DNA from: Alphaproteobacteria bacterium
Lineage (GTDB): Bacteria; Pseudomonadota; Alphaproteobacteria; JABAAW01
NCBI GenBank assembly: GCA_965216625.1
Contig: OZ244186.1
Coordinates: 1,347,594-1,411,593, forward strand
Direction: 5' to 3'
Length of the DNA: 64,000 nt
Shown: positions 1 to 64,000 of the stretch, one piece after another
Position numbering within the stretch: position 1 is the first letter of the stretch
Layout of the letters: the number at the start of each line of letters is the position of its first letter
Made by a program: the position numbers and the translations under genes
Notes under the pieces: generated by a model
Databases searched by the model: none
What the model saw: only the letters and a program-made list of their open reading frames with translations
What the model was told of the DNA's origin: nothing

Positions 1-1079
1 CTCGGATCACCCCATAAGCTCAAGTCCGCCTTGCGCGCCTGCGCCTCGGCAGAAAGCAGAAAGTTTGCAACTACCTGCGCTCCCTCCTTCGCTCGTGCGT
101 TGTAAGGGATGGCGACAAAGTGAGCGTTGCCAATCGTGCCTTTCTTGAATACAAAGCCGCGCGAGCTGTCAGGCAGCGTGCCATCGGCAATCGAGGAGGC
201 GACATCGCCGGGGTTGAAGGTGAGCGAGAAATAAATCTCTCCGTCCGACAGCAGACGATTTTGATGCGGCCAGTTCTTCGGAAAACTGCGCCCTCCCTGC
301 CACAGCGATGGATGCAGCGCATCCAAGAAATCCCACAGAGGCTTTGTCGTCCGCTCGAAGTTAGCAGCCGTGGCAGGCTGCGCGAGCGTCTCCTTGTCCG
401 CGCCCAAATCGTAGAGGGCCTGTTTCAGAAAGGTCACTCCCACGAAATCAGGCGGCGCAGGATAGGTGAGGCGACCTTGATTTTTCTTCGCATAAGCAGC
501 CAACTGCTTGAGCGAGCGCGGTGCTTTTGCAACCCGCGCCGTATCCCTAATCAGCACCAGTTGCGCCATTCCCCATGGCGATTCGTAACCCTCGGTCGGG
601 ATCGTGAAGTCCATCGTTGTCGCGGGTTTGTTCTTCGTATCGACATATTTCCAGTTCGGAAGACGTGTCGCAAATGGACCGAACAACAGCTTCTGCTCCT
701 TCATGGTGCGGAAGTTCTCGCCGTTGATCCAAATCAGATCTATGCCGCCACCCGTGTTTTTGCCCGCGCTCTTTTCTGCCAGCACGCGCTTGACGGCATC
801 GGCGGTGCTCTCCAGCTTGAAATGCTTGAGCGTGATGCCATAACGCGCTTGCACCTGCTCGGCTGTCCAGTGCAAGTAGGCGTTGATTTTCTCCGAGCCT
901 GCCCAAGCTGCGAACCACACCGTTTGCCCTCGCGCCTTGTCCTCAGTTTTGTGAAAAGCGCCGTGATCGGCGTGCGCCTCCAACGACAGAGGAAACAAGA
1001 GCAGCATAACAGCCACACCAAACGACAAGGTCAGGCGAGACAAGGCTCGCGTCAAGAAGGGGGAGGGGGAGGAGGTCAT
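1..1079 (-). CDS. ABC transporter periplasmic substrate-binding protein (YnjB-like); C-terminus lies outside the window
   Basis: Manual reverse-complement translation from the ATG at 1077-1079 stays open to position 1. It begins MTSSPSPFLTRALSRLTLSFGVAVMLLLFPLSLEAHA (signal peptide) and contains TGGGIDLIWINGENFRTMKEQKLL. The ORF track omits it because there is no in-window stop. The + strand ORF 120..1112 is its antisense shadow. Confidence 0.55.
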   Translation of the reverse strand, partial: MTSSPSPFLTRALSRLTLSFGVAVMLLLFPLSLEAHADHGAFHKTEDKARGQTVWFAAWAGSEKINAYLHWTAEQVQARYGITLKHFKLESTADAVKRVLAEKSAGKNTGGGIDLIWINGENFRTMKEQKLLFGPFATRLPNWKYVDTKNKPATTMDFTIPTEGYESPWGMAQLVLIRDTARVAKAPRSLKQLAAYAKKNQGRLTYPAPPDFVGVTFLKQALYDLGADKETLAQPATAANFERTTKPLWDFLDALHPSLWQGGRSFPKNWPHQNRLLSDGEIYFSLTFNPGDVASSIADGTLPDSSRGFVFKKGTIGNAHFVAIPYNARAKEGAQVVANFLLSAEAQARKADLSLWGDP

Positions 1080-1145
1080 AAAAAAAAATCCTTATGGGTA
1101 AGAGAGAAATGACAACAACGATAGGATTCACAAACGAGAATCCTC

Positions 1146-1913
1146 TTAAGGTTTTAGACTTTTTAGCATAACGCGCAAGTCTTTTACAACCGCGCTGAGT
1201 CGCAAGGGGTCGGTATCCGAGACGACGATAGCATTTTGCCATGTCGGCGTTGCGATGGTCGCTCTGTTTGGTCGTTCTCCTTTCAAGCGCGGATAGCTTC
1301 CGATCTCGCTTTCGGGATGGCGTTCTTGCACGCCTTGCAGGGCTTCTGCGAACTGGCTCTCGAAGAGGTTTGTTCGCAGAGTTTCGCTGATTCGGGCGTT
1401 TCCGCCTACGATCTTACAGGCGAGCGTTTGCAGCATGGCATCGAAGACCTGCGGCACGCCCGCCAAGACATAGACATTTTGGATACGAAAACCCGGTGCG
1501 ATCGAAAGAGGATTGGCGATTGGCTCTGCGCCGCGCGGCAGACGCACCATTTTCAAGCGCGGTGCGGTCATCGATTCGCCGCGCTCTTTGAAATAGGCGT
1601 TCATCTCCTCGAAATGCTTTTCCGAGATTTCCAGCGGACAGCCGAACTCGGCGGCGATGGCTGCCGTTGTGATGTCGTCGTGCGTGGGACCGATACCGCC
1701 TGAGGTAAACAGCATATCGGCGCGCCGCGCGAGGGCTCTTGCCGCGCTACGAATCTCGCGCATTTGATCCGAGATCAGACGCGCCTCGACGATCCGAATC
1801 CCGCGCGGATTCAGAAACTTCGTCAAGACTTGCAAATTCTTTTCTTGCGTCCGTCCGACCAAGAGTTCGTTTCCGATCGCCAAATAGGCTGCTGTTGCGG
1901 CGTTTGCCACCAT
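1146..1913 (-). CDS. CinA-like competence/damage-inducible protein (molybdopterin-binding MoCF domain)
   Basis: 255 aa. The motifs LAIGNELLVG...TN and LFTSGGIGPTHDDIT are typical of the CinA N-terminal MoCF domain. Confidence 0.7.
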   Translation of the reverse strand: MVANAATAAYLAIGNELLVGRTQEKNLQVLTKFLNPRGIRIVEARLISDQMREIRSAARALARRADMLFTSGGIGPTHDDITTAAIAAEFGCPLEISEKHFEEMNAYFKERGESMTAPRLKMVRLPRGAEPIANPLSIAPGFRIQNVYVLAGVPQVFDAMLQTLACKIVGGNARISETLRTNLFESQFAEALQGVQERHPESEIGSYPRLKGERPNRATIATPTWQNAIVVSDTDPLRLSAVVKDLRVMLKSLKP

Positions 1914-1994
1914 TGCCTTTTTTCTCGTGTTTTGTGAGTTTTTCGAGATTTTCGTTACTATAGCAAAAGAAACGCCCCGTGCGTGCGGAGATGC

Positions 1995-2108
1995 TCTATG
2001 GTGTCTGCGGGGAACGGGTGCGGGCGAGGCGTTCTGCCAACCCGGTCAGGTTCGAGAGAGCGCAGCCGTAACAGAGTGCTTCGGGTCGCGCCCGTCCCTG
2101 CAGAGGGG
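1995..2108 (+). ncRNA. ffs: Probable signal recognition particle RNA (4.5S/ffs) just upstream of dnaX
   Basis: The segment CCGGTCAGGTTCGAGAGAGCGCAGCC resembles the conserved SRP RNA domain IV (CCAGGUCAGGUCCGGAAGGAAGCAGCC). The flanks ctgcggggaacgggtgcg and cgcgcccgtccctgcag can pair as a long helix. An ffs gene immediately upstream of dnaX is a common arrangement. Confidence 0.45.
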
Positions 2109-2176
2109 GTAAATTCCTCTGTAGCAAGGCAAGCACTTAAGGCAAACACTTAAGAAAAATCCTTAAGCAAGACACC

Positions 2177-3613
2177 ATGAGCGACATCAAGAACGACACG
2201 AACGACAGCAGCGACAGCACGGACGAGACGACACGACAAGTCGATCCGCCGACCCTTCTGCCTGAAGACGCGCCGAAAGACTTGGCGAAAGTCGTGGCTA
2301 CGAAGGGGGAGCGGCTTGTGCTTGCGCGCGCCTATCGTCCGAGGCGATTCGAGGATTTGATCGGACAAGAGCAGGCACGCAGAATTGTCGAGAACGCTTT
2401 ACGCAGCGATCGGTTGCATCACGCGATTCTGCTGTCGGGACCGCGTGGCACGGGCAAGACGACGATGGCGCGCCTGATCGCGCGCGCGGTGAATTGCGTT
2501 GGCAGGGGGGGTGGGGTTGATCCTTGCGGGGTGTGTTCGGCTTGCGAGGCGATGGCGAGGGGGGAGGTGATCGATGTGGTCGAGATCGACGCTGCGTCGC
2601 ACACGGGGGTTGATGGGGTGCGTGAGATTGTCGATGGGGCGGGCTATCGTCCTGTGATGATGTCGTGTCGCGTTTATATTATTGACGAGGTTCACATGTT
2701 GTCGCGCGCTGCTTTCAACGCGTTGCTGAAGACTTTGGAGGAGCCTCCGCCGCACTTGCGGTTTTTGTTTGCGACGACGGAGGTTGAGAAGGTTCCTCTG
2801 ACTGTATTGTCGCGTTGTTTGCGGTTAGAGTTGAAGCGATTAGACAGCGAGACTTTGGCAAAGCACTATACTTTTGTGAGCGAGCAGGAGGGGTGGCAGA
2901 TCGAGCGTGAGGCGGCGTTGGCGATTGCGCGTGCGGCGGAGGGATCTGTGCGCGATGGGTTATCGTTGTTGGATTGCGCGATGGTAGAGAGCGAGGGGAA
3001 GAGCATTGTGTTGGAGCGGGTTCGAGAGATGTTGTTTCTTTCGGATGGGCATGCTTTGTATGATTTGTTGGGGTCGATTGTGGATGGAGATTTATCGGTA
3101 GCGTTGGGGCATTTGGATACTTTGATGTTGAAGGGTGCTCAGGCGGAGCGATTGTTGCGCGAGATGATGGAGCGGTTGCATCGTTTATCGAGGATGAAGG
3201 TTGCGGATGGTAGCAGGGGGGTTGCGAATGCGGAGACTGATTCGTCTGTGGATATGGATGCTTTGATATTGGAGCCTAGCGATCGGGAGCGTGGGGGGAA
3301 GTTAGCGGAGGGGTTATCTTTGGCGTCGTTGTCGAGGTTGTGGCAGATTGCTTTACGGGGTTATGAGGAGTTGCGATTGGCGCCGCATCCTCGCTCGGCG
3401 TTGGATATGGTTGTTGTGCGGTTGGTGGGGGCGGCGGGCATGCCTTTACCGCAGGAGATTTTGGCGAGGTTGGCGCGGGGAGAAGAAGGAGCGCGGGGAG
3501 CTAACGAAGAGAAAAAAGAAGAAGAAAAGAAGGAAGAAAAGCAGGGTGGTGGATATGAGGAAAAGTTGCGGGAGACTTTTCCGGGGGCGACCATTGAGGA
3601 GCGTTTTGAATAA
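2177..3613 (+). CDS. dnaX: DNA polymerase III subunit gamma/tau; short, roughly gamma-length form with a charged low-complexity tail
   Basis: Walker A GPRGTGKTT, then CGVCSACEAM and VYIIDEVHML. It is 478 aa and ends in EEKKEEEKKEEKQGGG. Confidence 0.9.
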   Translation: MSDIKNDTNDSSDSTDETTRQVDPPTLLPEDAPKDLAKVVATKGERLVLARAYRPRRFEDLIGQEQARRIVENALRSDRLHHAILLSGPRGTGKTTMARLIARAVNCVGRGGGVDPCGVCSACEAMARGEVIDVVEIDAASHTGVDGVREIVDGAGYRPVMMSCRVYIIDEVHMLSRAAFNALLKTLEEPPPHLRFLFATTEVEKVPLTVLSRCLRLELKRLDSETLAKHYTFVSEQEGWQIEREAALAIARAAEGSVRDGLSLLDCAMVESEGKSIVLERVREMLFLSDGHALYDLLGSIVDGDLSVALGHLDTLMLKGAQAERLLREMMERLHRLSRMKVADGSRGVANAETDSSVDMDALILEPSDRERGGKLAEGLSLASLSRLWQIALRGYEELRLAPHPRSALDMVVVRLVGAAGMPLPQEILARLARGEEGARGANEEKKEEEKKEEKQGGGYEEKLRETFPGATIEERFE

Positions 3614-3765
3614 GAGGCTACGCATATCGCGCTACGCGCGAAATGCGTAGAAGGCGCTTACGCGCCCCGCTGACGCGGGGTCTTTTGCGGGGGGACTGCG
3701 TCCCCCCACACCCCCCATGCGCAAAACTCGCTGCGCCTACGGCTCGCTCGTCTTGCGTTTCCATC
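3614..3765. repeat. Mosaic palindromic intergenic repeat, copy 1 (REP/RIME-like)
   Basis: It contains three modules that recur elsewhere: ctacgcat...atgcgtag, ccccgctgacgcgggg and ggggggactgcgtcccccc/catgcgcaaaac. Copies lie at about 21620, 30510-31000, 31940-32500, 46575-47100 and 49655-50235. Confidence 0.8.
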
Positions 3766-3859
3766 GATACTCAAGTCCCGTTTTTGTAGCAAGGGGCAGT
3801 CCCGTACCCCCCTGCTTCCCTAAATTCACACAAAACAACCCGCAAATCAACCTCTTTAT

Positions 3860-4342
3860 TCACACCGCAGTCATGCCCTCCCCCAACTCCGCAACCCCAT
3901 GCACAACAATAATCACATGCGTCAACCCCCCCTCATCACTAGTGCTCATCTCCAAACAAGCAACACAACCCAATCCCCCCGCACGAGCCAAAATAATCCC
4001 CCGCGCACCCCCGCTCAATCGAACACAAGGCTTCCCACTCCTAAAACGAACGCTCTCAATATCACGCCAATAAACCGCCGCATTGCCAACCCCAACACCC
4101 AGCCGCCTAATCCCCGTCCCTAACGCCTTCCCAATACACTCCTTCGCAGCAAAACAACTCGCTAAATAACTAACCCCACGACACCCCATACCATCTCCAA
4201 TACCACCCCCCATGCCCCGACGACGCGCCTCCGCAACCTCGCCCTCCGCAAAAACACGCGATAAAAAACGACCGCCATAACGCTCAACTAACCGAGCAAT
4301 ACGAGCATGATCACACAAATCCGTGCCAATCCCCAAAATCAC
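3860..4342 (-). CDS. acpS: Holo-[acyl-carrier-protein] synthase
   Basis: The N-terminus MILGIGTDLCDHARIARL and the later FAAKECIGKALGTG match the AcpS 4'-phosphopantetheinyl transferase pattern. Confidence 0.75.
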   Translation of the reverse strand: MILGIGTDLCDHARIARLVERYGGRFLSRVFAEGEVAEARRRGMGGGIGDGMGCRGVSYLASCFAAKECIGKALGTGIRRLGVGVGNAAVYWRDIESVRFRSGKPCVRLSGGARGIILARAGGLGCVACLEMSTSDEGGLTHVIIVVHGVAELGEGMTAV

Positions 4343-5100
4343 AACTCAACTCCCTCTCTACTTCCCTCTCCGATTCCCTCTCTTGCCTCGCGCATCAACC
4401 CCCTCATCTTTGCGACAACCCCGCCCAAAGAATCGAACAACGCCTGACACACAAGAAAATAACCGATGTTCAACTCCTCGATCTGCTCGATCCGCGCCAC
4501 CGCCACAACATTGTCAAAGTCCAAGCCATGCCCCGCATGGCAGGCCAACCCCACCCCCTCCGCAATCCTTGCCGCCTCGCGCAACCTCTCCAGCTGCCCC
4601 GCGTCGTCGTCAGGACGCAACGCATAACTGCCCGTATGCAACTCAACCGCCTTCGCACCCGTCTGCCGCGCCGCTTTGATCTGATCCCCATCAGGCTCGA
4701 CAAACAACGAAACCTCAATCCCTACCGCACCCACCCTCTCGACAAAAGAACGCAACCCCTGCCCGCTACCCCCAACAACATCCAATCCCCCCTCCGTCGT
4801 CTGCTCCTCTCGCCGCTCCGGCACGAAACACACGGCAGCAGGACGAAGCCGCTCGGCAATCACCACCATCTCCTCGCACGCCGCCATCTCCAAATTCAAC
4901 CGCACCCCCGCCGCAAGCAACGCCTCGACATCGCCGTCTCGAATATGTCGCCGATCCTCGCGCAGATGAACCGTGATGCTGTCCGCTCCATGCGCACACA
5001 CAACCCCCGCCGCCGCAACAATATCAGGATGATCGCCGAAACGCGCGTTGCGTAAAGTCGCAACATGATCAATGTTAACCCCCAAACGAAGAGGACGCAT
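4339..5100 (-). CDS. pdxJ: Pyridoxine 5'-phosphate synthase
   Basis: LGVNIDHVATLRNARFGDHPD, HLREDRRHI and ELHTGSYA are PdxJ hallmarks. Confidence 0.9.
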   Translation of the reverse strand: MRPLRLGVNIDHVATLRNARFGDHPDIVAAAGVVCAHGADSITVHLREDRRHIRDGDVEALLAAGVRLNLEMAACEEMVVIAERLRPAAVCFVPERREEQTTEGGLDVVGGSGQGLRSFVERVGAVGIEVSLFVEPDGDQIKAARQTGAKAVELHTGSYALRPDDDAGQLERLREAARIAEGVGLACHAGHGLDFDNVVAVARIEQIEELNIGYFLVCQALFDSLGGVVAKMRGLMREAREGIGEGSREGVEL

Positions 5101-5145
5101 TAAAAGCCCCCCCCAACAACCGCAAAAATAACCGCAAAAATAACC

Positions 5146-5652
5146 TCAGCTGCTCTCCTCGTCCGCAACCTCGACATCGCCAGCCTCGCCAGCAGCCTCG
5201 CCGCCAGCAGCAACAGCCTCGACATCGCCAGCAGCCTCGCCGCCAGCCTCGTCAGTAGCCTCTGTCGCCTCGGCCGCCTCTGCTCCGAAGATAGCCTCCG
5301 CATGGATTTCAGGCAGAACCTCGGTGGAATGTCCCTCGAAAGAAACTACCCCTTCCGCAGCTAAACCCGCGCTTACCCCCTCCTCGCCCTCTTCGGCTGC
5401 CGCCTCGATCGGAGAGAATCGCCGATGGTTTCTCACGATCGAATCTTCCAAAGCATCGATATCCAAATTGCCCTGCATGATCTCCCGCAAGGCAATCACA
5501 GCGTTTTTCTCATGCTTGATCACACGATCACGCTCCACCGTAGGCTCGACACCGCTCGCCAACTCGCGCCCGCGCTGTGCGCCGCACATCACCAGCCGAA
5601 AACGATTCGCTATTAAATCAACACTGTCTTCTATCGATACACGCGCCATCAC
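5146..5652 (-). CDS. rpoZ: DNA-directed RNA polymerase subunit omega with a long acidic C-terminal tail
   Basis: MARVSIEDSVDLIANRFRLVMCGAQRGREL matches the RpoZ N-terminal consensus. The last ~60 residues are an Ala/Glu/Gly acidic repeat. Confidence 0.8.
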   Translation of the reverse strand: MMARVSIEDSVDLIANRFRLVMCGAQRGRELASGVEPTVERDRVIKHEKNAVIALREIMQGNLDIDALEDSIVRNHRRFSPIEAAAEEGEEGVSAGLAAEGVVSFEGHSTEVLPEIHAEAIFGAEAAEATEATDEAGGEAAGDVEAVAAGGEAAGEAGDVEVADEESS

Positions 5653-5662
5653 AACACCTCAC

Positions 5663-7249
5663 TCACGAAGTTTTAGTTTTAAAAGGGATACCAATGTAAA
5701 GGTCGCGCTTGCCTTGCAAGTCGGAAACCCTCAACAACACAACTTTACGCCCCGCCTTCTTCGCCTTCGCCAAGACACGTCCCGCCTCCTCGACAGAGGC
5801 AACCTTGACACCATTGATCTCGCGAATCACATTACCGCGCTGCAAACCCTTCTCGGCAGCCTCGATGCCCGCCTTCACAACAACGAGCCCCTCGACCGAG
5901 CGCGGAACCTTGTTGCGCGAGCGCACCAAAGCGGTCAAGGCAACAACCTCGACCTCGATCAAAGACAAGGATGCCGTCTTAACCTGCTTATCCGCAACAA
6001 CGCCGTTGCGAGAACCTTCGCTCTTTTTGCTCCCCCCCTTACTTCCTCCGCGCGTGCTGGCAAGCCGCTGCTCGCTCTGACGCGCCACCTTCAGCGACAA
6101 AACAAGCCGCTTGCCGTCGCGCAAAACCTCGACGGGAACTGTCTTGCCGATCGGCGTTTGGGCTACCATCCACGGCAGGCGATCGTCGCGCGTCACTTTT
6201 TTGCGATTGTAAGAAACGATCACGTCGCCGCTTTGTAAGCCTGCGCGCGCTGCGGGACTTTTAGGAGCAATGCCTGAAACGATAACTCCCGCTGGCTTAC
6301 GAGACCCCTTCCATCCCAAGCCTGCTGCGATATCTTCTGTGACGGGCTGAAAGGCTATTCCCATCCACGCGCGTTGCGCTTCGCCGTGCTGTCCGAGTTG
6401 CTCTACGATCGTGCGCGCTACTCGCGAGGGAATGGCGAATCCGATTCCGATCGATCCTCCGCTGGGCGAGACGATCGCCGTGTTGATGCCGATCACGCGC
6501 CCGGAGAGGTCAAACAGGGGCCCTCCTGAGTTGCCGCGATTGATCGGCGCGTCCGTCTGAATAAAGTCGTCGTAGGGACCTGCGCGAATATCGCGTCCGC
6601 GTGCGGAGACGATTCCTGCGGTCACGCTACCGCCAAAGCCGAGCGGGTTTCCGATCGCCATGACCCAATCTCCTACTCGCGTCCTATCCGAATCGCCCCA
6701 CGACACGGCGGGCAGGTCTTTGTGGTGCTTGACGCGCAACAGCGCTAGGTCGGTTTGAACGTCCTTGCCGACCACTTCTGCCGCCATTTTTGTTCCGTCT
6801 TGTAGCACGACAACGATGCTCTCTGCCTTGTCGATCACATGGTTGTTTGTGACGATCAGCCCTTTGGCGTCGATCACGAAGCCCGACCCTTGCGAGCGAG
6901 GACGCCTGCGTTGTTGCGGGGTGCCTTGTCCTTTTTGTCCTTGTTGCTCGCGGAATTGTCGAAAGAGTTCTTCTAGTTGCGAGCCAGGCGGTGCGCGAAA
7001 CTCGAACTGCAAACCGCTACGCCGCTTGCTTTCGCTGACGGCGTGGCGCGCCTGAATATTGACGACGGACGGAGAGAGTTTCTCGGCGAGGTCGGCGAAG
7101 GAGCTCGGACGCGCGCGCGCATCCGCTGTTGTGACAACGCCGCACGAAAGCAGGAGCAAGGAAAAAATTGCAACCGCAGGCACATTTGCCGACAGCACAC
7201 GCGAGAGGATAGACATACGAGACGAGGAAGAGACGAGGAGTCGAAACAA
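5663..7249 (-). CDS. htrA: Periplasmic serine endoprotease DegP/HtrA (Do family) with PDZ domains
   Basis: Signal peptide present. Catalytic motifs are TNNHV, DLALL and GNSGGPL, followed by PDZ-like segments. Confidence 0.9.
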   Translation of the reverse strand: MFRLLVSSSSRMSILSRVLSANVPAVAIFSLLLLSCGVVTTADARARPSSFADLAEKLSPSVVNIQARHAVSESKRRSGLQFEFRAPPGSQLEELFRQFREQQGQKGQGTPQQRRRPRSQGSGFVIDAKGLIVTNNHVIDKAESIVVVLQDGTKMAAEVVGKDVQTDLALLRVKHHKDLPAVSWGDSDRTRVGDWVMAIGNPLGFGGSVTAGIVSARGRDIRAGPYDDFIQTDAPINRGNSGGPLFDLSGRVIGINTAIVSPSGGSIGIGFAIPSRVARTIVEQLGQHGEAQRAWMGIAFQPVTEDIAAGLGWKGSRKPAGVIVSGIAPKSPAARAGLQSGDVIVSYNRKKVTRDDRLPWMVAQTPIGKTVPVEVLRDGKRLVLSLKVARQSEQRLASTRGGSKGGSKKSEGSRNGVVADKQVKTASLSLIEVEVVALTALVRSRNKVPRSVEGLVVVKAGIEAAEKGLQRGNVIREINGVKVASVEEAGRVLAKAKKAGRKVVLLRVSDLQGKRDLYIGIPFKTKTS

Positions 7250-7433
7250 GGTGAGCGTTAACTAAATTCTATGCTGTCTATAATATGGTATTTTTCTTTC
7301 CAAAAGCAAGGTCTTTGGCAAGATTTTTCGCAAGATTTTTTGTGTGAAAAAATAAATTGCGATAGAAGCAAAAAAAGACAAGAATAGCGATAGAAACAGC
7401 TTGCAAGAATGACATAGCAGGGAGGTTGTTGAG

Positions 7434-9011
7434 ATGGCACAAGAAACGGCAGAAGTTTCTACGGATGTTTCTTCGGAGCGTCGTCGTGGTGGCGGTCGAG
7501 AGGGTCGTCGTGCGCTCCGTGCGCAAGCGGCGGTTGATCGGCGTGACACGGCTGCGGCGTATATCAAGCGTGGCATGCCTGTCTACAACTACTTCAGCGA
7601 GGAGCAGATCGACCGCATTTGCGACAACGGCGCGAAGATTCTGAAGGACATCGGCTTGGAGTTTCGTGAGGATGAGGAATCGCTCGCCTTGTGGAGGCAA
7701 GCGGGAGCTAAGGTGGAGGGTGAGCGCGTTCGCTGCGACGAATCCACGCTGTTGGATATCGTCAAGAGCGTGCCTTCTCAGTTCACGCTGCATGCGCGCA
7801 ATCCGAAACGCTCGGTACAGATCGGCGGAGATGCGATGGTGTTTTTGCCTACTTATGGACCTCCGTTTGTGCGCTCGCTGAAGGAGGGACGACGCTATGC
7901 GACGATCGAGGACTTTCGCAATTTTTCAAAGTTGACCTACTTATCGCCGGCGCTGCACCACAACGGCGGCACGCTGTGCGAGCCTACCGATCTTCCCGTC
8001 AACAAGCGGCACTTGGAGATGCTCTACAGCCACGTGCGCTATTCGGACAAGGGCTTTCTCGGCTCTGTGACGGCGCCTGAGCGAGCGCAAGATTCCGTCG
8101 ACTTTGCCAAAATCATCTTCGGCGAAGAGTTCACCGACAACAACGCTGTTATCAGCGCGATCATCAATGTCAACTCGCCGCTCGTCTTCGACAACACGAT
8201 GACGGGCGCACTGAAGGTCTATGCGCGCGCGAACCAGCCTTGCATCGTCTCGCCTTTCATCTTGTCGGGAGCCATGGGACCCGTCACCGTGGCAGGCACG
8301 CTTTCGCAAATCTACGCCGAGAGTCTGCTGGGCGCAGCTCTCGTACAGCTCTACCGCAAGGGAGCGCCGCACATCATGGGAACATTTGCGACCTCGCTCT
8401 CGATGCTCTCAGGCGCGCCTTGCTTTGGGACTGCCGAATCCAGCATGGTGCAGCTCGGCTGTGGGCAGATTGCGCGCAGGTTGGGCTTTCCGTTGCGCTC
8501 TAGCGGTGCTTTGTGTGGCTCTAAAATCATGGACGCGCAGGCAGCTTACGAATCGGCGATCTCTATGCAAACGAATCTGTTTGCGGGCAACAATGTCGTC
8601 ATGCACACGGCGGGATGGCTGGAGGGAGGCTTAGTGATGGACTACGAAAAATTCGTGTTAGACGCAGACCAAGCCATGGCTTTCGTCAGGTTGGCTACTC
8701 CTCCTGATACGGACGAGAACCAACTGGCTTTCGATGCGTTGCAAGAGGTCGGACCTGGCGGACACTACTTGGGCTGCGCGCACACGCAAGCCAACTTCGA
8801 GAGCGCCTTCCACAACTCGCCCTTCGTTGACAACGAGTCCTTCGAGCGATGGAAAGCCGAGGGAGAAAAGGACATGGTTGCGCGCGCTGCGGACAAGGTC
8901 GAGCGTATGTTGAACGAGTACGAGGCGCCGCCGATCGACGAGGCACTCGATGAAAACCTGCTCGAATTCATCAAGCGGCGTAAGGAGTCTATGCCTGATT
9001 CATGGATTTAG
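7434..9011 (+). CDS. MttB-family (trimethylamine/glycine betaine) methyltransferase, non-pyrrolysine type
   Basis: 525 aa with MttB superfamily features (COG5598), including GLEFREDEE. An RBS ggagg sits upstream of the ATG at 7434. Confidence 0.8.
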   Translation: MAQETAEVSTDVSSERRRGGGREGRRALRAQAAVDRRDTAAAYIKRGMPVYNYFSEEQIDRICDNGAKILKDIGLEFREDEESLALWRQAGAKVEGERVRCDESTLLDIVKSVPSQFTLHARNPKRSVQIGGDAMVFLPTYGPPFVRSLKEGRRYATIEDFRNFSKLTYLSPALHHNGGTLCEPTDLPVNKRHLEMLYSHVRYSDKGFLGSVTAPERAQDSVDFAKIIFGEEFTDNNAVISAIINVNSPLVFDNTMTGALKVYARANQPCIVSPFILSGAMGPVTVAGTLSQIYAESLLGAALVQLYRKGAPHIMGTFATSLSMLSGAPCFGTAESSMVQLGCGQIARRLGFPLRSSGALCGSKIMDAQAAYESAISMQTNLFAGNNVVMHTAGWLEGGLVMDYEKFVLDADQAMAFVRLATPPDTDENQLAFDALQEVGPGGHYLGCAHTQANFESAFHNSPFVDNESFERWKAEGEKDMVARAADKVERMLNEYEAPPIDEALDENLLEFIKRRKESMPDSWI

Positions 9012-9026
9012 TGGGTATAGTCGGGC

Positions 9027-9512
9027 TTGCTTGCTTGTTTTGTCTTTCTGCGCGCGGAGGGTTGTAGCCAAAAAGACGAGATGGCGGATATTTCTTCTCA
9101 GAAGGATTTATGGCGACGTTTGTGTGCTTCGTTGCGCGCGTGGGTTATCGATCATTGGCGCGGAGATTTGTCGCTTATCGAGTCTTTTTGGATCAACTGT
9201 TTTTTCGTCAACTTGGGAGCGGGCATTCTGTTGCGTCGCCTTGCGCTTTCGCCTGCGGGGGTGATGGTGTTCGGCGTGTTATCGGTGGGAGTTTCTGTGT
9301 GGCAGTTGGTGGGCTTGTGGCGATCGGCGCACAAGAACAGCAGGAAGCAGCCGATTTGGTCGGCGATTGTGAAGGGAGTGTGCGTGATGAATGTCGTCGT
9401 CTTTGGGATGGTGGTGCTGGCGGCGTTGTTCGGAGGATTCGGAGAGGGAGACATCAACTTGCCCGTAGATTTACCCGCGCAGAGCATACCGAGCAGATTT
9501 CTCAAAACTTGA
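9027..9512 (+). CDS. Hypothetical small inner-membrane protein
   Basis: ORF with 3-4 predicted hydrophobic helices (GAGILLRRLALSPAGVMVFGVLSVGVSVWQLVGLW, CVMNVVVFGMVVLAALFGG). The true start is possibly the M at about 9080. No recognisable family. Confidence 0.3.
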   Translation: MLACFVFLRAEGCSQKDEMADISSQKDLWRRLCASLRAWVIDHWRGDLSLIESFWINCFFVNLGAGILLRRLALSPAGVMVFGVLSVGVSVWQLVGLWRSAHKNSRKQPIWSAIVKGVCVMNVVVFGMVVLAALFGGFGEGDINLPVDLPAQSIPSRFLKT

Positions 9513-9545
9513 CAAAAATTTGACCAAGATTTGACGAAAATTTGA
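9483..9545 (+). promoter_or_regulatory. Four tandem ~12-nt repeats (atttgacNaaNa) upstream of the OMP gene
   Basis: The sequence atttgaccaaga atttgacgaaaa atttgacgaaga atttgcgaaaac is visible directly. It contains repeated TTGAC, which is -35-like. Confidence 0.4.
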
Positions 9546-9756
9546 CGAAGATTTGCGAAAACTTTTTTTAACACCGAGCCTTGACGAGCAGAGAAGGAGG
9601 TGCTAGAAAGTCCTCTTGTTGCGCTTAAGGGCTGAAGTGAGGGGGTTTGGAGCGGGGGGGCTAGAGCAAACAAATAGGGGGGAAACATGGGGGGACAATC
9701 GTTTTTTACAAACAACAACAACACACTAACAACATCACACTAAGGAGTTTCCTCTG

Positions 9757-10539
9757 ATGAGAAAAGGAATTATTGTTTCCCTCGCCGCGCTGGCGATGGG
9801 TTTGACGGGCTTGTATGCGTCTCCTGCGAAGGGGCTGCAGTTTGGCTTTAATGCGGGTTACACTTCGGTGGGCCTTAATTTGCATGGCATGGGCGGAGAG
9901 TTTCTGTTCGGCTTTCAGGGCAAGGACGAGCATCGTCCGCAAGGCTCGGTGATACGCATCGGCTTGGCGGGTGCTTCAGGAGAGGGCGAATCCGACCTCA
10001 CTGCAGCAACATGGGACGGAGTGAGCTATGACGTTTACACAGCAGCAGCTCAGGCTCAAGTGACTGCTGCCATCACAGCGTTGGCGACATTGGGGGCGAC
10101 AGGTGCTGCTCTAGCAGCAGGCACTGCGGCAATACAAGCTGCAGCAGCAGCTCCAGGGGAAGCTTATGGTATTGCCGATAAAGCTTCGGCATCCGCTGCG
10201 AAGGGCAAGGGTACGGCCTTCCTCGTTTCGGCTGCTTACGAGTATGTCTTGCCGCAAGGTGCGCCGGGGCTTGGCTTCATCGTCGGTGGCGAGCTGTATG
10301 TTTCGCAAGGCGGCTTTGCAAGTTCTAATCCTGCCTATCCTAGCGTCTCGACCGATGGAGGCATCGGAGGGGGCGGTGTTGTTGGCATCAGCTACTACAC
10401 GAAGAATGGCTTCAACCTCTCGATCAAGACGGGAGTTGGCATCGTCAGTCCTGGAGAAGTGACTTTGCTTGGAGTGACAGTCGTGCCTGAGTCGGTGCTT
10501 TATGTCAGCCCGACTTTCTCGATTGGCTTCATTCACTAG
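9757..10539 (+). CDS. Outer-membrane beta-barrel protein (OmpA-like/porin-like), Ala-rich
   Basis: Signal peptide MRKGIIVSLAALAMGLTGLYASPA. The body alternates hydrophobic residues and is Gly/Tyr-rich. The C-terminus is TFSIGFIH. Confidence 0.5.
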   Translation: MRKGIIVSLAALAMGLTGLYASPAKGLQFGFNAGYTSVGLNLHGMGGEFLFGFQGKDEHRPQGSVIRIGLAGASGEGESDLTAATWDGVSYDVYTAAAQAQVTAAITALATLGATGAALAAGTAAIQAAAAAPGEAYGIADKASASAAKGKGTAFLVSAAYEYVLPQGAPGLGFIVGGELYVSQGGFASSNPAYPSVSTDGGIGGGGVVGISYYTKNGFNLSIKTGVGIVSPGEVTLLGVTVVPESVLYVSPTFSIGFIH

Positions 10540-10556
10540 TTCTAATCAACAAAAAT

Positions 10557-10594
10557 GAGGACGCGGGCTTTCGTTGCTCGCGTCCTCTTTTTTT
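10557..10594 (+). terminator. Rho-independent terminator after the OMP gene
   Basis: Stem gaggacgcg...cgcgtcctc followed by a T-run of 7. Confidence 0.7.
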
Positions 10595-10635
10595 GCTTGC
10601 GGATTGGTGCAGAGAAGGGTTAGGATTGGTGTGTT

Positions 10636-10926
10636 ATGCGTTCTTTGATCGAGTTAGTGTTGTTGCTGTTGCGTTTGTACGGATGGTGTCTGATTGCGGT
10701 TGCGATCATGAGTTGGATGTTGGCGTTTGGGGTTATCAACGCTTACTCGCCTGTGGTGCGCTCGATTTTGGAGATTTTGTATCGATTGACCGAGCCGTTA
10801 TTGCGTCCGATAAGGCGAGTGATTCCGTCGGTTGCGGGGGTTGATTTCTCGCCGGTGATTGCTCTGCTGGGGTTGTGGTTTGTCGGGCAGTTGATCAGGG
10901 AGTATGCGTTTAAGCTGTTGCTTTGA
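10636..10926 (+). CDS. yggT: YggT-family membrane protein
   Basis: 96 aa with two TM helices. The YggT/Ycf19-like segment is RLTEPLLRPIRRVIP...DFSPVIALL. Confidence 0.75.
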   Translation: MRSLIELVLLLLRLYGWCLIAVAIMSWMLAFGVINAYSPVVRSILEILYRLTEPLLRPIRRVIPSVAGVDFSPVIALLGLWFVGQLIREYAFKLLL

Positions 10927-10960
10927 GCCATAAGAGAAGAGAGAGAGGGAGTAGGGGCGA

Positions 10961-12322
10961 GTGACTGAAAAGAAGCAGAGGATTGATCCTATTCGGCGGG
11001 TACGCGGGATGCAGGATTTTCTACCTGAGCGCGCGGCGGGGATGCGGAGGATTGCGGGGATTGCGGAGGATGTTGCGAGGCTGTATGGGTTTGAGCGGAT
11101 AGAGATTCCTATATTAGAGAGGGCGAGTTTGTATCGGAGGTCGTTGGGATTGGGGAGCGATGTTGTGATGAAGGAGATGTATGCGTTTCAGGATAAGAAA
11201 GATAAAAATGACAATAGCGAGGAGTTGTGTTTGCGTCCTGAGGGGACGGCGGGGGTGATGCGGATGTTGATCGAGGAGGGATTGACGCAGACGCTACCGC
11301 AGAGATGGTTTTACGAGGGGGCGATGTTTCGCAGGGAAAGACCTCAAAAAGGTAGGTTTCGGCAATTTCATCAGTGCGGAATAGAGTTGCTACATAAGTC
11401 CGCGCGTTATGTCTACAATATAGACAAAGAATTAGAGATTGTTGCTTGCGCTTGGTATTTTCTTAGGGAGTTAAGGTTAACAGATACGATTGAGCTTAAA
11501 GTTAATTGGCTTGGGAACGCAGAGGAGAGGATGCTTTATGGTGAAACTTTAAAAAAGCATTTTCAACGATATGCGAAGGATGAATCTCTTTCGGATGAGA
11601 GTATAGAGCGATTGAAACGCAATCCTTTACGCATCCTTGATTCTAAAGACCCTCTCGATCAGGAGGCAATAAGTAAAGTTCCTCCATTGGAATTAAATAA
11701 AGTTTCACAAGATAAATTTAATGATGTTCAAGAATCTCTTAAAGTTTTAGGTATTTCATTTTCTTACGACTCAAGGCTTGTGCGTGGGTTAGATTATTAC
11801 AACGGGTTTGTTTTTGAATTCGTAGAAAAAGACACGGAACGAGCGCAGGCGACGATATTGGCGGGAGGACAATACGATGGGTTATGCGAGGAGTTAGGAG
11901 GAAAAAATCCTGTTGCTGCTATCGGATGGGCTGCGGGGTTGGAGCGTTTATTGGAACTGCAGGAAAACAAAAAAAATCAAAGCGTTAGCTCTCATATAAC
12001 AAAAATGTGTGTATTAGGGGATGATACTTTTAGAGGAGTTGAGTTTGGAGGCGAACTTGTTGATTTAATTGAGGACATAAGAAATAAATTTTATAAAAAC
12101 AATGATCTTTCTAGTGTTGCTTTTTTTACAGCTTCTTCTTACGAAGAGGCAGAAAAAACAAAAGCAAATTGGATTGTTATTATTTGTAGATTAGGGTTGG
12201 AAAGTTATTATTTCCGTATAATAAACGCATCTAATGGGAAAGAACTTGATGCAAATATTGAGCCGCATGAGTTTGATCAATGGTTGGAATCTAGTTTTGG
12301 TGATGAGGACGAAGACTTATAA
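10961..12322 (+). CDS. hisS: Histidine--tRNA ligase; the 5' half is G+T-rich and the 3' half is A+T-rich
   Basis: Class II aaRS motifs are present (RGMQDFLPE, LRPEGTA, FRRERPQKGRFRQFHQ, GGQYDGL). Composition shifts abruptly at about 11400. Confidence 0.9.
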   Translation: MTEKKQRIDPIRRVRGMQDFLPERAAGMRRIAGIAEDVARLYGFERIEIPILERASLYRRSLGLGSDVVMKEMYAFQDKKDKNDNSEELCLRPEGTAGVMRMLIEEGLTQTLPQRWFYEGAMFRRERPQKGRFRQFHQCGIELLHKSARYVYNIDKELEIVACAWYFLRELRLTDTIELKVNWLGNAEERMLYGETLKKHFQRYAKDESLSDESIERLKRNPLRILDSKDPLDQEAISKVPPLELNKVSQDKFNDVQESLKVLGISFSYDSRLVRGLDYYNGFVFEFVEKDTERAQATILAGGQYDGLCEELGGKNPVAAIGWAAGLERLLELQENKKNQSVSSHITKMCVLGDDTFRGVEFGGELVDLIEDIRNKFYKNNDLSSVAFFTASSYEEAEKTKANWIVIICRLGLESYYFRIINASNGKELDANIEPHEFDQWLESSFGDEDEDL

Positions 12323-12325
12323 CCC

Positions 12326-12533
12326 CCTGATAGAAAAAACAATACTATCGGCATGGTGGGCGTTCGTATGATGCATGTAGAGGCGACATGGCACTTGGCA
12401 GATTAAAACATGCGCATAGGCACGACGATAGGCAGTATGGTCTGCCAAGTTGGGGATAAATTCCCCTGCCATGCCGAATCTACATGCATCATCTAAACAT
12501 CTCCCGCGTCGATAGAATTTTCTTTCTATCAGC
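12326..12533. mobile_element. MITE-like ~208-bp palindromic element with imperfect terminal inverted repeats
   Basis: The left arm is cctgatagaaaaaacaatactatcggcatgg...gatgatgcatgtagaggcgacatggcacttggcagat. The right arm is its near reverse complement (atctgccaagttggggataaattcccctgccatgcc...ttctttctatcag). It contains the recurrent ggggataaattcccc hairpin and has no ORF. Confidence 0.55.
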
Positions 12534-12596
12534 AAGAAAAAAATGGGTTAGCGTTATTGTCTTGTTTCTTTTATCGTAATAAGTTACACTAATACC

Positions 12597-13772
12597 ATGA
12601 GTGCACAAGACGAGTTCTGGCGTGAAAGATTCGCAACCTCCCTCCATCAAGAGGAAACAACCCAACTCGCCCTAAATAACCCCAAAATCCCCAACCCCGA
12701 ACGCATAACCCTCGCAAAAACACTCGCATCCCTAACCCCCCTCTGTAACGAAATCCGCTCCTACAATAACCTAACCCAACAAAAAATCTCCGCACAAAAC
12801 ATCCTCGCCGAAGAACCCGACGCAGATCTAGATCTATCTAAAGAACTCAAAGCACTCGCCTCAGAAGAAATTATAACCCTAGAAAAACAACGCGCCTCAA
12901 TCCTAGATAAAATCCAAAACCTCATGCTAGACTCATCAGAAGAAGAAATAAATACCGCCATCCTAGAAATAAGACCAGGTACAGGCGGCGAGGAAGCCGC
13001 CCTCTTCGCAGCCGACCTCCTAACTATGTACCAACGATACTCCGCAAATAATTCCTACAAGTTCGAGACTATCTCCATACAACAAACCCAACAAGGCGGT
13101 ATCAAAGAAGCCATCGCTACCATCGAAGGACCCCGCGCCTTCACAAGACTCTCCGTAGAATCAGGCGTCCATCGCGTCCAACGAATTCCCGAAACCGAAA
13201 CACAAGGCAGGATCCATACCTCCGCCGCAACCGTCGCAATCCTCCCCCAAACATCCAATATACAACACCCCCTCCGCGAACAAGACCTCCGAACCGAAAC
13301 CTTCCGCGCGCAAGGCGCAGGAGGACAACACGTAAATACAACCGACTCCGCCGTGCGTATAACCCATATACCCTCAGGACAAGTCGTCCAATGCCAAGAC
13401 GAAAAATCTCAACACCGAAACCGCGAAAAAGCACTCAAAGTCCTAACCGCACGAGTGCAACAACATATCCAAGAATCACAAAATGCCGAACGCTCCGCAA
13501 CACGCAACGCACAAATAGGTAGCGGAGACCGCTCAGAGCGAATCCGTACCTATAACTTTCCCCAAAACAGAATCACCGACCACCGCATCGCGCTAACCAT
13601 CTACAAACTAGACCGCATCATGCAAGGCGACGGGCTAGAACTGCTCCTCAATCCTCTCGAAGCCGCCCGAAAATCCGAGCGTATAACACAACTCCAAGAA
13701 CAAAACACAATCCCCAAAACAAACCCCTCATCCCCAAACAAGCAAACAAACAAAAAAAATGCCTCTTCTTGA
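12597..13772 (+). CDS. prfA: Peptide chain release factor 1 with N- and C-terminal extensions
   Basis: GGQHVN motif and RIHTSAATVAILP. The low-complexity tail is NTIPKTNPSSPNKQTNKKNASS. Confidence 0.9.
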   Translation: MSAQDEFWRERFATSLHQEETTQLALNNPKIPNPERITLAKTLASLTPLCNEIRSYNNLTQQKISAQNILAEEPDADLDLSKELKALASEEIITLEKQRASILDKIQNLMLDSSEEEINTAILEIRPGTGGEEAALFAADLLTMYQRYSANNSYKFETISIQQTQQGGIKEAIATIEGPRAFTRLSVESGVHRVQRIPETETQGRIHTSAATVAILPQTSNIQHPLREQDLRTETFRAQGAGGQHVNTTDSAVRITHIPSGQVVQCQDEKSQHRNREKALKVLTARVQQHIQESQNAERSATRNAQIGSGDRSERIRTYNFPQNRITDHRIALTIYKLDRIMQGDGLELLLNPLEAARKSERITQLQEQNTIPKTNPSSPNKQTNKKNASS

Positions 13773-14691
13773 GATTCATAAGCTCCGCGAACTCTATAAA
13801 AATTGGCTACTTCGTCTGAAAGACGCCGACCTCGAAGACCCCCAAGCAGAACTCAACGCGCTATGGAGAACAACAACAAACGATCCCCTACCCTTACTCG
13901 CCTCCTCTGAAATTACCCCCCTCCTCGCACAACGCCTGACGCATCTCGTCGAACGCCGAGCCGCGCGCGAACCCCTCGCCAGAATCACCAACCATCGCGA
14001 GTTCGCCTCCCTCCCCTTCCGTCTTAACAAAGCCTGCCTCATTCCCCGAGCCGACAGCGAAACGCTACTAGAAGCCGTCCTCCACCTCATCGCCTCGAAG
14101 CACCCCGTCCGCAGCATCCGAGAACTCGGTTGCGGTAGCGGATGCATCGTCCTCGCCCTCGCCGTAGACATGTTCGACAAAACTCACCGACCCCGCCTAC
14201 AAGCCTGCGACACCTCCGCCCAAGCCCTCATAGCCGCCAGACTTAACGCACAAAGCCTACAAAAAAAACTGCCCGTCCAGTTCTTCCTCGAAAACTGGAG
14301 CGATAAAAAACATCGCAGAAGAGATAACGGAAAACATCGCAGAAGAGATAGCAGAAGAAAACACCTCGACCTGCTCTTCGCGAACCCCCCCTACATTCGT
14401 CGCCGCGAGCGCATCACCCTATCGCGCGAAGTTGCCCGCTTCGATCCTCCGCTCGCGCTAGACGGCGGCTTCGATGGCATGTACTCCTTTCGCCAGATCC
14501 TTCTCTACGCGCAACAAACGCTACGCTGCGGAGGCTTTCTGCTACTCGAACACGCTCCGCACCAAACGCGCGTTCTCAAACCCCTCGCGCGACGAAAACA
14601 ATTCCGATACCTCCGAACGCTCCGCGACCTAGCAGGCAGAGACAGAGTCTCGGTTCTCAGGAAGCATTCTTCGCAAAAAGTCCTTGCTTGA
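13759..14691 (+). CDS. prmC: Release factor glutamine N5-methyltransferase (HemK/PrmC)
   Basis: NPPY motif (LLFANPPYI) and GCGSGCIVLALA. It overlaps the prfA stop (operon). It carries an in-frame tandem duplication giving KKHRRRDNGKHRRRDSRRKH. Confidence 0.85.
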   Translation: MPLLEIHKLRELYKNWLLRLKDADLEDPQAELNALWRTTTNDPLPLLASSEITPLLAQRLTHLVERRAAREPLARITNHREFASLPFRLNKACLIPRADSETLLEAVLHLIASKHPVRSIRELGCGSGCIVLALAVDMFDKTHRPRLQACDTSAQALIAARLNAQSLQKKLPVQFFLENWSDKKHRRRDNGKHRRRDSRRKHLDLLFANPPYIRRRERITLSREVARFDPPLALDGGFDGMYSFRQILLYAQQTLRCGGFLLLEHAPHQTRVLKPLARRKQFRYLRTLRDLAGRDRVSVLRKHSSQKVLA

Positions 14692-14759
14692 TGCCTGCCG
14701 CCTCGCCTATCCTTGTTTTAAGAATTACCCCCTCCCTTTGTACGAGCCCATAAATATCC

Positions 14760-15395
14760 ATGTATACCCAACGAAGACCCTCCTCCCGCCCGCCCCGTAA
14801 CGGCGGCTACTCCCAACGCGGACGCGGTCCCTCCTCTTCAGGACGCAACTTTGAATCGAATGGTCCTGCGAACTTTCGCGTGCGCGGCAAACCCATCCAA
14901 ATTCACGACAAGTATGTGCAGCTCGCCCGCGACTCGGCTGCCAACGGAGACAAGATTCTGACAGAAGGTCTTCTTCAGCACGCAGAGCATTACTTGCGCA
15001 TGCAAACCCTCGAGCGAGACAGAAGCGCGCCCGATCGCTCCGTAGAACGAGGCAACGATTCTTCCGAAGAGGGCGATGGCGGCTATCGTCGTTTTGCGCC
15101 ACGCGCAGGCGGCACGCGCCGTCGCTGGGCGGTTTCGCCTGAGGGACCTGCGCGCCAAGAAGCACAACAAGAATCGCAAAACCAAGAATCGCAGAACGAT
15201 GGCTACGCCTCATCTTCCGAGCCGACCAGCGTCGGCGGAGGTAGCGAGAACATCGACCAATCCTCAGATGCTATCGAAGAGCAGGCGCAAGTCGAGCAAC
15301 GACGTCCCCTCTCTGAGGGAGGGCTTGCCACCAACGATGCTCCCGACAATGCGAGCGGAGACGGAAGCTATGGGTCGGATGCCTCCTACGAGTGA
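14760..15395 (+). CDS. DUF4167-domain protein
   Basis: NFESNGPANFRVRGKPIQIHDKYVQLARDSAANGDKILTEGLLQHAEHY matches the alphaproteobacterial DUF4167 N-terminal signature. The C-terminus is acidic and low-complexity. Confidence 0.65.
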   Translation: MYTQRRPSSRPPRNGGYSQRGRGPSSSGRNFESNGPANFRVRGKPIQIHDKYVQLARDSAANGDKILTEGLLQHAEHYLRMQTLERDRSAPDRSVERGNDSSEEGDGGYRRFAPRAGGTRRRWAVSPEGPARQEAQQESQNQESQNDGYASSSEPTSVGGGSENIDQSSDAIEEQAQVEQRRPLSEGGLATNDAPDNASGDGSYGSDASYE

Positions 15396-15402
15396 AGGGT
15401 TG

Positions 15403-16683
15403 CTAGCTGGCCTGCTCCTGTTGTTGGCGTTGCTGCGCCTGCTCGGCAAGACGATCGAGCCAATACTGCTGTCCTTCCAAATCGTTGTGCGCCTCTTTAG
15501 CCAGACGTGCGCGCAGGACGTTGTAAGAAAGCCACTCCGCCTGCGCAGCAGAATTGTCCGCGGCAGGATTGTCCGCGAGTGGTCTGTAGTTTTCTTCCAT
15601 CTTTAGCGCTAGGTCGTCGAGCATCTGTGTTGCGCGCGCCCAGACTTTAGCGTCCAACAGCATTTCGCACAAAAGGAGTCGAGATTTCAACGATGGCTGC
15701 TTTGTGCATAAGCTCTCTAGCAGTCGAGCGCGCTCGATAGGTTCGGTCGCGTTGTGCAGACGGAAGAAGGCTTCGGCGAGTGCGCGCCCTTCGAACTCTG
15801 CCCAATGCGTGCGGACGAGTTTTCGTCCCTGCGCCCTTAAAGCCACTCCGCCGTCGGCGAGTCGTTGGGCGTAGGCGACGATGCCGCGTTGTTTTGATGC
15901 GAGGAAAGCCAGCTGCGCTTGTCGCACGGCATCTTTTTCGTCTCCCGCCTCCAAGGCTTTTCGCATGGCGTCGATTCGCAACCCCGCTTCCAGCAGCTGA
16001 AAGGTCGAGGGCAGGGTTGTACCGCGCCGTCGTATTTTGTCCAAGATGGCGAGAGCAGCTTCGGGAGAATCGCCTTGTCGAGCGATCTCGATTTGCTCGA
16101 CCCACAGCTGCAACGACGATGGGCGCAACGCCTCTGCTTCGCGCGCATAGATTTGAGCCCGCCCGTAGTCGCCGTTGTTGCGGAAGAGCCGTGCGAGCGA
16201 GAGCAGGGCTACGAAGCGCATATCGGGAGATCGTTGCAATCTTCCGTAGAGCATCTGCGCCTGCTCGACATTGGAGGATGCTTCGGCGACCTGAGCGGCG
16301 ATCAAAGTCGAGAGGCTATCTTTGTTCAACAGCTTGCGTGCTTCCAAAGCTTTTTCCAAACGTGCGTTAGCAGCGTGAGCAGTTTCCCCTTCCATCGCCG
16401 CTCCGCCGCCGCTCAATGCTTGTAGCAATGCGCGATAACCCGCATCGCGTCTCCGCGTTCGTCTCCACAAACCGACATGGCGTGGCAAGAGCCATAGTTC
16501 TCGCAAGAGTCGCCCTCCCCACAGCAGGAGAAACAACGTCAAGAGCAACAAGACGAGCAGCGCACCTGGTCTTGCTGTGAGCTGCCATTCTCCCCACGCG
16601 ATGTCGAGTTGTCCGCGTGCGGTCGCCATCCACGCCGCTACGAGTGCTAGCAGCGCGAGTTTGACGGTTGTCCAAAACATCAA
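15403..16683 (-). CDS. hemY: HemY-like TPR membrane protein
   Basis: N-terminal TM helices, then TPR-like repeats. It sits downstream of hemC-hemD-hemX on the same strand. Confidence 0.7.
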   Translation of the reverse strand: MMFWTTVKLALLALVAAWMATARGQLDIAWGEWQLTARPGALLVLLLLTLFLLLWGGRLLRELWLLPRHVGLWRRTRRRDAGYRALLQALSGGGAAMEGETAHAANARLEKALEARKLLNKDSLSTLIAAQVAEASSNVEQAQMLYGRLQRSPDMRFVALLSLARLFRNNGDYGRAQIYAREAEALRPSSLQLWVEQIEIARQGDSPEAALAILDKIRRRGTTLPSTFQLLEAGLRIDAMRKALEAGDEKDAVRQAQLAFLASKQRGIVAYAQRLADGGVALRAQGRKLVRTHWAEFEGRALAEAFFRLHNATEPIERARLLESLCTKQPSLKSRLLLCEMLLDAKVWARATQMLDDLALKMEENYRPLADNPAADNSAAQAEWLSYNVLRARLAKEAHNDLEGQQYWLDRLAEQAQQRQQQEQAS

Positions 16684-16687
16684 CGGA

Positions 16688-18268
16688 TCAGGACGAGGGT
16701 CGGCGAGGTGTTGTGTCGCCTATCTCGCTGCTACTCAGGAGGGTGCGAATTTCGTGCAACGCTACGAAGATGCCGTTGCGGGAGGACAGTGCCGCACGAA
16801 AAGCCTGCAGTCGGGCGGAGACATCTTCGCCCAGCTGCTCGCGCGTCTGTGCGCTGGAGGAGGAGAGGGAGGGGAAGAGAGAGGGGAAGGTTTGCGCGAG
16901 GCGCTCTTCTGCCTGTTGGAAGCGTCCGTCTTCGAGCATGCGTTCGACGGTGAGAAACGCGGATTCGTCGCCATCGCCATCGCCGTCGCCATCTCTTGCG
17001 CCGTAGCGTCGTCGCAAGGAGAATATTCCGAACATCTGCGCGCGCAATTTTTGAGCAAAGCGTGCGGCAAGCCCTCGCCCTTCCGCCCCCTTCGCTGCCT
17101 TGTCCGCAGCCTGCCATACGAGCAATTCGGGAAGCAAACGGCGGTAATCGGCGAGCAGTCGCTGCGGGGAGGAGAGATTGTTCGCTCGCCGCAAGAGTGC
17201 CAAGGCACCCTCCAGCTGCTCGCGTTCTTGGAGGCTCAAGGAGGACTCCAGCTGCTGCAACGAGAATGGGCTGCGTTGCGCGATCGCATAGGCGATGTTC
17301 TCCAGCTGGAACAGAGCATTCAAACGCCGCGACAAGCGTTCGGTCGCGCGATTCTGCTCTAGGCGTTCGACTTGCAAGCGCAACTGCGACAGAGCCTCAG
17401 CGCGCCGCTGCAACAGCTCGGAAAGCGAATCCAAGCGCGCCGACTGGTTGTCGAAGGCGGCTGCCAACGCGTCGCTCTCGCTTTTCAGACGACGCAGTTC
17501 CGCCACAGCGGGCGCAGACTGCTGCGCGCTCACCCCCGCCATGTCGCGCTCCAATCCCTCTAGGCGCACAAGCAAGTCGTGCGGCAAGGCAGAAAAATTA
17601 ACCGAAGAAGAATCGTGCGCGGCATCGTCTTTGTTTTTGTCATCACCATCGCTCGCGTGCGACTCTGACGACGATGCATCGTGACCCTCGGCGAAAGTGC
17701 CCATCAGCTTTGTATCGATCGGTCCCGCCCAAAGAGGGCGCGTGAGAACACCGACAAGGGCAATCAGCGAGAGCAGCATCGCCCACTGACCGCTCGTGCT
17801 ACGCGGCAGAGCGGCGTGTTCCCATACCTCGCTGGAAATATCCAAATTCTCCTCGTCGCTGCTAGTGAAATCGTCGCTGCTCGTAAATGCACTGACGATC
17901 CCCTCCTCCATGGCGACCTCCTCCATGGCGACCTCCTCCTTCGCGGCGGAGTCCGCTTTACCCTTTTGTTCTTGTCCTTTCTTCTGGTCTTCTTTCTCTT
18001 CCCCCTTTTGCGCCATAATATTTTCTGGGAGCTGTTCTTGTACTTGTGTGGTCGAAGTGCTTGCGTCCTCCAAGGAGGGGGTGCTTAAGAGCGCGCGTAT
18101 TTTCTGTTGGTGGGCGAGAGGGATCGATCCTCGTTTTTTCCATCCTTGAACCGTGCCGACAGCGAGCCCGAGCCGTGCAGCGCAGGGACGCAAACCCCCT
18201 AGGCGAGCGACGAGTGCCTCGACGCCTGAGCGTTTGTCGAAATCTATATCGAGGTCAGCGTCCGTCAT
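16688..18268 (-). CDS. hemX: HemX-like (mitofilin-type) coiled-coil membrane protein
   Basis: It has one TM segment (WAMLLSLIALVGVLT) followed by a long coiled-coil region. Placement between hemD and hemY supports the call. There are in-frame tandem repeats (EEVAMEEVAMEE, GDGDGDGD). Confidence 0.5.
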   Translation of the reverse strand: MTDADLDIDFDKRSGVEALVARLGGLRPCAARLGLAVGTVQGWKKRGSIPLAHQQKIRALLSTPSLEDASTSTTQVQEQLPENIMAQKGEEKEDQKKGQEQKGKADSAAKEEVAMEEVAMEEGIVSAFTSSDDFTSSDEENLDISSEVWEHAALPRSTSGQWAMLLSLIALVGVLTRPLWAGPIDTKLMGTFAEGHDASSSESHASDGDDKNKDDAAHDSSSVNFSALPHDLLVRLEGLERDMAGVSAQQSAPAVAELRRLKSESDALAAAFDNQSARLDSLSELLQRRAEALSQLRLQVERLEQNRATERLSRRLNALFQLENIAYAIAQRSPFSLQQLESSLSLQEREQLEGALALLRRANNLSSPQRLLADYRRLLPELLVWQAADKAAKGAEGRGLAARFAQKLRAQMFGIFSLRRRYGARDGDGDGDGDESAFLTVERMLEDGRFQQAEERLAQTFPSLFPSLSSSSAQTREQLGEDVSARLQAFRAALSSRNGIFVALHEIRTLLSSSEIGDTTPRRPSS

Positions 18269-19053
18269 GGGAGGGCTTTGTCAAGAGCTTGGAGCAAACT
18301 CGCCTCCGAAGGCACAGCAGCGCACACGATGCGGGCGTGCGGAAATCTTTGCTGCAAGCGTACGCCTACGCTCGGCGCAAGGCAGAAGAAACGCAAGCGG
18401 GCAGCGAGCAAGGAAGGCTCGCCGAAGGCTTGCGCGTACAGCGTTGCAAAAATATCCGCCGTGCGCGGCGAGTAGAACATCGAAGCGTACAGGGGAGGTT
18501 GTGAAGGAGATTGCGATTTCATGGAAGCGTTCAAGAGTCTGTAAGCAGAAGAAGGCAATTTTTGTACCGAAACCGCCTCGTACAAGACAGCTCTTTCAGC
18601 AGAATAGCCCACTTTTTGCAAGGATTCTACAAGATTTCCTCGACGATGCAAGCCGCAGAGATGCAGCACGGGCGTACTTTGAGGATGGTGTTGGCGAATC
18701 TCTTCGAGCAGGCTTACAAGCGTTCCTTGCGCGGCGCGTACGCTTGCAAAGCCTAGGCGTTTTGCCAAGGCTGCGCTTTCCTCTCCCACCGCCAGCACCG
18801 ACAAGGCGCGCGTAGCAGGGTTGTGCGACGGCGAGGATACACGCGTACGCGCGAGCATACGCAAGGCACTTTTCGAGGTTACGACCAGCGTAGGTTTTTT
18901 TTTCAGCTTTTCGGCAAGGTCAGGCGCAGGCAACGCTTCGAGTGAGAGTAGGGGTGCGCGAAAAACAGACCAACCACGACGGCGTAGCGTCAAGGCGCTC
19001 GCGTGCGATTCTTCGCGCAAGCGCGTGAGCAGCAAGGCACCTAGATCATGCAC
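18265..19053 (-). CDS. hemD: Uroporphyrinogen-III synthase
   Basis: 262 aa with HemD-like topology, placed between hemC and hemX. Confidence 0.65.
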   Translation of the reverse strand: MHDLGALLLTRLREESHASALTLRRRGWSVFRAPLLSLEALPAPDLAEKLKKKPTLVVTSKSALRMLARTRVSSPSHNPATRALSVLAVGEESAALAKRLGFASVRAAQGTLVSLLEEIRQHHPQSTPVLHLCGLHRRGNLVESLQKVGYSAERAVLYEAVSVQKLPSSAYRLLNASMKSQSPSQPPLYASMFYSPRTADIFATLYAQAFGEPSLLAARLRFFCLAPSVGVRLQQRFPHARIVCAAVPSEASLLQALDKALP

Positions 19054-19079
19054 CTAGATTATGCACTTAGCATCTCTTG

Positions 19080-20078
19080 TTAGAATCTCTCGACCGCCTC
19101 CTCTGATAGAGGGGGTTGCAGCGAGGTTTGCGGTGGAGTTTTCGACAAGGATGTTAGCAAGCGTTGAGCGAGCGCGCGTCCCAGCGTTTCTGCGTCCTGC
19201 TCTTTGCCTGCGATTGTGTCTTGCTTCTTCTGCCCTCCTTCGATGACGAACGCTGTCAGGGTGAGCGTGTCCTCGCGCAAGTGTGCGGATGCGCCCAACG
19301 GGGTATAGCAGCTTCCTGAGACGGCTTTGAGAAATGCGCGTTCGGCAGAAACCTCTGCGTGGCTTGTTATGTCGGAGATTTCGCGCAATAGCGCGAGCAT
19401 CTCGGCATCGTCGCTACGCGCGACCAAAGCGATTGCGCCTTGTCCTGCTGCGGGGAGGAATTTTTTTTCGTCCAGCATGCACAAAGGCACAGTGATGCCG
19501 AGTCTTTGCAAGGCGCAGCGAGCCATGACGATTGCATCGTTTTTTCCTTCGTCGAGGCTTCGGAGTCTTCGCTCGATGTTTCCGCGCAAGGTTTGAATGT
19601 TGAGATCGGGTCGGATCGTCTTGACGAGCGCTTCGCGGCGCGGCGACGATGTGCCGATGGTAGCGGCGCGCGCGAGGCTAGCTAGCCCTCCTCCGTCGGG
19701 GTTGCGCATCACGAGACAATCGCGTCGTTCGCCACGCGGCAGGTATGCTGCGATCGCCGTTCCCGTTGCGAGCGTCGATTCCATGTCCTTTGCCGAGTGC
19801 ACTGCCAAATCGATCGTGCCGTCGAGCAGCGCGCGATCGAGCTCTTTGGTAAAGAGCCCCTTGCCGCCTATCTCGGCGAGCGGGCGATCGAGAACACGGT
19901 CGCCGCTTGCGACGAAGTGCTGCAGGCTTAGCGAGGGCATCTCTGCGCTTCCTCTTGAAGCAAGGACGCGCGGGAGGGCGGAGCGTAGAAAACGCTGTGC
20001 GAGCGAAGCCTGCGCGCGCGAAAGGGGCGAGCGGCGCGTGCCGAGACGCCAAGCGGCAGAAGGCGCAGCAGAGGTCAT
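19080..20078 (-). CDS. hemC: Porphobilinogen deaminase (hydroxymethylbilane synthase)
   Basis: LGTRRSPLSRAQASLA..., GGKGLFTKELDRALLDGTIDLAVHSAKD and the cofactor Cys region GSCYTPLGA. Confidence 0.9.
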   Translation of the reverse strand: MTSAAPSAAWRLGTRRSPLSRAQASLAQRFLRSALPRVLASRGSAEMPSLSLQHFVASGDRVLDRPLAEIGGKGLFTKELDRALLDGTIDLAVHSAKDMESTLATGTAIAAYLPRGERRDCLVMRNPDGGGLASLARAATIGTSSPRREALVKTIRPDLNIQTLRGNIERRLRSLDEGKNDAIVMARCALQRLGITVPLCMLDEKKFLPAAGQGAIALVARSDDAEMLALLREISDITSHAEVSAERAFLKAVSGSCYTPLGASAHLREDTLTLTAFVIEGGQKKQDTIAGKEQDAETLGRALAQRLLTSLSKTPPQTSLQPPLSEEAVERF

Positions 20079-20237
20079 GGAAGCAACAATCCTAGTACGA
20101 TTTTTTTTGGCAGAATAAAAACTTCAAGTCAAACAAAAGCCAAACAACAGCGTGAAATAAAAACTCTCCGCAACGATAGAGCAAGCGAGGCGATGTGTCT
20201 ATATTGCGCGCTGTCTATTGTGCGCTTGTTTTGGGGT

Positions 20238-21476
20238 TTAATTTTCGACCACCTCGATGGCGAGCGCGAGGGCTTCTCCGCCGCCGATACAAATCGCTGC
20301 CATGCCGCGCTTCAGGTTTCTTGCGCGCAGGGCGGAGAGGAGGGTGATGAGAATGCGTGCGCCCGATGCGCCGATGGGGTGTCCGAGCGCGCACGCGCCG
20401 CCATTCACATTGACGCGCTCGGCTGGCAGGCGCAGGGTTTGCATCGTTGCCAGGGTGACGATGGCGAAGGCTTCGTTGATTTCAAACAGATCGACATCCT
20501 CAAAGTTCCAACCGCAGGCTTGTTCGAGTTTTTGCAACGCTTGGATAGGGGCGAGCGTGAATCGTTGGGGTTCGCGCGCGTGCGAGGCGGAGGCTTTGAT
20601 TTCGGCGAGGATGCGCCAGCTTTGTTTTTCGGCAAACGATCTTCGAGCGAGGACGAGCATCGCAGCCCCGTCGGAGATCGAGGAAGAGTTGGCGGCGGTG
20701 ACGCTGCCGTCTTTTACAAATGCGCCTTTCAGAAGTGGAATCTTGGCGATATCCGACTTGAAGGGTTGTTCGTCTTGCTGCACGAGCGTCTCTTTTTTGC
20801 GCGAGGAGATTGTTACGGGAACGATTTCTTCCTTGAAACTGCCGTCTTCATTAGCACGCCGCGCTTCGGTGAGCGAGCGGATGGCGAAGTCGTCCATCTG
20901 CTTACGCGAGATCTGCAACTCTTGCGCGGTCTCTTCGGCGAAGACTCCCATACTTTTATTTTGCCCACCTGCTTGCGAATAGGCGTCTTCCAAGCCGTCG
21001 CACAGCATGTGGTCGATGAGGTGCGCGTGTCCCATACGCAAGCCGCCGCGCGCGTTGGGGAGGATGTAGGGAGCGTTGCTCATGCTTTCCATGCCGCCTG
21101 CGAGAATGGCGGTGTTGGCGGTGTTGGCGTTGTGCTGTAGCGCATCGCCCGCCATCATCACTGTCTTCAGCCCTGAGCCGCACATTTTGTTGATTGTCGT
21201 TGCGCCCACGCTATCTGGGAGTTTTGCGGCTCGTGTAGCTTGACGCGCGGGGGCTTGTCCGATGCCTGCGGATAGCACGCAGCCGATGAGGCTTTCGGAG
21301 AAAATGTTGTTGATGGGGTCGTTATTGTAGTTGATGTCTTGCAGGCAGGCTTGGATGCAGCGGGAGGCGAGGTAGGGGGCGGAGGCGGGTGCGAGGCAGC
21401 CTTGGAAGCTACCGATGGGGGTACGACGGGCGGCGACGATGACGACGGGGTCTTTTGGATCGAGGGCTTGCGACAT
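20238..21476 (-). CDS. Acetyl-CoA C-acetyltransferase (thiolase II)
   Basis: Active-site motifs NKMCGSGLK, the NGGACALGHPIGASGAR region and CIGGGEALALAIEV. The track start at 21587 overlaps tRNA-Val. The biological start is MSQALDPKDPVVIVAARRTPIG at 21476. Confidence 0.85.
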   Translation of the reverse strand: MSQALDPKDPVVIVAARRTPIGSFQGCLAPASAPYLASRCIQACLQDINYNNDPINNIFSESLIGCVLSAGIGQAPARQATRAAKLPDSVGATTINKMCGSGLKTVMMAGDALQHNANTANTAILAGGMESMSNAPYILPNARGGLRMGHAHLIDHMLCDGLEDAYSQAGGQNKSMGVFAEETAQELQISRKQMDDFAIRSLTEARRANEDGSFKEEIVPVTISSRKKETLVQQDEQPFKSDIAKIPLLKGAFVKDGSVTAANSSSISDGAAMLVLARRSFAEKQSWRILAEIKASASHAREPQRFTLAPIQALQKLEQACGWNFEDVDLFEINEAFAIVTLATMQTLRLPAERVNVNGGACALGHPIGASGARILITLLSALRARNLKRGMAAICIGGGEALALAIEVVEN

Positions 21477-21517
21477 GGGAATTGGTGAGGAGGCAAAGGG
21501 GGCAAAGAGGGGAGGCG

Positions 21518-21589
21518 TGGGTACGGTTGGGATTGAACCAACGACTTCTGCCGTGTGAAGGCAACGCTCTACCGCTGAGCTACGCACCC
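21518..21589 (-). tRNA. tRNA-Val (anticodon CAC)
   Basis: Reverse complement GGGTGCGTAGCTCAGCGGTAGAGCGTTGCCTTCACACGGCAGAAGTCGTTGGTTCAATCCCAACCGTACCC. It folds as a cloverleaf with anticodon loop TTCACAC. Confidence 0.8.
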
Positions 21590-21617
21590 TTATCAGAATT
21601 TTTTCGGGGGAGGGGAG

Positions 21618-21775
21618 GTCGCTACAGGTAGCCTAGCCGATGGCGGGCGAAAGGTCAATTTACGAAACGCGCGTAGAAGGCGCTATCGCGCCCCGCTGAC
21701 GCGGGGTCTTCGTGGGGGGAATTTATCCCCCCACACCCCCCCGCGTGCTACGCACGCGATGTTTTGCGCCCGTAA
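21618..21775. repeat. Mosaic palindromic intergenic repeat, copy 2
   Basis: It shares gcgcgtagaaggcgctatcgcgccccgctgacgcggggtctt...ggggggaatttatcccccc with the other copies. Confidence 0.8.
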
Positions 21776-21795
21776 AGACTACCCACTCCCATCAT

Positions 21796-22302
21796 TTACT
21801 CCCAAGCCCCCACCCTCTCAATCTTCCCCCCATCCCCCCCCAGTCGCACCACCAACTCCCCAATCGAACACCCCAACGCCGGATCACAAAAATTCGACGC
21901 AATCTCCTCAAGCGGCAACAAAACAAAAGCTCGCTCCCCACGACAAGGATGAGGAACAACTAACCCATCCCCAACAATAATCCGCTGCTCGTAATACAAT
22001 AAATCTAAGTCAATCACACGCGAAGCATAACGACGACTCGATACAACCCTCCCTAACCCCCGCTCCAAATCCTTCAGCCGAACAAGCAACGCCTCAGGCG
22101 ACAAACGCGTCCGACAACAACAAACCGCGTTGAGAAAATCAGGCTGGGCAGAGTCATACATCGCACAACTCCGATACAACGACGAAAAACGCTCGACAAC
22201 AATATCCCCCCCCGAACCCAAAGCCTCGCGCGCCGCCAACAAGTGAAACCTCTTGTCACCAAGGTTACTGCCCAAAGCAACAAAAATAGGAGAATGCCAC
22301 AT
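21796..22302 (-). CDS. folK: 2-amino-4-hydroxy-6-hydroxymethyldihydropteridine pyrophosphokinase (HPPK)
   Basis: IFVALGSNLGD, the NAVCCC..RLSPEALL region and ERFSSLYRS..., then DLDLL. Confidence 0.85.
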   Translation of the reverse strand: MWHSPIFVALGSNLGDKRFHLLAAREALGSGGDIVVERFSSLYRSCAMYDSAQPDFLNAVCCCRTRLSPEALLVRLKDLERGLGRVVSSRRYASRVIDLDLLYYEQRIIVGDGLVVPHPCRGERAFVLLPLEEIASNFCDPALGCSIGELVVRLGGDGGKIERVGAWE

Positions 22303-22345
22303 CCTTCCCTCGAAAATATGCCGCAGAAATATGCCGCCAGAAGTA

Positions 22346-22417
22346 TGCCGAAGGGGAGATTCGAACTCCCGGCCTACTGATTACGAATCAGTTGCTCTAC
22401 CCCTGAGCTACTTCGGC
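22346..22417 (-). tRNA. tRNA-Thr (anticodon CGT)
   Basis: Reverse complement GCCGAAGTAGCTCAGGGGTAGAGCAACTGATTCGTAATCAGTAGGCCGGGAGTTCGAATCTCCCCTTCGGCA, with a perfect 7-bp acceptor stem. Confidence 0.85.
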
Positions 22418-22561
22418 TCTATCGAACACGCTCCGATAACATGCTAGCAAACTTTTCCCCCCTCTCTCGCACAATATATTGCACACGACAACTCTGATGC
22501 TTTATACGCGAGCCGTTTTGCACTATCATGCATCGCGTCTCCCTTTGTTTTCACAGGATGC

Positions 22562-23695
22562 ATGCGCGTTCTCGATCGCCATATTTTTTCTTCCCTGACG
22601 GCTGTCTTTTTGCTCGCCTTAGCGAGCCTCTTGTTGCTGTTCTTCTCGGTGCTGATTCTGCGCTACAGCAGCCTGATTTCGGAACACCACCAAGTTCTCT
22701 CTGCGGTTGTCATCACTTGCATTGTAGGCATCCCGATGCATGTGAGCTTTTTTATTCCCCCCGCCTCAGGGATTGCAACCTTCTTATGCATGCGCAACTG
22801 GCAACGCGAGGGCGCATGGTTGGGTAGCGTTGCCTCCGGCTACGACATTCGCCGATGGCGCTTTCCCTTCCTGCTATTCGCGCTTTTTTGCTCGGTGATG
22901 GGTTGGGTGTTCACGCTTTGGATCGGTCCCTACGGAGCAAGGGATTATTTTGCTCGGGTCGGCAATCTCTACGCGGATCGCTTCTTCCTCTCGACAGAGC
23001 CGAAACGCTTTGTCGAGCTGACCGACGGGGTGAGGCTGTGGGTCGAATCGAAACCCTCACAAGACGATCTGCGCAACCTAGTGCTGACGATCAAAAAGGA
23101 CGATCGCCACACCCTCTTGGCAGCGCAATCAGGACGGCTGTTGCGAAGCGAGGGCGGAATGATGCTGGAAGCGCGCAACGGCACTGTATCGATTTTCGAG
23201 AAAAAAGTTTCTCAAACGATCCGCTTTGAGAAGTTTTACTACGGCTTGGAAAGCCTTCTCAACCCACAGCGAAACTGGCAAACGCGCTGGAAGAATTGGA
23301 CACGCCTGGAAATACCGACCGCATTGCTCTTAGAACGAATAGCGCTCGCACGACAGACGAATGCCGACAACCTTGAGGCGCAGAAACGCGAGACGCTGCT
23401 GCAAGGAGAACGAGCAAGGCGCGAGTTTGTGTTGCGCCTCGCCTATCCGTTACTCTCTCCTGTGTATGTTTTGGCGATCTTTGCCCTCGCTGCCCCGAGG
23501 AGGGCGCGCGGAGAAAATCGCTGGAACGGACTTGCCGCCTTCTCGTTTGTGATCGTCTACAGTACGGCTCATATCTACGCGGTCACACTCTCGGAACGAG
23601 GAGGATGGGCGACGGGTGCCGTGTTCGCTCTGAGCGCTGCGGTTTGTGCGGGTGCCTACGCGCTGACAGAGCGCAAAGTCGAAGCGCAAGCATGA
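22562..23695 (+). CDS. lptF: LPS export ABC permease LptF (YjgP/YjgQ family)
   Basis: Six-TM permease with the pattern MRVLDRHIFSSL. lptG and lptD follow it. Confidence 0.7.
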   Translation: MRVLDRHIFSSLTAVFLLALASLLLLFFSVLILRYSSLISEHHQVLSAVVITCIVGIPMHVSFFIPPASGIATFLCMRNWQREGAWLGSVASGYDIRRWRFPFLLFALFCSVMGWVFTLWIGPYGARDYFARVGNLYADRFFLSTEPKRFVELTDGVRLWVESKPSQDDLRNLVLTIKKDDRHTLLAAQSGRLLRSEGGMMLEARNGTVSIFEKKVSQTIRFEKFYYGLESLLNPQRNWQTRWKNWTRLEIPTALLLERIALARQTNADNLEAQKRETLLQGERARREFVLRLAYPLLSPVYVLAIFALAAPRRARGENRWNGLAAFSFVIVYSTAHIYAVTLSERGGWATGAVFALSAAVCAGAYALTERKVEAQA

Positions 23696-24756
23696 GCCTT
23701 TTGGGAAGATTTCTTTTTAAACACCTCGCGCTGCACTTGGGAGGCGTGTGGGCAGTTCTCACGCTCAGCGTCTTCGTCTTGGGGGTCGTCGAGCTCTCGA
23801 TGAACCGACTCAGCTATGCCGTCGGACGAGAAACGAGCTCCGTCTTCGCACAGACCCTGCGCGACCGAGGCAACGATCTGCCCGAATACGCATCCGAAAC
23901 AATGGCTTACGCTGTCTTGGCGGGATTCCTCTTAGGCTTTTGGACGCTATGGCGACGCAGAGAGTTCCTGCAATACCAACTGCTCGGGGCCAGAGGCATC
24001 CTGTGGCGCTACGCTGTCCTCGCAGGATTGCTCTGCGGAACGCTGCACATGACAGTCGTTGAGAACTGGAAACACCAACAAGACACAAGCAGCACCAAAA
24101 TCGTCCGCCACAACCTCAAGATCATACGCGACACGCAACAGGGAGAAAAAATCATGCTGTTTGCCGATCGCTATCATCCGCACAACGGCGCACTAGAAAA
24201 AGTGCATGTCATCAAAGCCAACGAGACCTTTCGAGTACAAGCCGTCTTCTTGGCAGAGAGCGGACGCATCGAACCCACCGCTTGGGTGATCCGAAAGGGA
24301 GCGAGCTTAGACGCAGCAGGAAAAAAAACGCCTTTCCTCCAAAAACAATTCGCCATCGATACCGATTTGGCAGCGCTCGCTCACGCATTGCAACCCAACC
24401 CGCAAGTCTTGTCGCTCTTGAAACTGCCGCAAGCCTTCCGCGCCGCACGAGCGAACGCACGCAACACCAAGCCCTTCGTCGACCGCGCGCTGTTCCTGCT
24501 GAGCCTGCCCCTCTTCTACGCCAGTTTCGGCGTGCTCGCCTACGCCCTGTGTCTCACGCTGCCGCATCGCACTACGGGAGCGCGCATGGCATTACTCATC
24601 GTGCTTCTGCCTAGCAGCATCGAGTTCCTGCGACATATTGCCTGGTCGCGCGTCTACGCCGACAGCCTGCATGGAATCCTTCCCGCTCTCGGCATTCCGC
24701 TCGCCTTCGCTTGCGCGACAGCTTTTCTCGTGCGCAACGAACGCCTGTTCTCGTAA
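23692..24756 (+). CDS. lptG: LPS export ABC permease LptG
   Basis: MSLLGRFLFKHLALHLGGVWAVLTLSVFVLG is the YjgQ-family N-terminus. The ATG overlaps the lptF stop (ATGA). Confidence 0.7.
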   Translation: MSLLGRFLFKHLALHLGGVWAVLTLSVFVLGVVELSMNRLSYAVGRETSSVFAQTLRDRGNDLPEYASETMAYAVLAGFLLGFWTLWRRREFLQYQLLGARGILWRYAVLAGLLCGTLHMTVVENWKHQQDTSSTKIVRHNLKIIRDTQQGEKIMLFADRYHPHNGALEKVHVIKANETFRVQAVFLAESGRIEPTAWVIRKGASLDAAGKKTPFLQKQFAIDTDLAALAHALQPNPQVLSLLKLPQAFRAARANARNTKPFVDRALFLLSLPLFYASFGVLAYALCLTLPHRTTGARMALLIVLLPSSIEFLRHIAWSRVYADSLHGILPALGIPLAFACATAFLVRNERLFS

Positions 24757-24766
24757 AAACACTGCC

Positions 24767-27166
24767 ATGCAACAGGCACGAGCCATACGCGCGCCAGCCC
24801 TTCGCACCACCCGCCTTGTTGCGCTCGTCCTCTGCGCCGCGCTGCTCGCCATGAAATGCTCGAAGCCTGCCCAAGCTCAGCAACAAGACGAGCCGAACGA
24901 CGATCGCATGTGGGCAGACAAAATCTTCTACGAAAGCACGCCGAGACATTTCCGCGCACAAGGAGACGTACGATTGCGCATACACCGCGACGATGGGCGA
25001 ATTCTCATTCTAACCGACCGCCTCGAGTACGACAAAACGACAGGAACCGTTCGCGCTCAAGGAGGGCACTTCGGCAAAGGGCGCAACCGCAGGACGCAAG
25101 GTGCCTTGCGCCTAACCTCAGGTGATGTCTTCTTTTTTCAACGCTTGGAAACAGACGACAACCTGCAACCCCTGAAAGGCGAAGGATTGGGATGGCGCGA
25201 AGCAGAAAAGCACGGCGGACTCAGCGCCGCAACCTTTCGCCAAAGCAAGCGCGTCGATAACAAGAAGCAAAACAAGAAGACACACAAGCAAGACGACTGG
25301 ATCTTTCGCGACATACGCTACACCCGTTGTCCCATCTGCGCGGATGCGCGGGCAAAACAAGAACTAGCGGTGCTTGAGCTAGCAAAGCAGGCAAAAAAGG
25401 GTGACGGCAAAGGGGCAGCAGCGACAGAAGCACAACGAACCTTATCACAACGAACTTTTCCTCCGCTGTGGCGAATCGATGCCACGCGCATGCGTTGGGA
25501 GCGTTTCGAGGGCAAGACGCAAGGATGGTTTGCCGATGTACCGCGCATCCACCTGCGCCACCCGCGCTTGAGCCTCTACGGAGTGCCTATCTTCTACACG
25601 CCCTATTTGTCATTTCCGCGCGATGGCGTGCGTGCGTCCGGGCTGCTGTCGCCACGCTACGGGCAGAGCAGCCAGCGAGGATGGTATACAGCCTTACCGC
25701 TCTACTGGGCACCGCACCGCAGCTGGGATATGACCTATGTTCCCATCTTCACGACAGACAACAAGGACGCAAGTCGTTTTGAAACTCGCGCCGCTTGGAG
25801 CGTCGGGGGAAAAGACGAAAAAGCTGCGAAAAAGCAAGCAGCACACCTATTCGACATAACGGCAGCGTGGAGCTTGCCGCACAAAACTATCGGAACTGGC
25901 TCTGACGCACAATTCTTTGCATACGGCAAGGCGAGCTGGCAAGCACCTTGGGGATTGCGCGCCGATGGTATCTATCACGGATTGGGCGACCGACGCTATC
26001 TCAATAACTACGGGCAAGGCGTGAACCTCTTTTCGACGAGCGCACCAGAAAGCCTGACCGACCGCGCGCGCATCGAACATTTCTCAAGAAACGGATACGC
26101 GCGCCTGACGCTGGAAGAACAGCGCGAACTGCTAGCTACACCGCGTGCGGATGCAAGGTTGCTGCCGGAACTCGTCTACAACAACGGCGGCGTTTTTGCA
26201 CGCTCGCGACGAGGCGGCGGATCGTGGAAGATCGAGGGCTTGTGGAGAAGGGCAGAGCAGGACGAGCAAAAAGGCTTTTCTGAAGACTTCTTGCGCCAAG
26301 ACACGGTGAGCGCGGCGGTCTCGCTCGGTTGGCTGCAGAACCTGCCGTTGAGTTTCGTCAGTCAATCGGCGCTCAAGCTTGCAACAACATACCGCCGCGA
26401 TACGCAAGAAGGAGATGTCGTCGTTCCCTTCCCCGAATTTCAGCAGAGCCTAGAAGGGCTTTTTGCCCAAAACTTCCGAAAAGGCAAACGCACCCTGTAC
26501 TTGCGTCCCTTGCTCGAGCTTTACGCTACGCTCGACGAGAACGACAACACGAAATTTAACGAAAGTTTTGGCGGCAAATCTACCTTCTACGAAACGGGAG
26601 CAAGGTTGGGCGATCGTTTAGCTTTCGACAGCGCGCTGGAAAGCGGACAGAGACTGCTCGTAGCAGCAGAGCTCGGGGTGAGGGGGGCGCAAGAAAGCTC
26701 AGCAGCTCTGTTCGCAGCCCCCACCCTGCTGCGACAGAAGGGGGAGGATCTGTCAGGACGGCTATGGACAGGTGCACGCGCCAGCTGGAAAGATCGCCTC
26801 TTGTTTGCGTACGATACAACATGGCTGCTGCCACGCTTGCACCCCCTCAGCCATCGCGCAGAAGCAGAAGTGAGGGGAGAGGACGCCGCCTTGTCGCTCG
26901 CTTACAAAGAATTTCGCGACCCCGACGACCCCCCTTCGCACTACGAGCAAGACATCATCGTCAAGGGCAACCTACGCCTGAAACAGCGATGGAACTTGGA
27001 CATGTCCGCAGGCTACGGCTTCTTGGGAAAGAAGGTGCCGATAGGCTTTTCCTTGACCTACGGGGGCAGTTGTGTCACTCTCAAATTCTCCTATGATCGC
27101 ACTTTCTACAGCGACGGCGAAGACAGCGAAAGCTTCAACGCTTCTCTACGCTTCGAGTTCTCCTAA
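24767..27166 (+). CDS. lptD: LPS-assembly protein LptD (OstA)
   Basis: Signal peptide MQQARAIRAPALRTTRLVALVLCAALLA. About 800 aa, beta-rich. It sits in the conserved lptD-surA-pdxA-rsmA cluster. Confidence 0.8.
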   Translation: MQQARAIRAPALRTTRLVALVLCAALLAMKCSKPAQAQQQDEPNDDRMWADKIFYESTPRHFRAQGDVRLRIHRDDGRILILTDRLEYDKTTGTVRAQGGHFGKGRNRRTQGALRLTSGDVFFFQRLETDDNLQPLKGEGLGWREAEKHGGLSAATFRQSKRVDNKKQNKKTHKQDDWIFRDIRYTRCPICADARAKQELAVLELAKQAKKGDGKGAAATEAQRTLSQRTFPPLWRIDATRMRWERFEGKTQGWFADVPRIHLRHPRLSLYGVPIFYTPYLSFPRDGVRASGLLSPRYGQSSQRGWYTALPLYWAPHRSWDMTYVPIFTTDNKDASRFETRAAWSVGGKDEKAAKKQAAHLFDITAAWSLPHKTIGTGSDAQFFAYGKASWQAPWGLRADGIYHGLGDRRYLNNYGQGVNLFSTSAPESLTDRARIEHFSRNGYARLTLEEQRELLATPRADARLLPELVYNNGGVFARSRRGGGSWKIEGLWRRAEQDEQKGFSEDFLRQDTVSAAVSLGWLQNLPLSFVSQSALKLATTYRRDTQEGDVVVPFPEFQQSLEGLFAQNFRKGKRTLYLRPLLELYATLDENDNTKFNESFGGKSTFYETGARLGDRLAFDSALESGQRLLVAAELGVRGAQESSAALFAAPTLLRQKGEDLSGRLWTGARASWKDRLLFAYDTTWLLPRLHPLSHRAEAEVRGEDAALSLAYKEFRDPDDPPSHYEQDIIVKGNLRLKQRWNLDMSAGYGFLGKKVPIGFSLTYGGSCVTLKFSYDRTFYSDGEDSESFNASLRFEFS

Positions 27167-28463
27167 GCGAGCGAGCAAGTGCCTGCTTGCAAGCATCCTC
27201 CAACGGACGAGAATTCTTGTATTGCCTAATCCGTTTTTCTGTGTGTTTTTCCTGCTGTTTTTCGGTCTGCAAGCCTGCTTGCCCATGGGAGACACGAGGG
27301 CTATGGCGGCGGAGATCGTCGCACGCATCGACGGCGCGATCATCACCGAACGCGATGTCTCAAAGCGTAGCACCGTGTGGCGAAAAAGGCTTGGGCAGCT
27401 GCTACCCAACTTACGCATCGGGAGAAAAGACCTTCAAGCCCTTGCGCTCGACCTGTTGTTACAAGAGAAATTGCAACAACAGCATTTAATCGTAGAGCGC
27501 GCCCTCCCCGTAACAGATGTAGCGGTGAAGAAGAGGCTGTCGCGCTTGAAAACAAAAATTAGCAACAAAACAGAACGGCTGTTTTGGGAAGCGTTTGCAC
27601 GACAAGAACTCACTTGGGAGGGCTATGTCGGGCGTGTAGCAGAGTTCAACTCTCCCGTCACCCCCGAAGACGCGCTCGACGAGCGCGCACGTTTGCGCGT
27701 CAGTGCTAGTGCTGCCGAGCCGCGCTATCGCCTCGAAGAGATATTTCTGCCGCGCTTGGAGGCAGGAGAAAGAACACGCAACGTCGCCGATGCGCTTTAT
27801 CGTTCATTAAGCAGAGGAGGCTCCTTCGCACGCGTTGCCAACGTCTTACCCGCCCCTTATGCGCACGAAGTGCGAGCAAGGCGGCTTCTGTACAGGAGTC
27901 ATTTGCCGCCCGCCGTGCTCGACGCCCTTGAGCGAGGGCGTGTCGGGACAAGAGGCATCGTTCCGCCCGTAACCTCTCCGTACGGCGTTCATCTCTACCG
28001 CATCACGAGACAAGGCTCTAACAAAACGATCCTGCGCTACAGCTTCGTGCAAACCTTCTTTTTGCAAAGCGGGTTCGGAGCAAGTCAGGCTTCGATTCTC
28101 GCCAATCCCGAATTCTGCGACGCGCCGCGAGAGGCCTCGTTGTCTTTGCAAGCCTACGACTTGGAAACCTTCGACGATATTCCCGAAGCCGACCTCAACG
28201 CCAATTTGAAGCTGAGCTTGTCTGCAATGTCGCTTTTTGAGACGGCGGGACCTTTTCCCTTCACGCAAGGCTTGGTCGTGCTGATAACCCTGTGCGACAA
28301 GCAGAAAGCCCCTGATCGCGGCGATTCGTTCGCAGAACTCAAGAACGAACTGCGTCGGAAGCGCGCACGAGCCCTTTCGTTACGGCTTGTCGAAAGCCTG
28401 CGCACGCAAGCCAGCATCGACAAGCAGGGGGACGAAAGCTTGTCTGCCTTGCCTGCTCGATAA
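27072..28463 (+). CDS. surA: Periplasmic chaperone/peptidyl-prolyl isomerase SurA; start codon uncertain
   Basis: It shows the SurA N-terminal domain (AAEIVARIDGAIITERDV...) and parvulin-like regions. The hydrophobic stretch ILVLPNPFFCVFFLLFFGLQA is probably the signal peptide. The true start may be a non-ATG codon downstream of 27072. Confidence 0.65.
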   Translation: MSLSNSPMIALSTATAKTAKASTLLYASSSPKRASKCLLASILQRTRILVLPNPFFCVFFLLFFGLQACLPMGDTRAMAAEIVARIDGAIITERDVSKRSTVWRKRLGQLLPNLRIGRKDLQALALDLLLQEKLQQQHLIVERALPVTDVAVKKRLSRLKTKISNKTERLFWEAFARQELTWEGYVGRVAEFNSPVTPEDALDERARLRVSASAAEPRYRLEEIFLPRLEAGERTRNVADALYRSLSRGGSFARVANVLPAPYAHEVRARRLLYRSHLPPAVLDALERGRVGTRGIVPPVTSPYGVHLYRITRQGSNKTILRYSFVQTFFLQSGFGASQASILANPEFCDAPREASLSLQAYDLETFDDIPEADLNANLKLSLSAMSLFETAGPFPFTQGLVVLITLCDKQKAPDRGDSFAELKNELRRKRARALSLRLVESLRTQASIDKQGDESLSALPAR

Positions 28464-28486
28464 CGCCCGACAAAGAGAATACTACC

Positions 28487-29542
28487 ATGCCTCAACCTCC
28501 GTTGGTCGTCACCGCGGGCAGCCGAGAGAGCATCGGTGCAGAGATTCTTGCTACGGCGTGGAAGATTTGGGCGCAGCGGCATCAAGACAAGCATCCAAAT
28601 AAACTTGGAGAAGAATCGCCGTGCTTTCTTTCGCTCGGCGGTAGCAAGAAAGACTTCGAGGCTTTCGCTGTACCTTGTCGCCGCATCTCGACGATCGAGG
28701 AGACGAGTGCCATCTTTCCGCTCGCCTTACCCTTGTTGGACGAGGGGTTGGAGGCACGCGATTCGATCGACGCAGCCTTAAAGTTATGCACTGAGGGCAA
28801 GGCTTGTGGAATCGTCACGCTTCCTGTCGAAAAGAAAGTGTTTTCCGATAACCCTCTCCTGCAAAACTCGACGACAGCCTCTAAAAACGAGTCTGTCCTT
28901 TGGGGACATACGGAATATATCGCAGCCTCGTTGGGGATTGAGGAATACGGCATGCTGCTCGCTTGGCGCGGGCTGCGCACGTTGCCGATCTCACGCCATG
29001 TCGCGCTACGCCACGCGGTGGAGATACTGGACGAGGAAGGCATCGTAGCGGCGGCGCGGCTTGCTCACAAAGCATTGAGGCAGGATTTCGCCATAAGAAA
29101 GCCTCGGTTGGCGGTCGCGGGGTTGAACCCTCACGCGGGAGAGGGAGGATTGTGCGGGCATGAGGAAAAAACAATTCTACAGCCCGCCATCGATCGTTTG
29201 TGCGAGGAGGGAATCGCAGCGACAGGACCGCATCCGTCGGACAGTCTTTTTCTCCCCCAGATGCGCAAAACTTTCGACTGCGCCTTGACGCTCTACCACG
29301 ACCAGGGATTGATTCCCTTGAAGCTTTTGTCCAACCAGCGAGCGGTCAACATCACGCTGGGCTTACCTGTCGTGCGCTGCTCGCCCGACCATGGCACGGC
29401 GCGCGACCTTGTCGGACGAGGGATCGCCGATGCGGGCAGCCTTATCTCCGCCTTGGAGACGGCGTGGCAGATGGCGAAACAGAGGCAGAAGCATGGAGAA
29501 GATAGAAAGGAGAAAGCTGTCCGTTGCGAGCATGCAGCGTGA
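28487..29542 (+). CDS. pdxA: 4-hydroxythreonine-4-phosphate dehydrogenase
   Basis: PLVVTAGSRESIGAEI, GPHPSDSLF and YHDQGLIPLK are PdxA motifs. Confidence 0.85.
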   Translation: MPQPPLVVTAGSRESIGAEILATAWKIWAQRHQDKHPNKLGEESPCFLSLGGSKKDFEAFAVPCRRISTIEETSAIFPLALPLLDEGLEARDSIDAALKLCTEGKACGIVTLPVEKKVFSDNPLLQNSTTASKNESVLWGHTEYIAASLGIEEYGMLLAWRGLRTLPISRHVALRHAVEILDEEGIVAAARLAHKALRQDFAIRKPRLAVAGLNPHAGEGGLCGHEEKTILQPAIDRLCEEGIAATGPHPSDSLFLPQMRKTFDCALTLYHDQGLIPLKLLSNQRAVNITLGLPVVRCSPDHGTARDLVGRGIADAGSLISALETAWQMAKQRQKHGEDRKEKAVRCEHAA

Positions 29543-30476
29543 GCCACAAAACTTGGCAAAGATAGACTTAAGACTAGACGGGGGATTAAACGCGGACGAG
29601 GACATTGTTGCTCGGTTGCGCGAGGCGGGCTTGTTGCGCACGAGCGCTTTGCAAAAAAGTCGCGGACAGAACTTTCTGAGGGATACGAATTGCGCGAGAC
29701 GTATTGCAAGGTGTTGTGATGTTGGGGGGGGGCTGTCCGCCTCGATGATTGTGGAGATTGGCGCGGGTGCGGGGGCTTTGACGCGCGCGTTGTTTCACGA
29801 GGGAGCGCGGCGTGTTGTTGCCATCGAGTCGGATGTGCGACTAGCAGACTTCTTAAGACGGGCGAGCGATAGATGGGGGGAGGAAAAAACCTTGCAGGTA
29901 ATCGAGGCGGATGCGAGGACTTTGGATTACGTTGATCTTATCGAGAGGGGGCTTACTGAAGAAGATACGATCATTGTTGGCAATTTACCTTATAGCGTTG
30001 GGACGGTGATTTTGCGAAAGATTTTGGAGGATGGGGTGAGGTATAGGACGATGGTATTGATGTTTCAGCGAGAGGTTGCGGAGCGTATTGTGGCGAATGT
30101 TGGTTCTTCTGCGTATGGTAGATTATCGGTTATGGTTGGGTTGCGATGTTGTGTTGAGCGATGTTTTGATGTTGAGCCGAGTGTTTTTGTTCCTGTTCCT
30201 AATGTTGTTTCTTGTGTGTTGCGTTTTTCAGCAAGGGGGGTTGATGAGGAGTTAGGCGATATTGTTACGGATGCGGAGTATGGGGTTGTTGGGGAGATGA
30301 CGGGGTTATTATTTTCGTATCGAAGGAAGCGGATGTCGACGATTTTGCGGATGGCGGGGCGGGGGGATTGGGGGAGGATTGGGGAGGGGATTGGCATTGA
30401 TTGTTCTAGACGTGCGGGGGAGGTGGGGATTGGGGAGTGGCTACGCTGGGCGAGGGCTGTGATGACTTCGCGGTGA
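29530..30476 (+). CDS. rsmA: 16S rRNA (adenine1518/1519-N6)-dimethyltransferase RsmA/KsgA
   Basis: GQNFLRD, IVEIGAGAGALT and NLPYSVGT. The 3' third of the gene is strongly G+T-rich. Confidence 0.8.
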
Positions 30477-30509
30477 TGGCGACGCGCTATGGCGAGGCAG
30501 ACACGGGCT

Positions 30510-31000
30510 TTGTTGATTAGGTAACATACGCAAGACGAGCGAGCCTTAAGATTAGTTTTGGGCGAAGCGAGTTTTGCGCATGGGGGGGGGGGCGACGGGC
30601 TTTTTGTATTGACGGGCGGAAAACATCGCGTGCGTAGCACGCGGGGGGGTGTGGGGGGATAAATTCCCCCCACGAAGACCCCGCGTCAGCGGGGCGCGAT
30701 AGCGCCTTCTACGCACTCGCGCGAAGCGCGAGATGCGTAGCCTCTTATTCAAAAGCACGTTGCTTGCCTCGCGCAAGGGGAATTTATCCCCAAGCTGACT
30801 CGCAATGCGGTAGAGCGTTTTTAATTTTGCCTAGAATCTAGAGATAAAAAGAATCGCGCGGAGCGCGCCTCTTATTCAAAAGCGCGTTGCTTGCAACGCG
30901 CAAGGGGAATTTATCCCCAAGCTGACTCGTAACACGGTAGAGCGTCTTTAATTTTGCCTAGAATCTAGAGATAAAAAGAATCGCGCGGAGCGCGAAAAAA
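30510..31000. repeat. Array of mosaic palindromic repeats, including two tandem ~125-bp units (30733..30857 and 30858..30982)
   Basis: Directly visible. The units are cctcttattcaaaagcgcg...gcgcaaggggaatttatccccaagctgactcg(t/c)aa(c/t)(a/g)cggtagagcgt...ttgcctagaatctagagataaaaagaatcgcgcggagcgcg. Confidence 0.85.
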
Positions 31001-31082
31001 ATTGCTAGGCTACGCAACAAGTGCTAAAAATAGTATAGATGATTCGCACAAATACACAGATAGCCCAAGAAGGGCGGTAACG

Positions 31083-31655
31083 ATGACCGACTTCAATCAA
31101 TTGCCAAGCAACCTGCCTAAGCCAATAAATGACGGTGCCGCAGATCATCTGCTTGGGCTAAAACTGCCAGAAATTACTCTAACCTCGACTGATGACGAAA
31201 AAATCAATCTCGCAGAACTCAAGGGAAAGGTCGTGATATTTTGTTACCCGAAAACCGGCAGGGATGGTGTCACAATGCCAGAAGGATGGGATCAAATACC
31301 AGGCGCAAGAGGTTGCACGCCGCAAACTTGCTCCTACAGAGATAATTACCAAGAGATAAAACAGCTTGGCGCGAAAATCTTCGGGCTGAGCACACAGAAA
31401 ACCGATTACCAAAAAGAATTGGCAGATAGGCTAAATCTACCTTTTTCCATACTCAGCGACGAAAAAATGCAGCTGACTAAAGCTCTCTCTTTGCCAACGT
31501 TCGCCATAGACGATATGTTGTTACTCAAGCGTTGCGCAATGATTACAGAAAACGCCAAGATAATAGCTCTGAAGTATCCTGTCTTTCCTAGCAATAGCGA
31601 TGCTAGTTGGGTCATCGATTATCTAGCGCAAATACAATCTAGACTCGCGTCATAG
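31083..31655 (+). CDS. Peroxiredoxin-like (AhpC/TSA-Redoxin family) protein encoded in an A+T-rich segment
   Basis: VVIFCYPKTGRDGVTMPEGW...GCTPQTCSYRD is a thioredoxin-fold peroxiredoxin pattern. GC content is far below the neighbouring genes. Confidence 0.6.
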   Translation: MTDFNQLPSNLPKPINDGAADHLLGLKLPEITLTSTDDEKINLAELKGKVVIFCYPKTGRDGVTMPEGWDQIPGARGCTPQTCSYRDNYQEIKQLGAKIFGLSTQKTDYQKELADRLNLPFSILSDEKMQLTKALSLPTFAIDDMLLLKRCAMITENAKIIALKYPVFPSNSDASWVIDYLAQIQSRLAS

Positions 31656-31939
31656 CGCGAGACAAAGCCTTTCTGTCGCGCTCGCGCTTGTGCTTTTTAA
31701 AAGCACGCACTCGCGCGTCAGATTAAAAAAAACTGCACGAAGATGCTAGTAGCGGCGGCAGCAGCGATGGCAAGATTTCTGATGATCTCAGAGGCTTGGA
31801 CTAGACATTTCATACCTATATTATGAGACACACCTCCTGACAAATCATGCCGAAGTTTTTCCCCCTGTAAGGAGGCTGACTCTGTCGCTGTCTTCTGTGA
31901 GAGAGCGGGCAGAGTCTCGCGCCAACAACCTTGCGTCAC

Positions 31940-32500
31940 AAAAGCAGCTTGCCGTGTTACGAGTCAGCTTGGGGATAAATTCCCCTTGCGCGTTTCTGCG
32001 AAACGCGCTTTTGAATAAGAGGCGCACTTCGTGCGTTCTTTTTTCCTCTATCTTCTAGGCAAAATTAAAAACTCTCTACCGTGTTACGAGTCAGCTTGCG
32101 CACGCCTTCGGCGTGCGCTTTTGAATACGAGGCGCGCTACGCGCGATTCTTTTTATCTCTAGGACGAGGAAAACAATCTCGCCGTACCATGTTACGAGTC
32201 AGCTCGGGGATAAATTCCCCTTGCGCACGGCAAGCCGTGCGCTTTTGAATAAGAGGCTACGCATCTCGCGCTTCGCGCGAAATGCGTAGAAAAGCGCACT
32301 GCGTGCGCGAGGGGATAAATTCCCCCCGCTGACGCGGGGTCTTTTGCGAGGGATTACTCCCTCGCGCTCCCCGCGTGCTACGCACGCGATGTTTTGCATC
32401 CGTCAATATAAAAAGCGCGTCAAGACAAAAAGCCCGTCAAGACAAAAAGCCCGTCAAGACAAAAAGTCCGTTACGCATCCGTAGTTCTGCTACAATCCCC
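31940..32500. repeat. Array of the same mosaic repeats in the inverted orientation relative to 30510..31000, followed by three tandem 17-nt units gtcaagacaaaaagccc (32417..32467)
   Basis: The units cgctctaccgtgttacgagtcagcttggggataaattcccc..., gcttttgaataagagg and ccccgctgacgcgggg are reverse complements of those in the left array. Confidence 0.85.
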
Positions 32501-32507
32501 CCACCCC

Positions 32508-33962
32508 ATGACCATCCGCGTACGATTTCCCCCCAGCCCCACAGGAAGCCTGCACCTCGGCGGCGCACGCACCGCCCTCTACAACTTCCTCTACGCTAAA
32601 AAACACAACGGAAACTTCCTCGTCCGTATCGAAGATACCGACAAAAATAACCCCAACGCCACCGCCAACACAAAAAACATCCTCAACGACCTGCAATGGC
32701 TCGGTATCAACCCCGATGGCAAATATACCCTCCAATCACAAAATATCGTCCGCCACAAAGAAGTAGCCGCCCTCCTCCTGAAAGCAGGTAAAGCCTTTCG
32801 CTGCTACGACAGCCTCAAACACGACAACAAAAACGCAGCCCACTCAGAAGCACGCTCCCGTAGCAATGTCTTCAGAAGTCCATGGCGAGATAAATGGAGC
32901 GATAAAACTCCCACAGACGCTCCCAAAGATGCCGACTCCGTCGTTCGCCTCAAAGTGCCGCTCGAAGGAACCCTGACCATCGACGATAAAGTCAAAGGAA
33001 AAGTCACCTCCCCAAACACGCAAATCGACGACTTCGTCCTGCTCCGCTCCGACGACTCCCCCACCTACATGCTATCAGTCGTCGTAGACGACTACGATTC
33101 CCAAATCACCCACATCATCCGCGGCGACGACCACCTCACCAATACCTTCCGCCAACAAACCCTCTACAACGCTTGCGTCAGCGCAGGAATTTTCTCCAAC
33201 CAACAACCAAAGCCCCTCTACGCGCACATTCCCATGGTGCTGGACGAAGAAGGAAACCGCCTCTCGAAACGCAAAGGCTCGCGCAGTATCAACGACTTTC
33301 AAACCGACGGCATCCTACCCGAAGCATTGCTGAACTTCTTACTCCGCCTCGGTTGGGGACACAAAGACATGGAGATTTTCTCGCTACAACAAGCCATCGA
33401 CCTGTTCGACCTCGAAGGCTTGAACTCCGCACCCGCACGCATCTCCTACGCACGCCTCGAAAACCTGAACGCGCACTATCTGCGCACGCTGCCGCTCAGC
33501 GAGCTGCAATCTCGTCTACAACCCTTCCTGCCCGACTCCGCAGACGCACAAGCTCGCAAGCGATTCTTCCAAGGACTCGAAGGCTTGCGACAACGCGCGA
33601 CAACCCTACGCAACCTTGTCGCACGCGGCGAGTTTTACTTCCAACCCCCTCGCCTCCCGTTGCCCGATGCCAAGGCGCAAAAAATTTGGGACGAAGCACG
33701 CCTCAACCTTCCTCCTCAAGCCCTGCCACAACTCAGCGAAAGGTTGGCAGGAACCCGCGACGCAGATTGGAAAGCCGACACCCTCGCCCAAACGATGCGC
33801 GAGGCAGCACAAAGCTTAAAGCTCGGCTTCGGCGACCTCGCCAAACCCCTGCGCGCCGTCTGCACAGGACGCATGGATTCGCCCGACCTCAGCGAAGTGC
33901 TTGCCGTGCTAGGAAAACAACAAACCCTAGAGCGACTGCAACAAGCCCTCGCGCAACGCTAG
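32508..33962 (+). CDS. gltX: Glutamate--tRNA ligase
   Basis: The HIGH-region motif here is PSPTGSLHLGGARTA, followed by KMSKS-like LSKRKGS. Confidence 0.9.
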   Translation: MTIRVRFPPSPTGSLHLGGARTALYNFLYAKKHNGNFLVRIEDTDKNNPNATANTKNILNDLQWLGINPDGKYTLQSQNIVRHKEVAALLLKAGKAFRCYDSLKHDNKNAAHSEARSRSNVFRSPWRDKWSDKTPTDAPKDADSVVRLKVPLEGTLTIDDKVKGKVTSPNTQIDDFVLLRSDDSPTYMLSVVVDDYDSQITHIIRGDDHLTNTFRQQTLYNACVSAGIFSNQQPKPLYAHIPMVLDEEGNRLSKRKGSRSINDFQTDGILPEALLNFLLRLGWGHKDMEIFSLQQAIDLFDLEGLNSAPARISYARLENLNAHYLRTLPLSELQSRLQPFLPDSADAQARKRFFQGLEGLRQRATTLRNLVARGEFYFQPPRLPLPDAKAQKIWDEARLNLPPQALPQLSERLAGTRDADWKADTLAQTMREAAQSLKLGFGDLAKPLRAVCTGRMDSPDLSEVLAVLGKQQTLERLQQALAQR

Positions 33963-33971
33963 CTCGAAGTA

Positions 33972-34865
33972 CTACGAGCGCGCAGCCGTCCATCCGTGCA
34001 ACACAAGCGCGTGGAACTCTGCGAAAAGACGCCCATCTTTGCGAGGATACAAGCTGTCCGCAAGCTCGATCACCTCTCTCGACAAAGGCGTCGTCTCGGC
34101 GACCACCCCCGATTCGCCCATCGTCTGCACATCGCGTAGCAAATCCCACAGGTTCTCGTAGTCCGCCTCGACATAAAAACTCTCGGCAAAGGGCTGGCGC
34201 AAAAAAGGCAGATCGCGCATGGCGTTGCCGACACGCTCCAAAGAAGGGAAAGGAGGAACGCGCAAACAAACACGACTTCGCAACCGCGATTCGGCTTGCA
34301 ACAAGGTTTGCGCCAAAACACTCAGCGTCCCATCGCCAAAAATGACGGCGTAAAAAGGCGCGTCCGCCCTCAACAAAGCCGCCAGTCCCGTCAAGGCACG
34401 CGACAAATCCTGCTCCCAATGCAACGAAAAAAAAGACAGAGCCGCGTCAAACGACTCCGTCTCATCCGCAAGCGAAGCCTTGATGCATACCTTCGCGCGC
34501 AACTCCGCGTGCAACTTTTGCGATTCAAGCCTCGCCGCGTTTTGCTCCAGCAACATCGTCAAACGCCGAGAAGGCTCGCACAGCGTAAGCTCCCCCATGC
34601 GCTGCAAAGCTCCTCCGTCCGCCAAAGCCTGCAACAAAGCCCCGTCGCGCGGCGTGAGCGCAACAACACGCCGAAAAGGCTTTTTCAAATCAAGCCACTT
34701 GTCCGCCAACACATCCCCCGCATGGCGAAAAAGAAACTCGGCATCCCTACCCCATAACATTCGCCGAGAAACAATGCGCTCGCGCAACGCCAAACGTCTG
34801 CGCAACGAAACTCCAAACCCTGCTTCCACACCTCTCCCCCCATCGCAACCAGCCCCATCGCTCAC
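33972..34865 (-). CDS. Putative SAM-dependent methyltransferase (NDUFAF5/COG0500-like, degenerate motifs)
   Basis: Its length and the pattern LFRHAGDVLADKWLDLKKPFRRVVALTPRDGALLQAL resemble alphaproteobacterial NDUFAF5-like methyltransferases. The motif I glycines are not conserved. Confidence 0.4.
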   Translation of the reverse strand: MSDGAGCDGGRGVEAGFGVSLRRRLALRERIVSRRMLWGRDAEFLFRHAGDVLADKWLDLKKPFRRVVALTPRDGALLQALADGGALQRMGELTLCEPSRRLTMLLEQNAARLESQKLHAELRAKVCIKASLADETESFDAALSFFSLHWEQDLSRALTGLAALLRADAPFYAVIFGDGTLSVLAQTLLQAESRLRSRVCLRVPPFPSLERVGNAMRDLPFLRQPFAESFYVEADYENLWDLLRDVQTMGESGVVAETTPLSREVIELADSLYPRKDGRLFAEFHALVLHGWTAARS

Positions 34866-34871
34866 CTGACG

Positions 34872-36575
34872 CTACTCTTTCAAAGGCAGCACAACAGCCC
34901 ACCCCACCAACGGCGCAGGAATGCCGCGCACTCGGCTCACCTCCACCCCGAAAATCCTACGCCACGGCACAGCGAAGGGCGGTGGCAACGCATAAGACCT
35001 GTCACGCAAAACTTGACGATAACGAAACGGCAAGCCCTCGTCCGCGTTGCGCGCAAACCACAACAGAACGCCTCCCTTCTCGCGCCACTCCTCACGGCGA
35101 TCAGCAACCCACGCCCTCCTCTCGTCGTCGAGCAGCGTGACAACATTAGGGCGCGAAGGCGCAAAAAACGCAACGTTGTCAGCAAGCCATCCGCCGCCAA
35201 CGATCGACAAGGGCCGATAACCCTCTTGCCTCCAGCCGTCTGCAACCTTCCTCGCCAAAAGCTTGCCGTCGAAAAAAGGACGCAAACTGGGAGGCAGACC
35301 AACCCGCAACGGCGTGCGCGACGACTCCTCTCCCGCCTCCTCAGCACGATTTTGCGCATCGACATCCGAACGCATCGAAGCAACAGGCTTAGTCGTCACC
35401 TGATAGGGACCGTCGAACAACCACGCCTGTCGTGGCGAGGCGACAAAAGGCAAGGCTAACACCCCCGCCGTCGTCAACAAAACAAGACCACTCCACACAG
35501 CAAAGAAAATCGGCACCCTTCTGCGGATCGTGTTCTGATCGATCGCGTTCCTGCAAAAATAGAAGAGCGCAATCCCCGTTAAATTCCAATAGAACAAACC
35601 CCACAAGCTGTGAATGTAGCGCTGCCCGAACATCGACAAGGCAATCGAGACAGCAAATGGCAACAATCCGATCGTCAGCAAAAAGACTTTCTTGTCGTGC
35701 GCGAAACAAACCCGCTCGGAGGAGGGTTGCGGCTTGTCGCGCCGCGGCAGAAAGACAGCGAAACACAAGAACACAGGGAGCATATTGACGATCTGCCCGT
35801 AGGTGAAGCGCAAGGGAAAGTAGAGCGCGGGCAAGAACGGCGCAGTGAGTTTTTGCGATATCTGCGTCGTTGCGTAAGCGAAGGTTGCATAGTCGTTGTG
35901 TATGACCCACCACCCGTGCGGCAGGATGAGAATTCCGAAGAGCGTCATTGCCGCGTACGGCTTGTAGGTCTTGAGATATGCTCTCCAATGTGGACGCATC
36001 AGGATCGTCGCTAGGCTTGCCAGCAACAACAACACGGCGGCGTATTTCGTCAGGATAGCTACCGCCGCCGCCGCCGCGAGTGCCATCCACCATCGAGCGC
36101 GCCCGTCGTTGAGAGCTTTCCACAAAAAGAAGTTAAAGGCAGCCCACGAAAGCAACGACACGGTGTTGGCGTTGTAGGTGAGGCTGTAAAAGCTGTAGAA
36201 GAGGCCGCAGGCAAGAATCAGCGTCGCAAGCAGAGCAGACAGGGGCGCGAGAAATTCTTGAGCCAAGCGCCAAACAAAAAAGTAGGTTGCAAGCAGCGTT
36301 ATTTGTCCGACAAGATAATACGAAGCGATGGTGTCGGGAAGAAAGAACAAAAAAGCCTTGAGTATCCACGACGGCATGGCGGGATGCTTTTGCCCGCTCC
36401 ATTGCAACTCGCGCGACCATTGGAGAATCTCCGCTGCATCCGCTTGCAAGCCCGGATGCAGCCAGGTAAAAACACCGACAAGAACAACAGCTTTGAGCGT
36501 TAGGAGAATTAAAAGAAGAGCCCCAAGGTTTTCCTGCTTAAGAAAACTTTGAGAACTTTTTTGTTTTGAGTTCAC
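34872..36575 (-). CDS. Glycosyltransferase family 39 / ArnT-like dolichyl-phosphate-mannose-type membrane glycosyltransferase
   Basis: About 12 TM helices with an N-terminal GT-C fold signature (DTIASYYLVGQ). 567 aa. Confidence 0.65.
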   Translation of the reverse strand: MNSKQKSSQSFLKQENLGALLLILLTLKAVVLVGVFTWLHPGLQADAAEILQWSRELQWSGQKHPAMPSWILKAFLFFLPDTIASYYLVGQITLLATYFFVWRLAQEFLAPLSALLATLILACGLFYSFYSLTYNANTVSLLSWAAFNFFLWKALNDGRARWWMALAAAAAVAILTKYAAVLLLLASLATILMRPHWRAYLKTYKPYAAMTLFGILILPHGWWVIHNDYATFAYATTQISQKLTAPFLPALYFPLRFTYGQIVNMLPVFLCFAVFLPRRDKPQPSSERVCFAHDKKVFLLTIGLLPFAVSIALSMFGQRYIHSLWGLFYWNLTGIALFYFCRNAIDQNTIRRRVPIFFAVWSGLVLLTTAGVLALPFVASPRQAWLFDGPYQVTTKPVASMRSDVDAQNRAEEAGEESSRTPLRVGLPPSLRPFFDGKLLARKVADGWRQEGYRPLSIVGGGWLADNVAFFAPSRPNVVTLLDDERRAWVADRREEWREKGGVLLWFARNADEGLPFRYRQVLRDRSYALPPPFAVPWRRIFGVEVSRVRGIPAPLVGWAVVLPLKE

Positions 36576-36633
36576 GGCAGGATTTTCCTTAGATTTGGAT
36601 ATTGGTCTTGTCGTTTTGTTTCCGTGCAGAGAA

Positions 36634-36755
36634 GGGACGGCAACGCCCTACTCTTCCACGCCACGAGGACGCAGTACCATCGGCGCAGGAGGCTTTCACG
36701 TTCGAGTTCGGAAAGGGATCGGGTGTTGAGCCCTCCGCTATGATCGCCGCCCCGT
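36634..36755 (-). rRNA. rrf: 5S rRNA
   Basis: Reverse complement ...GGCGGCGATCATAGCGGAGGGCTCAACACCCGATCCCTTTCCGAACTCGAACGTGAAAGCCTCCTGCGCCGATGGTACTGCGTCCTCGTGGCGTGGAAGAGTAGGGCGTTGCCGTCCC. Confidence 0.85.
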
Positions 36756-37018
36756 CACTGCACGGAAACAAATCATGGATTTTTTTCGACAAGTTTGTTT
36801 GTCGTTTTTGTTTTGAGAACGCTTTTCAATTTTTAGTAATTTCTGTCACAGCATTATCTATGCGCTGAGGCGCTGCTTGCGTTTTGTCGAAGCAAAGAGC
36901 GTTAAGGTCAATCGAGAGATTAGTACCGGTCGGCTCCACATGTTACCATGCTTCCACCTCCGGCCTATCGACGTGGTGTTCTTCCACGGCTCTGATAGCG
37001 ATATCTATTTTCGAGGTT

Positions 37019-37051
<33 letters not shown>

Positions 37052-37219
37052 AGACCGTACTTGGCTACCCGGCACTGCCACTGGCGTGACAACCGGTACA
37101 CTATAGGTACGTCCACTCCGGTCCTCTCGTACTAGGAGCAGCTACTCTCAGATATCGAACACCCACGGCAGATAGGGACCGAACTGTCTCACGACGTTCT
37201 AAACCCAACTCACGTACCA

Positions 37220-37270
<51 letters not shown>

Positions 37271-37326
37271 TGATGAGTCGACATCGAGGTGCCAAACACC
37301 CCCGTCGATGTGAACTCTTGGGGGGT

Positions 37327-37380
<54 letters not shown>

Positions 37381-37808
37381 TCGGGACCACCGGATCACTA
37401 TGACCGACTTTCGTCTCTGTTCGGCCCGTCGGCCTTACAGTCAGGCAGGCTTGTGCCATTGCGCTCATCGGCTGATTTCCGACCAGCCTGAGCCTACCAT
37501 TGCGCGCCTCCGTTACTCTTTGGGAGGCGACCGCCCCAGTCAAACTACCCACCACGCAGGGTTCCGGCTCCTCCACGGAGTCGGTTAGATGACAAATACA
37601 GCAAGGGTGGTATCTCAAGGTTGCCTCCACCTCGACTAGCGTCGAGGTTTCTCAGGCTCCCACCTATCCTGCACGTGATGCATCTGGCATCACTGCGAAG
37701 TTGTAGTAAAGGTGCACGGGGTCTTTCCGTCTAACCGTGGGAACTCCGCATTTTCACGGAGAGTTCAATTTCGCTGAGTCTGTGTTGGAGACAGTGGGGA
37801 GATCGTTG

Positions 37809-37897
<89 letters not shown>

Positions 37898-37974
37898 TTC
37901 AGGAGCTTTCACCCCATCCCTTAACCTTCCGGCACCGGGCAGGCGTCAGACCCTATACTTCGTCTTACGACTTT

Positions 37975-38007
<33 letters not shown>

Positions 38008-38493
38008 CCCCTGATTTCGTGCCCCCCGCGACGGCTTGCGCCGCTGCGGGGCCTCCTTTTCCCGAAGTTACGGAGGTAATTTGCCGAGTTCCTTCAACAC
38101 AGTTTTCTCACGCGCCTTGGTATGCTCAACCGATCCACCAGTGTCGGTTTAGGGTACGGTCTAAAGCTGGGGTTCTTTCCAGGAACGACTTCCCCTGCCT
38201 TCGCAATCCGATCAGCGAAGACAAGAAAGGTCATCCGTCACCTCCAGCAGGCTCAGGAATATTAACCTGATTCCCATCGTCTACGGCTTTCGCCCTCGAC
38301 TTAGGGGCCGGCTCACCCTACGCGGACGAGCCTTGCGTAGGAAACCTTGGATTCTCGGCGGGGGTGATTCTCACACCCCTTGACGCTACTCATGTCAGCA
38401 TTCTCACTTCCGATACCTCCACGACACCTTACGACGCCGCTTCACAGGCTTACGGAACGCTCCGCTACCGATGCAACAGAATCTGTCCGTCGT

Positions 38494-38998
38494 CAATTAA
38501 TCATCATTTAAATTGCGCTCCTATCCCTTCTATAAGCCAACTAGGGATGGAGTCAGAATCTCCATCCCCGTTAGCAATGTCAAATCGTTTTGACTAGTTC
38601 GCTCTTTTGCAAGCCCCATCCTCACAAGAATAAATTTGGGGAGACAAAGGGATGCCGAAAACATGACGAGGAATCGCCAGATAACCTGCTGGCGCATCAA
38701 TTGTGTCGGTACTGCCTCCAAAATAGATCCCGCCAGTGGTACATCCACCCAAGGCAAATATTCCCACAAGAGCCACAGCTACGATAAGAGATTTTTTCAT
38801 GTCATCCTCCTACAAGGATTGTTGAGAAACTGCCTCTCGCGCTCGTGCGCGGAGGCACTGCCTTATCGGCAGGTGGAGCGATGATAGTATGAAAAAAGGC
38901 TTTGACAACCTTTTTTGCTTTTCACCATCTCCTCCTCGTGTTTCTTTTTTCCCTTGAAGGAGGGACATGAAATTGACGACGCACAGATTCTGTTACAT
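38494..38998 (-). other. ~505-nt intervening sequence replacing 23S helix 45; long (~28 bp) closing inverted repeat
   Basis: The rRNA sense reads GAAGCTGCGGG|ATGTAACAGAATCTGTGCGTCGTCAATT...AATTGACGACGGACAGATTCTGTTGCAT|CGGTAGCGGAGCGTTCC. The flanks match E. coli positions about 1160-1190, where helix 45 IVSs are known. Confidence 0.75.
38594..38800 (-). CDS. Small lipoprotein (68 aa; ~48-aa mature peptide with a C-terminal Cys pair) encoded inside the 23S IVS, in the rRNA sense
   Basis: MKKSLIVAVALVGIFALGGC is a lipobox, followed by ...YSCEDGACKRAN. The RBS is aggagga. A conserved hairpin ccgcgcacgagcgcg lies upstream. It is A+T-richer than the flanking rRNA. Confidence 0.5.
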   Translation of the reverse strand: MKKSLIVAVALVGIFALGGCTTGGIYFGGSTDTIDAPAGYLAIPRHVFGIPLSPQIYSCEDGACKRAN

Positions 38999-39059
38999 CC
39001 CGCAGCTTCGGTATACGGCTTGAGCCCCGTTACATCTTCGACGCAGGAAGGCTTGATTA

Positions 39060-39123
<64 letters not shown>

Positions 39124-39680
39124 TGGCTTTCCCACATTCTTTCCCACTTAGCCGTAATTTAGGGACCTTAGCTGGCGGTCAGGGCTGTTTCCCTTTTGAC
39201 GACGGACCTTAGCACCCGCCGTCTGTCTGCCGTGCTGAATCCTACAGTATTCGGAGTTTGGTTAGGTTTGGTAAGGCTCGCGCCCCCCTAGCCCATCCAG
39301 TGCTCTACCCCTGCAGGAGATCACACGACGCACTACCTAAATAGTTTTCGCGGAGAACCAGCTATTTCCGAGTTTGATTGGCCTTTCACCCCTAGCCACA
39401 GATCATCCGAAGATTTTGCAACATCTAACGGTTCGGCCCTCCAATGCGTGTTACCGCATCTTCAGCCTGTCCATGGCTAGCTCACTCGGTTTCGGGTCTT
39501 ATACTACGAACTAACGCGCCCTTTTAAGACTCGCTTTCGCTACGCCTACGCCTCACGGCTTAAGCTTGCTCGTAACACAAAGTCGCTGACCCATTATGCA
39601 AAAGGTACGCGATCACCGCACGAAGCGGCTCTCGCAGGTTGTAGGCACTCGGTTTCAGGGACTCTTTCACTCCCCGCATT

Positions 39681-39726
<46 letters not shown>

Positions 39727-40613
39727 GTCGAGGAGTATTTAGGCTTGGAGGGTGGTCCCCCCACATTCAGGCAAGATGTCACGTGTCCCGCCCTACTCTA
39801 GAACAAATCATGCAGATTCGTGTACGGGGCTATCACCCTCTATGGCGCGTCGTTCCAGACGTCTTCCTCTTCAAGCATAATCAGCTACTGGCCTCTTCCG
39901 CGTTCGCTCGCCGCTACTAACGGAATCTCGGTTGATGTCTCTTCCTCCGGCTAATGAGATGTTTCAGTTCGCCGGGTTCGCTTCGCTGTACTTGCGTACA
40001 ACGATTCCCCACTAAGGGGAGGGTTTTCCCATTCGGATATTTTCGGATCACAGTGTGCTGGCAACTCCCCGAAACTTTTCGCAGCCTGCCACGTCCTTCA
40101 TCGCCTCTCGACGCCAAGGCATTCGCCAAGCGCCCTTTGCTACCTTTCGCTCTTTGCTGACAATTCGCAAGCAGCGCCTCAACTCATAGAGGGCTGCTGT
40201 TGACAGAAATTGTGCGTTCTTTCCGATTTCACAAAACTCCGTGCGCAACGCGCCGACAGAGCCAGAAAATCGAATTCTTACAAACGATGGACTTGTTCAA
40301 TAGTTCCCCCCGAAACGCCTCTCGTATTGCAAATACAAGCAGCGCGAAGCCCATAATAGCCGAGCCAGTACTAGAGCGCAAGAAAAAAAACACAAAAAAC
40401 GCATCAGAGATAAAAAAACACGCAAGCGAAAATTTTCCCATCCTCCCCTCTTTTGCTCCCTCTTTTTCTCTTTGTGCGCCTTGCCTCAAAGCACGCCTTG
40501 CGTAGAAAACGACGCTCTCATGTCAGCATTCTCACTTCCGATAACGCTTCTCATTCTTGCGGAACGCTCCGCTAGCGATGCAACAGAATCTGTCCGTCGT
40601 CAATTTTTTTCTT

Positions 40614-41030
40614 TTATTTAAATGGTGCTTCTACAGCACCAGGTTTCAACCTCCAGCCAGTGATAGGACTGCGTTTCCCTATCACTTTTTGCGTATAAAC
40701 TTCTCCCGTCTCAGGATGCGTAATCTCAACACGATATCTAGCACGCTTGAGATATCCCACCTTGCGCTGAAGAGGTATCGTATCGGGCGTGAGACCGCTT
40801 GCCAGCGTTTTTCCAGATGTCTCTGAAATCACAACATATTTTGCTCTCAACTCCCCAGCTCTTATGGAGATCGACTGAGGCTCATGCCCACTCGCCATCA
40901 GCGCACACCCACCAACAAACAACAGCGGGCAAACGCCAACAGCAATAAATATTAACAGCTCTCTCTTCACAACACCCTCCCGCCTAGCGTCTGGATTGGT
41001 ATGGTAGGGAGTGGGAGGCATAATGCCCAA
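40614..41030 (-). CDS. Putative lipoprotein (mature part ~100 aa); start probably the internal GTG/ATG preceding LLIFIAVGVCPLLFVGGC
   Basis: Lipobox LFVGGC, then HEPQSISIRAGELRAKYVVISETSGK.... No family assignment was possible. Confidence 0.35.
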   Translation of the reverse strand: MGIMPPTPYHTNPDARREGVVKRELLIFIAVGVCPLLFVGGCALMASGHEPQSISIRAGELRAKYVVISETSGKTLASGLTPDTIPLQRKVGYLKRARYRVEITHPETGEVYTQKVIGKRSPITGWRLKPGAVEAPFK

Positions 41031-41057
41031 TACCCCACTCCCTATCCATTTAAGTCG

Positions 41058-41258
41058 TTAATTGACAGAAGGACATACAGTTCCGCTAGAACAATCGTAG
41101 ACCTTAGGTTTCAAAGGAATCGGAATCGTAAAGATCCATAACGTCCGAGCGGCCGCAACTTTGTCATCTTTCAAAGTTGTTAATCCCATGTTTGTCACGC
41201 ACCCCCCAAGTGTAACAACAGCAACAAGAGCCACAGCTGCAATAAGAGATTTTTTCAT
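41058..41258 (-). CDS. Small lipoprotein paralogous to the IVS-encoded one (66 aa from MKKSLIAAV...; C-terminal Cys pair)
   Basis: MKKSLIAAVALVAVVTLGGC...YDCSSGTVCPSVN. Its upstream region is homologous to that of 38594..38800. The track start at 41273 includes the RBS. Confidence 0.45.
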   Translation of the reverse strand: MKKSLIAAVALVAVVTLGGCVTNMGLTTLKDDKVAAARTLWIFTIPIPLKPKVYDCSSGTVCPSVN

Positions 41259-41510
41259 GTCATCCTCCTTCAAGGATTGTTAAAAAACTGCCTCTCGCGC
41301 TCGTGCGCGGAAGCACCGCCTTTAAGCACTCCATAAGAGGCACACTTATCGGCAGGTGGCGCAATAATAGCATTAAAAAAAGTTTTATCAACCTTTTTTT
41401 GCTTTTTTTTCCGCGTCTTCTTTTTCCTTATTTGTGCGCGCGTTGGAGTTGGGAACAGACAACTCGACGTGCGCCTTGCCTCAAAGCACGCCTTGCGCCA
41501 TAGTGGAGGG

Positions 41511-42185
41511 ATGGTCGCGTTCGCTCCCTCGCTCTTGTCGGCTTCTTTTGCAACGCTCGGCGCGACGGTCACCGACTTCGAGGCTGCCGCGCCTGCCTCG
41601 CGCCCTGACCTGCTGCACTTCGACCTGATGGACGGACACTTTGTCCCCAACCTCACCTTCGGCACGCAGGTCATGAGGGATCTGCGAGGCTTGACCTCTA
41701 TCCCCTTCGACGCGCACCTCATGGTCGAGAATCCCGAACGCTACATCGATGCTTGCGCGCAAGCCAAGGTCGAGCGCGTCACCATCCACGCCGAGGCGAC
41801 GCACCACCTACCGCGCCACCTTGCGCAGATACGAGAGCAAGGCATGCTCGCAGGGGTTGCGCTCAACCCCTCGACATCGCTGGAGACCTTGCGATGGGTC
41901 AAGGAGGACTTACAATTCCTTCTCGTCATGGGGGTTAATCCTGGCTTCAGCGGACAAGCCTTCCTTCCGCAGACGATCGAGAAGGTCGCAGCAGCACGAG
42001 AAATGCTACCCGCAACCTGCGTCATCGGCGTCGACGGCGGCGTAGCTACAGACAACGCGGCGCAACTCGTGCGCGCAGGAGCCGCTATGCTGGTCGCAGG
42101 CAGCAGCCTGTTCGATTGCGGAGGAGGCAGCCCCTTGGAGGCGCTGCAAACCTTGCGCAAGGTCGTCGCAGCGACAGAGCATTAA
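41511..42185 (+). CDS. rpe: Ribulose-phosphate 3-epimerase
   Basis: MVAFAPSLLSA..., HFDLMDGHFVPN and GVDGG are Rpe motifs. The right-hand 29-bp direct repeat lies in its 5' leader. Confidence 0.9.
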   Translation: MVAFAPSLLSASFATLGATVTDFEAAAPASRPDLLHFDLMDGHFVPNLTFGTQVMRDLRGLTSIPFDAHLMVENPERYIDACAQAKVERVTIHAEATHHLPRHLAQIREQGMLAGVALNPSTSLETLRWVKEDLQFLLVMGVNPGFSGQAFLPQTIEKVAAAREMLPATCVIGVDGGVATDNAAQLVRAGAAMLVAGSSLFDCGGGSPLEALQTLRKVVAATEH

Positions 42186-43546
42186 TGCTCGCACGATACG
42201 CCAAGCCTGAGATGGTCGCCCTTTGGTCGGAGCAGCGACGGCAAGAATTGTGGTGTCGTGCCGAGATTGCTCTCGCGCAGGCGCAAGGCGAGCAGGGAGT
42301 CATTCCGCAAGCTGCTGCGGCGGTGATCGCAAAGCATGCGTTTGCAGACGAGGCGCTCGTGCAGCGCAGCTTTGAGCTGGAAAAAGAGACGCGACACGAT
42401 GTCACAGCCTTCCTGCGCGCGATCGAAGAGAGAATCGAACAGCAGGAGGAGGAAGAAAATAGCGACGCCGCACGCTTCCTCCACTTCGGAGCAACCTCGT
42501 CCGACATCCTCGACTCTGCCTTCGCCATGCAGCTGCTGCAAGCGACGCATGCTATAGAGCAGGATCTGATGGGGCTACTGAAGGCACTGCGCGCGAAAGC
42601 CATCGAGCATAAGCACACGCTTTGCCTCGGACGTAGCCACGGCATGGCGGCGGAGCCTACGACCTTCGGTCTCAAGTTGCTGGGCTTTTACGCCGAGTGT
42701 GCGAGGGCAGAGCAGCGTCTGCAGCGCGCGCGGCGCGAGATTGCCAGCGTCTCGTTTTCCGGCACGGTCGGACAGCACGCCTTCGTAAGCCCTGCGACCG
42801 AGCGACGCACGGCAGAAATTCTCACCGAAAAACACAGCGCGGAGTGGGGCGGGATGGCGCTTGCTTGCGAGCCTTGTGCGACCCAGGTTATTCCTCGCGA
42901 TCGGCACGCCATGCTTTTTGCAACCTATGCTATCACGGCATCCTTCTTGGAGCGACTCAGCATCGAGATACGCCACTTGCAGCGCAATGAAATAGCCGAG
43001 GTGCGCGAAGCCTTTGGCGAAGGACAGACAGGCTCTTCCGCAATGCCGCACAAGCAGAACCCCATCTTGAGCGAGAACATCACAGGATTGGCACGACTCC
43101 TGCGTATGCCTTTGCAAGCAGCCTTGGAAAACATCGCTCTGTGGCACGAACGTGATATTTCTCATTCCTCCGTCGAGCGCGTGATTGCTCCCGATAGTTG
43201 CATCACGCTCGATTTCGCCTTGCAGCGTATGACCTCTGTCATCGAGGGCTTGCAAGTCTTCCCGCAGCGCATGCGCCGCAACATGGAGGCAACGCACGGT
43301 ACGATCTTCTCGCAAGGGCTGTTGATCACGCTCGTGCAAAAAGGGCTTTCGCGCAAACGAGCCTACGGTATCGTGCAACGCGCCAGCCATCGTGCAACGT
43401 CAGACGAAACCCATCTCTTCGAGGCTTTGAAAGACGACGAGCAAGCCAACACGCTGCTCGACGCGCACGATTTGAAAGAACTCGAAGACCTCACACCCTA
43501 TACGCGCCATGTCGATACTCTGTTTGAACGCGTGCTTGCACGATAG
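42185..43546 (+). CDS. purB: Adenylosuccinate lyase
   Basis: Fumarate-lyase signature GSSAMPHKQNP. N-terminus MLARYAKPEMVALWSEQ. Confidence 0.9.
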   Translation: MLARYAKPEMVALWSEQRRQELWCRAEIALAQAQGEQGVIPQAAAAVIAKHAFADEALVQRSFELEKETRHDVTAFLRAIEERIEQQEEEENSDAARFLHFGATSSDILDSAFAMQLLQATHAIEQDLMGLLKALRAKAIEHKHTLCLGRSHGMAAEPTTFGLKLLGFYAECARAEQRLQRARREIASVSFSGTVGQHAFVSPATERRTAEILTEKHSAEWGGMALACEPCATQVIPRDRHAMLFATYAITASFLERLSIEIRHLQRNEIAEVREAFGEGQTGSSAMPHKQNPILSENITGLARLLRMPLQAALENIALWHERDISHSSVERVIAPDSCITLDFALQRMTSVIEGLQVFPQRMRRNMEATHGTIFSQGLLITLVQKGLSRKRAYGIVQRASHRATSDETHLFEALKDDEQANTLLDAHDLKELEDLTPYTRHVDTLFERVLAR

Positions 43547-43598
43547 AAACCCCTCAATTCTCGCGTGGATTCGCGCGCGTTCTTTTGCCGCTCTGTTG

Positions 43599-45446
43599 GG
43601 ATTCGCCATGTTGGGGTTGGTTGGAGCAAACGGGCTTTTCGCGCCCCAAGCCGAAGCGCAGCGTCTGGAGCCTGAGGAGGGAGGGCTTTCACCCGAAGAG
43701 CTGCTGCTTGCTCCCGACAGGTTGGAGGCAGGAGAAGGTGGCATCGTCGAGCGATGGCGAGCGATCAGATCCTTCATGGAGAAGGGTTTGCAAAACTTCG
43801 AGCGCGGCATCGCGCAAGTGTCGCTCACGCGCGCCCTGCTACAAGCGCAAGGCTGGCAAGCGGCGCAGGACTTTGCCTCCTCGATCGACGAGCCAGTTTG
43901 GCGTGCGCGCGCGTTGATGGCGGTCGCCGCAGCGCAGTTTGCCACGCCCAACGGACAGCGATTCGGACGGCTCAATTTGGAATCTGCCTTCTCCATCCTG
44001 CGAAGCATTCCCGAAAGGCAGCTGAGCGACGATGGCGAAGAGGGCTTTCGCCTAGCAGGAGCGCTCTACGCGAGGCAGGGATTTTTCCAACAAGTCTCCC
44101 AGTATCTAAAGTCAGAACAGCAAGTTCGACCTCGAACGCGCTTTTTGGAAGGCGCGTTGCCGTACCTCTCGGCGAGCGCGCTCGGCTTAGTGCAAGGCGA
44201 GCACGACACCTTCATCAACGACCTGCTGTTGCAAGCAACCCGCCGTAGCCGTTTGGAAGACCTCTTACGCCTCTCCGACTATTCGCAGCAACAGGGCAGG
44301 ACGCGCTCGGCGAACCGCTTGCTGTTCGAGGCTTACCGTCGCACCCTACTACTGCCGCCCAGCGAGAAGCGCAACGCCGATCTTGTGCGCGTGGCGAGAC
44401 ACATGCTTGCCAGCAACGCCTTTCGTGATGCGCTCAGAGCTATTCGCCGTGTCGAAAATCCCTTTCTGCAAAGCGGACTGCTCGCCGAGACGGGAAGAAG
44501 GATGATCCAAAACAAGATGGAATACGCAGGACAACCCCTCATGTCGCTTGCCAACGACTTGGCGGGAACGCTGGAGGACGAACAGCAACGCCGAGCATTT
44601 ACAAGAATCGCTGTCGAATACGCCTTGGCAGGAGATCTCGAACGAGCGTGGGAAGTCTTGCAAGCAATCCAACTTCCCTACGCACGCGCAAAAGGCATCT
44701 TGGCGATCGCGCTTGTGCTTACCGAAAGCAACGACATCGAACGCGCGCTCGATTTATTGAGGTTCATCCCCGATGCAAACCTGCGCGCGCGCTTTGTCAT
44801 CCACGCTGCCTCGCAGATCGAAAAGAGGCAGGGCAGTCGAAAGCTGACCGACCTATTGTTGACATTGATCGACGCGACAGACTTTTTGCCAGAAGCAGGA
44901 TTGACCTCCCTCTCGCCGCGCAATGTCGAGGGGCTGTTGGAAGCGCAACTCGATTACGGACACGGGCGTAGAAACAGAGTCTTGTTCGACAGAATCCACG
45001 CGCGTGTGCTCTCGCCTGACCAATCGCCCTTTGCCCGCATGCGCGCCGAAGTGCGATTCCTGAATATCAACGCGCGGCGGAGCGAACGACACGCCGCAGA
45101 CGCGCGCAAGAGAATCGATACGCTTTTGCGCGGCTTGTGGGTCTATCACAACGAGCCACAATACGTTTCGATCGTCGAGACAGCCGTCGACTTCTTCATC
45201 GCGCAAGGCGATCTGACACGCGCCTTCACGCTCGTGCGCTTGCTGACTACAGGAAATGGAAATGGAAATGGAAATAGAAATGGCGATCAAGACCGTCAAG
45301 ACCGCCTGCTCGCTGCCATCGCTTTTCAAGCGACTCGCAGAGCCAACGAGAACATTGCGTTACGCGCTGTTGCCAGCATCCGAACAAAAAAGAGCAAGGC
45401 CGCGACCTTGGCAAAGGTTATAGACATCGCCGCCAACCTTCCCTAA
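43599..45446 (+). CDS. Hypothetical secreted all-alpha (TPR/HEAT-like) protein; start uncertain (track ORF starts at 43509)
   Basis: Signal-like MLGLVGANGLFAPQAEAQ. It is long and Ala/Leu/Arg-rich, with no recognisable catalytic motifs. It contains a (GGAAAT)n tract giving NGNGNGNRNG. Confidence 0.35.
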   Translation, partial: GFAMLGLVGANGLFAPQAEAQRLEPEEGGLSPEELLLAPDRLEAGEGGIVERWRAIRSFMEKGLQNFERGIAQVSLTRALLQAQGWQAAQDFASSIDEPVWRARALMAVAAAQFATPNGQRFGRLNLESAFSILRSIPERQLSDDGEEGFRLAGALYARQGFFQQVSQYLKSEQQVRPRTRFLEGALPYLSASALGLVQGEHDTFINDLLLQATRRSRLEDLLRLSDYSQQQGRTRSANRLLFEAYRRTLLLPPSEKRNADLVRVARHMLASNAFRDALRAIRRVENPFLQSGLLAETGRRMIQNKMEYAGQPLMSLANDLAGTLEDEQQRRAFTRIAVEYALAGDLERAWEVLQAIQLPYARAKGILAIALVLTESNDIERALDLLRFIPDANLRARFVIHAASQIEKRQGSRKLTDLLLTLIDATDFLPEAGLTSLSPRNVEGLLEAQLDYGHGRRNRVLFDRIHARVLSPDQSPFARMRAEVRFLNINARRSERHAADARKRIDTLLRGLWVYHNEPQYVSIVETAVDFFIAQGDLTRAFTLVRLLTTGNGNGNGNRNGDQDRQDRLLAAIAFQATRRANENIALRAVASIRTKKSKAATLAKVIDIAANLP

Positions 45447-45506
45447 CATTCTCTGAAAATTAGAATCTACTTTTTCCATTTTTTCTCTTCCACGGAGGCA
45501 TTTTCC

Positions 45507-46559
45507 ATGAATCGCTGTTTGACTTGTTGTTTGGCTCGCGCGGGGTTTATCGTGCTTGCGCTCGTTTTTTGTTTCGAGCCGTTTGTGCTGATAGCGACGG
45601 CTCAGCAGGAGAATTTTGTTAATGTTTATAGTTATCGTTCTCGTTTTCTGACGAAGCCTGTCTTCGATTTGTTTACGGCAGAGACGGGCATTGCTGTGCG
45701 CGTCGTGTCTGCTAAGGAGGGATTGATCGAGCGCATCGCGCAGGAGGGAGAAAACTCTCCTGCCGATCTGTTGATTTCGAACGATGCGACGCGCTTGATA
45801 CAGGCAAAAAAACGAAACATTACTGTTGCCGTGAGGGATAGGAACTTTGTTGGCAGCAGCTTGCCGCGCCATTTGCGTGACAAGGAGCGGCATTGGTTTG
45901 CTCTGACGCGACGCGCGCGAATCCTTTATGTCGCGCAGGAGCGGTTGGGCGAAGAGAAGATCCGACGTTATGAGGACTTGAGCTTACCGCAATGGAAGGG
46001 ACGCATCTGCACGCGCTCGGCTGTGCATGATTACAACTTGGATCTTGTTGCTGCTGTCATGGTGCATAATGGTCGCAAGAAGACGCATGCGTGGCTTTCG
46101 GGGTTGCGAGACAATTTGGCACGCAAGCCGCAGGGCAACGATCGTGCGCAGATACGCGCTGTTGCGGAGGGCATCTGTGATGTTGCCATTGGCAATAGTT
46201 ACTACTTCGGCATTATGCAGGCGGATCCTGCTCAGCGGATTTGGACTAAGGGGGTGACTCCTGTTTTTCCCAATCAGAATGATTATGGGACGCATATGAA
46301 TCTGACGGGCATGGCGTTGATTAGGACGGCTCCGAATCGCACTGAGGCGTTGCAATTAATGTATTTCCTTCTTTCTTTCGAGGCGCAGAGTTTGTTTGCG
46401 CAAAAAAACTATGAGTATCCGGCTTTAGATGGGGTACCGCCGACGGAGTTATTGCAGCTATGGGGTGTTTTCAAGCAGGATGTTGTTGATCCTGCGCGAA
46501 TTGCGGAAAGGAGACGTGAGGCGATTGAGATGGTGCATGCTATCGACTTCGATCGATGA
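45507..46559 (+). CDS. Fe(3+) ABC transporter periplasmic substrate-binding protein (FbpA/AfuA family)
   Basis: Signal peptide present. Size and patterns (NVYSYRS...LISNDATRL...GNSYYFG) fit iron(III)-binding SBPs. Confidence 0.6.
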   Translation: MNRCLTCCLARAGFIVLALVFCFEPFVLIATAQQENFVNVYSYRSRFLTKPVFDLFTAETGIAVRVVSAKEGLIERIAQEGENSPADLLISNDATRLIQAKKRNITVAVRDRNFVGSSLPRHLRDKERHWFALTRRARILYVAQERLGEEKIRRYEDLSLPQWKGRICTRSAVHDYNLDLVAAVMVHNGRKKTHAWLSGLRDNLARKPQGNDRAQIRAVAEGICDVAIGNSYYFGIMQADPAQRIWTKGVTPVFPNQNDYGTHMNLTGMALIRTAPNRTEALQLMYFLLSFEAQSLFAQKNYEYPALDGVPPTELLQLWGVFKQDVVDPARIAERRREAIEMVHAIDFDR

Positions 46560-46574
46560 TAATTGAGCGCAAGG

Positions 46575-47100
46575 CTGTTGCGCTCGCGTAACACAGACGG
46601 GCTTTTTGTATTGACGGGTAAACGCAAGACGAGCGAGCCGTAGGCGAAGTGAGTTTTGCGCATGGGGGGTGTGGGGGGACGAAGTCCCCCCGCAAAAAGC
46701 GCGCCGCGAGCGGGCGCGTAAGCGCCTTCTACGCAGTTCGCGCGTAGCGCGAGATGCGTAGCCTCTTATTCAAAAGCGCGTTTCGCAGAAACGCGCAAGC
46801 TGACTCGCGTCACAAAATCTGCTTGCCGTGTCACGAGTCAGCTTGCGCGAGGCAAAGCCTCGCGCTTTGGTACAAGAGGCTACGCACTTCGCTTCGCTCG
46901 TGCGTAGATAAAGCGCGCTTACGCGCGCTCCGCTGACGCGGGGTCTTTTGCGGGGGGACTGCGTCCCCCCCCTCCCCCCATGCGCAAAACTCACTTCGCC
47001 TTACGGCTCGCTCGTCTTGCGTATGTTACCTAATCAATAAGGGGAATTTATCCCCTCGCCCGCTCCTCATAAAGCGCAAGCCCCCCGCGCCCACACGCCA
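46575..47100. repeat. Array of mosaic palindromic repeats (copy 5)
   Basis: It contains gcaagacgagcgagccgtaggcg...gttttgcgcatggggggtgtgggggg, the ctacgcat/atgcgtag module, aagctgactcg, ccgctgacgcgggg and ggggaatttatcccc. Confidence 0.85.
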
Positions 47101-47108
47101 AGCCCGCG

Positions 47109-47663
47109 CTACAACTTCGGCAAAGTAATCCCCTGCTGCTTCTGATACTTGCCCGCACGCGCCGCATAAGTCGTCTCGCAAGACGAATCACCCTTCAGAA
47201 AAATAAACTGACACGCCCCCTCGTTCGCATAAATACGAGCAGGTAAAGGCGTCGTGTTGGAAAACTCTAAAGTCACATGCCCCTCCCAAGCAGGCTCCAA
47301 CGGCGTGACATTAACAATAATCCCACAACGCGCATAAGTCGATTTGCCAACACAAACAACTAAAACATCCTCAGGAATACGGAAATACTCCACCGTCCGA
47401 GCAAGCGCAAACGAATTCGGAGGAATCATACAAGTCTCCCCCCTCTTGCGAATAAACGCACTCTCGTCAAATGCCTTCGGATCAACAACCGCCGAATTCA
47501 CATTGGTGAATACCATGAACTCATCCGCAACACGCGCATCATAACCATAAGAAGAAAGTCCATAAGAAATAACCGAACCCCCACGCTGACCATCCGTATA
47601 AGGAGCAATCATCCCACGCTCGGTAGCTTGCGCGCGAATCCAATGGTCAGGCATGACAGGCAT
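47109..47663 (-). CDS. dcd: dCTP deaminase
   Basis: [13 protein letters not shown]..., [10 protein letters not shown] and [22 protein letters not shown]. Confidence 0.85.
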
Positions 47664-47705
47664 GACGAGAGACTAAAGAGGATCACACAAAAACGCAACA
47701 TGCCA

Positions 47706-47779
47706 TCGGAGTGGCAGGATTTGAACCTACGGCCCCTGCCTCCCGAAGGCAGTGCTCTACCGGGCTGAGCTACACTCCG
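47706..47779 (-). tRNA. tRNA-Pro (anticodon CGG)
   Basis: Reverse complement CGGAGTGTAGCTCAGCCCGGTAGAGCACTGCCTTCGGGAGGCAGGGGCCGTAGGTTCAAATCCTGCCACTCCGA. Confidence 0.85.
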
Positions 47780-47802
47780 TTACAATCCCGATCAAGCCCC
47801 CT

Positions 47803-48393
47803 CTAGAGATCGACGGCAATCCCCGTCCTAACTTCCTTCCGTGACTCCTTATCGGCAACAACAGACTCGCCAGCAACAGACGCTTCGGCAGGTAGCGCAG
47901 ACGCTTCGCTTCTTTTTTCGTCTCCCTCGTTCTGCTCCGTTTTGTTCGTCTCGTCGGATTCGGTTTTGGCGTAAGCCTGCATGATCACCTTCTGCTCGGC
48001 ATCGCTCAGATGCTCTCCGCGCAAGCCCTGTCCCAAATGCATGTTGATGTCGATAAGAACCTGCACCCTCGATGCGTCCGGAGAACCCAACAACTGCGCG
48101 CTATGCTTGTCGATAAAGGCGCACAGCGTCAGCAAATCGCCGCGCAACTCAGGCGACATAGGGTTGGACTCGTCGAGCAAGGAGGATTGAATAACCGTCC
48201 AAGCTCTCCAGTTCAAGCGTACGATCTCTGACAGCGCGGAGGGATTTTTTTCTTGCTCCTGCTCTCTGCGAACGCGATCCAAGCGTTTAGCCAGCTCCAA
48301 CAATGCCCAAGATTCTACCTCGCGGCTACCCGCCCCTACGACAGAAAGTCGATCTGCCTCTTCGTAAGGATTCACACTCATCGCCAGACTCAT
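47803..48393 (-). CDS. flaF: Flagellar biosynthesis regulator FlaF with an acidic C-terminal extension
   Basis: RLNWRAWTVIQSSLLDESNPMSPELRGDLLTLCAFIDKHSAQLL...LIDINMHLGQGL aligns with the FlaF (PF07309) core. Confidence 0.65.
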   Translation of the reverse strand: MSLAMSVNPYEEADRLSVVGAGSREVESWALLELAKRLDRVRREQEQEKNPSALSEIVRLNWRAWTVIQSSLLDESNPMSPELRGDLLTLCAFIDKHSAQLLGSPDASRVQVLIDINMHLGQGLRGEHLSDAEQKVIMQAYAKTESDETNKTEQNEGDEKRSEASALPAEASVAGESVVADKESRKEVRTGIAVDL

Positions 48394-48488
48394 CGAAAAA
48401 ACCTATAACAACTCATCGTAGCACACAACAACGAGAAATGCGAAAGCGAGGGGAATTTGTCCCCGAGGAGAATTTATCCTCATCTTGC

Positions 48489-49643
48489 TCACAGCAATCT
48501 TGCGAGGCTGAGACTGTTTCGTGTTTCGATCGTCTGCAGTGTCGCGGAGAATTGTTGCGATAGTGCCGACAACTCGATGCCTGCCCTTGTCGTATCTGCG
48601 GCGACCAGCCTGTCGACGAGGCTTTGAGTTGTTATTTCTATTTCCTGCTGCCGCTCCTGCGAGACCAACAGGGTTGCCACCGTACCTGATGCGGATTGGC
48701 GCAAGTTTCGCAATCCGTCGCGCGCGAAATCGAAGAGTTCCTGCGCGTCTAACAGCAGCGTTCTGCGATCGGCGAGCGTTGTCGTTGTGGTATCCAAAGC
48801 TTGCTTGACGAGCCTGACAGCTAGCAAAAGCTGGTTGATAGGCTCGGCGTTGCTGGAAATACCGTACTCGATGAGTTGATTTTGCTCGACTTGTAGGACG
48901 CTCGTTCTGCGTGCGCGCACGACGAGTTCTCCCACGGCGGTTGAGGGAGCATCTGCCGCGTCGCGATCGTGGTCGGCTACTCTGTCGGCGTTGGCGTTGG
49001 CGATGGGAAATGTTGGCGCGATCGACAGGACATCGATCAGGGCGTTGTTGGCATCCGTTGCGGTTGCGGGCAGGTTGCGGAGCAGAAACGCTTCGTAGTC
49101 TGCGGCGGAGGACGGCAGGGGAGCGTTGGTCAAGCCTGCGAGATCGCGCACGGGTGCACCCTCTCGATAGCGTCTGCCTGCGAATATGTAGCGGTTTCCC
49201 ACTTTTGTATTCAGCAGAGATTCGATTGCGCGGAGGCTATTATCGAAATCATCGCCGCTGTATTTTTCGCGCCATGCGGTTGCGTCGAGACTGGGTTGAA
49301 GTCCTTCGCGCACGATTTCGGAGAACGGCTCGATATAGCTCTGCAGGCCGCCTGCGTTGTTGCTTCCTATGCTGCCTGGGTTTGTTGCTCGCAGGGTGAG
49401 TTCGAAGGTTTGGGTGATGGTCAGGACTTTCGAGATACGGGCGGAATCTTTCTCGGCTCGATCGACGACGCGACGATAGGTCAGCACATCGGTCAAGTCT
49501 GAGCGATAGGCGGAGAGGGTTGAAAACTTGCGACCGCTCGACAGGCGTTCGCTCGCGAGATTATATTGCGCGCTTTTCTCCGAGACTGTCCGTAGGGAGT
49601 CGAAGGTTGTGGCGTAATGGCTAGTGCGTCCGACGTAGGTCAT
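48489..49643 (-). CDS. Flagellin-family protein (flagellin or hook-associated FlgL)
   Basis: N-terminal helical segment ...NLASERLSSGRKFSTLSAY. C-terminal helical segment ...LSALSQQFSATLQTIETRNSLSLARLL. The central region is variable. Confidence 0.55.
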   Translation of the reverse strand: MTYVGRTSHYATTFDSLRTVSEKSAQYNLASERLSSGRKFSTLSAYRSDLTDVLTYRRVVDRAEKDSARISKVLTITQTFELTLRATNPGSIGSNNAGGLQSYIEPFSEIVREGLQPSLDATAWREKYSGDDFDNSLRAIESLLNTKVGNRYIFAGRRYREGAPVRDLAGLTNAPLPSSAADYEAFLLRNLPATATDANNALIDVLSIAPTFPIANANADRVADHDRDAADAPSTAVGELVVRARRTSVLQVEQNQLIEYGISSNAEPINQLLLAVRLVKQALDTTTTTLADRRTLLLDAQELFDFARDGLRNLRQSASGTVATLLVSQERQQEIEITTQSLVDRLVAADTTRAGIELSALSQQFSATLQTIETRNSLSLARLL

Positions 49644-49654
49644 GATTGTTGAAA

Positions 49655-50235
49655 CATTTTCTTCTGCTGGTGTCTCTGCATTTACGGAGCAAGAATAGTG
49701 CCAACTTCGCGTGCAGAAACGCGCTTTTTATGTTGACGGACGCAAAACATTGCGTGCGCTTGCGTGTGTTGACGGCAAAACGCAAGACGAGCGAGCCGTA
49801 GGCGCAGCGAGTTTTGCGCATGGGGGGAGGGGGGGGACGCAGTCCCCCCGCAAAAGACCCCGCGTCAGCGGAGCGCGCGTAAGCGCGCTTTATCTACGCG
49901 CGTAGCGCGTAGCCTCTTATTCAAAAGCGCGTTTCGCAGAAACGCGCAAGCTGACTCGTAACATGGTACGGCGATTCTGTTTTGTCTCTATCTTCTAGGC
50001 AAAATTAAAGACGCTCTACCGCGTTGCGAGTCAGCTTGCGCGAGGCAAGCCTCGCGCTTTTGAATAAGAGGCTGTGCGTTTCGCTTCGCTCACGCACAGA
50101 AAAGCGCACTGCGTGCGCTCCGCTGACGCGGGGTCTTTTGCGAGGGATTACTCCCTCGCGCTCCCCGCGTGCTACGCACGCGATGTTTTGCATCCGTCAT
50201 CATACAAAGCCCGTCTGTTGTGCAAGCGCGTACCT
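49655..50235. repeat. Array of mosaic palindromic repeats (copy 6)
   Basis: Same modules as copy 5, in partly rearranged order. Confidence 0.85.
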
Positions 50236-50507
50236 TTAAAAAGCGCAAGCAAGCCCCCAAAATTCCCAAAATTGTTCTTGACAACAACCAACCCCTCCCC
50301 CAAAATACCCCCATGAAAGTCAGCTCCTCCCTGAAAACCCTAAAAAACCGCGACCGACACTGCCAAGTCGTCCGCCGTAAAGGAAGACTCTACGTCATCA
50401 ATAAACGAAATCCTCGCTTCAAAGCACGTCAAGGATAACCCAAATCTCCCCCCGCTACTCTCCGCAGTAGCTAGCCTCCCGAAGATCACCTAACTAGGTA
50501 GCCTCCC

Positions 50508-51017
50508 TTGCAATCCCTGAGGCATCTCGTCGAAAAAACCACGCAAGTCTGGGCATGGCTCGGTGCCACAACACTAGCCGCCATCGCCGCCATGACAACC
50601 CTCAGCGTCATCGGACGAACCCTCCTCGCTAAACCCCTGCTCGGCGATTTCGAAATCACAGAACTCGCCTGCGCCACAGCAATCTTTATGTTCCTGCCTC
50701 TCGCACAATGGCACCTCGACCACACAACCGTCGATATCTTCACCCAAAACACCTCCAAACGCTTTAAATTTTTCTGCCAAAAAATAGCACAGAGCGCAAC
50801 GCTCCTCATAACCCTCCTGCTCCTATGGCGCATGACGCTCGGCGCACAACAACTCCAACAAGCACAAGAGGTGACCACAATACTAGGACTGCCGCGATAC
50901 CTCCCCTTCCCCATAATCCTCCTCTCCCTCATCCTGCTCGCCTGCGTGCTGCTCGTCCAACTAACCCACAAAGACAAAAAAGACGACCCCAACAATAACC
51001 CCTCCTCCGCAGCATGA
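50508..51017 (+). CDS. dctQ: TRAP transporter small permease (DctQ family)
   Basis: 169 aa with four TM helices. It overlaps dctM by 4 nt. Confidence 0.7.
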   Translation: MQSLRHLVEKTTQVWAWLGATTLAAIAAMTTLSVIGRTLLAKPLLGDFEITELACATAIFMFLPLAQWHLDHTTVDIFTQNTSKRFKFFCQKIAQSATLLITLLLLWRMTLGAQQLQQAQEVTTILGLPRYLPFPIILLSLILLACVLLVQLTHKDKKDDPNNNPSSAA

Positions 51018-52342
51018 CGATCGCCCTCGTCCTCACAACCCTGCTGCTTTTGCTCGTCCTACGCCTGCCTGTCGCGGTCGCCATGATAGCAAGCGCAAGC
51101 CTCGGCTTTGCCCTGCTAGGCGCCTTTTCCAACATGCTCTCATACTGGAAAACCGCCGGCTTTTGGCTTTTCTCCTCCTACGACCTCTCGGTTATCCCGC
51201 TTTTTATTCTGATGGGACAATGCGCAGCACGCTCCGGCTTGAGCCAAAGCCTCTTTCGCGCAGCGCGCTCCGCCATCGGACACAAACGCGGAGGACTGGC
51301 AATGGCAGCCATCGCAGGCTGCGCAGGCTTTGCCGCCATGTGCGGCTCGTCGCTAGCAACCGCCGCAACAATGGGACGCGTCGCTCTGCCCGAACTGCGA
51401 GCTAACAATTACGAAGGAGGCTTCGCCGCCGCTACCCTCGCTATCGGAGGAACGCTGGGAATCCTTATTCCTCCCTCCATCGTGCTTGTCATCTTCGCCA
51501 TCATCACCGAGGCGAATATCGCCAAACTCTTCGCCGCAGCTCTCATCCCCGGCATGCTCGCCGCCGCCCTCTACATGACGACAGCCGCCCTCTACGCACG
51601 CAAGAATCCGCAGAACGCTCCCCCCGCGCCGCGCGCCTCCCGCGCCGAGCAACGACACGCGCTGCTGCAAGTCCTGCCCGCCTTCGCCGTCATCGCGCTC
51701 GTCATCGGAGGGCTCTACGCAGGTTGGACAACGCCGAGCGAAGCCGCCGCACTCGGCTGTAGTGCCGTCTTCTGTCACTTCCTCATCACCGCATACAGAA
51801 AAAAAACCCAACACCGAATCGGCACAGACTTGCTCGCCATCCTCTCCGAGACCGCACGCGCGAGCGCAATGATTTTCTTCATCCTGCTCGCCGCCGACCT
51901 GTTGAGCGCCTTCCTCGCGCTCGCAGGATTGCCACAAGCCCTCGCGCACACGCTTGCCTCTAACGCGCTCGCTCCCTACAGCCTTCTGCTGCTCACCATG
52001 CTTTTGTTGGTGCTGCTCGGCTGCTTTCTCGATAGCCTCTCGATCGTCGTCCTGACGATGCCCCTGCTCTGGCCCGTGCTGAGCGGCTTGGACTTCGGCA
52101 TGCCGCCCGAACACTTCCAGCTGTGGTTCGGCATCCTCGCGCTCATTCTCGTCGAGGTCGGACTCATTACCCCACCCGTAGGACTGAACTGCCTCATCAT
52201 CCACCGTATCGCGCAAACCGTGCCACTACAGCGTATCTTTCGCGCCTCCATCCCCTACCTCTCGGCAGACTTGCTCCGCATCGCGCTGCTGTTGCTCTTT
52301 CCGCAAATCGTCCTGTGGCTGCCGAAATTTCTCAATCTCTAG
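51014..52342 (+). CDS. dctM: TRAP transporter large permease (DctM family)
   Basis: 442 aa, polytopic, with DctM-like conserved glycines. No dctP substrate-binding gene is adjacent. Confidence 0.8.
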   Translation: MTIALVLTTLLLLLVLRLPVAVAMIASASLGFALLGAFSNMLSYWKTAGFWLFSSYDLSVIPLFILMGQCAARSGLSQSLFRAARSAIGHKRGGLAMAAIAGCAGFAAMCGSSLATAATMGRVALPELRANNYEGGFAAATLAIGGTLGILIPPSIVLVIFAIITEANIAKLFAAALIPGMLAAALYMTTAALYARKNPQNAPPAPRASRAEQRHALLQVLPAFAVIALVIGGLYAGWTTPSEAAALGCSAVFCHFLITAYRKKTQHRIGTDLLAILSETARASAMIFFILLAADLLSAFLALAGLPQALAHTLASNALAPYSLLLLTMLLLVLLGCFLDSLSIVVLTMPLLWPVLSGLDFGMPPEHFQLWFGILALILVEVGLITPPVGLNCLIIHRIAQTVPLQRIFRASIPYLSADLLRIALLLLFPQIVLWLPKFLNL

Positions 52343-53490
52343 AACGCTCCTATAACCGCCGCCACAACTTCCTCCTGTTGCGCAAGCGTCAAATACGGAT
52401 GCATCGGCAGGCTGATAACCTCCGCCGCCGCGCGCGTAGCTTCAGGAACACCACCGCCAACGACAGGACAATGCCGAAAAGCCTCCTGAGCGCATAACGC
52501 AAGAGGGTAGTGGACAAGCGTAGCAACCCCCGCAGCCGCACAACTCTCGCGAATGGCATCGCGTCGCGCACTCCGCAGCGTGTATTGTCCCCACACGCAA
52601 GCTCGCCCCGCAAGAACGCGCGGCAAACGCAACAAAGACTTGTCTCCCAGCTCGTTCTTTTGTCGCAACGCCTGTTGAAAAAGCTTTTCATAAGTTTCTG
52701 CCACCGCTTGTCGTTGCAACAGCTCACTCTCGAAGATGGTCAGTTTTGCCAACAAAATAGCCGCTTGCAGCGTATCCAAGCGCGAGTTCGTCCCAAGCCT
52801 GCGGTGACGATAACGATGTCCTGCCTGCTGCCCGTGGTTTGCAATCTCGCGCACGATCCGCGCACGCTCTGCATCGTCCGAAAAAACAGCACCGCCGTCG
52901 CCGTAGCAGCCCAAGGTCTTTGTCGGGAAGAAGCTCGTGATCGCCGCATCGCCCAAAGAGACGGTCGAGCGTCCATCGTAACGCGCGCCCAAGCTCTGGG
53001 CTGCGTCGATCAAAAAGAACAACTCCTCCTCCCGCGCCACAGCGAGCAGACTCTCGTAATCGCAAGGAAGCCCGTACAGCTCGACCGCCATGACGGCTTT
53101 GGCAGCAAGCCCTTGCCCACGCGCATCGAGCAGCGCGCGTTTCAAAGAGCCCACATCGAGCGTGAAGTCCTCGTCGATATCGACAAAGAAAGGCATCGCT
53201 CCGCATAACAGCACCGCCTCTGCGCTCGCGGCAAAGGTGAAGGCGGGGACGAACACGGCATCGCCCGCGCCGATCCCCTCTGCCCGCAAGGCAATGGCTA
53301 AGGCATCTGTGCCGTTTGCACAGGCGATCGTGTGCGCAACCCCGTTCTGCTCAGAGAGCCTCGCCTCCAACGCCCCAACCTCAGGTCCCAAGACGAACTG
53401 CCCATGCGCAAGCACGCGCTCGATCCCCTCTGCAAGCGTTACCTCGATGCGCGCACGCTGCGCCGCCAGGTCGATAAATAAAACCGCCAT
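52339..53490 (-). CDS. DegT/DnrJ/EryC1/StrS-family PLP-dependent sugar aminotransferase
   Basis: GPEV..LE, IACANGTDAL and the PLP lysine context SFFPTKTLGCYGDGGAV. Confidence 0.8.
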   Translation of the reverse strand: MAVLFIDLAAQRARIEVTLAEGIERVLAHGQFVLGPEVGALEARLSEQNGVAHTIACANGTDALAIALRAEGIGAGDAVFVPAFTFAASAEAVLLCGAMPFFVDIDEDFTLDVGSLKRALLDARGQGLAAKAVMAVELYGLPCDYESLLAVAREEELFFLIDAAQSLGARYDGRSTVSLGDAAITSFFPTKTLGCYGDGGAVFSDDAERARIVREIANHGQQAGHRYRHRRLGTNSRLDTLQAAILLAKLTIFESELLQRQAVAETYEKLFQQALRQKNELGDKSLLRLPRVLAGRACVWGQYTLRSARRDAIRESCAAAGVATLVHYPLALCAQEAFRHCPVVGGGVPEATRAAAEVISLPMHPYLTLAQQEEVVAAVIGAF

Positions 53491-53593
53491 GTTGCAGCCG
53501 CGCTAACTAACTCACTAAAGCTCAACAGCCTGTCTGCTTGATCTGTCTGCTTGATCTGTCTTTTGGCAGGAACACTTTCTACAACGCGTTGAT

Positions 53594-54538
53594 CTACAGG
53601 TACTTGCGCGCAAACGGATGCGGCTCGCCCATATTCACTTGCAGAGCGTGTTCGCGGATCTCGCTGACAATTTGAATCGAAGGACGCGCCTCCTCGATAC
53701 CCAAACCCTTGCCCTCCATCACGCTACGATAGACCTCCGAGTGCAAGTCGGTGAAGCCGTCGGAAAACTCGATCGCGCGCTTGTCCAAACGAATGTTTCG
53801 ATACGGCTGATCCGCCGCGCTGCCCTCAGGCAAGTCGTTGCGATCGATCGACAAATACCACCGCACGCGCGCGCGCTCCAACTCCATATAACCCGCGACA
53901 CGCTGCTTGTCTCGAACATGCACGATGTTCAGCGAAACCTTTCCAAACAGCACATGCAGCATGTCGAAGAAATGAATTCCGATCGTCGTCGCCAATCCGC
54001 CGGACTTGCTCTCCTCGCCCTTCCACGAGGTCTGAAACCACGGGCCGCGCGGCGTAATATAGGTGAGCTCCACATCGTGAACCTTGTCGGAAGATACCAG
54101 CTCATCGCGCAGCTTCATGATGTCAGGATGCAAGCGCAACTGCAACACAACATAAACACGACGCCCTGTCTCGTGTTCCAACTCCTGCAAGCCGTCCAAG
54201 TTCGAGGGGTTCAGCACTAATGGCTTCTCGCAGATCGCATCGGCGCCCGCGCGCAAGGCGTAGCGAATGTGCGAATCGTGAAGGTAATCGGGAGAAACAA
54301 TACCCATATAGTTAACATGCTCGCCGCGACGGTTGCACTGATCGATGAACCTCTCAAAGCGCTCGAACTCCTTGAAGAACCGAGCATCGGGGAAGTAGCG
54401 ATCCATAAACCCAATTGCGTCGTTCGGGTCCATCGCCGCCAGCAGGTCTCCGTCCACCTCCTTGATCGCCTTCATGTGACGCGGGGCGACATAGCCCGCC
54501 GCCCCGATCAACGAGAAGGTTTTTTTCCGTGCGCTCAC
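53594..54538 (-). CDS. Gfo/Idh/MocA-family NAD-dependent sugar oxidoreductase
   Basis: Rossmann start FSLIGAAGYVAPRHMKAI and the EKP motif (AICEKPL). Confidence 0.75.
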   Translation of the reverse strand: MSARKKTFSLIGAAGYVAPRHMKAIKEVDGDLLAAMDPNDAIGFMDRYFPDARFFKEFERFERFIDQCNRRGEHVNYMGIVSPDYLHDSHIRYALRAGADAICEKPLVLNPSNLDGLQELEHETGRRVYVVLQLRLHPDIMKLRDELVSSDKVHDVELTYITPRGPWFQTSWKGEESKSGGLATTIGIHFFDMLHVLFGKVSLNIVHVRDKQRVAGYMELERARVRWYLSIDRNDLPEGSAADQPYRNIRLDKRAIEFSDGFTDLHSEVYRSVMEGKGLGIEEARPSIQIVSEIREHALQVNMGEPHPFARKYL

Positions 54539-55836
54539 GCTCTGCCCTCCCCGCCGTCCTGCTTCGGCAAAAGCAGCGCACCGCCCAACAGAAACAGCAA
54601 GATCGGCAGCAAGCCCAATCTGTTATCGGCAAGGAGGATTGTTGCGGCAGAGACTGACAAGGGTCCCAAGAATGCCGTCGCCTTCCCTGAAAGCGCGTAC
54701 CATCCGAAGGCTTGTCCTGCCGCTTCTTGCGGCACGAGGCGAGAAAGAATCACACGGCTGGAGGATTGCAGCGGTCCGAAGAAGACCCCCATCGTCAGAG
54801 CGCAAAGCCAAAAGAGCGGCTTGCCTGGCAAGGCTATCAAGCCCAAGCCCAACAGCAAGACGGCGATCACCGAGAAGCGGACGATTCTGATCGCTCCCAC
54901 GCGATTTTCGATCAACCCGCCGACCATCGCTCCGAGCGCGGCCGTGATGTTCAGCAAGATACCGAACAGCAAAACGCCCTGAAGCGAAAAGCCATGCACG
55001 CCGACAGCAAAGATACCTCCGACGGCAAAGATCGTCGTGACGCCGTCGCTGTAGAGCATGCGCGCGAGCAGGAAGCGTCCTGTGCGCGACAAACCGCGAC
55101 CTTGCCAAAGCAAGAGTTTAGGCACCTTATCTTTACCTTTGCGACGCTCCACTTTTGCCAGTCCTTGCCTGCGGAACAAGATCCAAAAAAACGGCAGGGA
55201 GAAAATAAAAAACCATAATCCCGCCAGCACAAACACGGCACGCACATGTTCTGCTCCCTCATGGGTCAATCCGAATGGAGGCTGTTCGGGTTGAATGAAA
55301 AACAGCAATGCGATGAGCAACGCGGACAAGCCTCCCAAATAGCCTAGCCCCCAAGCCACCCCCGACAGCAAGCCTCGCTGCTTGTCGGGTAGCAGCGATG
55401 GGATCAAGGCGTTGTACAGAAACGCCGAAAGCTCAAAGGCAACATTCGCCAAACCCACGACGAGCAGCACGCTCCACAGCGCGCGTTCGCCTGGCACGGC
55501 AAACCATAACAGCGCGCACAGCACCATCGTTGCCACCGAGAAGAACAACAGCAAGCTGCGCATTGTTCCCGTTCGATCGGCAATCCGCCCCAACAACGGA
55601 GCTGCCACTGCGACGAGCAACGCCGACCACCCTATCGCTTGCGTCCAATAGACTTGTCCTAACACGGCATCGCCGACGATGGCTTTTGCAAAAAAAGCGG
55701 GAAAGACAAAGGTCACGATCAGCGTTGGGAAGGCAGAATTTGCCCAATCGAAGCTGCACCAAGCCCACATGGCTTGCTTGCTAGAAAAAACGCGTTTGTT
55801 ATTTTTTGCGTCGTTTTTTGCGTCTTTTTTTGCCAT
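54535..55836 (-). CDS. MFS transporter (UMF1/Atg22-like family)
   Basis: 12 predicted TM helices and the MFS signature GRIADRTG. It overlaps the preceding gene by 4 nt. Confidence 0.7.
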   Translation of the reverse strand: MAKKDAKNDAKNNKRVFSSKQAMWAWCSFDWANSAFPTLIVTFVFPAFFAKAIVGDAVLGQVYWTQAIGWSALLVAVAAPLLGRIADRTGTMRSLLLFFSVATMVLCALLWFAVPGERALWSVLLVVGLANVAFELSAFLYNALIPSLLPDKQRGLLSGVAWGLGYLGGLSALLIALLFFIQPEQPPFGLTHEGAEHVRAVFVLAGLWFFIFSLPFFWILFRRQGLAKVERRKGKDKVPKLLLWQGRGLSRTGRFLLARMLYSDGVTTIFAVGGIFAVGVHGFSLQGVLLFGILLNITAALGAMVGGLIENRVGAIRIVRFSVIAVLLLGLGLIALPGKPLFWLCALTMGVFFGPLQSSSRVILSRLVPQEAAGQAFGWYALSGKATAFLGPLSVSAATILLADNRLGLLPILLFLLGGALLLPKQDGGEGRA

Positions 55837-55988
55837 GCTTTTGTTCTCCTCGAAGTGTCTCTGTTGTTGCGTTGTCGTTTCTCTTTATTGATTTTTACTC
55901 CTCGAAGCCACTCTTCGTCTTACTCTTCGTCCTCAGCTAAGTCCTGCTCTTGCGCGGAGAGGAAGGTTCGTCTAGAGTGTTTCGAGAT

Positions 55989-56063
55989 GCGGGCGTAGCT
56001 CAGGGGTAGAGCGCAACCTTGCCAAGGTTGAAGTCGAGGGTTCGAATCCCTTCGCCCGCTCCA
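55989..56063 (+). tRNA. tRNA-Gly (anticodon GCC), CCA encoded
   Basis: GCGGGCGTAGCTCAGGGGTAGAGCGCAACCTTGCCAAGGTTGAAGTCGAGGGTTCGAATCCCTTCGCCCGCTCCA. Confidence 0.9.
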
Positions 56064-56259
56064 ACGATACGCACCACAAGAGGCTTGGGGGAGGCTTGGG
56101 GAGGCTTGCCATCGCCAACGCTTACAACCTAGCATATCCTAAGGCTTTGTAAAGGAAGAAACACCCCCGTGCCTTATGCTCGCTTGTTCCGTCCCCCCTT
56201 CGCGCCAAACCCAACGCGCGCGCCGCAGCTTGCCGAGCGCCTTGAACATCGCCATAGGC

Positions 56260-56745
56260 ATGATTTTGGGCATGATCTTGTGCCTGCTCTCCGCGCTGTA
56301 TTGCGTCAACGATGCGATGGGACAAACGCCACTCAAACCCTTCGAACCCTATTTTCTGAGTCTGCGCTTCAACGAAACCTACATGCGCTCAGGTCCTGGT
56401 CGTCAGTATCCCGCTCTGTGGGTCTATCGACGCTTGGGGATGCCTATAGAAATCATCGGACACTTCGACGACTGGCGCAAAGTGCGCGACTTCCAAGGCG
56501 ATGTCGGCTGGATGCTGTCGAACCAACTGCAACGCCGCCGCGCCGTGATCGTGCTGCTGCCTGAAGTGGGGCTCTACAAAGAGCCTGACACGAAGAGCGT
56601 GAAGATCGCGCGCCTCGGCAAGGAGGTGGTCGCGCGCGTGCAACGCTGCGACCACGAGTGGTGTCGGCTGTTGATCGACAGGCACGAAGGATGGACACGA
56701 CGCGGAGGATTGTGGGGGCTTGCCGAAGAGGAAACTTTGCCATGA
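56260..56745 (+). CDS. Secreted bacterial SH3-like domain protein (track ORF starts at 56176)
   Basis: Signal peptide MILGMILCLLSALYCVNDA. The SH3b-like pattern is LRFNETYMRSGPGRQYPALWVYRRLGMPIEIIGHFDDWRKVRDFQGDVGWM. Confidence 0.45.
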   Translation: MILGMILCLLSALYCVNDAMGQTPLKPFEPYFLSLRFNETYMRSGPGRQYPALWVYRRLGMPIEIIGHFDDWRKVRDFQGDVGWMLSNQLQRRRAVIVLLPEVGLYKEPDTKSVKIARLGKEVVARVQRCDHEWCRLLIDRHEGWTRRGGLWGLAEEETLP

Positions 56746-58106
56746 CAAAAAACAACAGCAAAGAACGACGCTACTTCGGCACCGACGGCATGCGCGGCAC
56801 AGCGAACAGCGCGCCGATCACGCCTGAACTCGTGCTGCGGCTCGCGGAAGCGGCTGCTGTTTTCTTCCGCAAAGGCACGCGACGCCATGGGGTCGTCATC
56901 GGCAAGGACACACGCCTTTCCGGCTACATGCTCGAGCCCGCGCTGACGGCGGGTTTTGTCTCGATGGGCTTTGATGTCACCCTCGTCGGCCCCATGCCGA
57001 CCCCTGCCGTCGCCATGCTGACCCGCTCGATGCGCGCCGATTTGGGCGTCGTCATCTCGGCGTCGCACAACCCCTACTGCGACAACGGCATCAAGCTCTT
57101 CGCCCAAGACGGCTTCAAACTCGACGACAGCAGCGAGCAGCGAATCGAAGAACTCATGCACGACACGACGCTCAAACGCGCGCGTCCCGAACGGCTGGGA
57201 CGCGCACAACGAATCGAAGACGCACCAGGGCGTTATATCGAGTTCGTCAAAAACTCCTTTCCACGCAACCTAGATCTGAAGGGGTTGAAGATCGCGCTCG
57301 ATTGCGCGCACGGCGCCGCCTATCGCGTGATGCCGCCGATTATAACCGAGCTCGGCGCAAAGATCGTAAAGCAGGTCGGAACTAACCCCGACGGAACGAA
57401 CATCAACAAGAACTGCGGCGCAACAGTGCCGAGCCGTATCGCCGAAATCACTCTAGCCTCAGGTGCCGACATCGGCATCGCCGTCGACGGCGACGCCGAC
57501 CGCTTGCTCGTCGTCTCGAAGCAGGGACGTGTCGTCGACGGCAATCACCTGCTGGCTGCCATCGCAACGCACCTGCTCGAAGCCGACGAAATACGCGGCG
57601 GCAGCGTCGTCTCTACCATCCTCGCCAACTTGGGCTTGGAGCGATACCTGGAAAGAAAAAATCTCTCTCTGCTGCGCACCGAGGTCGGAGACCGCTATGT
57701 CGTCGAACGCATGCGACAAACGCACTGCAACATTGGCGGAGAACCCTCAGGACACATCGTCCTCTCCGACTACGCAACGACAGGCGACGCGCTCGTCGCA
57801 GCCTTGCAAGTTTGCGCTATCGTCGTGCGGAGCGGACACAGCGTCGACTCCTTCTCGCAACTCTTCGAACTCGTGCCGCAACAATCCATCAGCATACCCC
57901 TGCCCAATCCACGCGAAATACTCGCCGACGAAACGCTACAAAAAACTCTCGCCAAAATGAAACAGCACATCGCGCAACAAAAAGGAAGGCTCGTCGTGCG
58001 CGCCTCGGGAACAGAGAAGGTCGTGCGAGCAATGGCGGAAGCCGAAGACGAAGGGTTGATAGTGGAAACCCTAGAGGCTTTGAAAAAAGCGCTGCTCGCC
58101 GCATGA
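56742..58106 (+). CDS. glmM: Phosphoglucosamine mutase
   Basis: RYFGTDGMRG, the active-site SASHNP and GGEPSGH. Confidence 0.9.
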   Translation: MTKNNSKERRYFGTDGMRGTANSAPITPELVLRLAEAAAVFFRKGTRRHGVVIGKDTRLSGYMLEPALTAGFVSMGFDVTLVGPMPTPAVAMLTRSMRADLGVVISASHNPYCDNGIKLFAQDGFKLDDSSEQRIEELMHDTTLKRARPERLGRAQRIEDAPGRYIEFVKNSFPRNLDLKGLKIALDCAHGAAYRVMPPIITELGAKIVKQVGTNPDGTNINKNCGATVPSRIAEITLASGADIGIAVDGDADRLLVVSKQGRVVDGNHLLAAIATHLLEADEIRGGSVVSTILANLGLERYLERKNLSLLRTEVGDRYVVERMRQTHCNIGGEPSGHIVLSDYATTGDALVAALQVCAIVVRSGHSVDSFSQLFELVPQQSISIPLPNPREILADETLQKTLAKMKQHIAQQKGRLVVRASGTEKVVRAMAEAEDEGLIVETLEALKKALLAA

Positions 58107-59170
58107 CGCAGCTCTTTACCGTCTCGAACGAAACTATGTCTGAAAGCTTCGCCGAAAGCTTCTCCGCACAACAATGCCGACACGCCAGCATCGCCATCGG
58201 AAACTTCGACGGGCTGCACCGAGGACACCTCGCCCTGTTGCGCACCATGCGTGACAAAAACCTGCCTCGCCCGTGGGTCTTCCTCACCTTCGAACCCCAT
58301 CCGCGACAATTCTTCGCGCCCGATGCTCCTCCCTTTCGCCTCTCCCACAGCGCGCAAAAGCGACGCTGGCTTGCCGAGCACAAGGTCGATGCCTTGCTGG
58401 TCGCCACCTTCGAGCAAAGCCTCGCCGCGCTCGCACCCCACACCTTCGTCGAGCGATTTCTCGTGCAAGGCTTGCAGGCGCGCGACATCGTCGTCGGAGA
58501 AAACTTCGTCTTCGGACACAAACGACAAGGCACGCTGGCAACGCTACGCGACTTCGAAATGCGCGACGCCTTTCGTGTGCACGCCGTTCCTCTTTTGAGC
58601 TTGGGCAAAACCCTCTACGCTTCCTCGCGCGCACGAGCGGCGATACGCGAGGCACAACTCGACGAGGCGCGTAGCGTCTTGGGACGCAGTTTTGAAATCG
58701 AGGGCGTCGTGCAAAAAGGAAAAGGACTGGGGAGTCGGCTCGGCTTTCCCACCGCCAACATCGACCCCGTCGACTACTGTCAGCCTCGGTTTGGCGTCTA
58801 CGATGTTTCGGTCCTCCGCGGGCAGGAGCGCTGGGATGCCGTTGCCAGCTTCGGCAAGCGTCCGACGCTGGGAGAGGGACTTTCGCCTTTGTTGGAGTTG
58901 CATTTCTTCGACCGCTCCGAGACGCTCTACGGCGAGACGCTACGCGTCAGCTTCGAGCGGTTTCAGCGTCCCGAACAGCACTACGAATCGCTTGCCGCCT
59001 TGCAAGCGCAAATCGCCAAGGATGTCGCCTCGTCGCGAGCCTACTTCGCCAAACGAATCCTGAAGCGCAACCCCTCCTCCGTTTCCTCTGCTCCCTCCGC
59101 GCCTGAGCGAGAATCGCTGCAGAGGCGAGGAGACGAAAAGCAACAGATCGCCTCGCAACCCTTGCGATGA
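58103..59170 (+). CDS. ribF: Bifunctional riboflavin kinase / FMN adenylyltransferase
   Basis: IAIGNFDGLHRGH, then the riboflavin kinase region GKGLGSRLGFPTANI. Its start overlaps the glmM stop (ATGA). Confidence 0.85.
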   Translation: MTQLFTVSNETMSESFAESFSAQQCRHASIAIGNFDGLHRGHLALLRTMRDKNLPRPWVFLTFEPHPRQFFAPDAPPFRLSHSAQKRRWLAEHKVDALLVATFEQSLAALAPHTFVERFLVQGLQARDIVVGENFVFGHKRQGTLATLRDFEMRDAFRVHAVPLLSLGKTLYASSRARAAIREAQLDEARSVLGRSFEIEGVVQKGKGLGSRLGFPTANIDPVDYCQPRFGVYDVSVLRGQERWDAVASFGKRPTLGEGLSPLLELHFFDRSETLYGETLRVSFERFQRPEQHYESLAALQAQIAKDVASSRAYFAKRILKRNPSSVSSAPSAPERESLQRRGDEKQQIASQPLR

Positions 59171-59985
59171 CAAAAACAGTTGCAGAAGTAACGCTTGCCG
59201 TTCTCGGCGCAGGAGGACGCATGGGACAAGCGGTGCTCGACGAGGGAGAGCGCGAGCCGCGCGTGTCGACGATGCTCGCGGTCTTCTCGCAAGACGCGGA
59301 GGTCTCGCAAGCTGCGCTACGCTGGAGCAAGGCTCGTGTGGCGAAGGATGCGGAAGCTGCGTTGGACGAGGTTGTCTCGTGTGGAGGAGCGGCTATCGAT
59401 TTCACCGCTCCTGAAGCTTCGGCAAGGTACGCGCGAATGGCGGCGAAGGTGGGATGTCCTTTTGTGTGCGGGACAACGGGCTTGGCGGAGCAAGAGATGC
59501 TGGCGTTGCGCGAGGCGAGCACGGATTGTGCGCTTGTCTATGCGGCAAACTTTTCTTTGGGGGTTGCCTTGCTTGCAACCTTGGTGGAGCGAGCGGCGGC
59601 ATTTTTGTCTGGGGAAGAGTTCGACGCGGAGATTTTCGAGATGCACCATCGGGAGAAAAAGGACGCTCCCTCTGGGACGGCATTGCGTTTGGGAAAGGCG
59701 GTCGAGCGGGGGAGGGGGCAGCAGAAGATCGGGGAGGCAAAAGGCGACAGGGGGGGGGTACGCGAGCGCGGCGAGGTAGGTTATGGCGTTTTGCGGGGAG
59801 GGGGTGTTATAGGCGAGCATCGCGTTTTCTTTGCTGGCAGGGACGAGCGCATCACGTTGGGACACGAGTCTTTTTCGCGCGCGCTTTTTGCAACGGGAGC
59901 TGTGAAGGCAGCCTTATGGGCGTGCGAACAAAAACCAGGTTTTTATTCCGTTGACGATATATTGAACCTTGACACCAAATGTTAA
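59167..59985 (+). CDS. dapB: 4-hydroxy-tetrahydrodipicolinate reductase
   Basis: LAVLGAGGRMGQAV and EIFEMHHREKKDAPSGTA (the DapB HHxxKxDxPSGTA motif). Confidence 0.85.
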   Translation: MTKTVAEVTLAVLGAGGRMGQAVLDEGEREPRVSTMLAVFSQDAEVSQAALRWSKARVAKDAEAALDEVVSCGGAAIDFTAPEASARYARMAAKVGCPFVCGTTGLAEQEMLALREASTDCALVYAANFSLGVALLATLVERAAAFLSGEEFDAEIFEMHHREKKDAPSGTALRLGKAVERGRGQQKIGEAKGDRGGVRERGEVGYGVLRGGGVIGEHRVFFAGRDERITLGHESFSRALFATGAVKAALWACEQKPGFYSVDDILNLDTKC

Positions 59986-60052
59986 CATTGATTCAAGATG
60001 ATAGAGAATATTTGTTGACCTACCCTACAAAAAATTAACAACACCATCCATG

Positions 60053-60547
60053 CTAAGTTTTTTCTTTGTAGACAACCTTTCCATTGCCCAAAGCCCATTG
60101 TTCCGAAAATCCTACATGCGAAATAACATTCTTGCTGTTATTAAGCTGGCGTTCTGTTTCTTCTACAGATTTTGAAACGTCCAGCTCGTAAATAGTTTTT
60201 ATTTTTGTTTGATTATCTGCATAAAAAACAATGAAGAAAATCTTGTGATTACGCGTAAGGCGACGCAGAGATTTGGCACGTCTTTCTGGCGGCGATTTAA
60301 ACATTCTGTCCAATTGTCCGGAGCCACCCTCCTTACAAGACAAATACTCGTACAGCAAAGACGAGTTATTCGGGTCGCAAGCATCCGCATGCCTCTTGGA
60401 AGTTAAAACTCTGTGTCCCAAACAATCGGCTATAATAATTTCTTTGACGAGACCAGGCTGAAACAGATTCGCGACACCAAGGTTTTTTGCAAGATGAGAG
60501 GCTTGCAAAATTAAATCAATGATTTTACTGTAAGGATTAAAAACCAT
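60053..60547 (-). CDS. Putative Type II restriction endonuclease (called from context; weak PD-(D/E)xK-like segment)
   Basis: 164 aa. A+T-rich. It overlaps the stop of the upstream methyltransferase by ~11 nt. The segment ADACD...EYLSCK may be a nuclease core. No family was recognised. Confidence 0.35.
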   Translation of the reverse strand: MVFNPYSKIIDLILQASHLAKNLGVANLFQPGLVKEIIIADCLGHRVLTSKRHADACDPNNSSLLYEYLSCKEGGSGQLDRMFKSPPERRAKSLRRLTRNHKIFFIVFYADNQTKIKTIYELDVSKSVEETERQLNNSKNVISHVGFSEQWALGNGKVVYKEKT

Positions 60548-61355
60548 GAGCCAAATCTAACGAAGGATGTTCGTCCAAAGAACAATCCATCTGTTCCAAT
60601 CGTCTTGTGGCAGCTGCTGCAAAAGATGCGTTGATCTCAAACGCAATGAAACGACGAGAATGACGCTTGCAAACAACGGGGCAAGTGCCTACTCCTGAAA
60701 AAGGATCAAGAACTAAATCTCCTTCGCAAGAACTTGCCAACACCAGTCTCTCTATCAATCGTTCAGGTTTCTGAACAGTGTTGAGTGCTCGGCGATCAAC
60801 GAGCTCTTTCGAACGATATGTCAGCGCTTTTATATCGCCCCATACATCTCCAGGATTTTTTCCCTTGTTGTTAAATTTCGTCTTGCCGTAACGACCGCTC
60901 ACAACAGAAGGCACTCTTTCACACCTAAAACGATGATCCAATTCAACCAACTGCGGAACCCTGACGCTATCCAAATTAAAACACCGTGCTTTTTCTCCTT
61001 TCACAAAATAAAAAATTGTATCGTAATTGTTTGTGTAGTTAATTCTTCCCTGAGAAAGTCTGCTTGGCAAATACCAAACAATTCTTGTTCTAAGATGTAG
61101 ATATTTCCTGTAATCAACAAAGTCAACAGAATCGTGCTTGCCGAAAAGATACAAAACTCCTCCCTGTTTTAATTTTTTTGAAAAAATTTCTATAAGATGG
61201 AAATTAAATTCCTGCACCGAAGAAATTTTATCCCAAGCATTGTTGGTCACGCCGTAAGGACCATCGCAAACGATCAAGTCGATCGAATTATCTTCGATCT
61301 CCTTGACAAGCTCAAAGGTGTTGCCACAAACAATTTTGTTTTCAAATTCTTGCAC
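60537..61355 (-). CDS. Beta-class DNA methyltransferase (N6-adenine or N4-cytosine; CcrM/HinfI-like architecture)
   Basis: Motif IV-like IDLIVCDGPYG lies near the N-terminus and motif I LVLDPFSGVGT near the C-terminus (beta-class order). The coding sequence is A+T-rich. Confidence 0.7.
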   Translation of the reverse strand: MQEFENKIVCGNTFELVKEIEDNSIDLIVCDGPYGVTNNAWDKISSVQEFNFHLIEIFSKKLKQGGVLYLFGKHDSVDFVDYRKYLHLRTRIVWYLPSRLSQGRINYTNNYDTIFYFVKGEKARCFNLDSVRVPQLVELDHRFRCERVPSVVSGRYGKTKFNNKGKNPGDVWGDIKALTYRSKELVDRRALNTVQKPERLIERLVLASSCEGDLVLDPFSGVGTCPVVCKRHSRRFIAFEINASFAAAATRRLEQMDCSLDEHPSLDLAHGF

Positions 61356-61420
61356 AACAACACTCCTCTTGTTTTTTGTACGCTCAAATCAAGACAAAGC
61401 AGAAGCAAAGAAGTTAAACG

Positions 61421-61491
61421 CTGGGGTGGTAGGATTCGAACCCACGATCACGAGACCAAAACCCGTTGCCTTACCACTTGGCTACACCCCA
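61421..61491 (-). tRNA. tRNA-Gln (anticodon TTG)
   Basis: Reverse complement TGGGGTGTAGCCAAGTGGTAAGGCAACGGGTTTTGGTCTCGTGATCGTGGGTTCGAATCCTACCACCCCAG. Confidence 0.85.
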
Positions 61492-61507
61492 ACAATACCT
61501 CCACACT

Positions 61508-62608
61508 CTACACATTCTCCCCCGCCTTGTCGACTCCCTCTCCTGCCTCGCTTTTACGGAAGCGCGTCGCAATCACCCCCCGCCAGCCGCGCGCGCGCAA
61601 GCACTCCGCCACATCCTCCTCACAACCCAGCTCCGTCAAGCCGAAACAGGCAGAGCCGCTCCCCGTCATCCGAGCGCAAAAAACTTCCTCGCAAGAACGC
61701 AACGCCGACAGCCGCTCGACGATAGAGCCATCCAACGCACAAGCCGCCGCAAGTAAGTCGTTCCCCCCCGCCTCCAACAACGCCGTCAACTTTGAGAACT
61801 TTGATGCTGACGAAAAAGTCTTTGAAAAAGTCTCAGCCTCAGTCGCGCTGTATGCTCTCCCCTCCGCTCGATCACGAGCATAACGCTCATAGACCGCTTT
61901 CGTGGAAAGTTCCGCTCCACAAAGAAGAACCACGCCGCAGACAGGCAACGCAGCTTGCTCTAATACTCGCTCGCCATAACCCGAGACGAAAACACTATTG
62001 CTCTTCGCGCGCAAAAAAAACAACGCGACATCCGAGCCAACCGCACGAGCAACAGAAAGCCACTCGGCAGCGGAAAGAGATACGCTATTTTTATTAAATC
62101 CCCGCATAGAATTCTTGGAGCTAATTTTTTCACGCGCATAACGCAAGAAAGACGCGGCATCGCTCGACCCTCCGCCCAAGCCCGCGCCCGCAGGGATCGC
62201 CTTTTGAACAACGATATTCCAAGCGCACTCGAAAGATTCAACGCCGTCTTTAACACTACCCTCGACACTCTTCGATTGCACGGTTGCCGCAAGCGCACGC
62301 GCCGCGCGCGCTAGCGAGTGATCTTCGCACACAGGAAAAGTCTCCTCCGCAGAGTGAGCCTTAAAATGAGTCTTGCAATGAGTCTTGGAGTTTGCCTTGT
62401 AAAATTCTACGGCAAGCCCTCCGCCGTCTTCTCTGTCATGCACCTCCAGTTGATCGTGCAGCTCCAAGAAGACGATGTGACTTTCCAACGCGTGCAGCCC
62501 GCAATCGTTTCTACCGCCGACGCGCAACGAGAGGTTCACCTTGGCAGGCGCAAACAAAAGAGGCGACGCAGACTCCAAAGGCATGACTAATGGCATGGCT
62601 AAGGACAC
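61508..62608 (-). CDS. ispE: 4-(cytidine 5'-diphospho)-2-C-methyl-D-erythritol kinase with internal insertions
   Basis: FAPAKVNLSLRV and the GHMP kinase motif PAGAGLGGGSSDAA. Confidence 0.8.
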   Translation of the reverse strand: MSLAMPLVMPLESASPLLFAPAKVNLSLRVGGRNDCGLHALESHIVFLELHDQLEVHDREDGGGLAVEFYKANSKTHCKTHFKAHSAEETFPVCEDHSLARAARALAATVQSKSVEGSVKDGVESFECAWNIVVQKAIPAGAGLGGGSSDAASFLRYAREKISSKNSMRGFNKNSVSLSAAEWLSVARAVGSDVALFFLRAKSNSVFVSGYGERVLEQAALPVCGVVLLCGAELSTKAVYERYARDRAEGRAYSATEAETFSKTFSSASKFSKLTALLEAGGNDLLAAACALDGSIVERLSALRSCEEVFCARMTGSGSACFGLTELGCEEDVAECLRARGWRGVIATRFRKSEAGEGVDKAGENV

Positions 62609-62610
62609 GA

Positions 62611-63918
62611 CTATTCGCTATCGAGAGGCAATCCGACTTCCAGTTTTTTCTGTACGCGCTTGCGCAGTTTTTGATCCGCCTCCTCGAAGGCGAGCACTCG
62701 CGACCACTGATATCGAGCTTCCAACTCTCTTCCTACTCGCCAATAGACGTCTCCCAAGTGATCGTTGATGGTTGTGTCGTCGGGAGCAAGAGCGATAGCT
62801 TGCTCTAAAGTTTCCAATGCATCGCCGTATGCCTTGAGTCGATAGTAAGCCCATCCCAGCGAATCGATCACGGCACCGCTTTTGTTGCGCAATTCGACGG
62901 CGCGCTGCAACATCGAGAGTGCCTCTTGGTAGTGCTCGTCCTTCCCCAAGTCGAGCCAAGTGTAAGCGAGGTAGTTCATGACCATCGGCTGTTCGGGAGA
63001 GAGCAGCAACGATGTTTGGAAGTCTTCCTCTGCCTCGTCCCACTTTCCTACGCGTTCGAAAGCGATTCCGCGCTCGTAGTACAGACGCCACGCGGAAGCG
63101 CGCACCTCTTCGGGGAGAAGATCAGCGCGCGACAGGTACATCTCGATCGCCTTTCCGAAATAAGGCAATGCTTTCTCGGACTGCTCTGCGACGCGGAGAA
63201 AGGAGCCTGCCTGCCACCAAGCGAGCAGATCGTCAGGACGCAGTTCCTGCAGGTTTTTCAAGAGTGCCAAAGATTCTTCCAATTGAGATTCTGCAAGGTG
63301 AGATTCTTCAAGACGCGATTCTTCAAGTCGACTTGGTTTGCGCAAAATCTCGGCGCGTGAGTATAGACTCTGTCGGTAGAACAAGGAGCGAGTAGGAATC
63401 AGCTCTAGCGTAGCCAAGGCTGCATCGTCCTGCCCATAATCTCGAAGCGCGTCGCTCAAGACAATGCGCGCGAAGGATGACGAGGGGTCTGTCTCTACAG
63501 CCAATCGTGCGAACAGCAGTTTCGCCGCCGCGCTCCCCTCCCGCGCCGCCAGGTCGGCAAGCGAGCGCGCGAGGAAGAATCGTACCTGCTCGATCGATTC
63601 GTCGCCGCGCGCGTCAGGAGCCAAGTCCTTGATTCCGTCGCCCTCGATGCGTCGCGCCAGCTCGTCCAAGAAGAGCACTTGCACGCGCAGTTGGCTCCTC
63701 ACGGGTTTCAACAATGCCAACGCCGTCTGCTTTCCTCGACCTTGCGCGCTACCCGCGTGATGCAAGGCTTGCACCCACTGCTGCGACAGATCGCCCGACA
63801 GAGCCTCCGTCTCGCGCAACAGCTGTTGGGTTGTGCGAAACTCTCCGCGCGCGAAGGCAGCGTATAGACGCAACAAATGGGCGAAATCCTCCATGGACTC
63901 GCGTTCTATTTCCTGCAA
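62611..63918 (-). CDS. Tetratricopeptide-repeat protein (N-terminus may extend beyond the listed M, toward the window edge)
   Basis: It has multiple TPR-like W-LG-Y-A-P patterns (e.g. AIEMYLSRADL, YYERGIAFERVGKWDEAEEDFQ, DSLGWAYYRLKAYGDALETLEQAI). A TPR gene upstream of ispE is a common alphaproteobacterial arrangement. Confidence 0.6.
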   Translation of the reverse strand: MQEIERESMEDFAHLLRLYAAFARGEFRTTQQLLRETEALSGDLSQQWVQALHHAGSAQGRGKQTALALLKPVRSQLRVQVLFLDELARRIEGDGIKDLAPDARGDESIEQVRFFLARSLADLAAREGSAAAKLLFARLAVETDPSSSFARIVLSDALRDYGQDDAALATLELIPTRSLFYRQSLYSRAEILRKPSRLEESRLEESHLAESQLEESLALLKNLQELRPDDLLAWWQAGSFLRVAEQSEKALPYFGKAIEMYLSRADLLPEEVRASAWRLYYERGIAFERVGKWDEAEEDFQTSLLLSPEQPMVMNYLAYTWLDLGKDEHYQEALSMLQRAVELRNKSGAVIDSLGWAYYRLKAYGDALETLEQAIALAPDDTTINDHLGDVYWRVGRELEARYQWSRVLAFEEADQKLRKRVQKKLEVGLPLDSE

Positions 63919-64000
63919 CGCCTCCTGCTCGGCGCGTGCGTCGCCTTGTGCGAATGCGAGCCAAAAGCGGTATGTCGGCGCGCCGTAGCGAGCGAAATCG

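Follow-up and report, generated by a model that had tools for sequence, protein, structure and literature searches.

How did a single gene of foreign base composition come to lie between two inverted arrays of repeats in the spacer of two core genes? The question is raised by the rsmA-gltX interval in the 64-kb stretch of DNA analyzed here (hereafter the window), from an uncultured, probably host-associated alphaproteobacterium. In an earlier note, made from the letters of the sequence, the arrangement had been compared both with a composite transposon and with a cassette captured by recombination, and these two comparisons fare very differently once relatives, strains, and the other repeat sites of the window are taken into account.

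Organization of the rsmA-gltX interval

The interval is flanked by rsmA and gltX, both recognized in Pfam (RrnaAD, 7e-40, and tRNA-synt_1c, 8e-75, respectively), and the two arrays of ~0.5 kb in opposite orientation, said to bracket a single gene, are indeed present at 30503-30994 and 31930-32421 (492 bp each). In a self-BLAST comparison, 30594-30994 aligns in inverted orientation with 32421-32023 over 422 columns at 76% identity (E = 5e-82); identity rises to 100% in a sub-block of 43 nt and to 88.5% in one of 148 nt. The left half of this mosaic palindromic element (30594-30994, inverted) carries its terminator-like hairpins on the minus strand and consists of an outer part (30594-30739) and two inner tandem units of 127 nt (30740-30866 and 30867-30993) that share 94% identity. 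The right half (31930-32421) has its terminator-like hairpins on the plus strand and begins at its inner end with three units of 105-127 nt (31952-32078, 32079-32186, and 32187-32291), followed by the outer part. Beyond the left half lies an outer module, 'X', with a G-run (TTGATTAGGTAACATACGCAAGACGAGCGAGCC...GAGTTTTGCGCATGGGGGG; 30513-30593, plus strand), which also occurs at the borders of repeat sites A, C, and D and is present in the sister species L003 but not in the conspecific strains L001 and L002. At its outer end, the right half bears three to four copies of the 17-nt tandem motif GTCAAGACAAAAAGCCC (32400-32471, plus strand), the inverted counterpart of 30594-30617, and the copy number in L001 and L002 differs from that in the window. 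The repeat family is not private to this interval, recurring within the window at 3604-3787, 21667-21779, 46591-47040, and 49719-50215.

The cargo between the inner array ends (30995-31929) is wider than the open reading frame (ORF) itself. It comprises a leader of 88 bp (30995-31082, plus strand), which is 100% identical in three strains and has no homologue elsewhere; prx (31083-31655, plus strand), a BCP/PrxQ-type peroxiredoxin-like gene of 190 codons; a long, imperfect hairpin, 'H' (31667-31722), directly after the prx stop and followed by an A8 run; and ~210 bp of unique sequence (31723-31929), of which 31723-31804 is identical among strains and 31805-31929 occurs as two alleles that are ~60% identical. 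Only prx is a convincing gene in this space. A minus-strand ORF of 73 aa (31718-31939) was rejected as a gene, given that the other allele keeps only a 31-aa ORF (31718-31813, stop included); this shorter ORF is kept in both alleles of the unique segment and is without homologues, the search of 1.84 billion proteins returning one spurious low-complexity match. No RNA family was found in the island with Rfam, whether the whole window was scanned at the gathering threshold or 30400-32600 at E up to 1, and the sole matches in the latter region were chance-level hits to miRNA and BLV families.

The peroxiredoxin encoded between the arrays

The assignment of 31083-31655 to the peroxiredoxin-like Redoxin family is borne out by two Pfam models, both above gathering: Redoxin (1.6e-17; 64.1 bits, cut-off 26.6) and AhpC-TSA (3e-17; 63.2 bits, cut-off 26). 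The active-site motif of the product, PGARGCTPQTC, contains the peroxidatic Cys in a GCT motif and, five residues further on, the resolving Cys; the Dot5 alignment spans this motif. Neither C78 nor R150 varies across 30 homologues, and C83 is nearly invariant; all three are present in Prx, as are 48 of the 48 family-invariant residues. The dN/dS against homologues is 0.13-0.21, and the AlphaFold model (pLDDT 84.3) has its best structural matches among BCP/PrxQ proteins (E = 1e-13, target TM-score 0.79-0.87). Prx thus appears to be the product of an intact gene for a predicted BCP/PrxQ-type thiol peroxidase.

With E. coli Bcp, Xanthomonas PrxQ, and yeast Dot5, the protein shares the thioredoxin/Prx fold, the GCTxQxC motif, the two Cys five residues apart, and the conserved Arg, but it differs from them in an insertion of ~16 residues (RDGVTMPEGWDQIPGAR) in the active-site loop. 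The NCBIfam equivalogs are not reached (Bcp, 58.9 bits against a cut-off of 140; PrxQ, 52.1 against 260), and scores so far under the cut-offs mark out a distinct, uncharacterized subfamily. Judged from its sequence, Prx is therefore a Prx-fold member of a BCP-like subfamily and not Bcp itself. The presumed role of such an enzyme in peroxide defense may be adaptive.

Base composition of prx

The GC content of prx lies far below that of the core genes, as had been claimed, at 44.7% compared with ~56% for the neighboring genes. Its GC of 0.447 and GC3 of 0.461 compare with averages of 0.552 (sd 0.050) and 0.604 over the 46 long ORFs of the window, among which it ranks fourth-lowest in GC, with lower values found only in the restriction-modification pair (0.40) and hisS (0.42). 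These values identify the gene as compositionally foreign.

A different cause of low GC had been considered possible, namely that 31083-31655 is one more strand-biased 'deamination block' of the kind seen in rsmA and gltX. The gene is indeed bracketed by the region's two strongest skew blocks, that is, the 3' half of rsmA (29600-30502; plus strand G+T-rich, GC skew up to +0.59, GC ~0.53) and gltX with the next gene (32422-35400; plus strand C+A-rich, GC skew down to -0.40). True skew blocks, however, keep an unchanged GC of ~0.53, with a GC skew of magnitude 0.4-0.6 and a T/A skew of the same sign, whereas prx, with 121 G and 135 C and a mild excess of A, has a GC skew of ~ -0.05, and is therefore not a skew block. 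In addition, both blocks are also found in the prx-free relatives L003, L011, and L013, and Prx keeps every family-invariant residue, whereas the C-terminus of RsmA and the N-terminus of GltX are compositionally distorted. Deamination as the source of the low GC is thus rejected.

Gain of prx in one species

Relatives carrying prx at the same place, with similar composition and without flanking repeats, had been named in the earlier note as the observation that would count against a captured gene; instead, the spacer is prx-free in all three relatives compared. The order pdxA-rsmA-gltX is kept without prx in L003, L013, and L011, where the spacer measures 352, 364, and 498 bp, respectively; the GltX proteins of these genomes are 89%, 77%, and 74% identical to that of the window, L003 being the sister species. 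No prx orthologue from these three assemblies occurs among the best 120 matches. The prx cluster itself consists of a single sequence on three contigs, all of the same species. Absence from the syntenic site in relatives and atypical composition, two of the marks of a horizontally acquired islet, are thus both present, and prx is a derived insertion, gained recently and by one species.

The closest homologues, P0006 (74%) and P0009 (64%), lie in the conserved context rplM-rpsI-prx-pabB-ppiD, in a lineage whose PpiD is only 43% identical to that of the window genome. In L010, from the window's own group, pabB adjoins rpsI with no prx in between. A phylogeny of the peroxiredoxin, proposed in the earlier note, firmly unites the window protein with P0006, P0007, and P0009 (99.5% NJ bootstrap), and its topology alone is compatible with vertical descent, as the window Prx either pairs with P0006 (41% bootstrap) or branches at the base of the other lineage (58%), the latter position mirroring the organismal tree. 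The ratio of between- to within-group distance is 1.35 for Prx and 2.1-2.9 for PabB, PpiD, and an NAD-binding protein; RplM, at 1.55, is close to Prx in this respect. The nearest donor candidate for prx shows at most 78% nucleotide identity. Homology with the donor-like loci L007 and L008 ends at the ORF ends, so that no flanking donor DNA is recognizable, and plasmid and phage collections are without a close prx (at most 50% identity), so that no vector is identified. As a component of the explanation that we consider probable overall, the donor would belong to a related lineage with the prx core gene between rpsI and pabB, or would itself have obtained the gene from such a lineage.

Vertical inheritance offers another account: the clade would have inherited prx from its ancestor, the gene would have moved to the rsmA-gltX spacer, and the relatives would have lost it afterwards, with local mutational pressure accounting for the low GC. 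With the window Prx in basal position, the Prx tree may agree with the organismal split, the spacer is so unstable (indels, changes in unit copy number, and module swaps) that deletions are plausible, and strong local mutational biases do exist in this genome. Nevertheless, this history requires loss between rpsI and pabB (L010), relocation, and at least two to three independent clean deletions (L003, L013, and L011), in assemblies in which no orthologue appears elsewhere among those best matches. The GC3 of 0.46 shows no amelioration toward the 0.60-0.65 of the genome; the local bias of the genome shifts skew rather than GC, and the GC skew of prx is ~0; recombination between inverted arms inverts a segment and does not delete it; and the zero divergence among strains described below points to a recent event. 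Ancestry of prx in the clade is accordingly improbable, and recent gain by one species is the reading retained here.

The arrays as resident palindromic elements

The arrays are stacks of short terminator-like hairpins, of which 22 were found against an expectation of 3.7 +/- 1.9. Eleven half-elements could be aligned, and compensatory changes are seen at 8 of the 30 predicted pairs. The same half-elements form two-arm palindromes without cargo at 46591-47040 and 49719-50215 and partial copies at 3604-3787 and 21667-21779. Of the repeat-cargo-repeat architecture that the earlier note proposed to look for elsewhere in the genome, the window shows these two empty palindromes, and no second prx unit was recovered. 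In terms of membership, the family shows terminal inverted repeats in multiple dispersed copies, as MITEs and foldback elements do, and also intergenic hairpin modules in variable mosaics of alternating orientation, as REP/BIME elements do. It is confined to the genus, and the lineage of the prx relatives is without these repeats. A metagenome scan with the repeat core GCGCTTTTGAATAAGAGGC yielded single, isolated matches in four cases, an uninformative result.

The arms are the genome's own resident elements. In the prx-free sister species L003, a homologous single half-element, the right half, already occupies the rsmA-gltX spacer, and modules of the right arm occur in L013. Hairpin H, too, has homologues in prx-free spacers (L013, 84% over 57 nt; L011, 81% over 52 nt) and is therefore native to the spacer. 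Since the sister species has the half-element only, the ancestor may have had a full palindrome, or the left arm may have arrived or arisen with prx.

These observations bear directly on the comparison with a composite transposon. The island might be a mobile unit of composite or foldback type, with the subrepeat arrays as its termini and prx in the central loop, the empty palindromes then being MITE-like non-autonomous copies. Long inverted arms made of tandem subrepeats, the same two-arm architecture without cargo at 46.6-47.0 and 49.7-50.2 kb, a cargo placed exactly between the inner arm ends, arm modules that move between loci, and a prx acquisition that is both recent and horizontal are all in keeping with this idea. 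On the other hand, neither a transposase nor an integrase, nor a RAYT, was found with Pfam among the ~50 ORFs of the window, those of the island included, and the ORFs within the arrays (up to 74 aa) show no family match and no transposase signature. By direct reading, no target-site duplication is present at 30580-30600 and 32465-32485 or at the cargo junctions 30994/30995 and 31929/31930, and none was seen at the cargo-free repeat sites C and D. The island unit was not found at another locus, the exact Prx occurring on three contigs that all place it at rsmA-gltX. Moreover, the right arm pre-exists in the sister species, the two arms are closer to copies at other loci than to each other, at only 76% mutual identity, and the repeats belong to a genus distinct from the lineage of the prx relatives. 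The composite-transposon-like reading is thus not supported, and a mobile unit of any such type is unlikely, if somewhat less so than ancestry of the gene. By contrast, 'recombination-captured cassette' is a fair description of a derived insertion in a block that is free of substitutions among strains.

Recent spread among strains

Across 944 bp (30861-31804), the three conspecific strains differ by no substitution at all, whereas the flanking genes differ by 1-6%; the Poisson probability of such a substitution-free block lies between 2e-4 and 3e-21. Between L001 and L002, there is full identity over 30861-32507, though their rsmA genes differ by 3-5%. The segment 30861-31804 is a tract of recent recombination or of a sweep. 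After its insertion, prx would then have spread, or would still be spreading, among strains through homologous recombination. The arrays themselves vary: the left half of L002 has three inner units, outer modules are swapped between left and right among strains, one arm of L001 is 98.4% identical to repeat site D of the window, and the left arm of the window is 97% identical to repeat site B. The inverted arms thus probably recombine, both between themselves and with copies located elsewhere.

Given that the sequence comes from a metagenome-assembled genome (MAG) and that repeats are classic sites of misassembly, a chimeric join at the repeats, whether an artefact of assembly or of binning, has to be weighed as well. 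Three independent assemblies nonetheless agree on the order rsmA-array-prx-array-gltX (an NCBI contig of 1.9 Mb, a contig of 536 kb, and an ENA contig of 78 kb), each with strain-specific differences in the arrays, and the chance of an artefact is negligible.

Strand asymmetry at the repeat sites

The skew blocks that flank the island have a history of their own. The right block is missing in L014, which is without the repeat spacer. Within the window, sharp flips from plus to minus strand skew coincide with palindromic repeats or foreign DNA in 7 of 7 cases, and on either flank the G+T-rich strand is the one whose 3' end points at the element, whatever the orientation of the genes. Substitution counts, drawn from small data, amount to 12/123 C>T and 15/342 G>A in the left block and to 11/154 G>A and 11/315 C>T in the right block. 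The strand-asymmetry gradients belong to the repeat sites and predate prx.

Two origins of the blocks were considered and rejected. Transcription-coupled processes do not account for them, as the pattern is unchanged beside convergent (A and C), divergent (D), and co-directional (the island and hisS-prfA) gene pairs, and outward strand-displacement replication predicts the opposite sign. The presence of skew flips at all seven sites of repeats or foreign DNA suggests recurrent breakage of palindromes, with foreign DNA captured during repair. It is conceivable, though we advance this only tentatively, that the mosaic palindromic elements of this genus are chronic sites of breakage or single-strand exposure, each imprinting strand-asymmetric C>T / A>G gradients over 1-2.5 kb on both flanks and acting as a gene-capture site that needs no transposase. 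One possible route would be cleavage of a hairpin or cruciform and 5' resection, with foreign DNA patched in during repair. If this is true, one process would have given rise to the prx islet, to the islet of restriction-modification genes at 60.0-61.4 kb, and to the 3' part of hisS with its low GC (11.5-12.3 kb), and the inverted arms would also let captured genes invert or swap between strains.

Probable insertion at the center of a palindrome and its parallels

Taken as a whole, the evidence is probably best explained by a foreign fragment that was inserted at the symmetry center of a resident palindromic element and then spread, an explanation that draws on the 64 kb of the window and a few loci of relatives. 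The rsmA-gltX spacer of the genus would have harbored a hairpin-rich, REP/BIME-like mosaic element that, when complete, consists of two inverted halves of ~250-300 bp forming a palindrome. A foreign fragment of ~0.65 kb, comprising the prx ORF and 60-88 bp of leader, would have become fixed at its symmetry center in one species, entering through break repair at the palindrome, and the inner 127-nt units would have been amplified locally.

Such an insertion could be expressed. Direct reading of the leader reveals an extended -10-like TGCTAAAAAT (31022-31031) and, 8-13 nt before the ATG, an SD-like GAAGGG; the leader was not flagged by a generic promoter scan. Ahead of gltX, an extended -10-like TGCTACAAT (32488-32496, plus strand), likewise from direct reading, lies 12 nt upstream of the ATG (32508) and is kept in L001, L002, and L003. 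Transcription of prx may start at its own predicted extended -10 promoter and may also reach the gene as read-through out of pdxA-rsmA; the downstream stack of hairpins would end these transcripts before gltX, which has a putative promoter of its own; with this arrangement, a central insertion would be expressed and be harmless to its neighbors.

Among known systems, the repeats most resemble the REP/BIME elements of enterobacteria and, by analogy, the Correia elements of Neisseria and the palindromic elements of Rickettsia, in being strictly intergenic and dispersed, in their short GC-rich hairpin modules arranged as variable mosaics of alternating orientation with compensatory stem changes, in their terminator-like hairpins, and in a copy number and composition that vary between strains. 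The likeness is one of architecture and not of compared sequences, and, unlike REP/BIME, the full element here is a palindrome of ~450-500 bp with two long halves. To our knowledge, a protein-coding gene at the center of a REP/BIME-type element is not a described feature. As in composite transposons of the Tn5/Tn10 type, two inverted repeats bracket one cargo gene of foreign composition, but the arms here are not insertion sequences (IS) and pre-exist without cargo, in addition to the missing transposase, target-site duplication, and second copy. Foldback elements (Drosophila FB) and MITEs share the long inverted termini of tandem subrepeats, most copies being loop-less and one having a central insert; the unit here, in contrast, gives no evidence of transposition or target-site duplication, and foldback elements are a eukaryotic family of which we know no bacterial counterpart. 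Integron gene cassettes are likewise minimal single-ORF inserts directly followed by an imperfect palindrome, but here that palindrome, H, is native to prx-free spacers, attC core sites are lacking, as is an integrase in the window, and the gene has its own leader. Finally, the locus resembles islets at hot spots of horizontal gene transfer, in which a strain- or species-specific gene of atypical GC lies between syntenic core genes and is spread by homologous recombination in the flanks; it differs from them in coinciding with a palindromic repeat and kb-scale gradients of strand-asymmetric mutation, with no tRNA gene or integrase at the site. A search of the literature for a described equivalent gave nothing relevant.

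The rsmA-gltX interval is thus a small but well-documented case of recent gain: one species took up a gene for an oxidative-stress enzyme, which then swept through its strains. The unusual feature is the landing place, the symmetry center of a resident palindromic repeat, without an IS, integrase, or tRNA site, in a spacer that bears a strong, conserved, and bidirectional footprint of strand-biased mutation. At the C-terminus of RsmA and the N-terminus of GltX, the amino-acid composition has been reshaped by the position of the repeat. If palindromes of this kind do break, hypermutate their flanks, and capture DNA, they would constitute a transposase-independent route of gene acquisition and would leave a signature from which break hot spots could be read in the genomes of unculturable organisms.

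Layout of the rsmA–gltX interval

In the rsmA–gltX interval of this uncultured alphaproteobacterium, pdxA (28487-29542) and rsmA (ending at 30476) are followed by a non-coding stretch of ~600 bp, the Redoxin/AhpC-TSA gene prx (31083-31655), another non-coding stretch of ~850 bp, and gltX (32508-33962). Repeats occupy 30503-30994 (left arm) and 31930-32421 (right arm), and 30594-30994 aligns in inverted orientation with 32023-32421 (422 columns, 76% identity, E = 5e-82), the best sub-blocks measuring 43 nt (100% identity) and 148 nt (88.5%), which bears out the earlier description of inverted arrays around a single gene. The inner parts of the arrays are tandem: the left array has two 127-nt units there, and the right array has three of 105-127 nt. 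The claim that prx lies far below the core genes in GC also holds: its GC is 0.447 and its GC3 0.461, compared with means of 0.552 and 0.604 for the 46 long ORFs of the window, where lower values are found only in hisS and a restriction-modification pair. A run of 3-4 copies of a 17-nt tandem motif (GTCAAGACAAAAAGCCC; 32400-32471) directly precedes the putative promoter of gltX; its copy number differs among strains and species (the window and its equivalents in the conspecific strain L001 and the relative L003), and the outer tip of the left arm is its inverted counterpart.

A resident palindromic repeat family

The same repeat family recurs at four other sites in the window: A (3604-3787), B (21667-21779), C (46591-47040), and D (49719-50215). 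C and D are complete imperfect palindromes, each made of two abutting inverted halves of ~250 bp whose inner ends are just 14 or 38 nt apart, and neither holds cargo; the repeat-cargo-repeat architecture sought elsewhere is not repeated at these full palindromes. In an alignment of eleven half-elements, taken from sites A and B, the L003 spacer, the L001 arms, and both arms of the island, C, and D, the order of the modules is conserved and the outer ends are alternative. Each module is a short GC-rich hairpin with a T-run after it. The island region contains 22 terminator-like motifs, compared with 3.7 ± 1.9 in shuffled sequence, on the minus strand in the left arm and on the plus strand in the right. 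Changes on both sides of the stem are found across repeat copies in 8 of 30 predicted pairs; one position reads GCGCGAGGC/GCCTCGCGC, GCGCGTTTC/GAAACGCGC, or GCGCACGGC/GCCGTGCGC in different copies. The arrays match no Rfam family. Their anatomy, with hairpin modules, a conserved order, and compensatory stem changes, is REP/BIME-like.

A 15-nt mini-palindrome, GGGGATAAATTCCCC, has nine exact copies in the window (12452, 21716, 30655, 30777, 30904, 31971, 32206, 32311, and 47041) where none is expected, six of them in the island, and one copy with a single mismatch (48450). Repeat copies that are otherwise homologous differ in whether they carry it, as do strains (six copies in the window island, two in L001, and three in L002, another conspecific strain), and at times it resembles a 17-nt insertion with TTG duplicated.

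The earlier note likened the island to a composite transposon, a reading that fails its defining tests: neither the array ORFs nor the ~50 ORFs of the 64-kb window match a transposase, integrase, or recombinase family, and no target-site duplication is visible at the junctions of the island or of the cargo. The island is best described as a single-gene islet that was recently captured and sits centrally in a REP/BIME-like palindromic element, itself resident and recombinogenic.

Gain and origin of prx

The same arrangement is found in two further assemblies of the species, L001 (536-kb contig) and L002 (78-kb contig). Among relatives found by GltX searches, three retain pdxA-rsmA-gltX, and prx is absent from the spacer in all of them: L003 (GltX identity 89%, spacer 352 bp), L013 (77%, 364 bp), and L011 (74%, 498 bp). 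The L003 spacer consists of the outer module X and a single half-element in the right orientation, collinear with the final unit of the right array in the window. In L013, the imperfect hairpin H (31667-31722 in the window) directly abuts the motif CGCGTCACAAAAGCAGCTTGC, compared with 210 bp between them in the window. Because this half-element and this junction exist without prx, the right arm and H are native to the spacer. The left arm, the extra inner units, the prx fragment (~30995-31660), and the unique segment 31723-31929 are additions in the window species. None of the best prx matches is an orthologue from L003, L011, or L013, and the only members of the prx cluster are the three contigs of the window species. 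Parsimony favours insertion, as one gain against several losses.

The closest homologues of Prx are P0006 (74% aa, 78% nt) and P0009 (64%), both encoded in a conserved Sel1-rplM-rpsI-prx-pabB-ppiD context in genomes of ~50-52% GC (Group I). PpiD shows these genomes to be relatives of the window organism, which belongs to Group II: proteins from different groups are 43% identical, compared with 65-93% inside Group I and 73-96% inside Group II. L010, a Group II genome, has the same synteny, with pabB adjoining rpsI and prx absent. In a neighbor-joining tree, the phylogeny that the earlier note called for, the window Prx joins the Group I proteins firmly (99.5% bootstrap), while its position inside that clade is split between sister to P0006 (41%) and basal (58%). 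The tree alone is not decisive. The ratio of window–Group I to within-Group I distance is 1.35 for Prx, compared with 2.1-2.9 for PabB, PpiD, and an NAD-binding protein and 1.55 for RplM; this ratio and the unameliorated GC3 favour transfer from an unsampled Group-I-like donor. Homology to the donor-like loci L007 and L008 stops at the ORF boundaries, and no close copy was found on known plasmids or phages. The proposal that the cargo is foreign is well supported, as is the recency of its gain.

Recent spread among strains

Relative to L001 or L002, the window diverges by 2-6% in pdxA and rsmA, by 1-3.5% in gltX, and by 10-16% in the arrays, which also differ in indels and unit number. The block 30861-31804, comprising the last left unit, the leader, prx, H, and 80 bp beyond, nonetheless has 0 substitutions in 944 bp, its sole difference being a 1-nt poly-A indel in L002; the Poisson probability of this is 2e-4 to 3e-21 across the observed flank divergences. 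L001 and L002 are identical over 30861-32507, yet their rsmA genes differ by 3-5.5%. Together, these comparisons indicate that the block moved recently between strains by recombination. Directly after it lies a hypervariable segment, 31805-31929, with two equal-length alleles only ~60% identical (divergence ~40%); a hydrophobic 31-aa ORF on the minus strand (MKCLVQASEIIRNLAIAAAAATSIFVQFFLI), with no detectable homologues, overlaps this segment with its start and the sequence upstream of it.

The arms also recombine. In L001/L002, the best match to the window left arm is the right arm, and the best match to the window right arm is the left arm, with swapped outer modules at 30594-30740 and 32257-32421 in the window and 2540-2674 and 4030-4175 in L001. 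The L001 left outer module is 98.4% identical to part of site D (50072-50215), 18 kb off, and site B shares 97% identity with the outer part of the window left arm. This pattern would be expected from ectopic conversion among repeat copies or from two nested inversions.

Gene product and predicted expression

Prx retains all 48 residues invariant in 30 homologues, including PGARGCTPQ and R150, as well as a nearly invariant second cysteine, C83, and its dN/dS against L007 and L008 is 0.13-0.21. The AlphaFold model (pLDDT 84.3, pTM 0.84) is closest to BCP/PrxQ peroxiredoxins (E ~1e-13 to 1e-11, target TM-score 0.79-0.87), including E. coli BCP, yeast Dot5, M. tuberculosis BcpB, and Xanthomonas PrxQ, and a PDB sequence search agrees. 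Prx scores below the NCBIfam equivalog cut-offs for Bcp and PrxQ, and the active-site loop differs by a ~16-residue insertion; the most fitting name is a BCP-like peroxiredoxin from a subfamily that is uncharacterised. An adaptive role, as the earlier note supposed, seems plausible. The prx leader contains TGCTAAAAAT (31022-31031), similar to TGCTACAAT of gltX (32488-32496). The left-arm hairpins would be wrongly oriented to stop transcripts out of rsmA, while H and the hairpin/T-run stack of the right arm would be oriented to stop transcripts ahead of gltX. A gene at the palindrome centre would thus be both expressed and insulated, which would make such insertions tolerable.

Strand asymmetry and proposed repair-associated capture

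The earlier note allowed that the low GC of prx might be just another deamination block. This is rejected, as the true blocks combine strong GC and TA skew of the same sign with an unchanged GC of ~0.53, whereas the skew of prx is ~0 (G 121, C 135). Around sites A, B, the island, C, and D, the plus strand is G+T-rich leftward (keto skew up to +0.46) and C+A-rich rightward (down to -0.48), decaying over 1-2.5 kb. Gene orientation has no bearing on the pattern: the neighbouring genes converge at A and C, diverge at D, and are co-directional at the island and the hisS-prfA spacer. All seven sharp flips in the window run from plus to minus (2500-6000, 9000-14700, 20900-22600, 29600-35400, 45400-47900, 48500-51000, and 59500-62000), with none in the reverse direction, and at the centre of each lies either a low-GC insert or a palindromic repeat element.

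The two flips beyond the five repeat sites fall at the hisS-prfA spacer and a restriction-modification islet. hisS (10961-12322; TIGR00442, 8e-101) has a GC of 0.42, and 0.38-0.40 in its 3' half, far under the genome average, and may be a foreign or mosaic replacement; the spacer holds a ~200-bp imperfect palindrome of another family (12327-12532) that contains GGGGATAAATTCCCC. The two-gene islet (60053-61355, minus strand, GC 0.40) lies at the skew flip between dapB and a GHMP-kinase gene, adjoins tRNA-Gln (61420-61491), and lacks the mosaic repeat family. It encodes an N6/N4 DNA methyltransferase (PF01555, 1e-33) and, in an overlapping ORF of 164 aa that matches no family, presumably the restriction enzyme.

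The spacer gradient is also present in the prx-free L003, L011, and L013 and absent in L014, where gltX follows gltA after a 39-bp spacer without repeats; therefore, it belongs to the repeat site itself and is older than prx. Polarised substitution counts are small but run in the expected direction in both blocks (left, C>T 12/123 vs G>A 15/342; right, G>A 11/154 vs C>T 11/315). The flanking proteins are distorted in composition, the RsmA C-terminus being G/V/W/R-rich and the GltX N-terminus K/N/T/P-rich.

On both flanks, deamination products are enriched on the strand whose 3' end points toward the element, the strand that a break at the element followed by 5' resection would expose. E. coli SbcCD cleaves long palindromes, and in yeast, single-stranded DNA at resected breaks gives rise to strand-coordinated mutation clusters. 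Given this match and background, repair-associated capture would be the most economical mechanism for prx, which would have entered as foreign DNA captured during repair at the palindrome centre.

Elsewhere in the window, at 36635-40211, the 23S rRNA match spans 3252 nt against a 2925-nt model, which suggests insertions in the gene; self-similar segments lie within it (38382-38498 and 38766-38922) and at its ends (36838-36901 and 40148-40211). It is followed by 5S with no 16S gene adjoining, and the rRNA operon is therefore split. The window also encodes flagellar FlaF, an MttB-family methyltransferase, and TRAP transporter subunits (47803-48393, 7434-9011), and a related genome encodes a large ankyrin-repeat protein (L010 1-1028), content that fits, and hints at, a host-associated but not strongly reduced bacterium.

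Capture during repair could also explain the low-GC patches at hisS and the restriction-modification islet. The gain of prx is by itself of moderate interest; the part worth pursuing is how palindromic repeats, strand-biased hypermutation of their flanks, and patches of foreign DNA are linked.

Follow-up and report, generated by a model that had tools for sequence, protein, structure and literature searches.

We propose that the 23S rRNA gene in the 64-kb stretch of alphaproteobacterial DNA analysed here (the window) is interrupted at helix 45 by an intervening sequence (IVS) that likely houses a self-contained expression cassette for a small lipoprotein. The same arrangement in relatives, combined with sharp divergence between near-identical strains, suggests that the ORF is probably a working gene living in the rRNA gene, and not junk.

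The 23S rRNA gene is full length (36898-40149, minus strand; Rfam RF02541, 2650.7 bits, model 1-2925), and helix 45 is its sole interruption. Local alignment to the LSU model reveals a single large insertion, located in a hairpin loop at Rfam model position ~1218. BLAST against E. coli places window position 39000 at nucleotide 1162 of the E. coli 23S rRNA, and the insert therefore replaces helix 45, taking the place of its terminal part (E. coli nt ~1164-1185). The two mappings agree with each other and with the helix-45 position named in a preliminary description of this DNA. The possibility of a disrupted rRNA pseudogene, also raised there, does not apply, as the remaining 23S sequence is intact, with 98-99% identity to the 23S gene of a relative (L001) and 98-100% conservation among the relatives compared. 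The 5S rRNA gene lies 3' of the 23S gene (36635-36751, minus strand; Rfam RF00001, 76.1 bits), and a 16S gene was not found in the 64-kb window in the Rfam scan, hence the rRNA genes appear unlinked. The 23S leader segment (40148-40211, minus strand) is complementary to the trailer at 36838-36901 (inverted match of 66 nt, 83%), together forming a processing stem, and a helix-9 insert is absent from the window's 23S gene in the Rfam alignment. The window also encodes Rpe, a dCTP-deaminase-like ORF (named from the sequence by eye) and a 297-aa ORF.

Including both arms, the IVS spans 530 nt (38470-38999, minus strand), as delineated by the insertion at model position ~1218, the E. coli mapping and the fold, with a net gain of ~505 nt over a normal helix 45. 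The span given initially, 38494-38998, includes the 5' arm and just the first 5 nt of the 3' arm. The closing inverted repeat, first put at ~28 bp, is a 29-bp stem with one G.G mismatch and one G.U pair, in which the 5' arm GAUGUAACAGAAUCUGUGCGUCGUCAAUU (38971-38999, minus strand) pairs with the 3' arm AAUUGACGACGGACAGAUUCUGUUGCAUC (38470-38498, minus strand); a second copy of the latter is present at 40577-40605. The boundaries are able to form a helix, with a fold of -229 kcal/mol for the 541-nt region compared to -158.5 +/- 6.8 kcal/mol for shuffles (z = -10.4). In conjunction, the stem is kept in five sequences, those of the window, L001, L002, L003 and L006, i.e. it is preserved across lineages while the interior differs by hundreds of nucleotides. 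The G+C content of the IVS is 0.46, compared to 0.55 for the window.

Enclosed by the stem is the gene unit of the preliminary description, of which the hairpin, the strong ribosome-binding site (aggagga) and the 68-aa lipoprotein-type precursor were all recovered. Gene A (38594-38800, minus strand, i.e. in the rRNA sense; from the ORF list, ortholog P0003 and the HMMER family) encodes the 68-aa product, with a signal peptide, a lipobox ALGG-C20 and the C-terminal motif IPLxPxIYxCxDGxC; its N-terminus reads MKK-SLIVAVALVGIFA-LGG-C20. The ribosome-binding site AGGAGGA (38805-38811, minus strand), read from the sequence 4 nt (GAUG-AC spacing region) 5' of the ATG, is kept in all cassette copies. 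The 5' leader (38804-38872, minus strand; z of -3.2 to -5.5 for single folds) contains not one but three hairpins on this strand, H1 (38858-38872), H2 (38831-38857, GCCUCCGCGC-loop-GCGCGAGAGGC) and H3 (38804-38819), the last of which covers the ribosome-binding site in the predicted fold. A consensus fold of seven copies comprises 33 pairs, eight of them with compensatory double changes, including one in H3; Rfam at permissive E-values returned nothing credible inside the IVS, leader included. The option of an own promoter, also put forward previously, gains weight from a sigma-70-like promoter in the rRNA sense inside the IVS (TTGTCA-16 nt-TATCAT, 38881-38908, minus strand, 10/12 matches in the promoter scan), as the motif TTGnnA-16-TAnnnT is invariant at the homologous place, with the spacer of 16, in all seven cassette copies (at least four assemblies). 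Past the stop codon, two hairpins without a U-tract (38579-38594 and 38544-38569, within 38544-38594, minus strand) are 96-100% conserved in L002 and were not called as terminators in the promoter/terminator scan; since there is no terminator past the ORF, an internally started transcript would continue through the 3' half of the 23S rRNA. We note that a transcript from the internal promoter is without the 5' arm of the stem. A second cargo gene has left a remnant at 38504-38521 (minus strand), namely the 3' end of lipoprotein B (..EAPFK stop), where GGAGCGCAATTTAAATGA aligns with the end of B in both the upstream cassette described below and the two-gene IVS of L006. A 52-aa ORF at 38810-38968 was rejected as a gene, since it lacks a ribosome-binding site and lies across the promoter and hairpins; its frame is shifted internally in L002, and in L003 the start is gone.

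In a five-sequence alignment the lipobox cysteine and the preceding glycine are invariant, and the other glycine is a glutamate in one member. The cysteine is invariant in all eight A-like genes, among which one further member has FAGC, and a lipobox-type cysteine is found in all five B-like proteins. Searches of Pfam and NCBIfam place neither A, its upstream paralogue A' nor B in a family, and the 68-aa product has no Pfam match at E <= 1, thus none to the S23p family (PF05635), with a predicted model that is beta-rich and not helical. Weak matches were obtained to the signal-peptide models LPAM_1 (E = 0.11, A' only), LptM (0.058-0.11) and YgdI/YgdR (0.06, A' only). Single-sequence protein searches with A and B returned the window's own proteins alone; family members surfaced only in the full HMMER profile search of 1.84 billion representatives, which retrieved only short lipoproteins of the same layout; in the databases searched, the family numbers no more than six small proteins. 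The AlphaFold models are of low confidence (pLDDT 60 for A and 58 for B). Genes for lgt and lspA were not seen in the 64-kb window.

The paralogous copy mentioned in the preliminary description is indeed present in the window, just upstream of the 23S gene (40474-41497, minus strand), as identified by blastn of the IVS against the window and by alignment. Its edges are perfect 29-bp direct repeats (41469-41497 and 40474-40502, 100% over 29 bp), and it comprises, in order, A', B, the 3' arm and a 23S fragment, an arrangement also found in L001 and L002. Paralogue A' (41058-41258, minus strand; 66 aa, P0008) shares 45% identity with A and has the signal peptide and C-terminal cysteine motif in common with it; it is followed by lipoprotein B (40614-40970, minus strand; from the ORF list, 118 aa from a GTG start, 135 aa in the database gene call). 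The scan detected a promoter here too (TTGATA-16-TATTAT, with TG before the -10 element; 41364-41391, minus strand); 10/12 positions match at homologous places in both window copies, the upstream copy being the better match and having its own ribosome-binding site. The terminal segment (40511-40605, minus strand) consists of the copy of the IVS 3' arm (100% over 29 nt) and a degenerate piece of 23S sequence, corresponding to the part of the gene 3' of the IVS (76% match to 38382-38498). Based on this arm and 23S fragment at its end in three genomes (the window, L001 and L002), the upstream copy derives from an IVS, i.e. it represents a relic of a cargo-bearing insert.

Conservation of the ORF extends to this upstream copy and to the orthologous insert of another strain. 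L002 and L003, two assemblies of a near-identical strain, encode the 62-aa ortholog P0003 at the same place in the IVS, and L006, a more distant contig, has a contiguous 23S-arm-A-B-arm-23S arrangement with two lipoprotein genes. Measured between the same 23S landmarks, the IVS is 530 nt in the window, 512 nt in L002, 513 nt in L003, 950 nt in L006 (an insert of about 925 nt) and 129 nt in L001. The preliminary description had suggested a search for relatives with an empty helix 45, and L001 (~90% identical) comes close, having the same stem with an insert of only ~108 nt and no ORF. The structure is found in four independent assemblies, and B-like genes come after A-like genes in L002, L004, L005 and L006. 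A scan of genome contigs yielded one locus, L001 (a MAG, Alphaproteobacteria bacterium). JGI metagenomes gave no match to the 3' arm pattern, which is too strict for arms of the L005/L006 type, nor to the leader/ribosome-binding-site pattern, and the IMG/VR scan was likewise without a match. In its variable size among close relatives, the IVS resembles known helix-45 IVSs. The cargo has shrunk from A and B to A in the window, and been lost entirely in L001.

Along 7 kb, identity between the window and L002 amounts to 96-100%, the exception being the lipoprotein coding sequences, where it drops to 8-59% in the upstream cassette and to 55-82% in the IVS ORF. An earlier view, that the non-coding parts are ultra-conserved against a ~10% background, was dropped: L002 is ~98% identical to the window, and what stands out is the divergence of the coding sequences. 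Where estimable, pairwise dN/dS values are all below 1 (0.13-0.71 for A and 0.16-0.39 for B), the remaining pairs being saturated at synonymous sites; the one orthologous pair inside the IVS, window and L002, gives 0.51. For this pair, an open frame after 50 random substitutions is expected with P = 0.24, and across the C-terminal 30 codons with P ~0.1, which makes its coding signal weak when taken singly. No frame other than that of gene A stays open in all three IVS copies. Where motifs are conserved, the copies differ by synonymous changes, and the indels between IVS alleles are in frame. Taken at sequence level, these patterns point to selection acting on the coding sequence. The L002 allele matches the upstream paralogue of the window at 41/45 nt in codons 6-20, compared to 30/45 for the window's IVS allele, and in the C-terminal part the relation is reversed (45/96 and 78/96, respectively); it thus reads as a mosaic combining insert-type and upstream-type sequence.

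It is quite unlikely, in our assessment, that the IVS is real and excised while its ORF is a decaying, untranslated passenger, with the non-coding parts kept for rRNA folding and processing only. There is a precedent in Coxiella, where translation of the IVS ORF does not take place in vivo and the RNA, once excised, is degraded within minutes, hence an IVS ORF can be such a passenger (PMC4990558). Compatible with this are also the reduction of the cargo from two genes to one in the window species and its deletion in L001, the dN/dS of only 0.51 for the window and L002, and a frame retention that is not significant by itself. However, Coxiella has a poor ribosome-binding site, whereas the one described here is strong and conserved, and conservation extends to the promoter and to the hairpin covering this site, in which a compensatory change occurs. 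The lipobox and all residues of the C-terminal motif are intact, and allele indels preserve the frame. Moreover, a coding sequence 10-50 times more diverged than its flanks, and mosaic, requires imported alleles rather than decay in place.

For the working-gene interpretation we envisage the following sequence of events. The pre-23S rRNA would fold the closing stem, which RNase III would cut without religation, as for the helix-45 IVSs of Salmonella, Leptospira and Coxiella, where excision by RNase III takes place and the ribosomes tolerate the break (PMC4990558, PMC2672173). Excision would split the 23S rRNA into two fragments of about 1.15 and 1.6 kb and set free a ~0.5-kb RNA with the whole leader and ORF. 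The internal promoter may provide an alternative start of the same message that does not depend on the rRNA promoter, and H3, which covers the ribosome-binding site, presumably gates translation. The product would then be exported and lipidated at Cys20, giving a 48-aa mature lipopeptide with a C-terminal beta-hairpin, probably closed by a disulfide between Cys59 and Cys64. Gene conversion between the upstream cassette and the one in the IVS may give rise to new alleles, anchored by homology in the promoter-leader-signal-peptide block and in the 3'-arm/23S block.

Retention of the insert as a 530-nt expansion segment on the surface of the mature ribosome, with the gene expressed only from its own promoter, appears very unlikely, although RNase III-deficient Salmonella keeps IVSs in functional 23S rRNA, as cited in PMC2743711 and PMC6191907. 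The internal promoter is compatible with such a scenario, as is the fact that rnc was not seen in the window, but the nearly perfect 29-bp stem is a typical RNase III substrate that is conserved across lineages, and the 23S gene possesses the usual leader-trailer stem used by this enzyme. To our knowledge, RNase III is almost universal among bacteria. All characterised helix-45 IVSs are excised (PMC4990558). A transposable element, miniature inverted-repeat element or intron that disrupted the 23S gene and made it a pseudogene, or an assembly artefact, is hardly credible as the nature of the insert: the 29-bp terminal inverted repeats resemble those of transposable elements and a partial second copy is located nearby, but no transposase or homing endonuclease was detected (no Pfam or NCBIfam match), a group I or II intron match is absent in Rfam, helix 45 is replaced without a target-site duplication, blastn of the IVS found the arms nowhere else in the window except in the upstream relic, the 23S gene is otherwise full length and 98-100% conserved, and the same structure recurs in four independent assemblies.

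A more far-reaching reading of the cassette, which we regard as unlikely though conceivable, is that the rRNA insert serves as the expression site for a fast-changing surface lipoprotein, with an RNase III-released and hairpin-gated message, and with a coding segment that is replaced time and again through gene conversion from the upstream relic. The relic would then be kept because its two blocks give homology anchors. Both the promoter-leader-signal-peptide and the 3'-arm/23S homology blocks are common to the two copies, and one mosaic allele was found, in a comparison of two strains only. With a promoter of its own, the upstream copy differs from the silent donors used by cassette-conversion systems.

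Intervening sequences in rRNA are usually viewed as neutral or selfish spacers, and the few ORFs known from them (S23p, transposases, homing endonucleases) are decaying or serve the element itself. The insert in the window instead holds a cell-envelope-type gene unit with its own promoter and structured leader, retained in several lineages, and it changes fastest exactly where protein is encoded. Should the peptide be produced, this would be a case of a selected protein-coding operon hosted by a bacterial rRNA gene, one could test directly whether an rRNA spacer excised by RNase III can act as mRNA, and annotation of rRNA genes would need attention, as pipelines mask these genes and consequently miss such ORFs. 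Were the expression-site proposal true, it would represent a two-locus variation system around an rRNA processing stem, in which the gene rides on the most heavily transcribed RNA of the cell.

Among known systems, the S23p IVS of Coxiella burnetii is alike in its helix-45 location, size (428-444 nt), closing stem and sense ORF (PMC4990558), as well as in the apparently single-copy 23S gene of a small-genome host. Its cargo is a four-helix-bundle S23p protein, whereas the window encodes a lipoprotein-type precursor without similarity to S23p; next to the poor ribosome-binding site of Coxiella there is no reported internal promoter, in contrast to the strong site, conserved promoter and structured leader found here, and the decaying cargo, not made in vivo, differs from one with a paralogous copy outside the rRNA gene and hypervariable alleles. 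The Leptospira IVSs are likewise long (485-759 nt), located in helix 45, ORF-bearing, sporadic and RNase III-excised (Ralph and McClelland 1993, as cited in PMC4990558), and their ORFs belong to the S23p family; no lipoprotein cargo, two-gene operon or upstream relic copy has been reported for Leptospira. The short helix-45 IVSs of Salmonella, Yersinia, Campylobacter, Proteus and Rhodobacter (about 80-150 nt) share the site and the stem-loop logic without cargo, and are resembled by the ~108-nt, ORF-less IVS of L001, whereas the stem in the window encloses a gene unit of ~470 nt. Helix-9 IVSs of Rhizobiales, Brucella and Rhodobacter are also alphaproteobacterial and RNase III-processed (PMC2743711, PMC6191907), but occupy another helix, which is without an insert in the window's 23S gene, and contain no ORFs. 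Insertion sequences and introns in rRNA genes, as in Nostoc, Deinococcus (PMC2672173) and CPR bacteria (PMC11270868), similarly place protein-coding DNA within an rRNA gene. Their cargoes serve their own mobility, whereas that of the window is a predicted exported lipoprotein with no mobility function, in an element fixed at one site. Neisseria pilE/pilS, Borrelia vlsE and Anaplasma msp2 are systems of cassette-based surface-protein variation. With these the window shares homology blocks flanking a variable segment, a second copy nearby and between-strain mosaics, but it has only two copies, the upstream one with a promoter, the site is inside an rRNA gene, and its mosaicism is known from between-strain comparison alone. 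Compared to known IVSs, the new element is, as predicted from its sequence, a non-S23p cargo with an autonomous promoter inside an rRNA intervening sequence.

The 23S rRNA gene of the window is full length (36898-40149, minus strand; Rfam 2650.7 bits, model 1-2925) and is followed by a 5S gene (36635-36751, Rfam). As neither a 16S gene nor a spacer tRNA accompanies this pair in the 64-kb window according to Rfam, the rRNA genes of the organism appear unlinked. Local alignment reveals one large insertion only, located in a hairpin loop at model position ~1218, and BLAST mapping from the annotated E. coli 23S start places E. coli nt 1162 at window position 39000, so that the insert replaces helix 45 (nt 1164-1185), in agreement with the preliminary description. 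The insert reported there at 38494-38998 is real, but its coordinates omit most of the 3' arm; with both arms included, the intervening sequence (IVS) covers 38470-38999. The proposed inverted-repeat closure is recovered on folding, with the 5' arm (38971-38999) pairing with the 3' arm (38470-38498) in a 29-bp stem with a single G.G mismatch and a single G.U pair, and the IVS region folds at -229 kcal/mol vs -158.5 +/- 6.8 kcal/mol for shuffles (z = -10.4). Structurally, the element tested as a helix-45 IVS, and alignment to the Rfam model detects no helix-9 insert in this 23S gene. The 23S leader (40148-40211) is complementary to the trailer (36838-36901) over ~64 nt (83%), judged from the sequence to be the usual RNase III processing stem. 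A candidate rRNA promoter, TTGCGC-17 nt-TATTAT (40353-40381), is preceded by a long T-rich tract and located ~200 nt before the start of the mature 23S rRNA; this motif was read by eye and lies below the promoter-scan threshold (3/6 in the first hexamer).

The IVS harbors a compact gene unit. The 68-aa lipoprotein-type ORF claimed earlier, here termed A, is found at 38594-38800 on the minus strand, i.e. in the rRNA sense, behind the equally anticipated strong ribosome-binding site (AGGAGGA, 38805-38811), and the promoter scan identifies a sigma-70-type match, TTGTCA-16-TATCAT (38881-38908), in the same sense. The RNA between promoter and start codon is predicted to fold into three hairpins, in the last of which the ribosome-binding-site stretch GAGGAU is bound by AUCCUU, and two further hairpins without a U-tract lie 3' of the stop codon (fold, terminator scan). 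Rfam holds no family for the leader, the promoter region or the trailing hairpins. Across seven of seven cassette copies, TTG..A and TA...T of the promoter and the 16-nt spacer are invariant, and 8 of the 33 pairs of the consensus leader structure show compensatory double changes, including a UA-to-CG exchange in the hairpin covering the ribosome-binding site. An overlapping 52-aa ORF (38810-38968, minus strand), spanning the promoter and leader hairpins, is probably not a gene, since it lacks a ribosome-binding site, is frameshifted internally in the related locus L002 and has no start in another, L003. The A product, for which Pfam and NCBIfam contain no matching family, displays a putative lipoprotein signal of the classical type as read from the sequence (MKK, hydrophobic core, LGG/C), leaving a predicted mature peptide of 48 aa; in the structure model (overall pLDDT 60), its C-terminal ~20 residues form a beta-hairpin that contains two conserved cysteines (local pLDDT ~79).

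Searching the window with the insert as blastn query detects a second cassette, located 5' of the 23S gene; a paralogous copy, as mentioned in the preliminary description, is present as well. In order, this cassette holds a promoter (TTGATA-16-TATTAT, 41364-41391), the leader and ribosome-binding site known from the IVS, and then two genes, A' (66 aa, 41058-41258, 45% identity to A) and B, the second likewise of lipoprotein type (40614-40970). These are followed by an exact duplicate of the IVS 3' arm (40577-40605) and a degenerate piece of the 23S sequence normally found 3' of the IVS (40511-40576). A' and A share the signal peptide and the C-terminal motif IPLxPxxYxCxxGxxC. Perfect 29-bp direct repeats, CGCAAGGCGTGCTTTGAGGCAAGGCGCAC, bound the cassette (41469-41497 and 40474-40502); they recur in L002 and are slightly diverged in L001. 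Because its end consists of IVS arm and 23S sequence, the upstream copy must have been derived from a cargo-bearing IVS, and not the reverse. Furthermore, the ~18 nt located just ahead of the 3' arm in the window IVS (38504-38521) match the 3' end of B, so this IVS formerly held both A and B.

Related loci add to this picture. Profile HMMER against 1.84 billion representatives yielded three short lipoproteins of A-like layout, and alignment search one further family member. Two independent assemblies (L002 and L003) encode P0003, a 62-aa A ortholog, within their 23S gene, in an IVS of ~487 nt with promoter, leader and trailing hairpins as in the window. L006, a 1059-nt contig from another metagenome, contiguously spans 23S, arm, promoter, leader, A, B, arm and 23S, and L004 and L005 carry A-B pairs, L005 ending in the 3' arm and 23S sequence. 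L001, an alphaproteobacterial metagenome-assembled genome syntenic with the window (contig scan; flanks ~90% and 23S 98-99% identical), provides the suggested comparison to relatives with an empty helix 45: its insert of ~108 nt retains the stem and lacks the ORF. Insert length, taken between identical 23S landmarks, is 530 nt in the window, 512 in L002, 513 in L003, 950 in L006 and 129 in L001. The simplest history would be an ancestral IVS with A and B, part of which was copied upstream of the 23S gene before the window/L001 split; later, the window/L002 lineage would have lost B from its IVS, and L001 the entire cargo. Relative to L002, 1-nt indels disrupt all three upstream-cassette lipoprotein genes of that same L001 genome (5990-6860), with the neighboring rpe intact; they reflect either errors of the long-read assembly or genuine pseudogenes. 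The B-like proteins of L004 (341-763) and L005 (437-868) possess an extra ~26-residue hydrophobic segment, ..GNLALLPLLIVGAPIAWFGVDPATGAMW.., absent from B of the window, L002 and L006. Overall, the finding of the preliminary description is real, and its support is better than could be known at that stage.

Is the ORF a gene? All eight A-like and all five B-like genes are intact (window, L002, L004-L006), and pairwise dN/dS is below 1 wherever estimable (A 0.13-0.71, B 0.16-0.39), with synonymous sites saturated in all other pairs. Differences within the conserved motifs are synonymous, allele differences include in-frame indels, and among the three IVS copies with cargo in this species, the lipoprotein frame alone is open throughout. 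However, the single orthologous pair inside the IVS counts against a gene, with a dN/dS of 0.51 and a frame retention that alone is not significant (P = 0.24; P ~0.1 for the C-terminal 30 codons). In 100-nt steps over 7 kb, identity between the window and L002 is 96-100% and drops in two places only, to 8-59% in the coding portion of the upstream cassette and to 55-82% across the IVS ORF. The upstream gene sets differ too, being A' and B in the window vs two A-like genes and B in L002. Synonymous divergence of the IVS ORF, 0.25-1.0 by segment, is far above that expected from the flanks, indicating import of the alleles through recombination instead of an accumulation of point mutations. The L002 IVS allele is a mosaic, in which codons 6-20 match the window upstream paralogue at 41/45 nt vs 30/45 for the window IVS allele, while codons 41-end match the latter at 78/96 nt vs 45/96 for the former. 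In our analysis, this divergence pattern is that of exposed envelope proteins under diversifying selection, which, for the two strains compared, argues that the lipoprotein is made.

The neighboring genes represent ordinary housekeeping functions of a Gram-negative (two-membrane), flagellated alphaproteobacterium, namely LptF/G, PdxA, PdxJ, KsgA, FlaF, HisRS, RF-1, heme synthesis, a TRAP transporter and MttB. The MttB (trimethylamine methyltransferase) family member (525 aa, 7434-9011, plus strand, E = 2e-210) is uninterrupted, and is of the non-pyrrolysine type as it contains no in-frame stop. Dispersed intergenic repeats of ~70-400 nt, 72-97% identical, occur in six places (3604-3787, 21671-21779, 30503-30994, 31952-32421, 46591-47040 and 49719-50215), with copies also in L002. 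Some are palindromic, 46622-47022 matching its own reverse complement, and the family resembles miniature inverted-repeat or REP-type elements; self-comparison of the window revealed no link to the IVS arms.

The anatomy of the IVS cassette and its conservation are documented here, and for excision and translation we infer the following mechanism. As in all helix-45 IVSs characterized so far (PMC4990558; Salmonella in PMC2672173), RNase III would cut the IVS stem, generating 23S fragments of ~1151 and 1596 nt and freeing an RNA with the complete leader as well as the ORF. A second expression route, independent of rRNA synthesis, would be offered by the internal promoter, and translation may be regulated, as suggested by the hairpin that covers the ribosome-binding site.

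Typical IVSs of Alphaproteobacteria occupy helix 9 (PMC2743711, PMC6191907), whereas the window insert sits in helix 45. Previously described IVS cargo includes S23p-family ORFs in Coxiella, Leptospira and Brucella; the Coxiella ORF is decaying and not translated (PMC4990558). Cargo of other kinds comprises transposases, described from Nostoc and Deinococcus (PMC2672173), and homing endonucleases, described from bacteria of the candidate phyla radiation (CPR; PMC11270868). In contrast, the window cargo did not test as S23p, nor the element as a mobile element or intron of rRNA genes, and literature searches on IVS, 23S and lipoprotein in combination yielded no report of lipoprotein cargo in a 23S IVS.

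What the first reader, a model, noticed from the sequence alone, without database searches (positions are those of the whole stretch)
40474..41497. Second copy of the lipoprotein module, carrying a piece of 23S rRNA and bounded by 29-bp perfect direct repeats
Between the 23S 5' end and rpe, two 29-bp perfect direct repeats bound 966 bp. This segment contains a ~95-nt fragment homologous to the 23S sequence just 3' of the IVS, including the IVS closing repeat aattgacgacggacagattctgttgcat. It also contains a 138-aa lipoprotein ORF and a 66-aa lipoprotein paralogous to the IVS-encoded one, with a homologous promoter/RBS region. The co-transfer of 23S flank implies the module moved by duplication or recombination out of, or into, the 23S gene. 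The long perfect direct repeats look like products of site-specific or replicative recombination rather than a short target-site duplication. This behaves like a mobile cassette associated with rRNA.
Basis: seen in the sequence. Interest (0 to 1): 0.7.

Follow-up and report, generated by a model that had tools for sequence, protein, structure and literature searches.

The report
Copied-out 23S rRNA lipoprotein operon
A small operon for lipid-anchored proteins normally sits inside an excisable insert of the large ribosomal RNA gene in this uncultured bacterium; here a second copy, still carrying a scrap of rRNA, lies just upstream, and its gene content is swapped between near-identical strains.

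Summary
Two exact 29-mers (40474-40502 and 41469-41497) bound 966 bp. That segment holds a promoter and leader homologous to those of the 23S insert (IVS), two lipoprotein genes, the IVS 3' arm and a 23S remnant.

The 29-mer is not an element end. It is native sequence directly upstream of rpe, and five related genomes with an empty spacer carry it once. The 23S remnant runs 8 nt (CGCAAGGC) into the rRNA-side 29-mer, so that junction is a microhomology joint. No recombinase, inverted ends or 5' arm are present. The best reading is a one-off, microhomology-mediated duplication of the neighbouring IVS-bearing 23S segment, later trimmed. It is not a site-specific cassette.

Relatives add something more unusual:
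- The helix-45 IVS of this clade carries a one- to three-gene lipoprotein operon with its own conserved promoter and Shine-Dalgarno site.
- The operon is found in the IVS, in the spacer, in both, or at a non-rRNA locus. Every copy outside 23S keeps the 3' arm and some 23S flank.
- The coding parts are replaced between strains: dS is 0.56-1.5, against 0.01-0.03 in flanking genes.

This is a new variant of known IVS biology. Expression has not been tested.

The parts
41469..41497 (.). rpe-proximal 29-mer. It is native rpe upstream sequence lying 13 nt before the rpe ATG, and it includes a possible -35 element (TTGCCT).
   Evidence: Exact repeat. A single homologous copy sits at the same place in the empty-site relatives L083, L084, L085 and L088.
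40474..40502 (.). rRNA-proximal copy of the 29-mer. Its last 8 nt on the + strand (40495-40502, read as CGCAAGGC in the rRNA sense) are shared with the end of the 23S-derived fragment, so this is the microhomology junction.
   Evidence: Alignment A2 shows 23S homology running through ACGCAAGGC and then switching to 29-mer/spacer sequence.
40495..40605 (-). 23S-derived relic. It comprises the IVS 3' arm (40577-40605) plus the 23S flank, equivalent to 38330-38498, with 21-nt and 36-nt internal deletions.
   Evidence: It is not unusually structured as RNA (z = -0.33).
40614..40970 (-). Large lipoprotein gene, about 118 aa from GTG 40970 (the open frame extends to 41030, giving 138 aa). The product is a lipobox protein with a beta-sandwich domain. 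The stop codon lies 8 nt from the 3' arm.
   Evidence: ORF and sequence. Conserved motifs RAKYVV, GLTPDT and YRVEITHP. The family is tiny and has no Pfam match. AF2 model pLDDT 78.6.
41058..41258 (-). Small lipoprotein gene (66 aa, lipobox LGGC, two C-terminal Cys). It is a paralogue of the IVS-encoded 68-aa protein.
41259..41363 (-). 5' leader with a conserved GC-rich hairpin and a small hairpin that pairs with the Shine-Dalgarno sequence (AUCCUU-GAAG-GAGGAU).
   Evidence: z = -2.7.
41364..41391 (-). Sigma-70-type promoter-like site, TTGATA-16-TATTAT with an extended TG. It is homologous to the site inside the IVS.
   Evidence: It is conserved in all copies.
41407..41468 (-). Orphan junction segment X, between the rpe-side 29-mer and the region homologous to the IVS. 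Its origin is unresolved; it may be old spacer.
   Evidence: No significant match to the 5' arm, 23S or spacer. It shows a weak positional resemblance to the L084 spacer.
38470..38999 (-). Resident helix-45 IVS of the 23S gene. Arms at 38470-38498 and 38971-38999, promoter-like site at 38881-38908, 68-aa lipoprotein gene at 38594-38800, and a terminator-like hairpin after the gene.
38330..38498 (-). 23S segment equivalent to the donor of the relic. It ends at the CGCAAGGC used as the microhomology.
36898..40149 (-). 23S rRNA gene. 5S lies at 36635-36751, and there is no 16S in the window.
41511..42185 (+). rpe (ribulose-phosphate 3-epimerase), transcribed divergently from the rRNA genes. Its upstream region was the target of the duplication.

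Best explanation
The 966-bp segment is the trimmed relic of a local, microhomology-mediated duplication of the neighbouring 23S gene's helix-45 region.

**What the clade carries.** In this uncultured clade, probably alphaproteobacterial, the helix-45 IVS holds a small operon of one to three lipoprotein genes. The operon has its own sigma-70-type promoter, a structured leader and a strong SD.

**The proposed event.** A DNA segment was joined into the rpe-23S spacer. It ran from upstream of the IVS promoter, through the genes and the IVS 3' arm, to 23S position CGCAAGGC. The join used the identical 8-mer that begins the native rpe-upstream sequence. Two routes give the same product: a replicative template switch, or unequal crossing-over followed by deletion of the duplicated spacer and 23S 5' half. 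Either route leaves the first 29 nt of the spacer on both sides. The 29-mer is therefore duplicated target sequence, not an element end.

**What the copy does now.** The rRNA part has decayed through two internal deletions and loss of the 5' arm. The operon remains an intact, independently transcribed expression locus for secreted lipoproteins. Both this locus and the IVS are hot spots where the mature-protein coding part is replaced by homologous recombination within the conserved flanks.

**Shown:** the anatomy, the empty sites, the junction microhomology, purifying selection, and allele replacement.
**Inferred:** the order of events, transcription, and lipoprotein export.
For: - **Empty sites.** L083, L084, L085, L087 and L088 have a 378-447-nt rpe-23S spacer with one 29-mer homologue directly before the rpe RBS.
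- **Junction.** The relic aligns to 23S from the 3' arm to ACGCAAGGC. It then continues as the 29-mer, whose first 8 nt are CGCAAGGC. The chance of an 8-nt overlap is about 1e-5.
- **Same gene order in relatives' IVS.** Their IVS shows promoter, leader, small lipoprotein(s) and large lipoprotein, with the stop codon abutting the 3' arm.
- **Same junctions in clade A.** L001, L002 and L089 share the window's junctions, so the event is inherited and predates 7% nucleotide divergence.
- **Not a complete IVS.** There is no 5' arm. No recombinase or transposase Pfam family is recorded in the flanks.
- **Real genes.** dN/dS is 0.19-0.63. Lipoboxes and motifs are conserved. Promoter-like sites lie at homologous positions.
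- **Allele replacement.** Between the window and L001, dS is 1.3-1.5 in the module genes and 0.56 in the IVS gene, against 0.012-0.032 in rpe and purB. Identity falls to 40-66% only across 40600-41200 and to 42-84% across 38600-38800.
Against: - The rpe-side junction carries a 38-62-nt orphan segment that neither the template-switch nor the duplication-deletion route explains cleanly.
- L090, from another clade, has the operon in the same spacer with different junctions and no direct repeat.
- L095 has the operon at a non-rRNA locus, again with a 3' arm and a 23S remnant.
- These two cases may mean that copying out is recurrent rather than a one-off accident.
- The whole source genome could not be searched for further 29-mers or modules.
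- Transcription, RNase III excision and lipoprotein export are untested.
Confidence: 0.68

Rival explanations
1. The operon is a recurrently mobile unit. An as yet unknown trans-acting or rRNA-linked process, such as template switching provoked by the very highly transcribed and structured IVS, repeatedly copies the IVS operon with its 3' arm and 23S flank to new sites. The window copy would be one of several independent insertions.
For: - Copies outside 23S occur in at least three junction contexts: the clade A spacer with the 29-mer repeat, the L090 spacer with other junctions and no repeat, and the L095 non-rRNA locus.
- L090's 23S remnant retains part of the 21-nt block that is deleted in clade A, so it does not derive from the clade A version.
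- Within clade B, the sister genomes L083 and L090 (93% identical) carry the operon at alternative sites.
Against: - No mobility gene, terminal repeats or shared target motif were found.
- The L095 and clade A relics share a G-to-C change (TCGCTAGC) that is absent from 23S, which hints at common descent of the extra-rRNA copies.
- Retention of the 3' arm is explained by geometry, because the last stop codon lies within 20 nt of the arm.
- Differential loss from an ancestor with both sites occupied fits the same distribution.
Confidence: 0.17
2. The segment is a site-specific or replicative mobile cassette whose 29-bp direct repeats are att-like cores or an unusually long target-site duplication.
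For: - Perfect 29-bp direct repeats bound the insert.
- Empty sites carry exactly one copy, which is also what att-site integration would leave.
Against: - The donor 23S shares only 8 nt of the 29-mer.
- No integrase or transposase family is recorded nearby, and the element has no inverted ends.
- Other extra-rRNA copies lack the 29-mer.
- In L002 and L089 the two copies already differ by 3 nt, so their identity is not maintained.
- A 29-bp staggered cut is not a property of any transposase family known to me.
Confidence: 0.06
3. The direction is reversed. The lipoprotein operon was originally an ordinary chromosomal operon, in the spacer or elsewhere, and later invaded a pre-existing non-coding helix-45 IVS.
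For: - Gene-free mini-IVSs with both arms exist in L089 and L090.
- L095 carries the operon away from any rRNA gene.
- Distant 163-196-aa paralogues sit at ordinary loci.
Against: Every extra-rRNA copy carries the IVS 3' arm plus universally conserved 23S sequence (GGTAGCGGAGCGTTCC...). That sequence can only have come from a 23S gene. The present copies therefore left the 23S, whatever the deeper origin of the genes.
Confidence: 0.06
4. The arrangement is an assembly artefact, a chimeric join of rRNA-region reads.
For: rRNA regions are prone to misassembly in metagenomes. L089 shows many small indels in this region.
Against: The same arrangement and junctions occur in the window (a 1.9-Mb contig) and in independent assemblies L001, L002 and L089 from other samples.
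Confidence: 0.02

Closest known systems
Helix-45 intervening sequences (IVS) of bacterial 23S rRNA, including ORF-bearing ones (S23p ORFs in Coxiella, Leptospira, Xanthomonas and Brucella; PMC4990558)
   Same: - The resident element at 38470-38999 replaces the helix-45 loop and is closed by a long stem of inverted repeats.
- It carries a sense-strand ORF.
- It is sporadic among close relatives.
- It appears to be exchanged horizontally, as reported for Leptospira IVSs (PMC4990558).
   Different: - The cargo is one to three lipoproteins, not the four-helix S23p protein; there is no Pfam hit.
- It has a conserved internal promoter, a structured leader and a strong SD, and dN/dS is below 1. The Coxiella ORF lacks a usable SD and is decaying (PMC4990558).
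- The segment under review lies outside the 23S and lacks the 5' arm, so it is a derivative and not an IVS.
Microhomology-mediated segmental or tandem duplication (template switching, or unequal crossing-over followed by deletion)
   Same: - The donor lies 1.5-3 kb away in the same orientation.
- One junction sits in an 8-nt microhomology.
- The flanking repeat is native target sequence.
- Empty sites show one copy.
   Different: - The second junction has an orphan filler segment.
- The duplicated piece retains a functional operon while the rRNA part decayed.
Insertion sequences or transposons inserted in 23S genes (Deinococcus, Nostoc; PMC2672173) and homing-endonuclease insertions in CPR rRNA genes (PMC11270868)
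   Same: Protein-coding DNA sits inside an rRNA gene, and copies also occur elsewhere in the genome.
   Different: There is no transposase or endonuclease, no terminal inverted repeats at the module ends and no short target duplication.
Variable surface-protein cassette systems that use gene conversion (Anaplasma msp2, Neisseria pilE/pilS, Borrelia vls). This comparison rests on my own knowledge.
   Same: - Conserved 5' parts (signal peptide and leader) and 3' flanks bracket a hypervariable mature-protein segment.
- Two homologous loci exist in one genome.
- Alleles cross between the sites.
   Different: - Both loci have promoters and complete genes, so there are no silent partial cassettes.
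- Variation is seen only between strains, not within a clone.
- Surface exposure is unknown.

Membership tests
Helix-45 IVS of 23S rRNA | Inserted in the helix-45 loop of a 23S gene | tested here: not met
   The segment 40474-41497 lies upstream of the 23S 5' end (40149), in the rpe-23S spacer. The resident element at 38470-38999 does meet this feature.
Helix-45 IVS of 23S rRNA | Two complementary arms forming an extended closing stem (RNase III substrate) | tested here: not met
   Only the 3' arm is present (40577-40605). No 5' arm is detectable. The resident IVS has both arms, 29 nt and 93% complementary.
Helix-45 IVS of 23S rRNA | Excised from pre-23S rRNA by RNase III, giving a fragmented 23S | not testable with these tools
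   This needs RNA data.
S23p (23S rRNA-intervening sequence protein, PF05635) | The IVS ORF product matches the four-helix-bundle S23p family | tested here: not met
   No Pfam hit for the 68-, 66- or 138-aa products or for 18 family members. The AF2 model is a beta-sandwich.
Insertion sequence / transposon | Transposase gene, terminal inverted repeats and a short target-site duplication | tested here: not met
   The only ORFs with support are two lipoproteins. There are no terminal inverted repeats at the module ends. The direct repeat is 29 bp.
Site-specific integrative element (att core duplication) | Identical core present in both donor and target, with an integrase in cis or nearby | tested here: not met
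   The donor 23S shares only 8 of the 29 nt. No integrase family is recorded within about 10 kb in the syntenic loci.
Microhomology-mediated segmental duplication | A nearby donor in the same orientation, a junction within a short shared sequence, and a flanking repeat equal to native target sequence with a single copy at empty sites | tested here: met
Bacterial lipoproteins (Lgt/LspA substrates) | N-terminal signal peptide ending in a lipobox with an invariant Cys | tested here: met
   MKKSLIAAVALVAVVTLGG|C and ...LLFVGG|C. The Cys is invariant in both alignments. Lipidation itself was not tested.
CRISPR-like repeat-spacer-repeat | An array of at least 3 regularly spaced repeats with 25-50-nt spacers | tested here: not met
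   There are only two copies, 995 nt apart, and none elsewhere in the window.
Gene-conversion antigenic-variation system | One expression site plus silent donor cassettes, with switching within a clone | not tested
   Only between-strain replacement is seen. Both loci carry promoters.

The most novel reading that the evidence does not exclude
The 23S rRNA gene and its copied-out fragment may act together as a two-site cassette system for hypervariable lipoproteins.

- The ultra-conserved 23S sequence around helix 45, and the 23S relic kept at the spacer copy, would serve as portable homology arms.
- These arms would let whole lipoprotein cassettes be exchanged between strains, between species and between the two sites.
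- The IVS copy would be expressed at rRNA-like levels, as an mRNA released from pre-rRNA by RNase III as well as from its own promoter.

This would be an rRNA gene used as a landing pad and expression platform for variable envelope proteins.
Probability: 0.22. Interest if true: 0.85.

Novelty: new variant of a known kind. Interest (0 to 1): 0.62.

Why it matters
IVSs are usually treated as selfish or neutral spacers. Their rare ORFs (S23p, transposases) are decaying or serve the element itself.

Here the IVS cargo looks like ordinary, selected cellular genes. They are lipoproteins with a promoter, an SD and dN/dS below 1, and they are swapped between strains far faster than the genome diverges.

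The copy under review shows how such cargo escapes the rRNA gene. It also gives a dated, junction-resolved example of microhomology-mediated duplication next to a highly transcribed gene.

If the exchange really uses 23S sequence as homology arms, it would be a new route by which the most conserved gene in the genome promotes horizontal transfer of variable envelope proteins. It is also a practical warning for rRNA-based binning and annotation, because real genes can lie inside a 23S gene.

Tried and rejected
**Searches that gave nothing useful**
- A 22-nt core of the 29-mer against one genome per species found 0 hits, so the source genome is not in that collection.
Its best match was only 49% identical, so it was useless.
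- Two metagenome scans, one for the leader plus SD pattern and one for the 3' arm, found 0 hits.
- Exact look-ups of the window's own 66-aa, 68-aa and rpe proteins were not on record. The cluster look-up gave no accession or name. The organism is therefore inferred only as alphaproteobacterium-like, from FlaF, the flagellin type and the DnaX model hits.
- Literature searches found no report of lipoprotein-coding IVSs and no paper on the related assemblies.

**Function of the proteins**
- There are no Pfam hits.
- Foldseek against the PDB gave only weak generic beta-sandwich matches, best E = 0.011. The AFDB library was unavailable.

**Ideas tested and dropped**
- Segment X as a degenerate 5' arm, 23S piece or spacer: not significant.
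- A hidden second 29-mer in L090: not significant.
- The module's 3' relic as a structured RNA element: z = -0.33.

**Considered and rejected**
- A CRISPR- or casposon-like long target duplication.
- An RNA-mediated retro-copy. The copy includes the promoter and upstream DNA, which a promoter-initiated or RNase III-released RNA would lack.
Full report
**1. Observation**

- The window carries a 23S rRNA gene on the minus strand (36898-40149), followed by 5S (36635-36751). There is no 16S. rpe (41511-42185) and purB lie on the plus strand.
- The 29-mer GTGCGCCTTGCCTCAAAGCACGCCTTGCG occurs exactly twice, at 40474-40502 and 41469-41497. There are no further matches at up to 3 mismatches in 64 kb, and none in shuffles.
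- Between the two copies lie, on the minus strand, which is the rRNA sense:
  - a promoter-like site, TTGATA-16-TATTAT (41391-41364);
  - a structured leader;
  - a 66-aa lipoprotein gene (41058-41258);
  - a larger lipoprotein gene (ORF 40614-41030, most likely starting at GTG 40970 behind GGGAGGG);
  - 8 nt after its stop codon, the IVS 3' arm and a 23S-like stretch.
- The 23S gene itself has a roughly 530-nt insert in the loop of the helix-45 hairpin. A 29-nt stem closes it. The insert holds a homologous promoter (38908-38881), a leader and a 68-aa lipoprotein gene.
- No further copy of either gene, the leader or the arms exists in the window.

**2. The 23S fragment and the junction**

- Alignment A2 shows that module 40495-40605 corresponds to 23S 38330-38498. 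It runs from the 3' arm to GTTTCCTACGCAAGGC, with two clean internal deletions of 21 and 36 nt.
- The homology runs through CGCAAGGC, which is also the first 8 nt of the 29-mer in the rRNA sense. After that, 23S continues TCGTCC... while the module continues GTGCTTTGAGG..., the rest of the 29-mer. The rRNA-side junction is therefore an 8-nt microhomology joint between the 23S gene and the rpe-upstream sequence.
- On the other side, homology to the IVS starts only around the A-rich stretch upstream of the -35 element.
- The 38-62 nt next to the rpe-side 29-mer (segment X, 41407-41468) match nothing significantly: not the 5' arm, the 23S or the spacer. A weak positional resemblance to the spacer of L084 suggests it may be old spacer.

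**3. Relatives**

The source genome could not be reached. Homologues of the lipoproteins and of rpe led to syntenic loci from metagenome assemblies. By rpe+purB identity they fall into these groups, about 81-83% identical to one another:

| Clade | Loci | Identity within clade |
|---|---|---|
| A | window, L001, L002 | 98.6-98.9% |
| A (sister) | L089 | 93% to the above |
| B | L083, L090 | 93% |
| C | L084-L087 | 99.7-100% |
| D | L088 | single locus |

States of the two sites:

| Locus | rpe-23S spacer | Helix-45 IVS |
|---|---|---|
| Window, L001, L002 | module present | one-gene IVS |
| L089 | module present, riddled with small indels | gene-free mini-IVS |
| L090 | three-gene module | mini-IVS |
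| L083 | empty | IVS with a 139-aa large lipoprotein |
| L084 | empty | IVS with three genes (71, 78, 104 aa) |
| L085, L087, L088 | empty | not known |

Every empty spacer (378-447 nt) carries one homologue of the 29-mer directly before CCATAGTGGAGG-ATG of rpe. The 29-mer is therefore native rpe-upstream sequence that was duplicated.

**4. What the module is**

- The three-gene order (small, small, large lipoprotein, with the stop codon abutting the 3' arm) is the same in three places: the IVS of L084, the spacer modules of L001 and L090, and L095. The window's two-gene module and one-gene IVS are reduced versions.
- The spacer module is thus a copy of an IVS-bearing piece of 23S. Because it carries universally conserved 23S sequence (GGTAGCGGAGCGTTCC...), the direction was out of the 23S.
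- The simplest mechanism is a duplication joined at CGCAAGGC. This could be a template switch during replication, or unequal crossing-over giving a tandem partial 23S copy whose spacer and 23S 5' half were later deleted. Both routes leave the start of the spacer on either side of the insert.
- Nothing suggests site-specific recombination:
  - the donor lacks the 29-mer;
  - no recombinase family is recorded in the flanks of any locus;
  - there are no terminal inverted repeats;
  - in L002 and L089 the two 29-mer copies already differ.
- A perfect 29/29 match in the window is not remarkable given the divergence involved. About 2 differences would be expected, so P(0) is about 0.13. This is my estimate.

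**5. Is it functional?**

- The promoter-like hexamers lie at homologous positions in both window copies and align in all relatives.
- The leader has a conserved GC hairpin and a hairpin that pairs with the SD.
- Both protein families keep an invariant lipobox Cys and family motifs.
- dN/dS is 0.19-0.63.
- The large protein is predicted to be a signal peptide followed by a beta-sandwich (pLDDT 78.6). It has only weak generic structural matches and no Pfam family.
- The family has just 13 representatives at E <= 1e-10 among 1.84 billion proteins.
- The 23S relic is not unusually structured.

I infer, without RNA or protein evidence, that the module is an independently transcribed lipoprotein operon.

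**6. Cassette behaviour**

- The window and L001/L002 are almost identical across the 23S and the spacer. Identity collapses to 40-66% over 40600-41200 and to 42-84% over 38600-38800, that is, in the mature-protein coding parts only.
- Synonymous divergence there is 1.3-1.5 (module) and 0.56 (IVS gene), against 0.012-0.032 in rpe and purB. The proteins are only 44-47% and 63% identical. These are replaced alleles, not in-place divergence.
- Allele types cross both the genome phylogeny and the two sites:
  - The L084 IVS operon matches the L090 spacer operon at about genome-level dS (0.45-1.0 against 0.56-0.67).
  - The window's module small protein is closer to the IVS protein of L001 (56%) than to its positional counterpart (44%).
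- Homologous recombination within the conserved leader and signal-peptide region and within the C-terminus, arm and 23S flank is the obvious route. This is inferred, not shown.

**7. Open point: one event or several?**

- L090's module sits in the same spacer but replaces a different stretch (L083 9870-9930). It has no detectable direct repeat. Its 23S remnant retains part of the block that is deleted in clade A.
- L095, a more distant lineage, has the operon beside a yggS-like gene with no rRNA within 10.8 kb. Even so, the operon is followed by a degenerate 3' arm and TCGCTAGC.TAGCGTTCC (z = 7.4).
- Either copy-out from the 23S has happened more than once, or an old copy has been remodelled and relocated.
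- The constant retention of the arm can be explained by geometry, because the last stop codon lies within 20 nt of it. I cannot exclude that it matters as a homology arm.

**8. Comparison with known systems**

- Helix-45 IVSs, their excision by RNase III, their sporadic distribution and their horizontal transfer are well known. Some carry an S23p ORF that appears unexpressed and decaying (PMC4990558). Others are IS elements with transposases (PMC2672173), or homing-endonuclease insertions in CPR bacteria (PMC11270868).
- I found no report of an IVS carrying a promoter-equipped lipoprotein operon, or of a copied-out IVS retaining 23S flank.
- The finding under review is therefore a real and mechanistically ordinary duplication relic. 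It is embedded in an unusual variant of IVS biology.

**9. Verdict**

| Item | Assessment |
|---|---|
| Observation | confirmed |
| Novelty | new variant of a known kind |
| Interest | 0.62 |

Noticed in passing
window 3600-3760, 21670-21780, 30560-31000, 31940-32470, 46600-47070, 49765-50230: A mosaic family of hairpin-rich intergenic repeats built from blocks such as GGGGATAAATTCCCC, CCGCTGACGCGGGG and TTTTGAATAAGAGGC. It occurs in both orientations and includes a 127-nt tandem duplication at 30740-30993. The 29-mer is not part of this family.
   Followed up: partly
window 36635-40149: The 23S-5S pair is unlinked from any 16S gene within the 64-kb window. rpe is transcribed divergently from the rRNA promoter region. 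This synteny (PMT_2 - 5S - 23S - rpe - purB) is kept in all close relatives but not in the 65%-identity relative L096.
   Followed up: partly
window 41259-41363 and 38801-38880 (minus strand): The leader of every operon copy has a conserved GC-rich hairpin and a short hairpin (AUCCUU-GNAG-GAGGAU) that sequesters the Shine-Dalgarno sequence. This may be translational control. There is no Rfam match.
   Followed up: partly
window 41476-41513: TTGCCT (inside the 29-mer) -17- CATAGT -6- ATG of rpe is a weak promoter-like arrangement. It would give a nearly leaderless rpe mRNA. If real, it explains why the rpe-side 29-mer had to survive the rearrangement. It falls below the threshold of the scan.
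   Followed up: no
L089 5150-6395: This module is 97.2% identical to the L001 module but has 16 small indel events in 1.28 kb. The adjacent rpe+purB are only 93.2% identical, with one in-frame indel. It is either a decaying copy recently acquired by recombination or a mixed-strain long-read assembly error.
   Followed up: partly
L095 1575-1730 and 2865-2915: About 12 tandem copies of a 14-nt unit (GAAGCAACAAAGAT/C) lie upstream of the relocated operon. Three tandem copies of AAAATTGACGCAACT, derived from the IVS arm, lie downstream.
   Followed up: no
L083 7542-8387 (minus strand): In this IVS the small lipoprotein gene is reduced to its first codons (MRKSL...) and is fused in frame to the 139-aa large lipoprotein. 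Three copies of CAAATTGCCAAGC lie upstream of the promoter.
   Followed up: no
L091 6001-6573; L092 1395-1967 and 5849-6421: Distant paralogues of the large lipoprotein (163-196 aa, with a C-terminal extension ending QCNP) lie at ordinary chromosomal loci next to FecR/HemolysinCabind proteins. In L092 they form an inverted pair.
   Followed up: no
L089 about 7860-7990; L090 about 7885-8045: Gene-free mini-IVSs in helix 45 keep both arms and the first roughly 20 nt of the gene-bearing IVS loop. It looks as though the operon had been cleanly deleted from them.
   Followed up: partly
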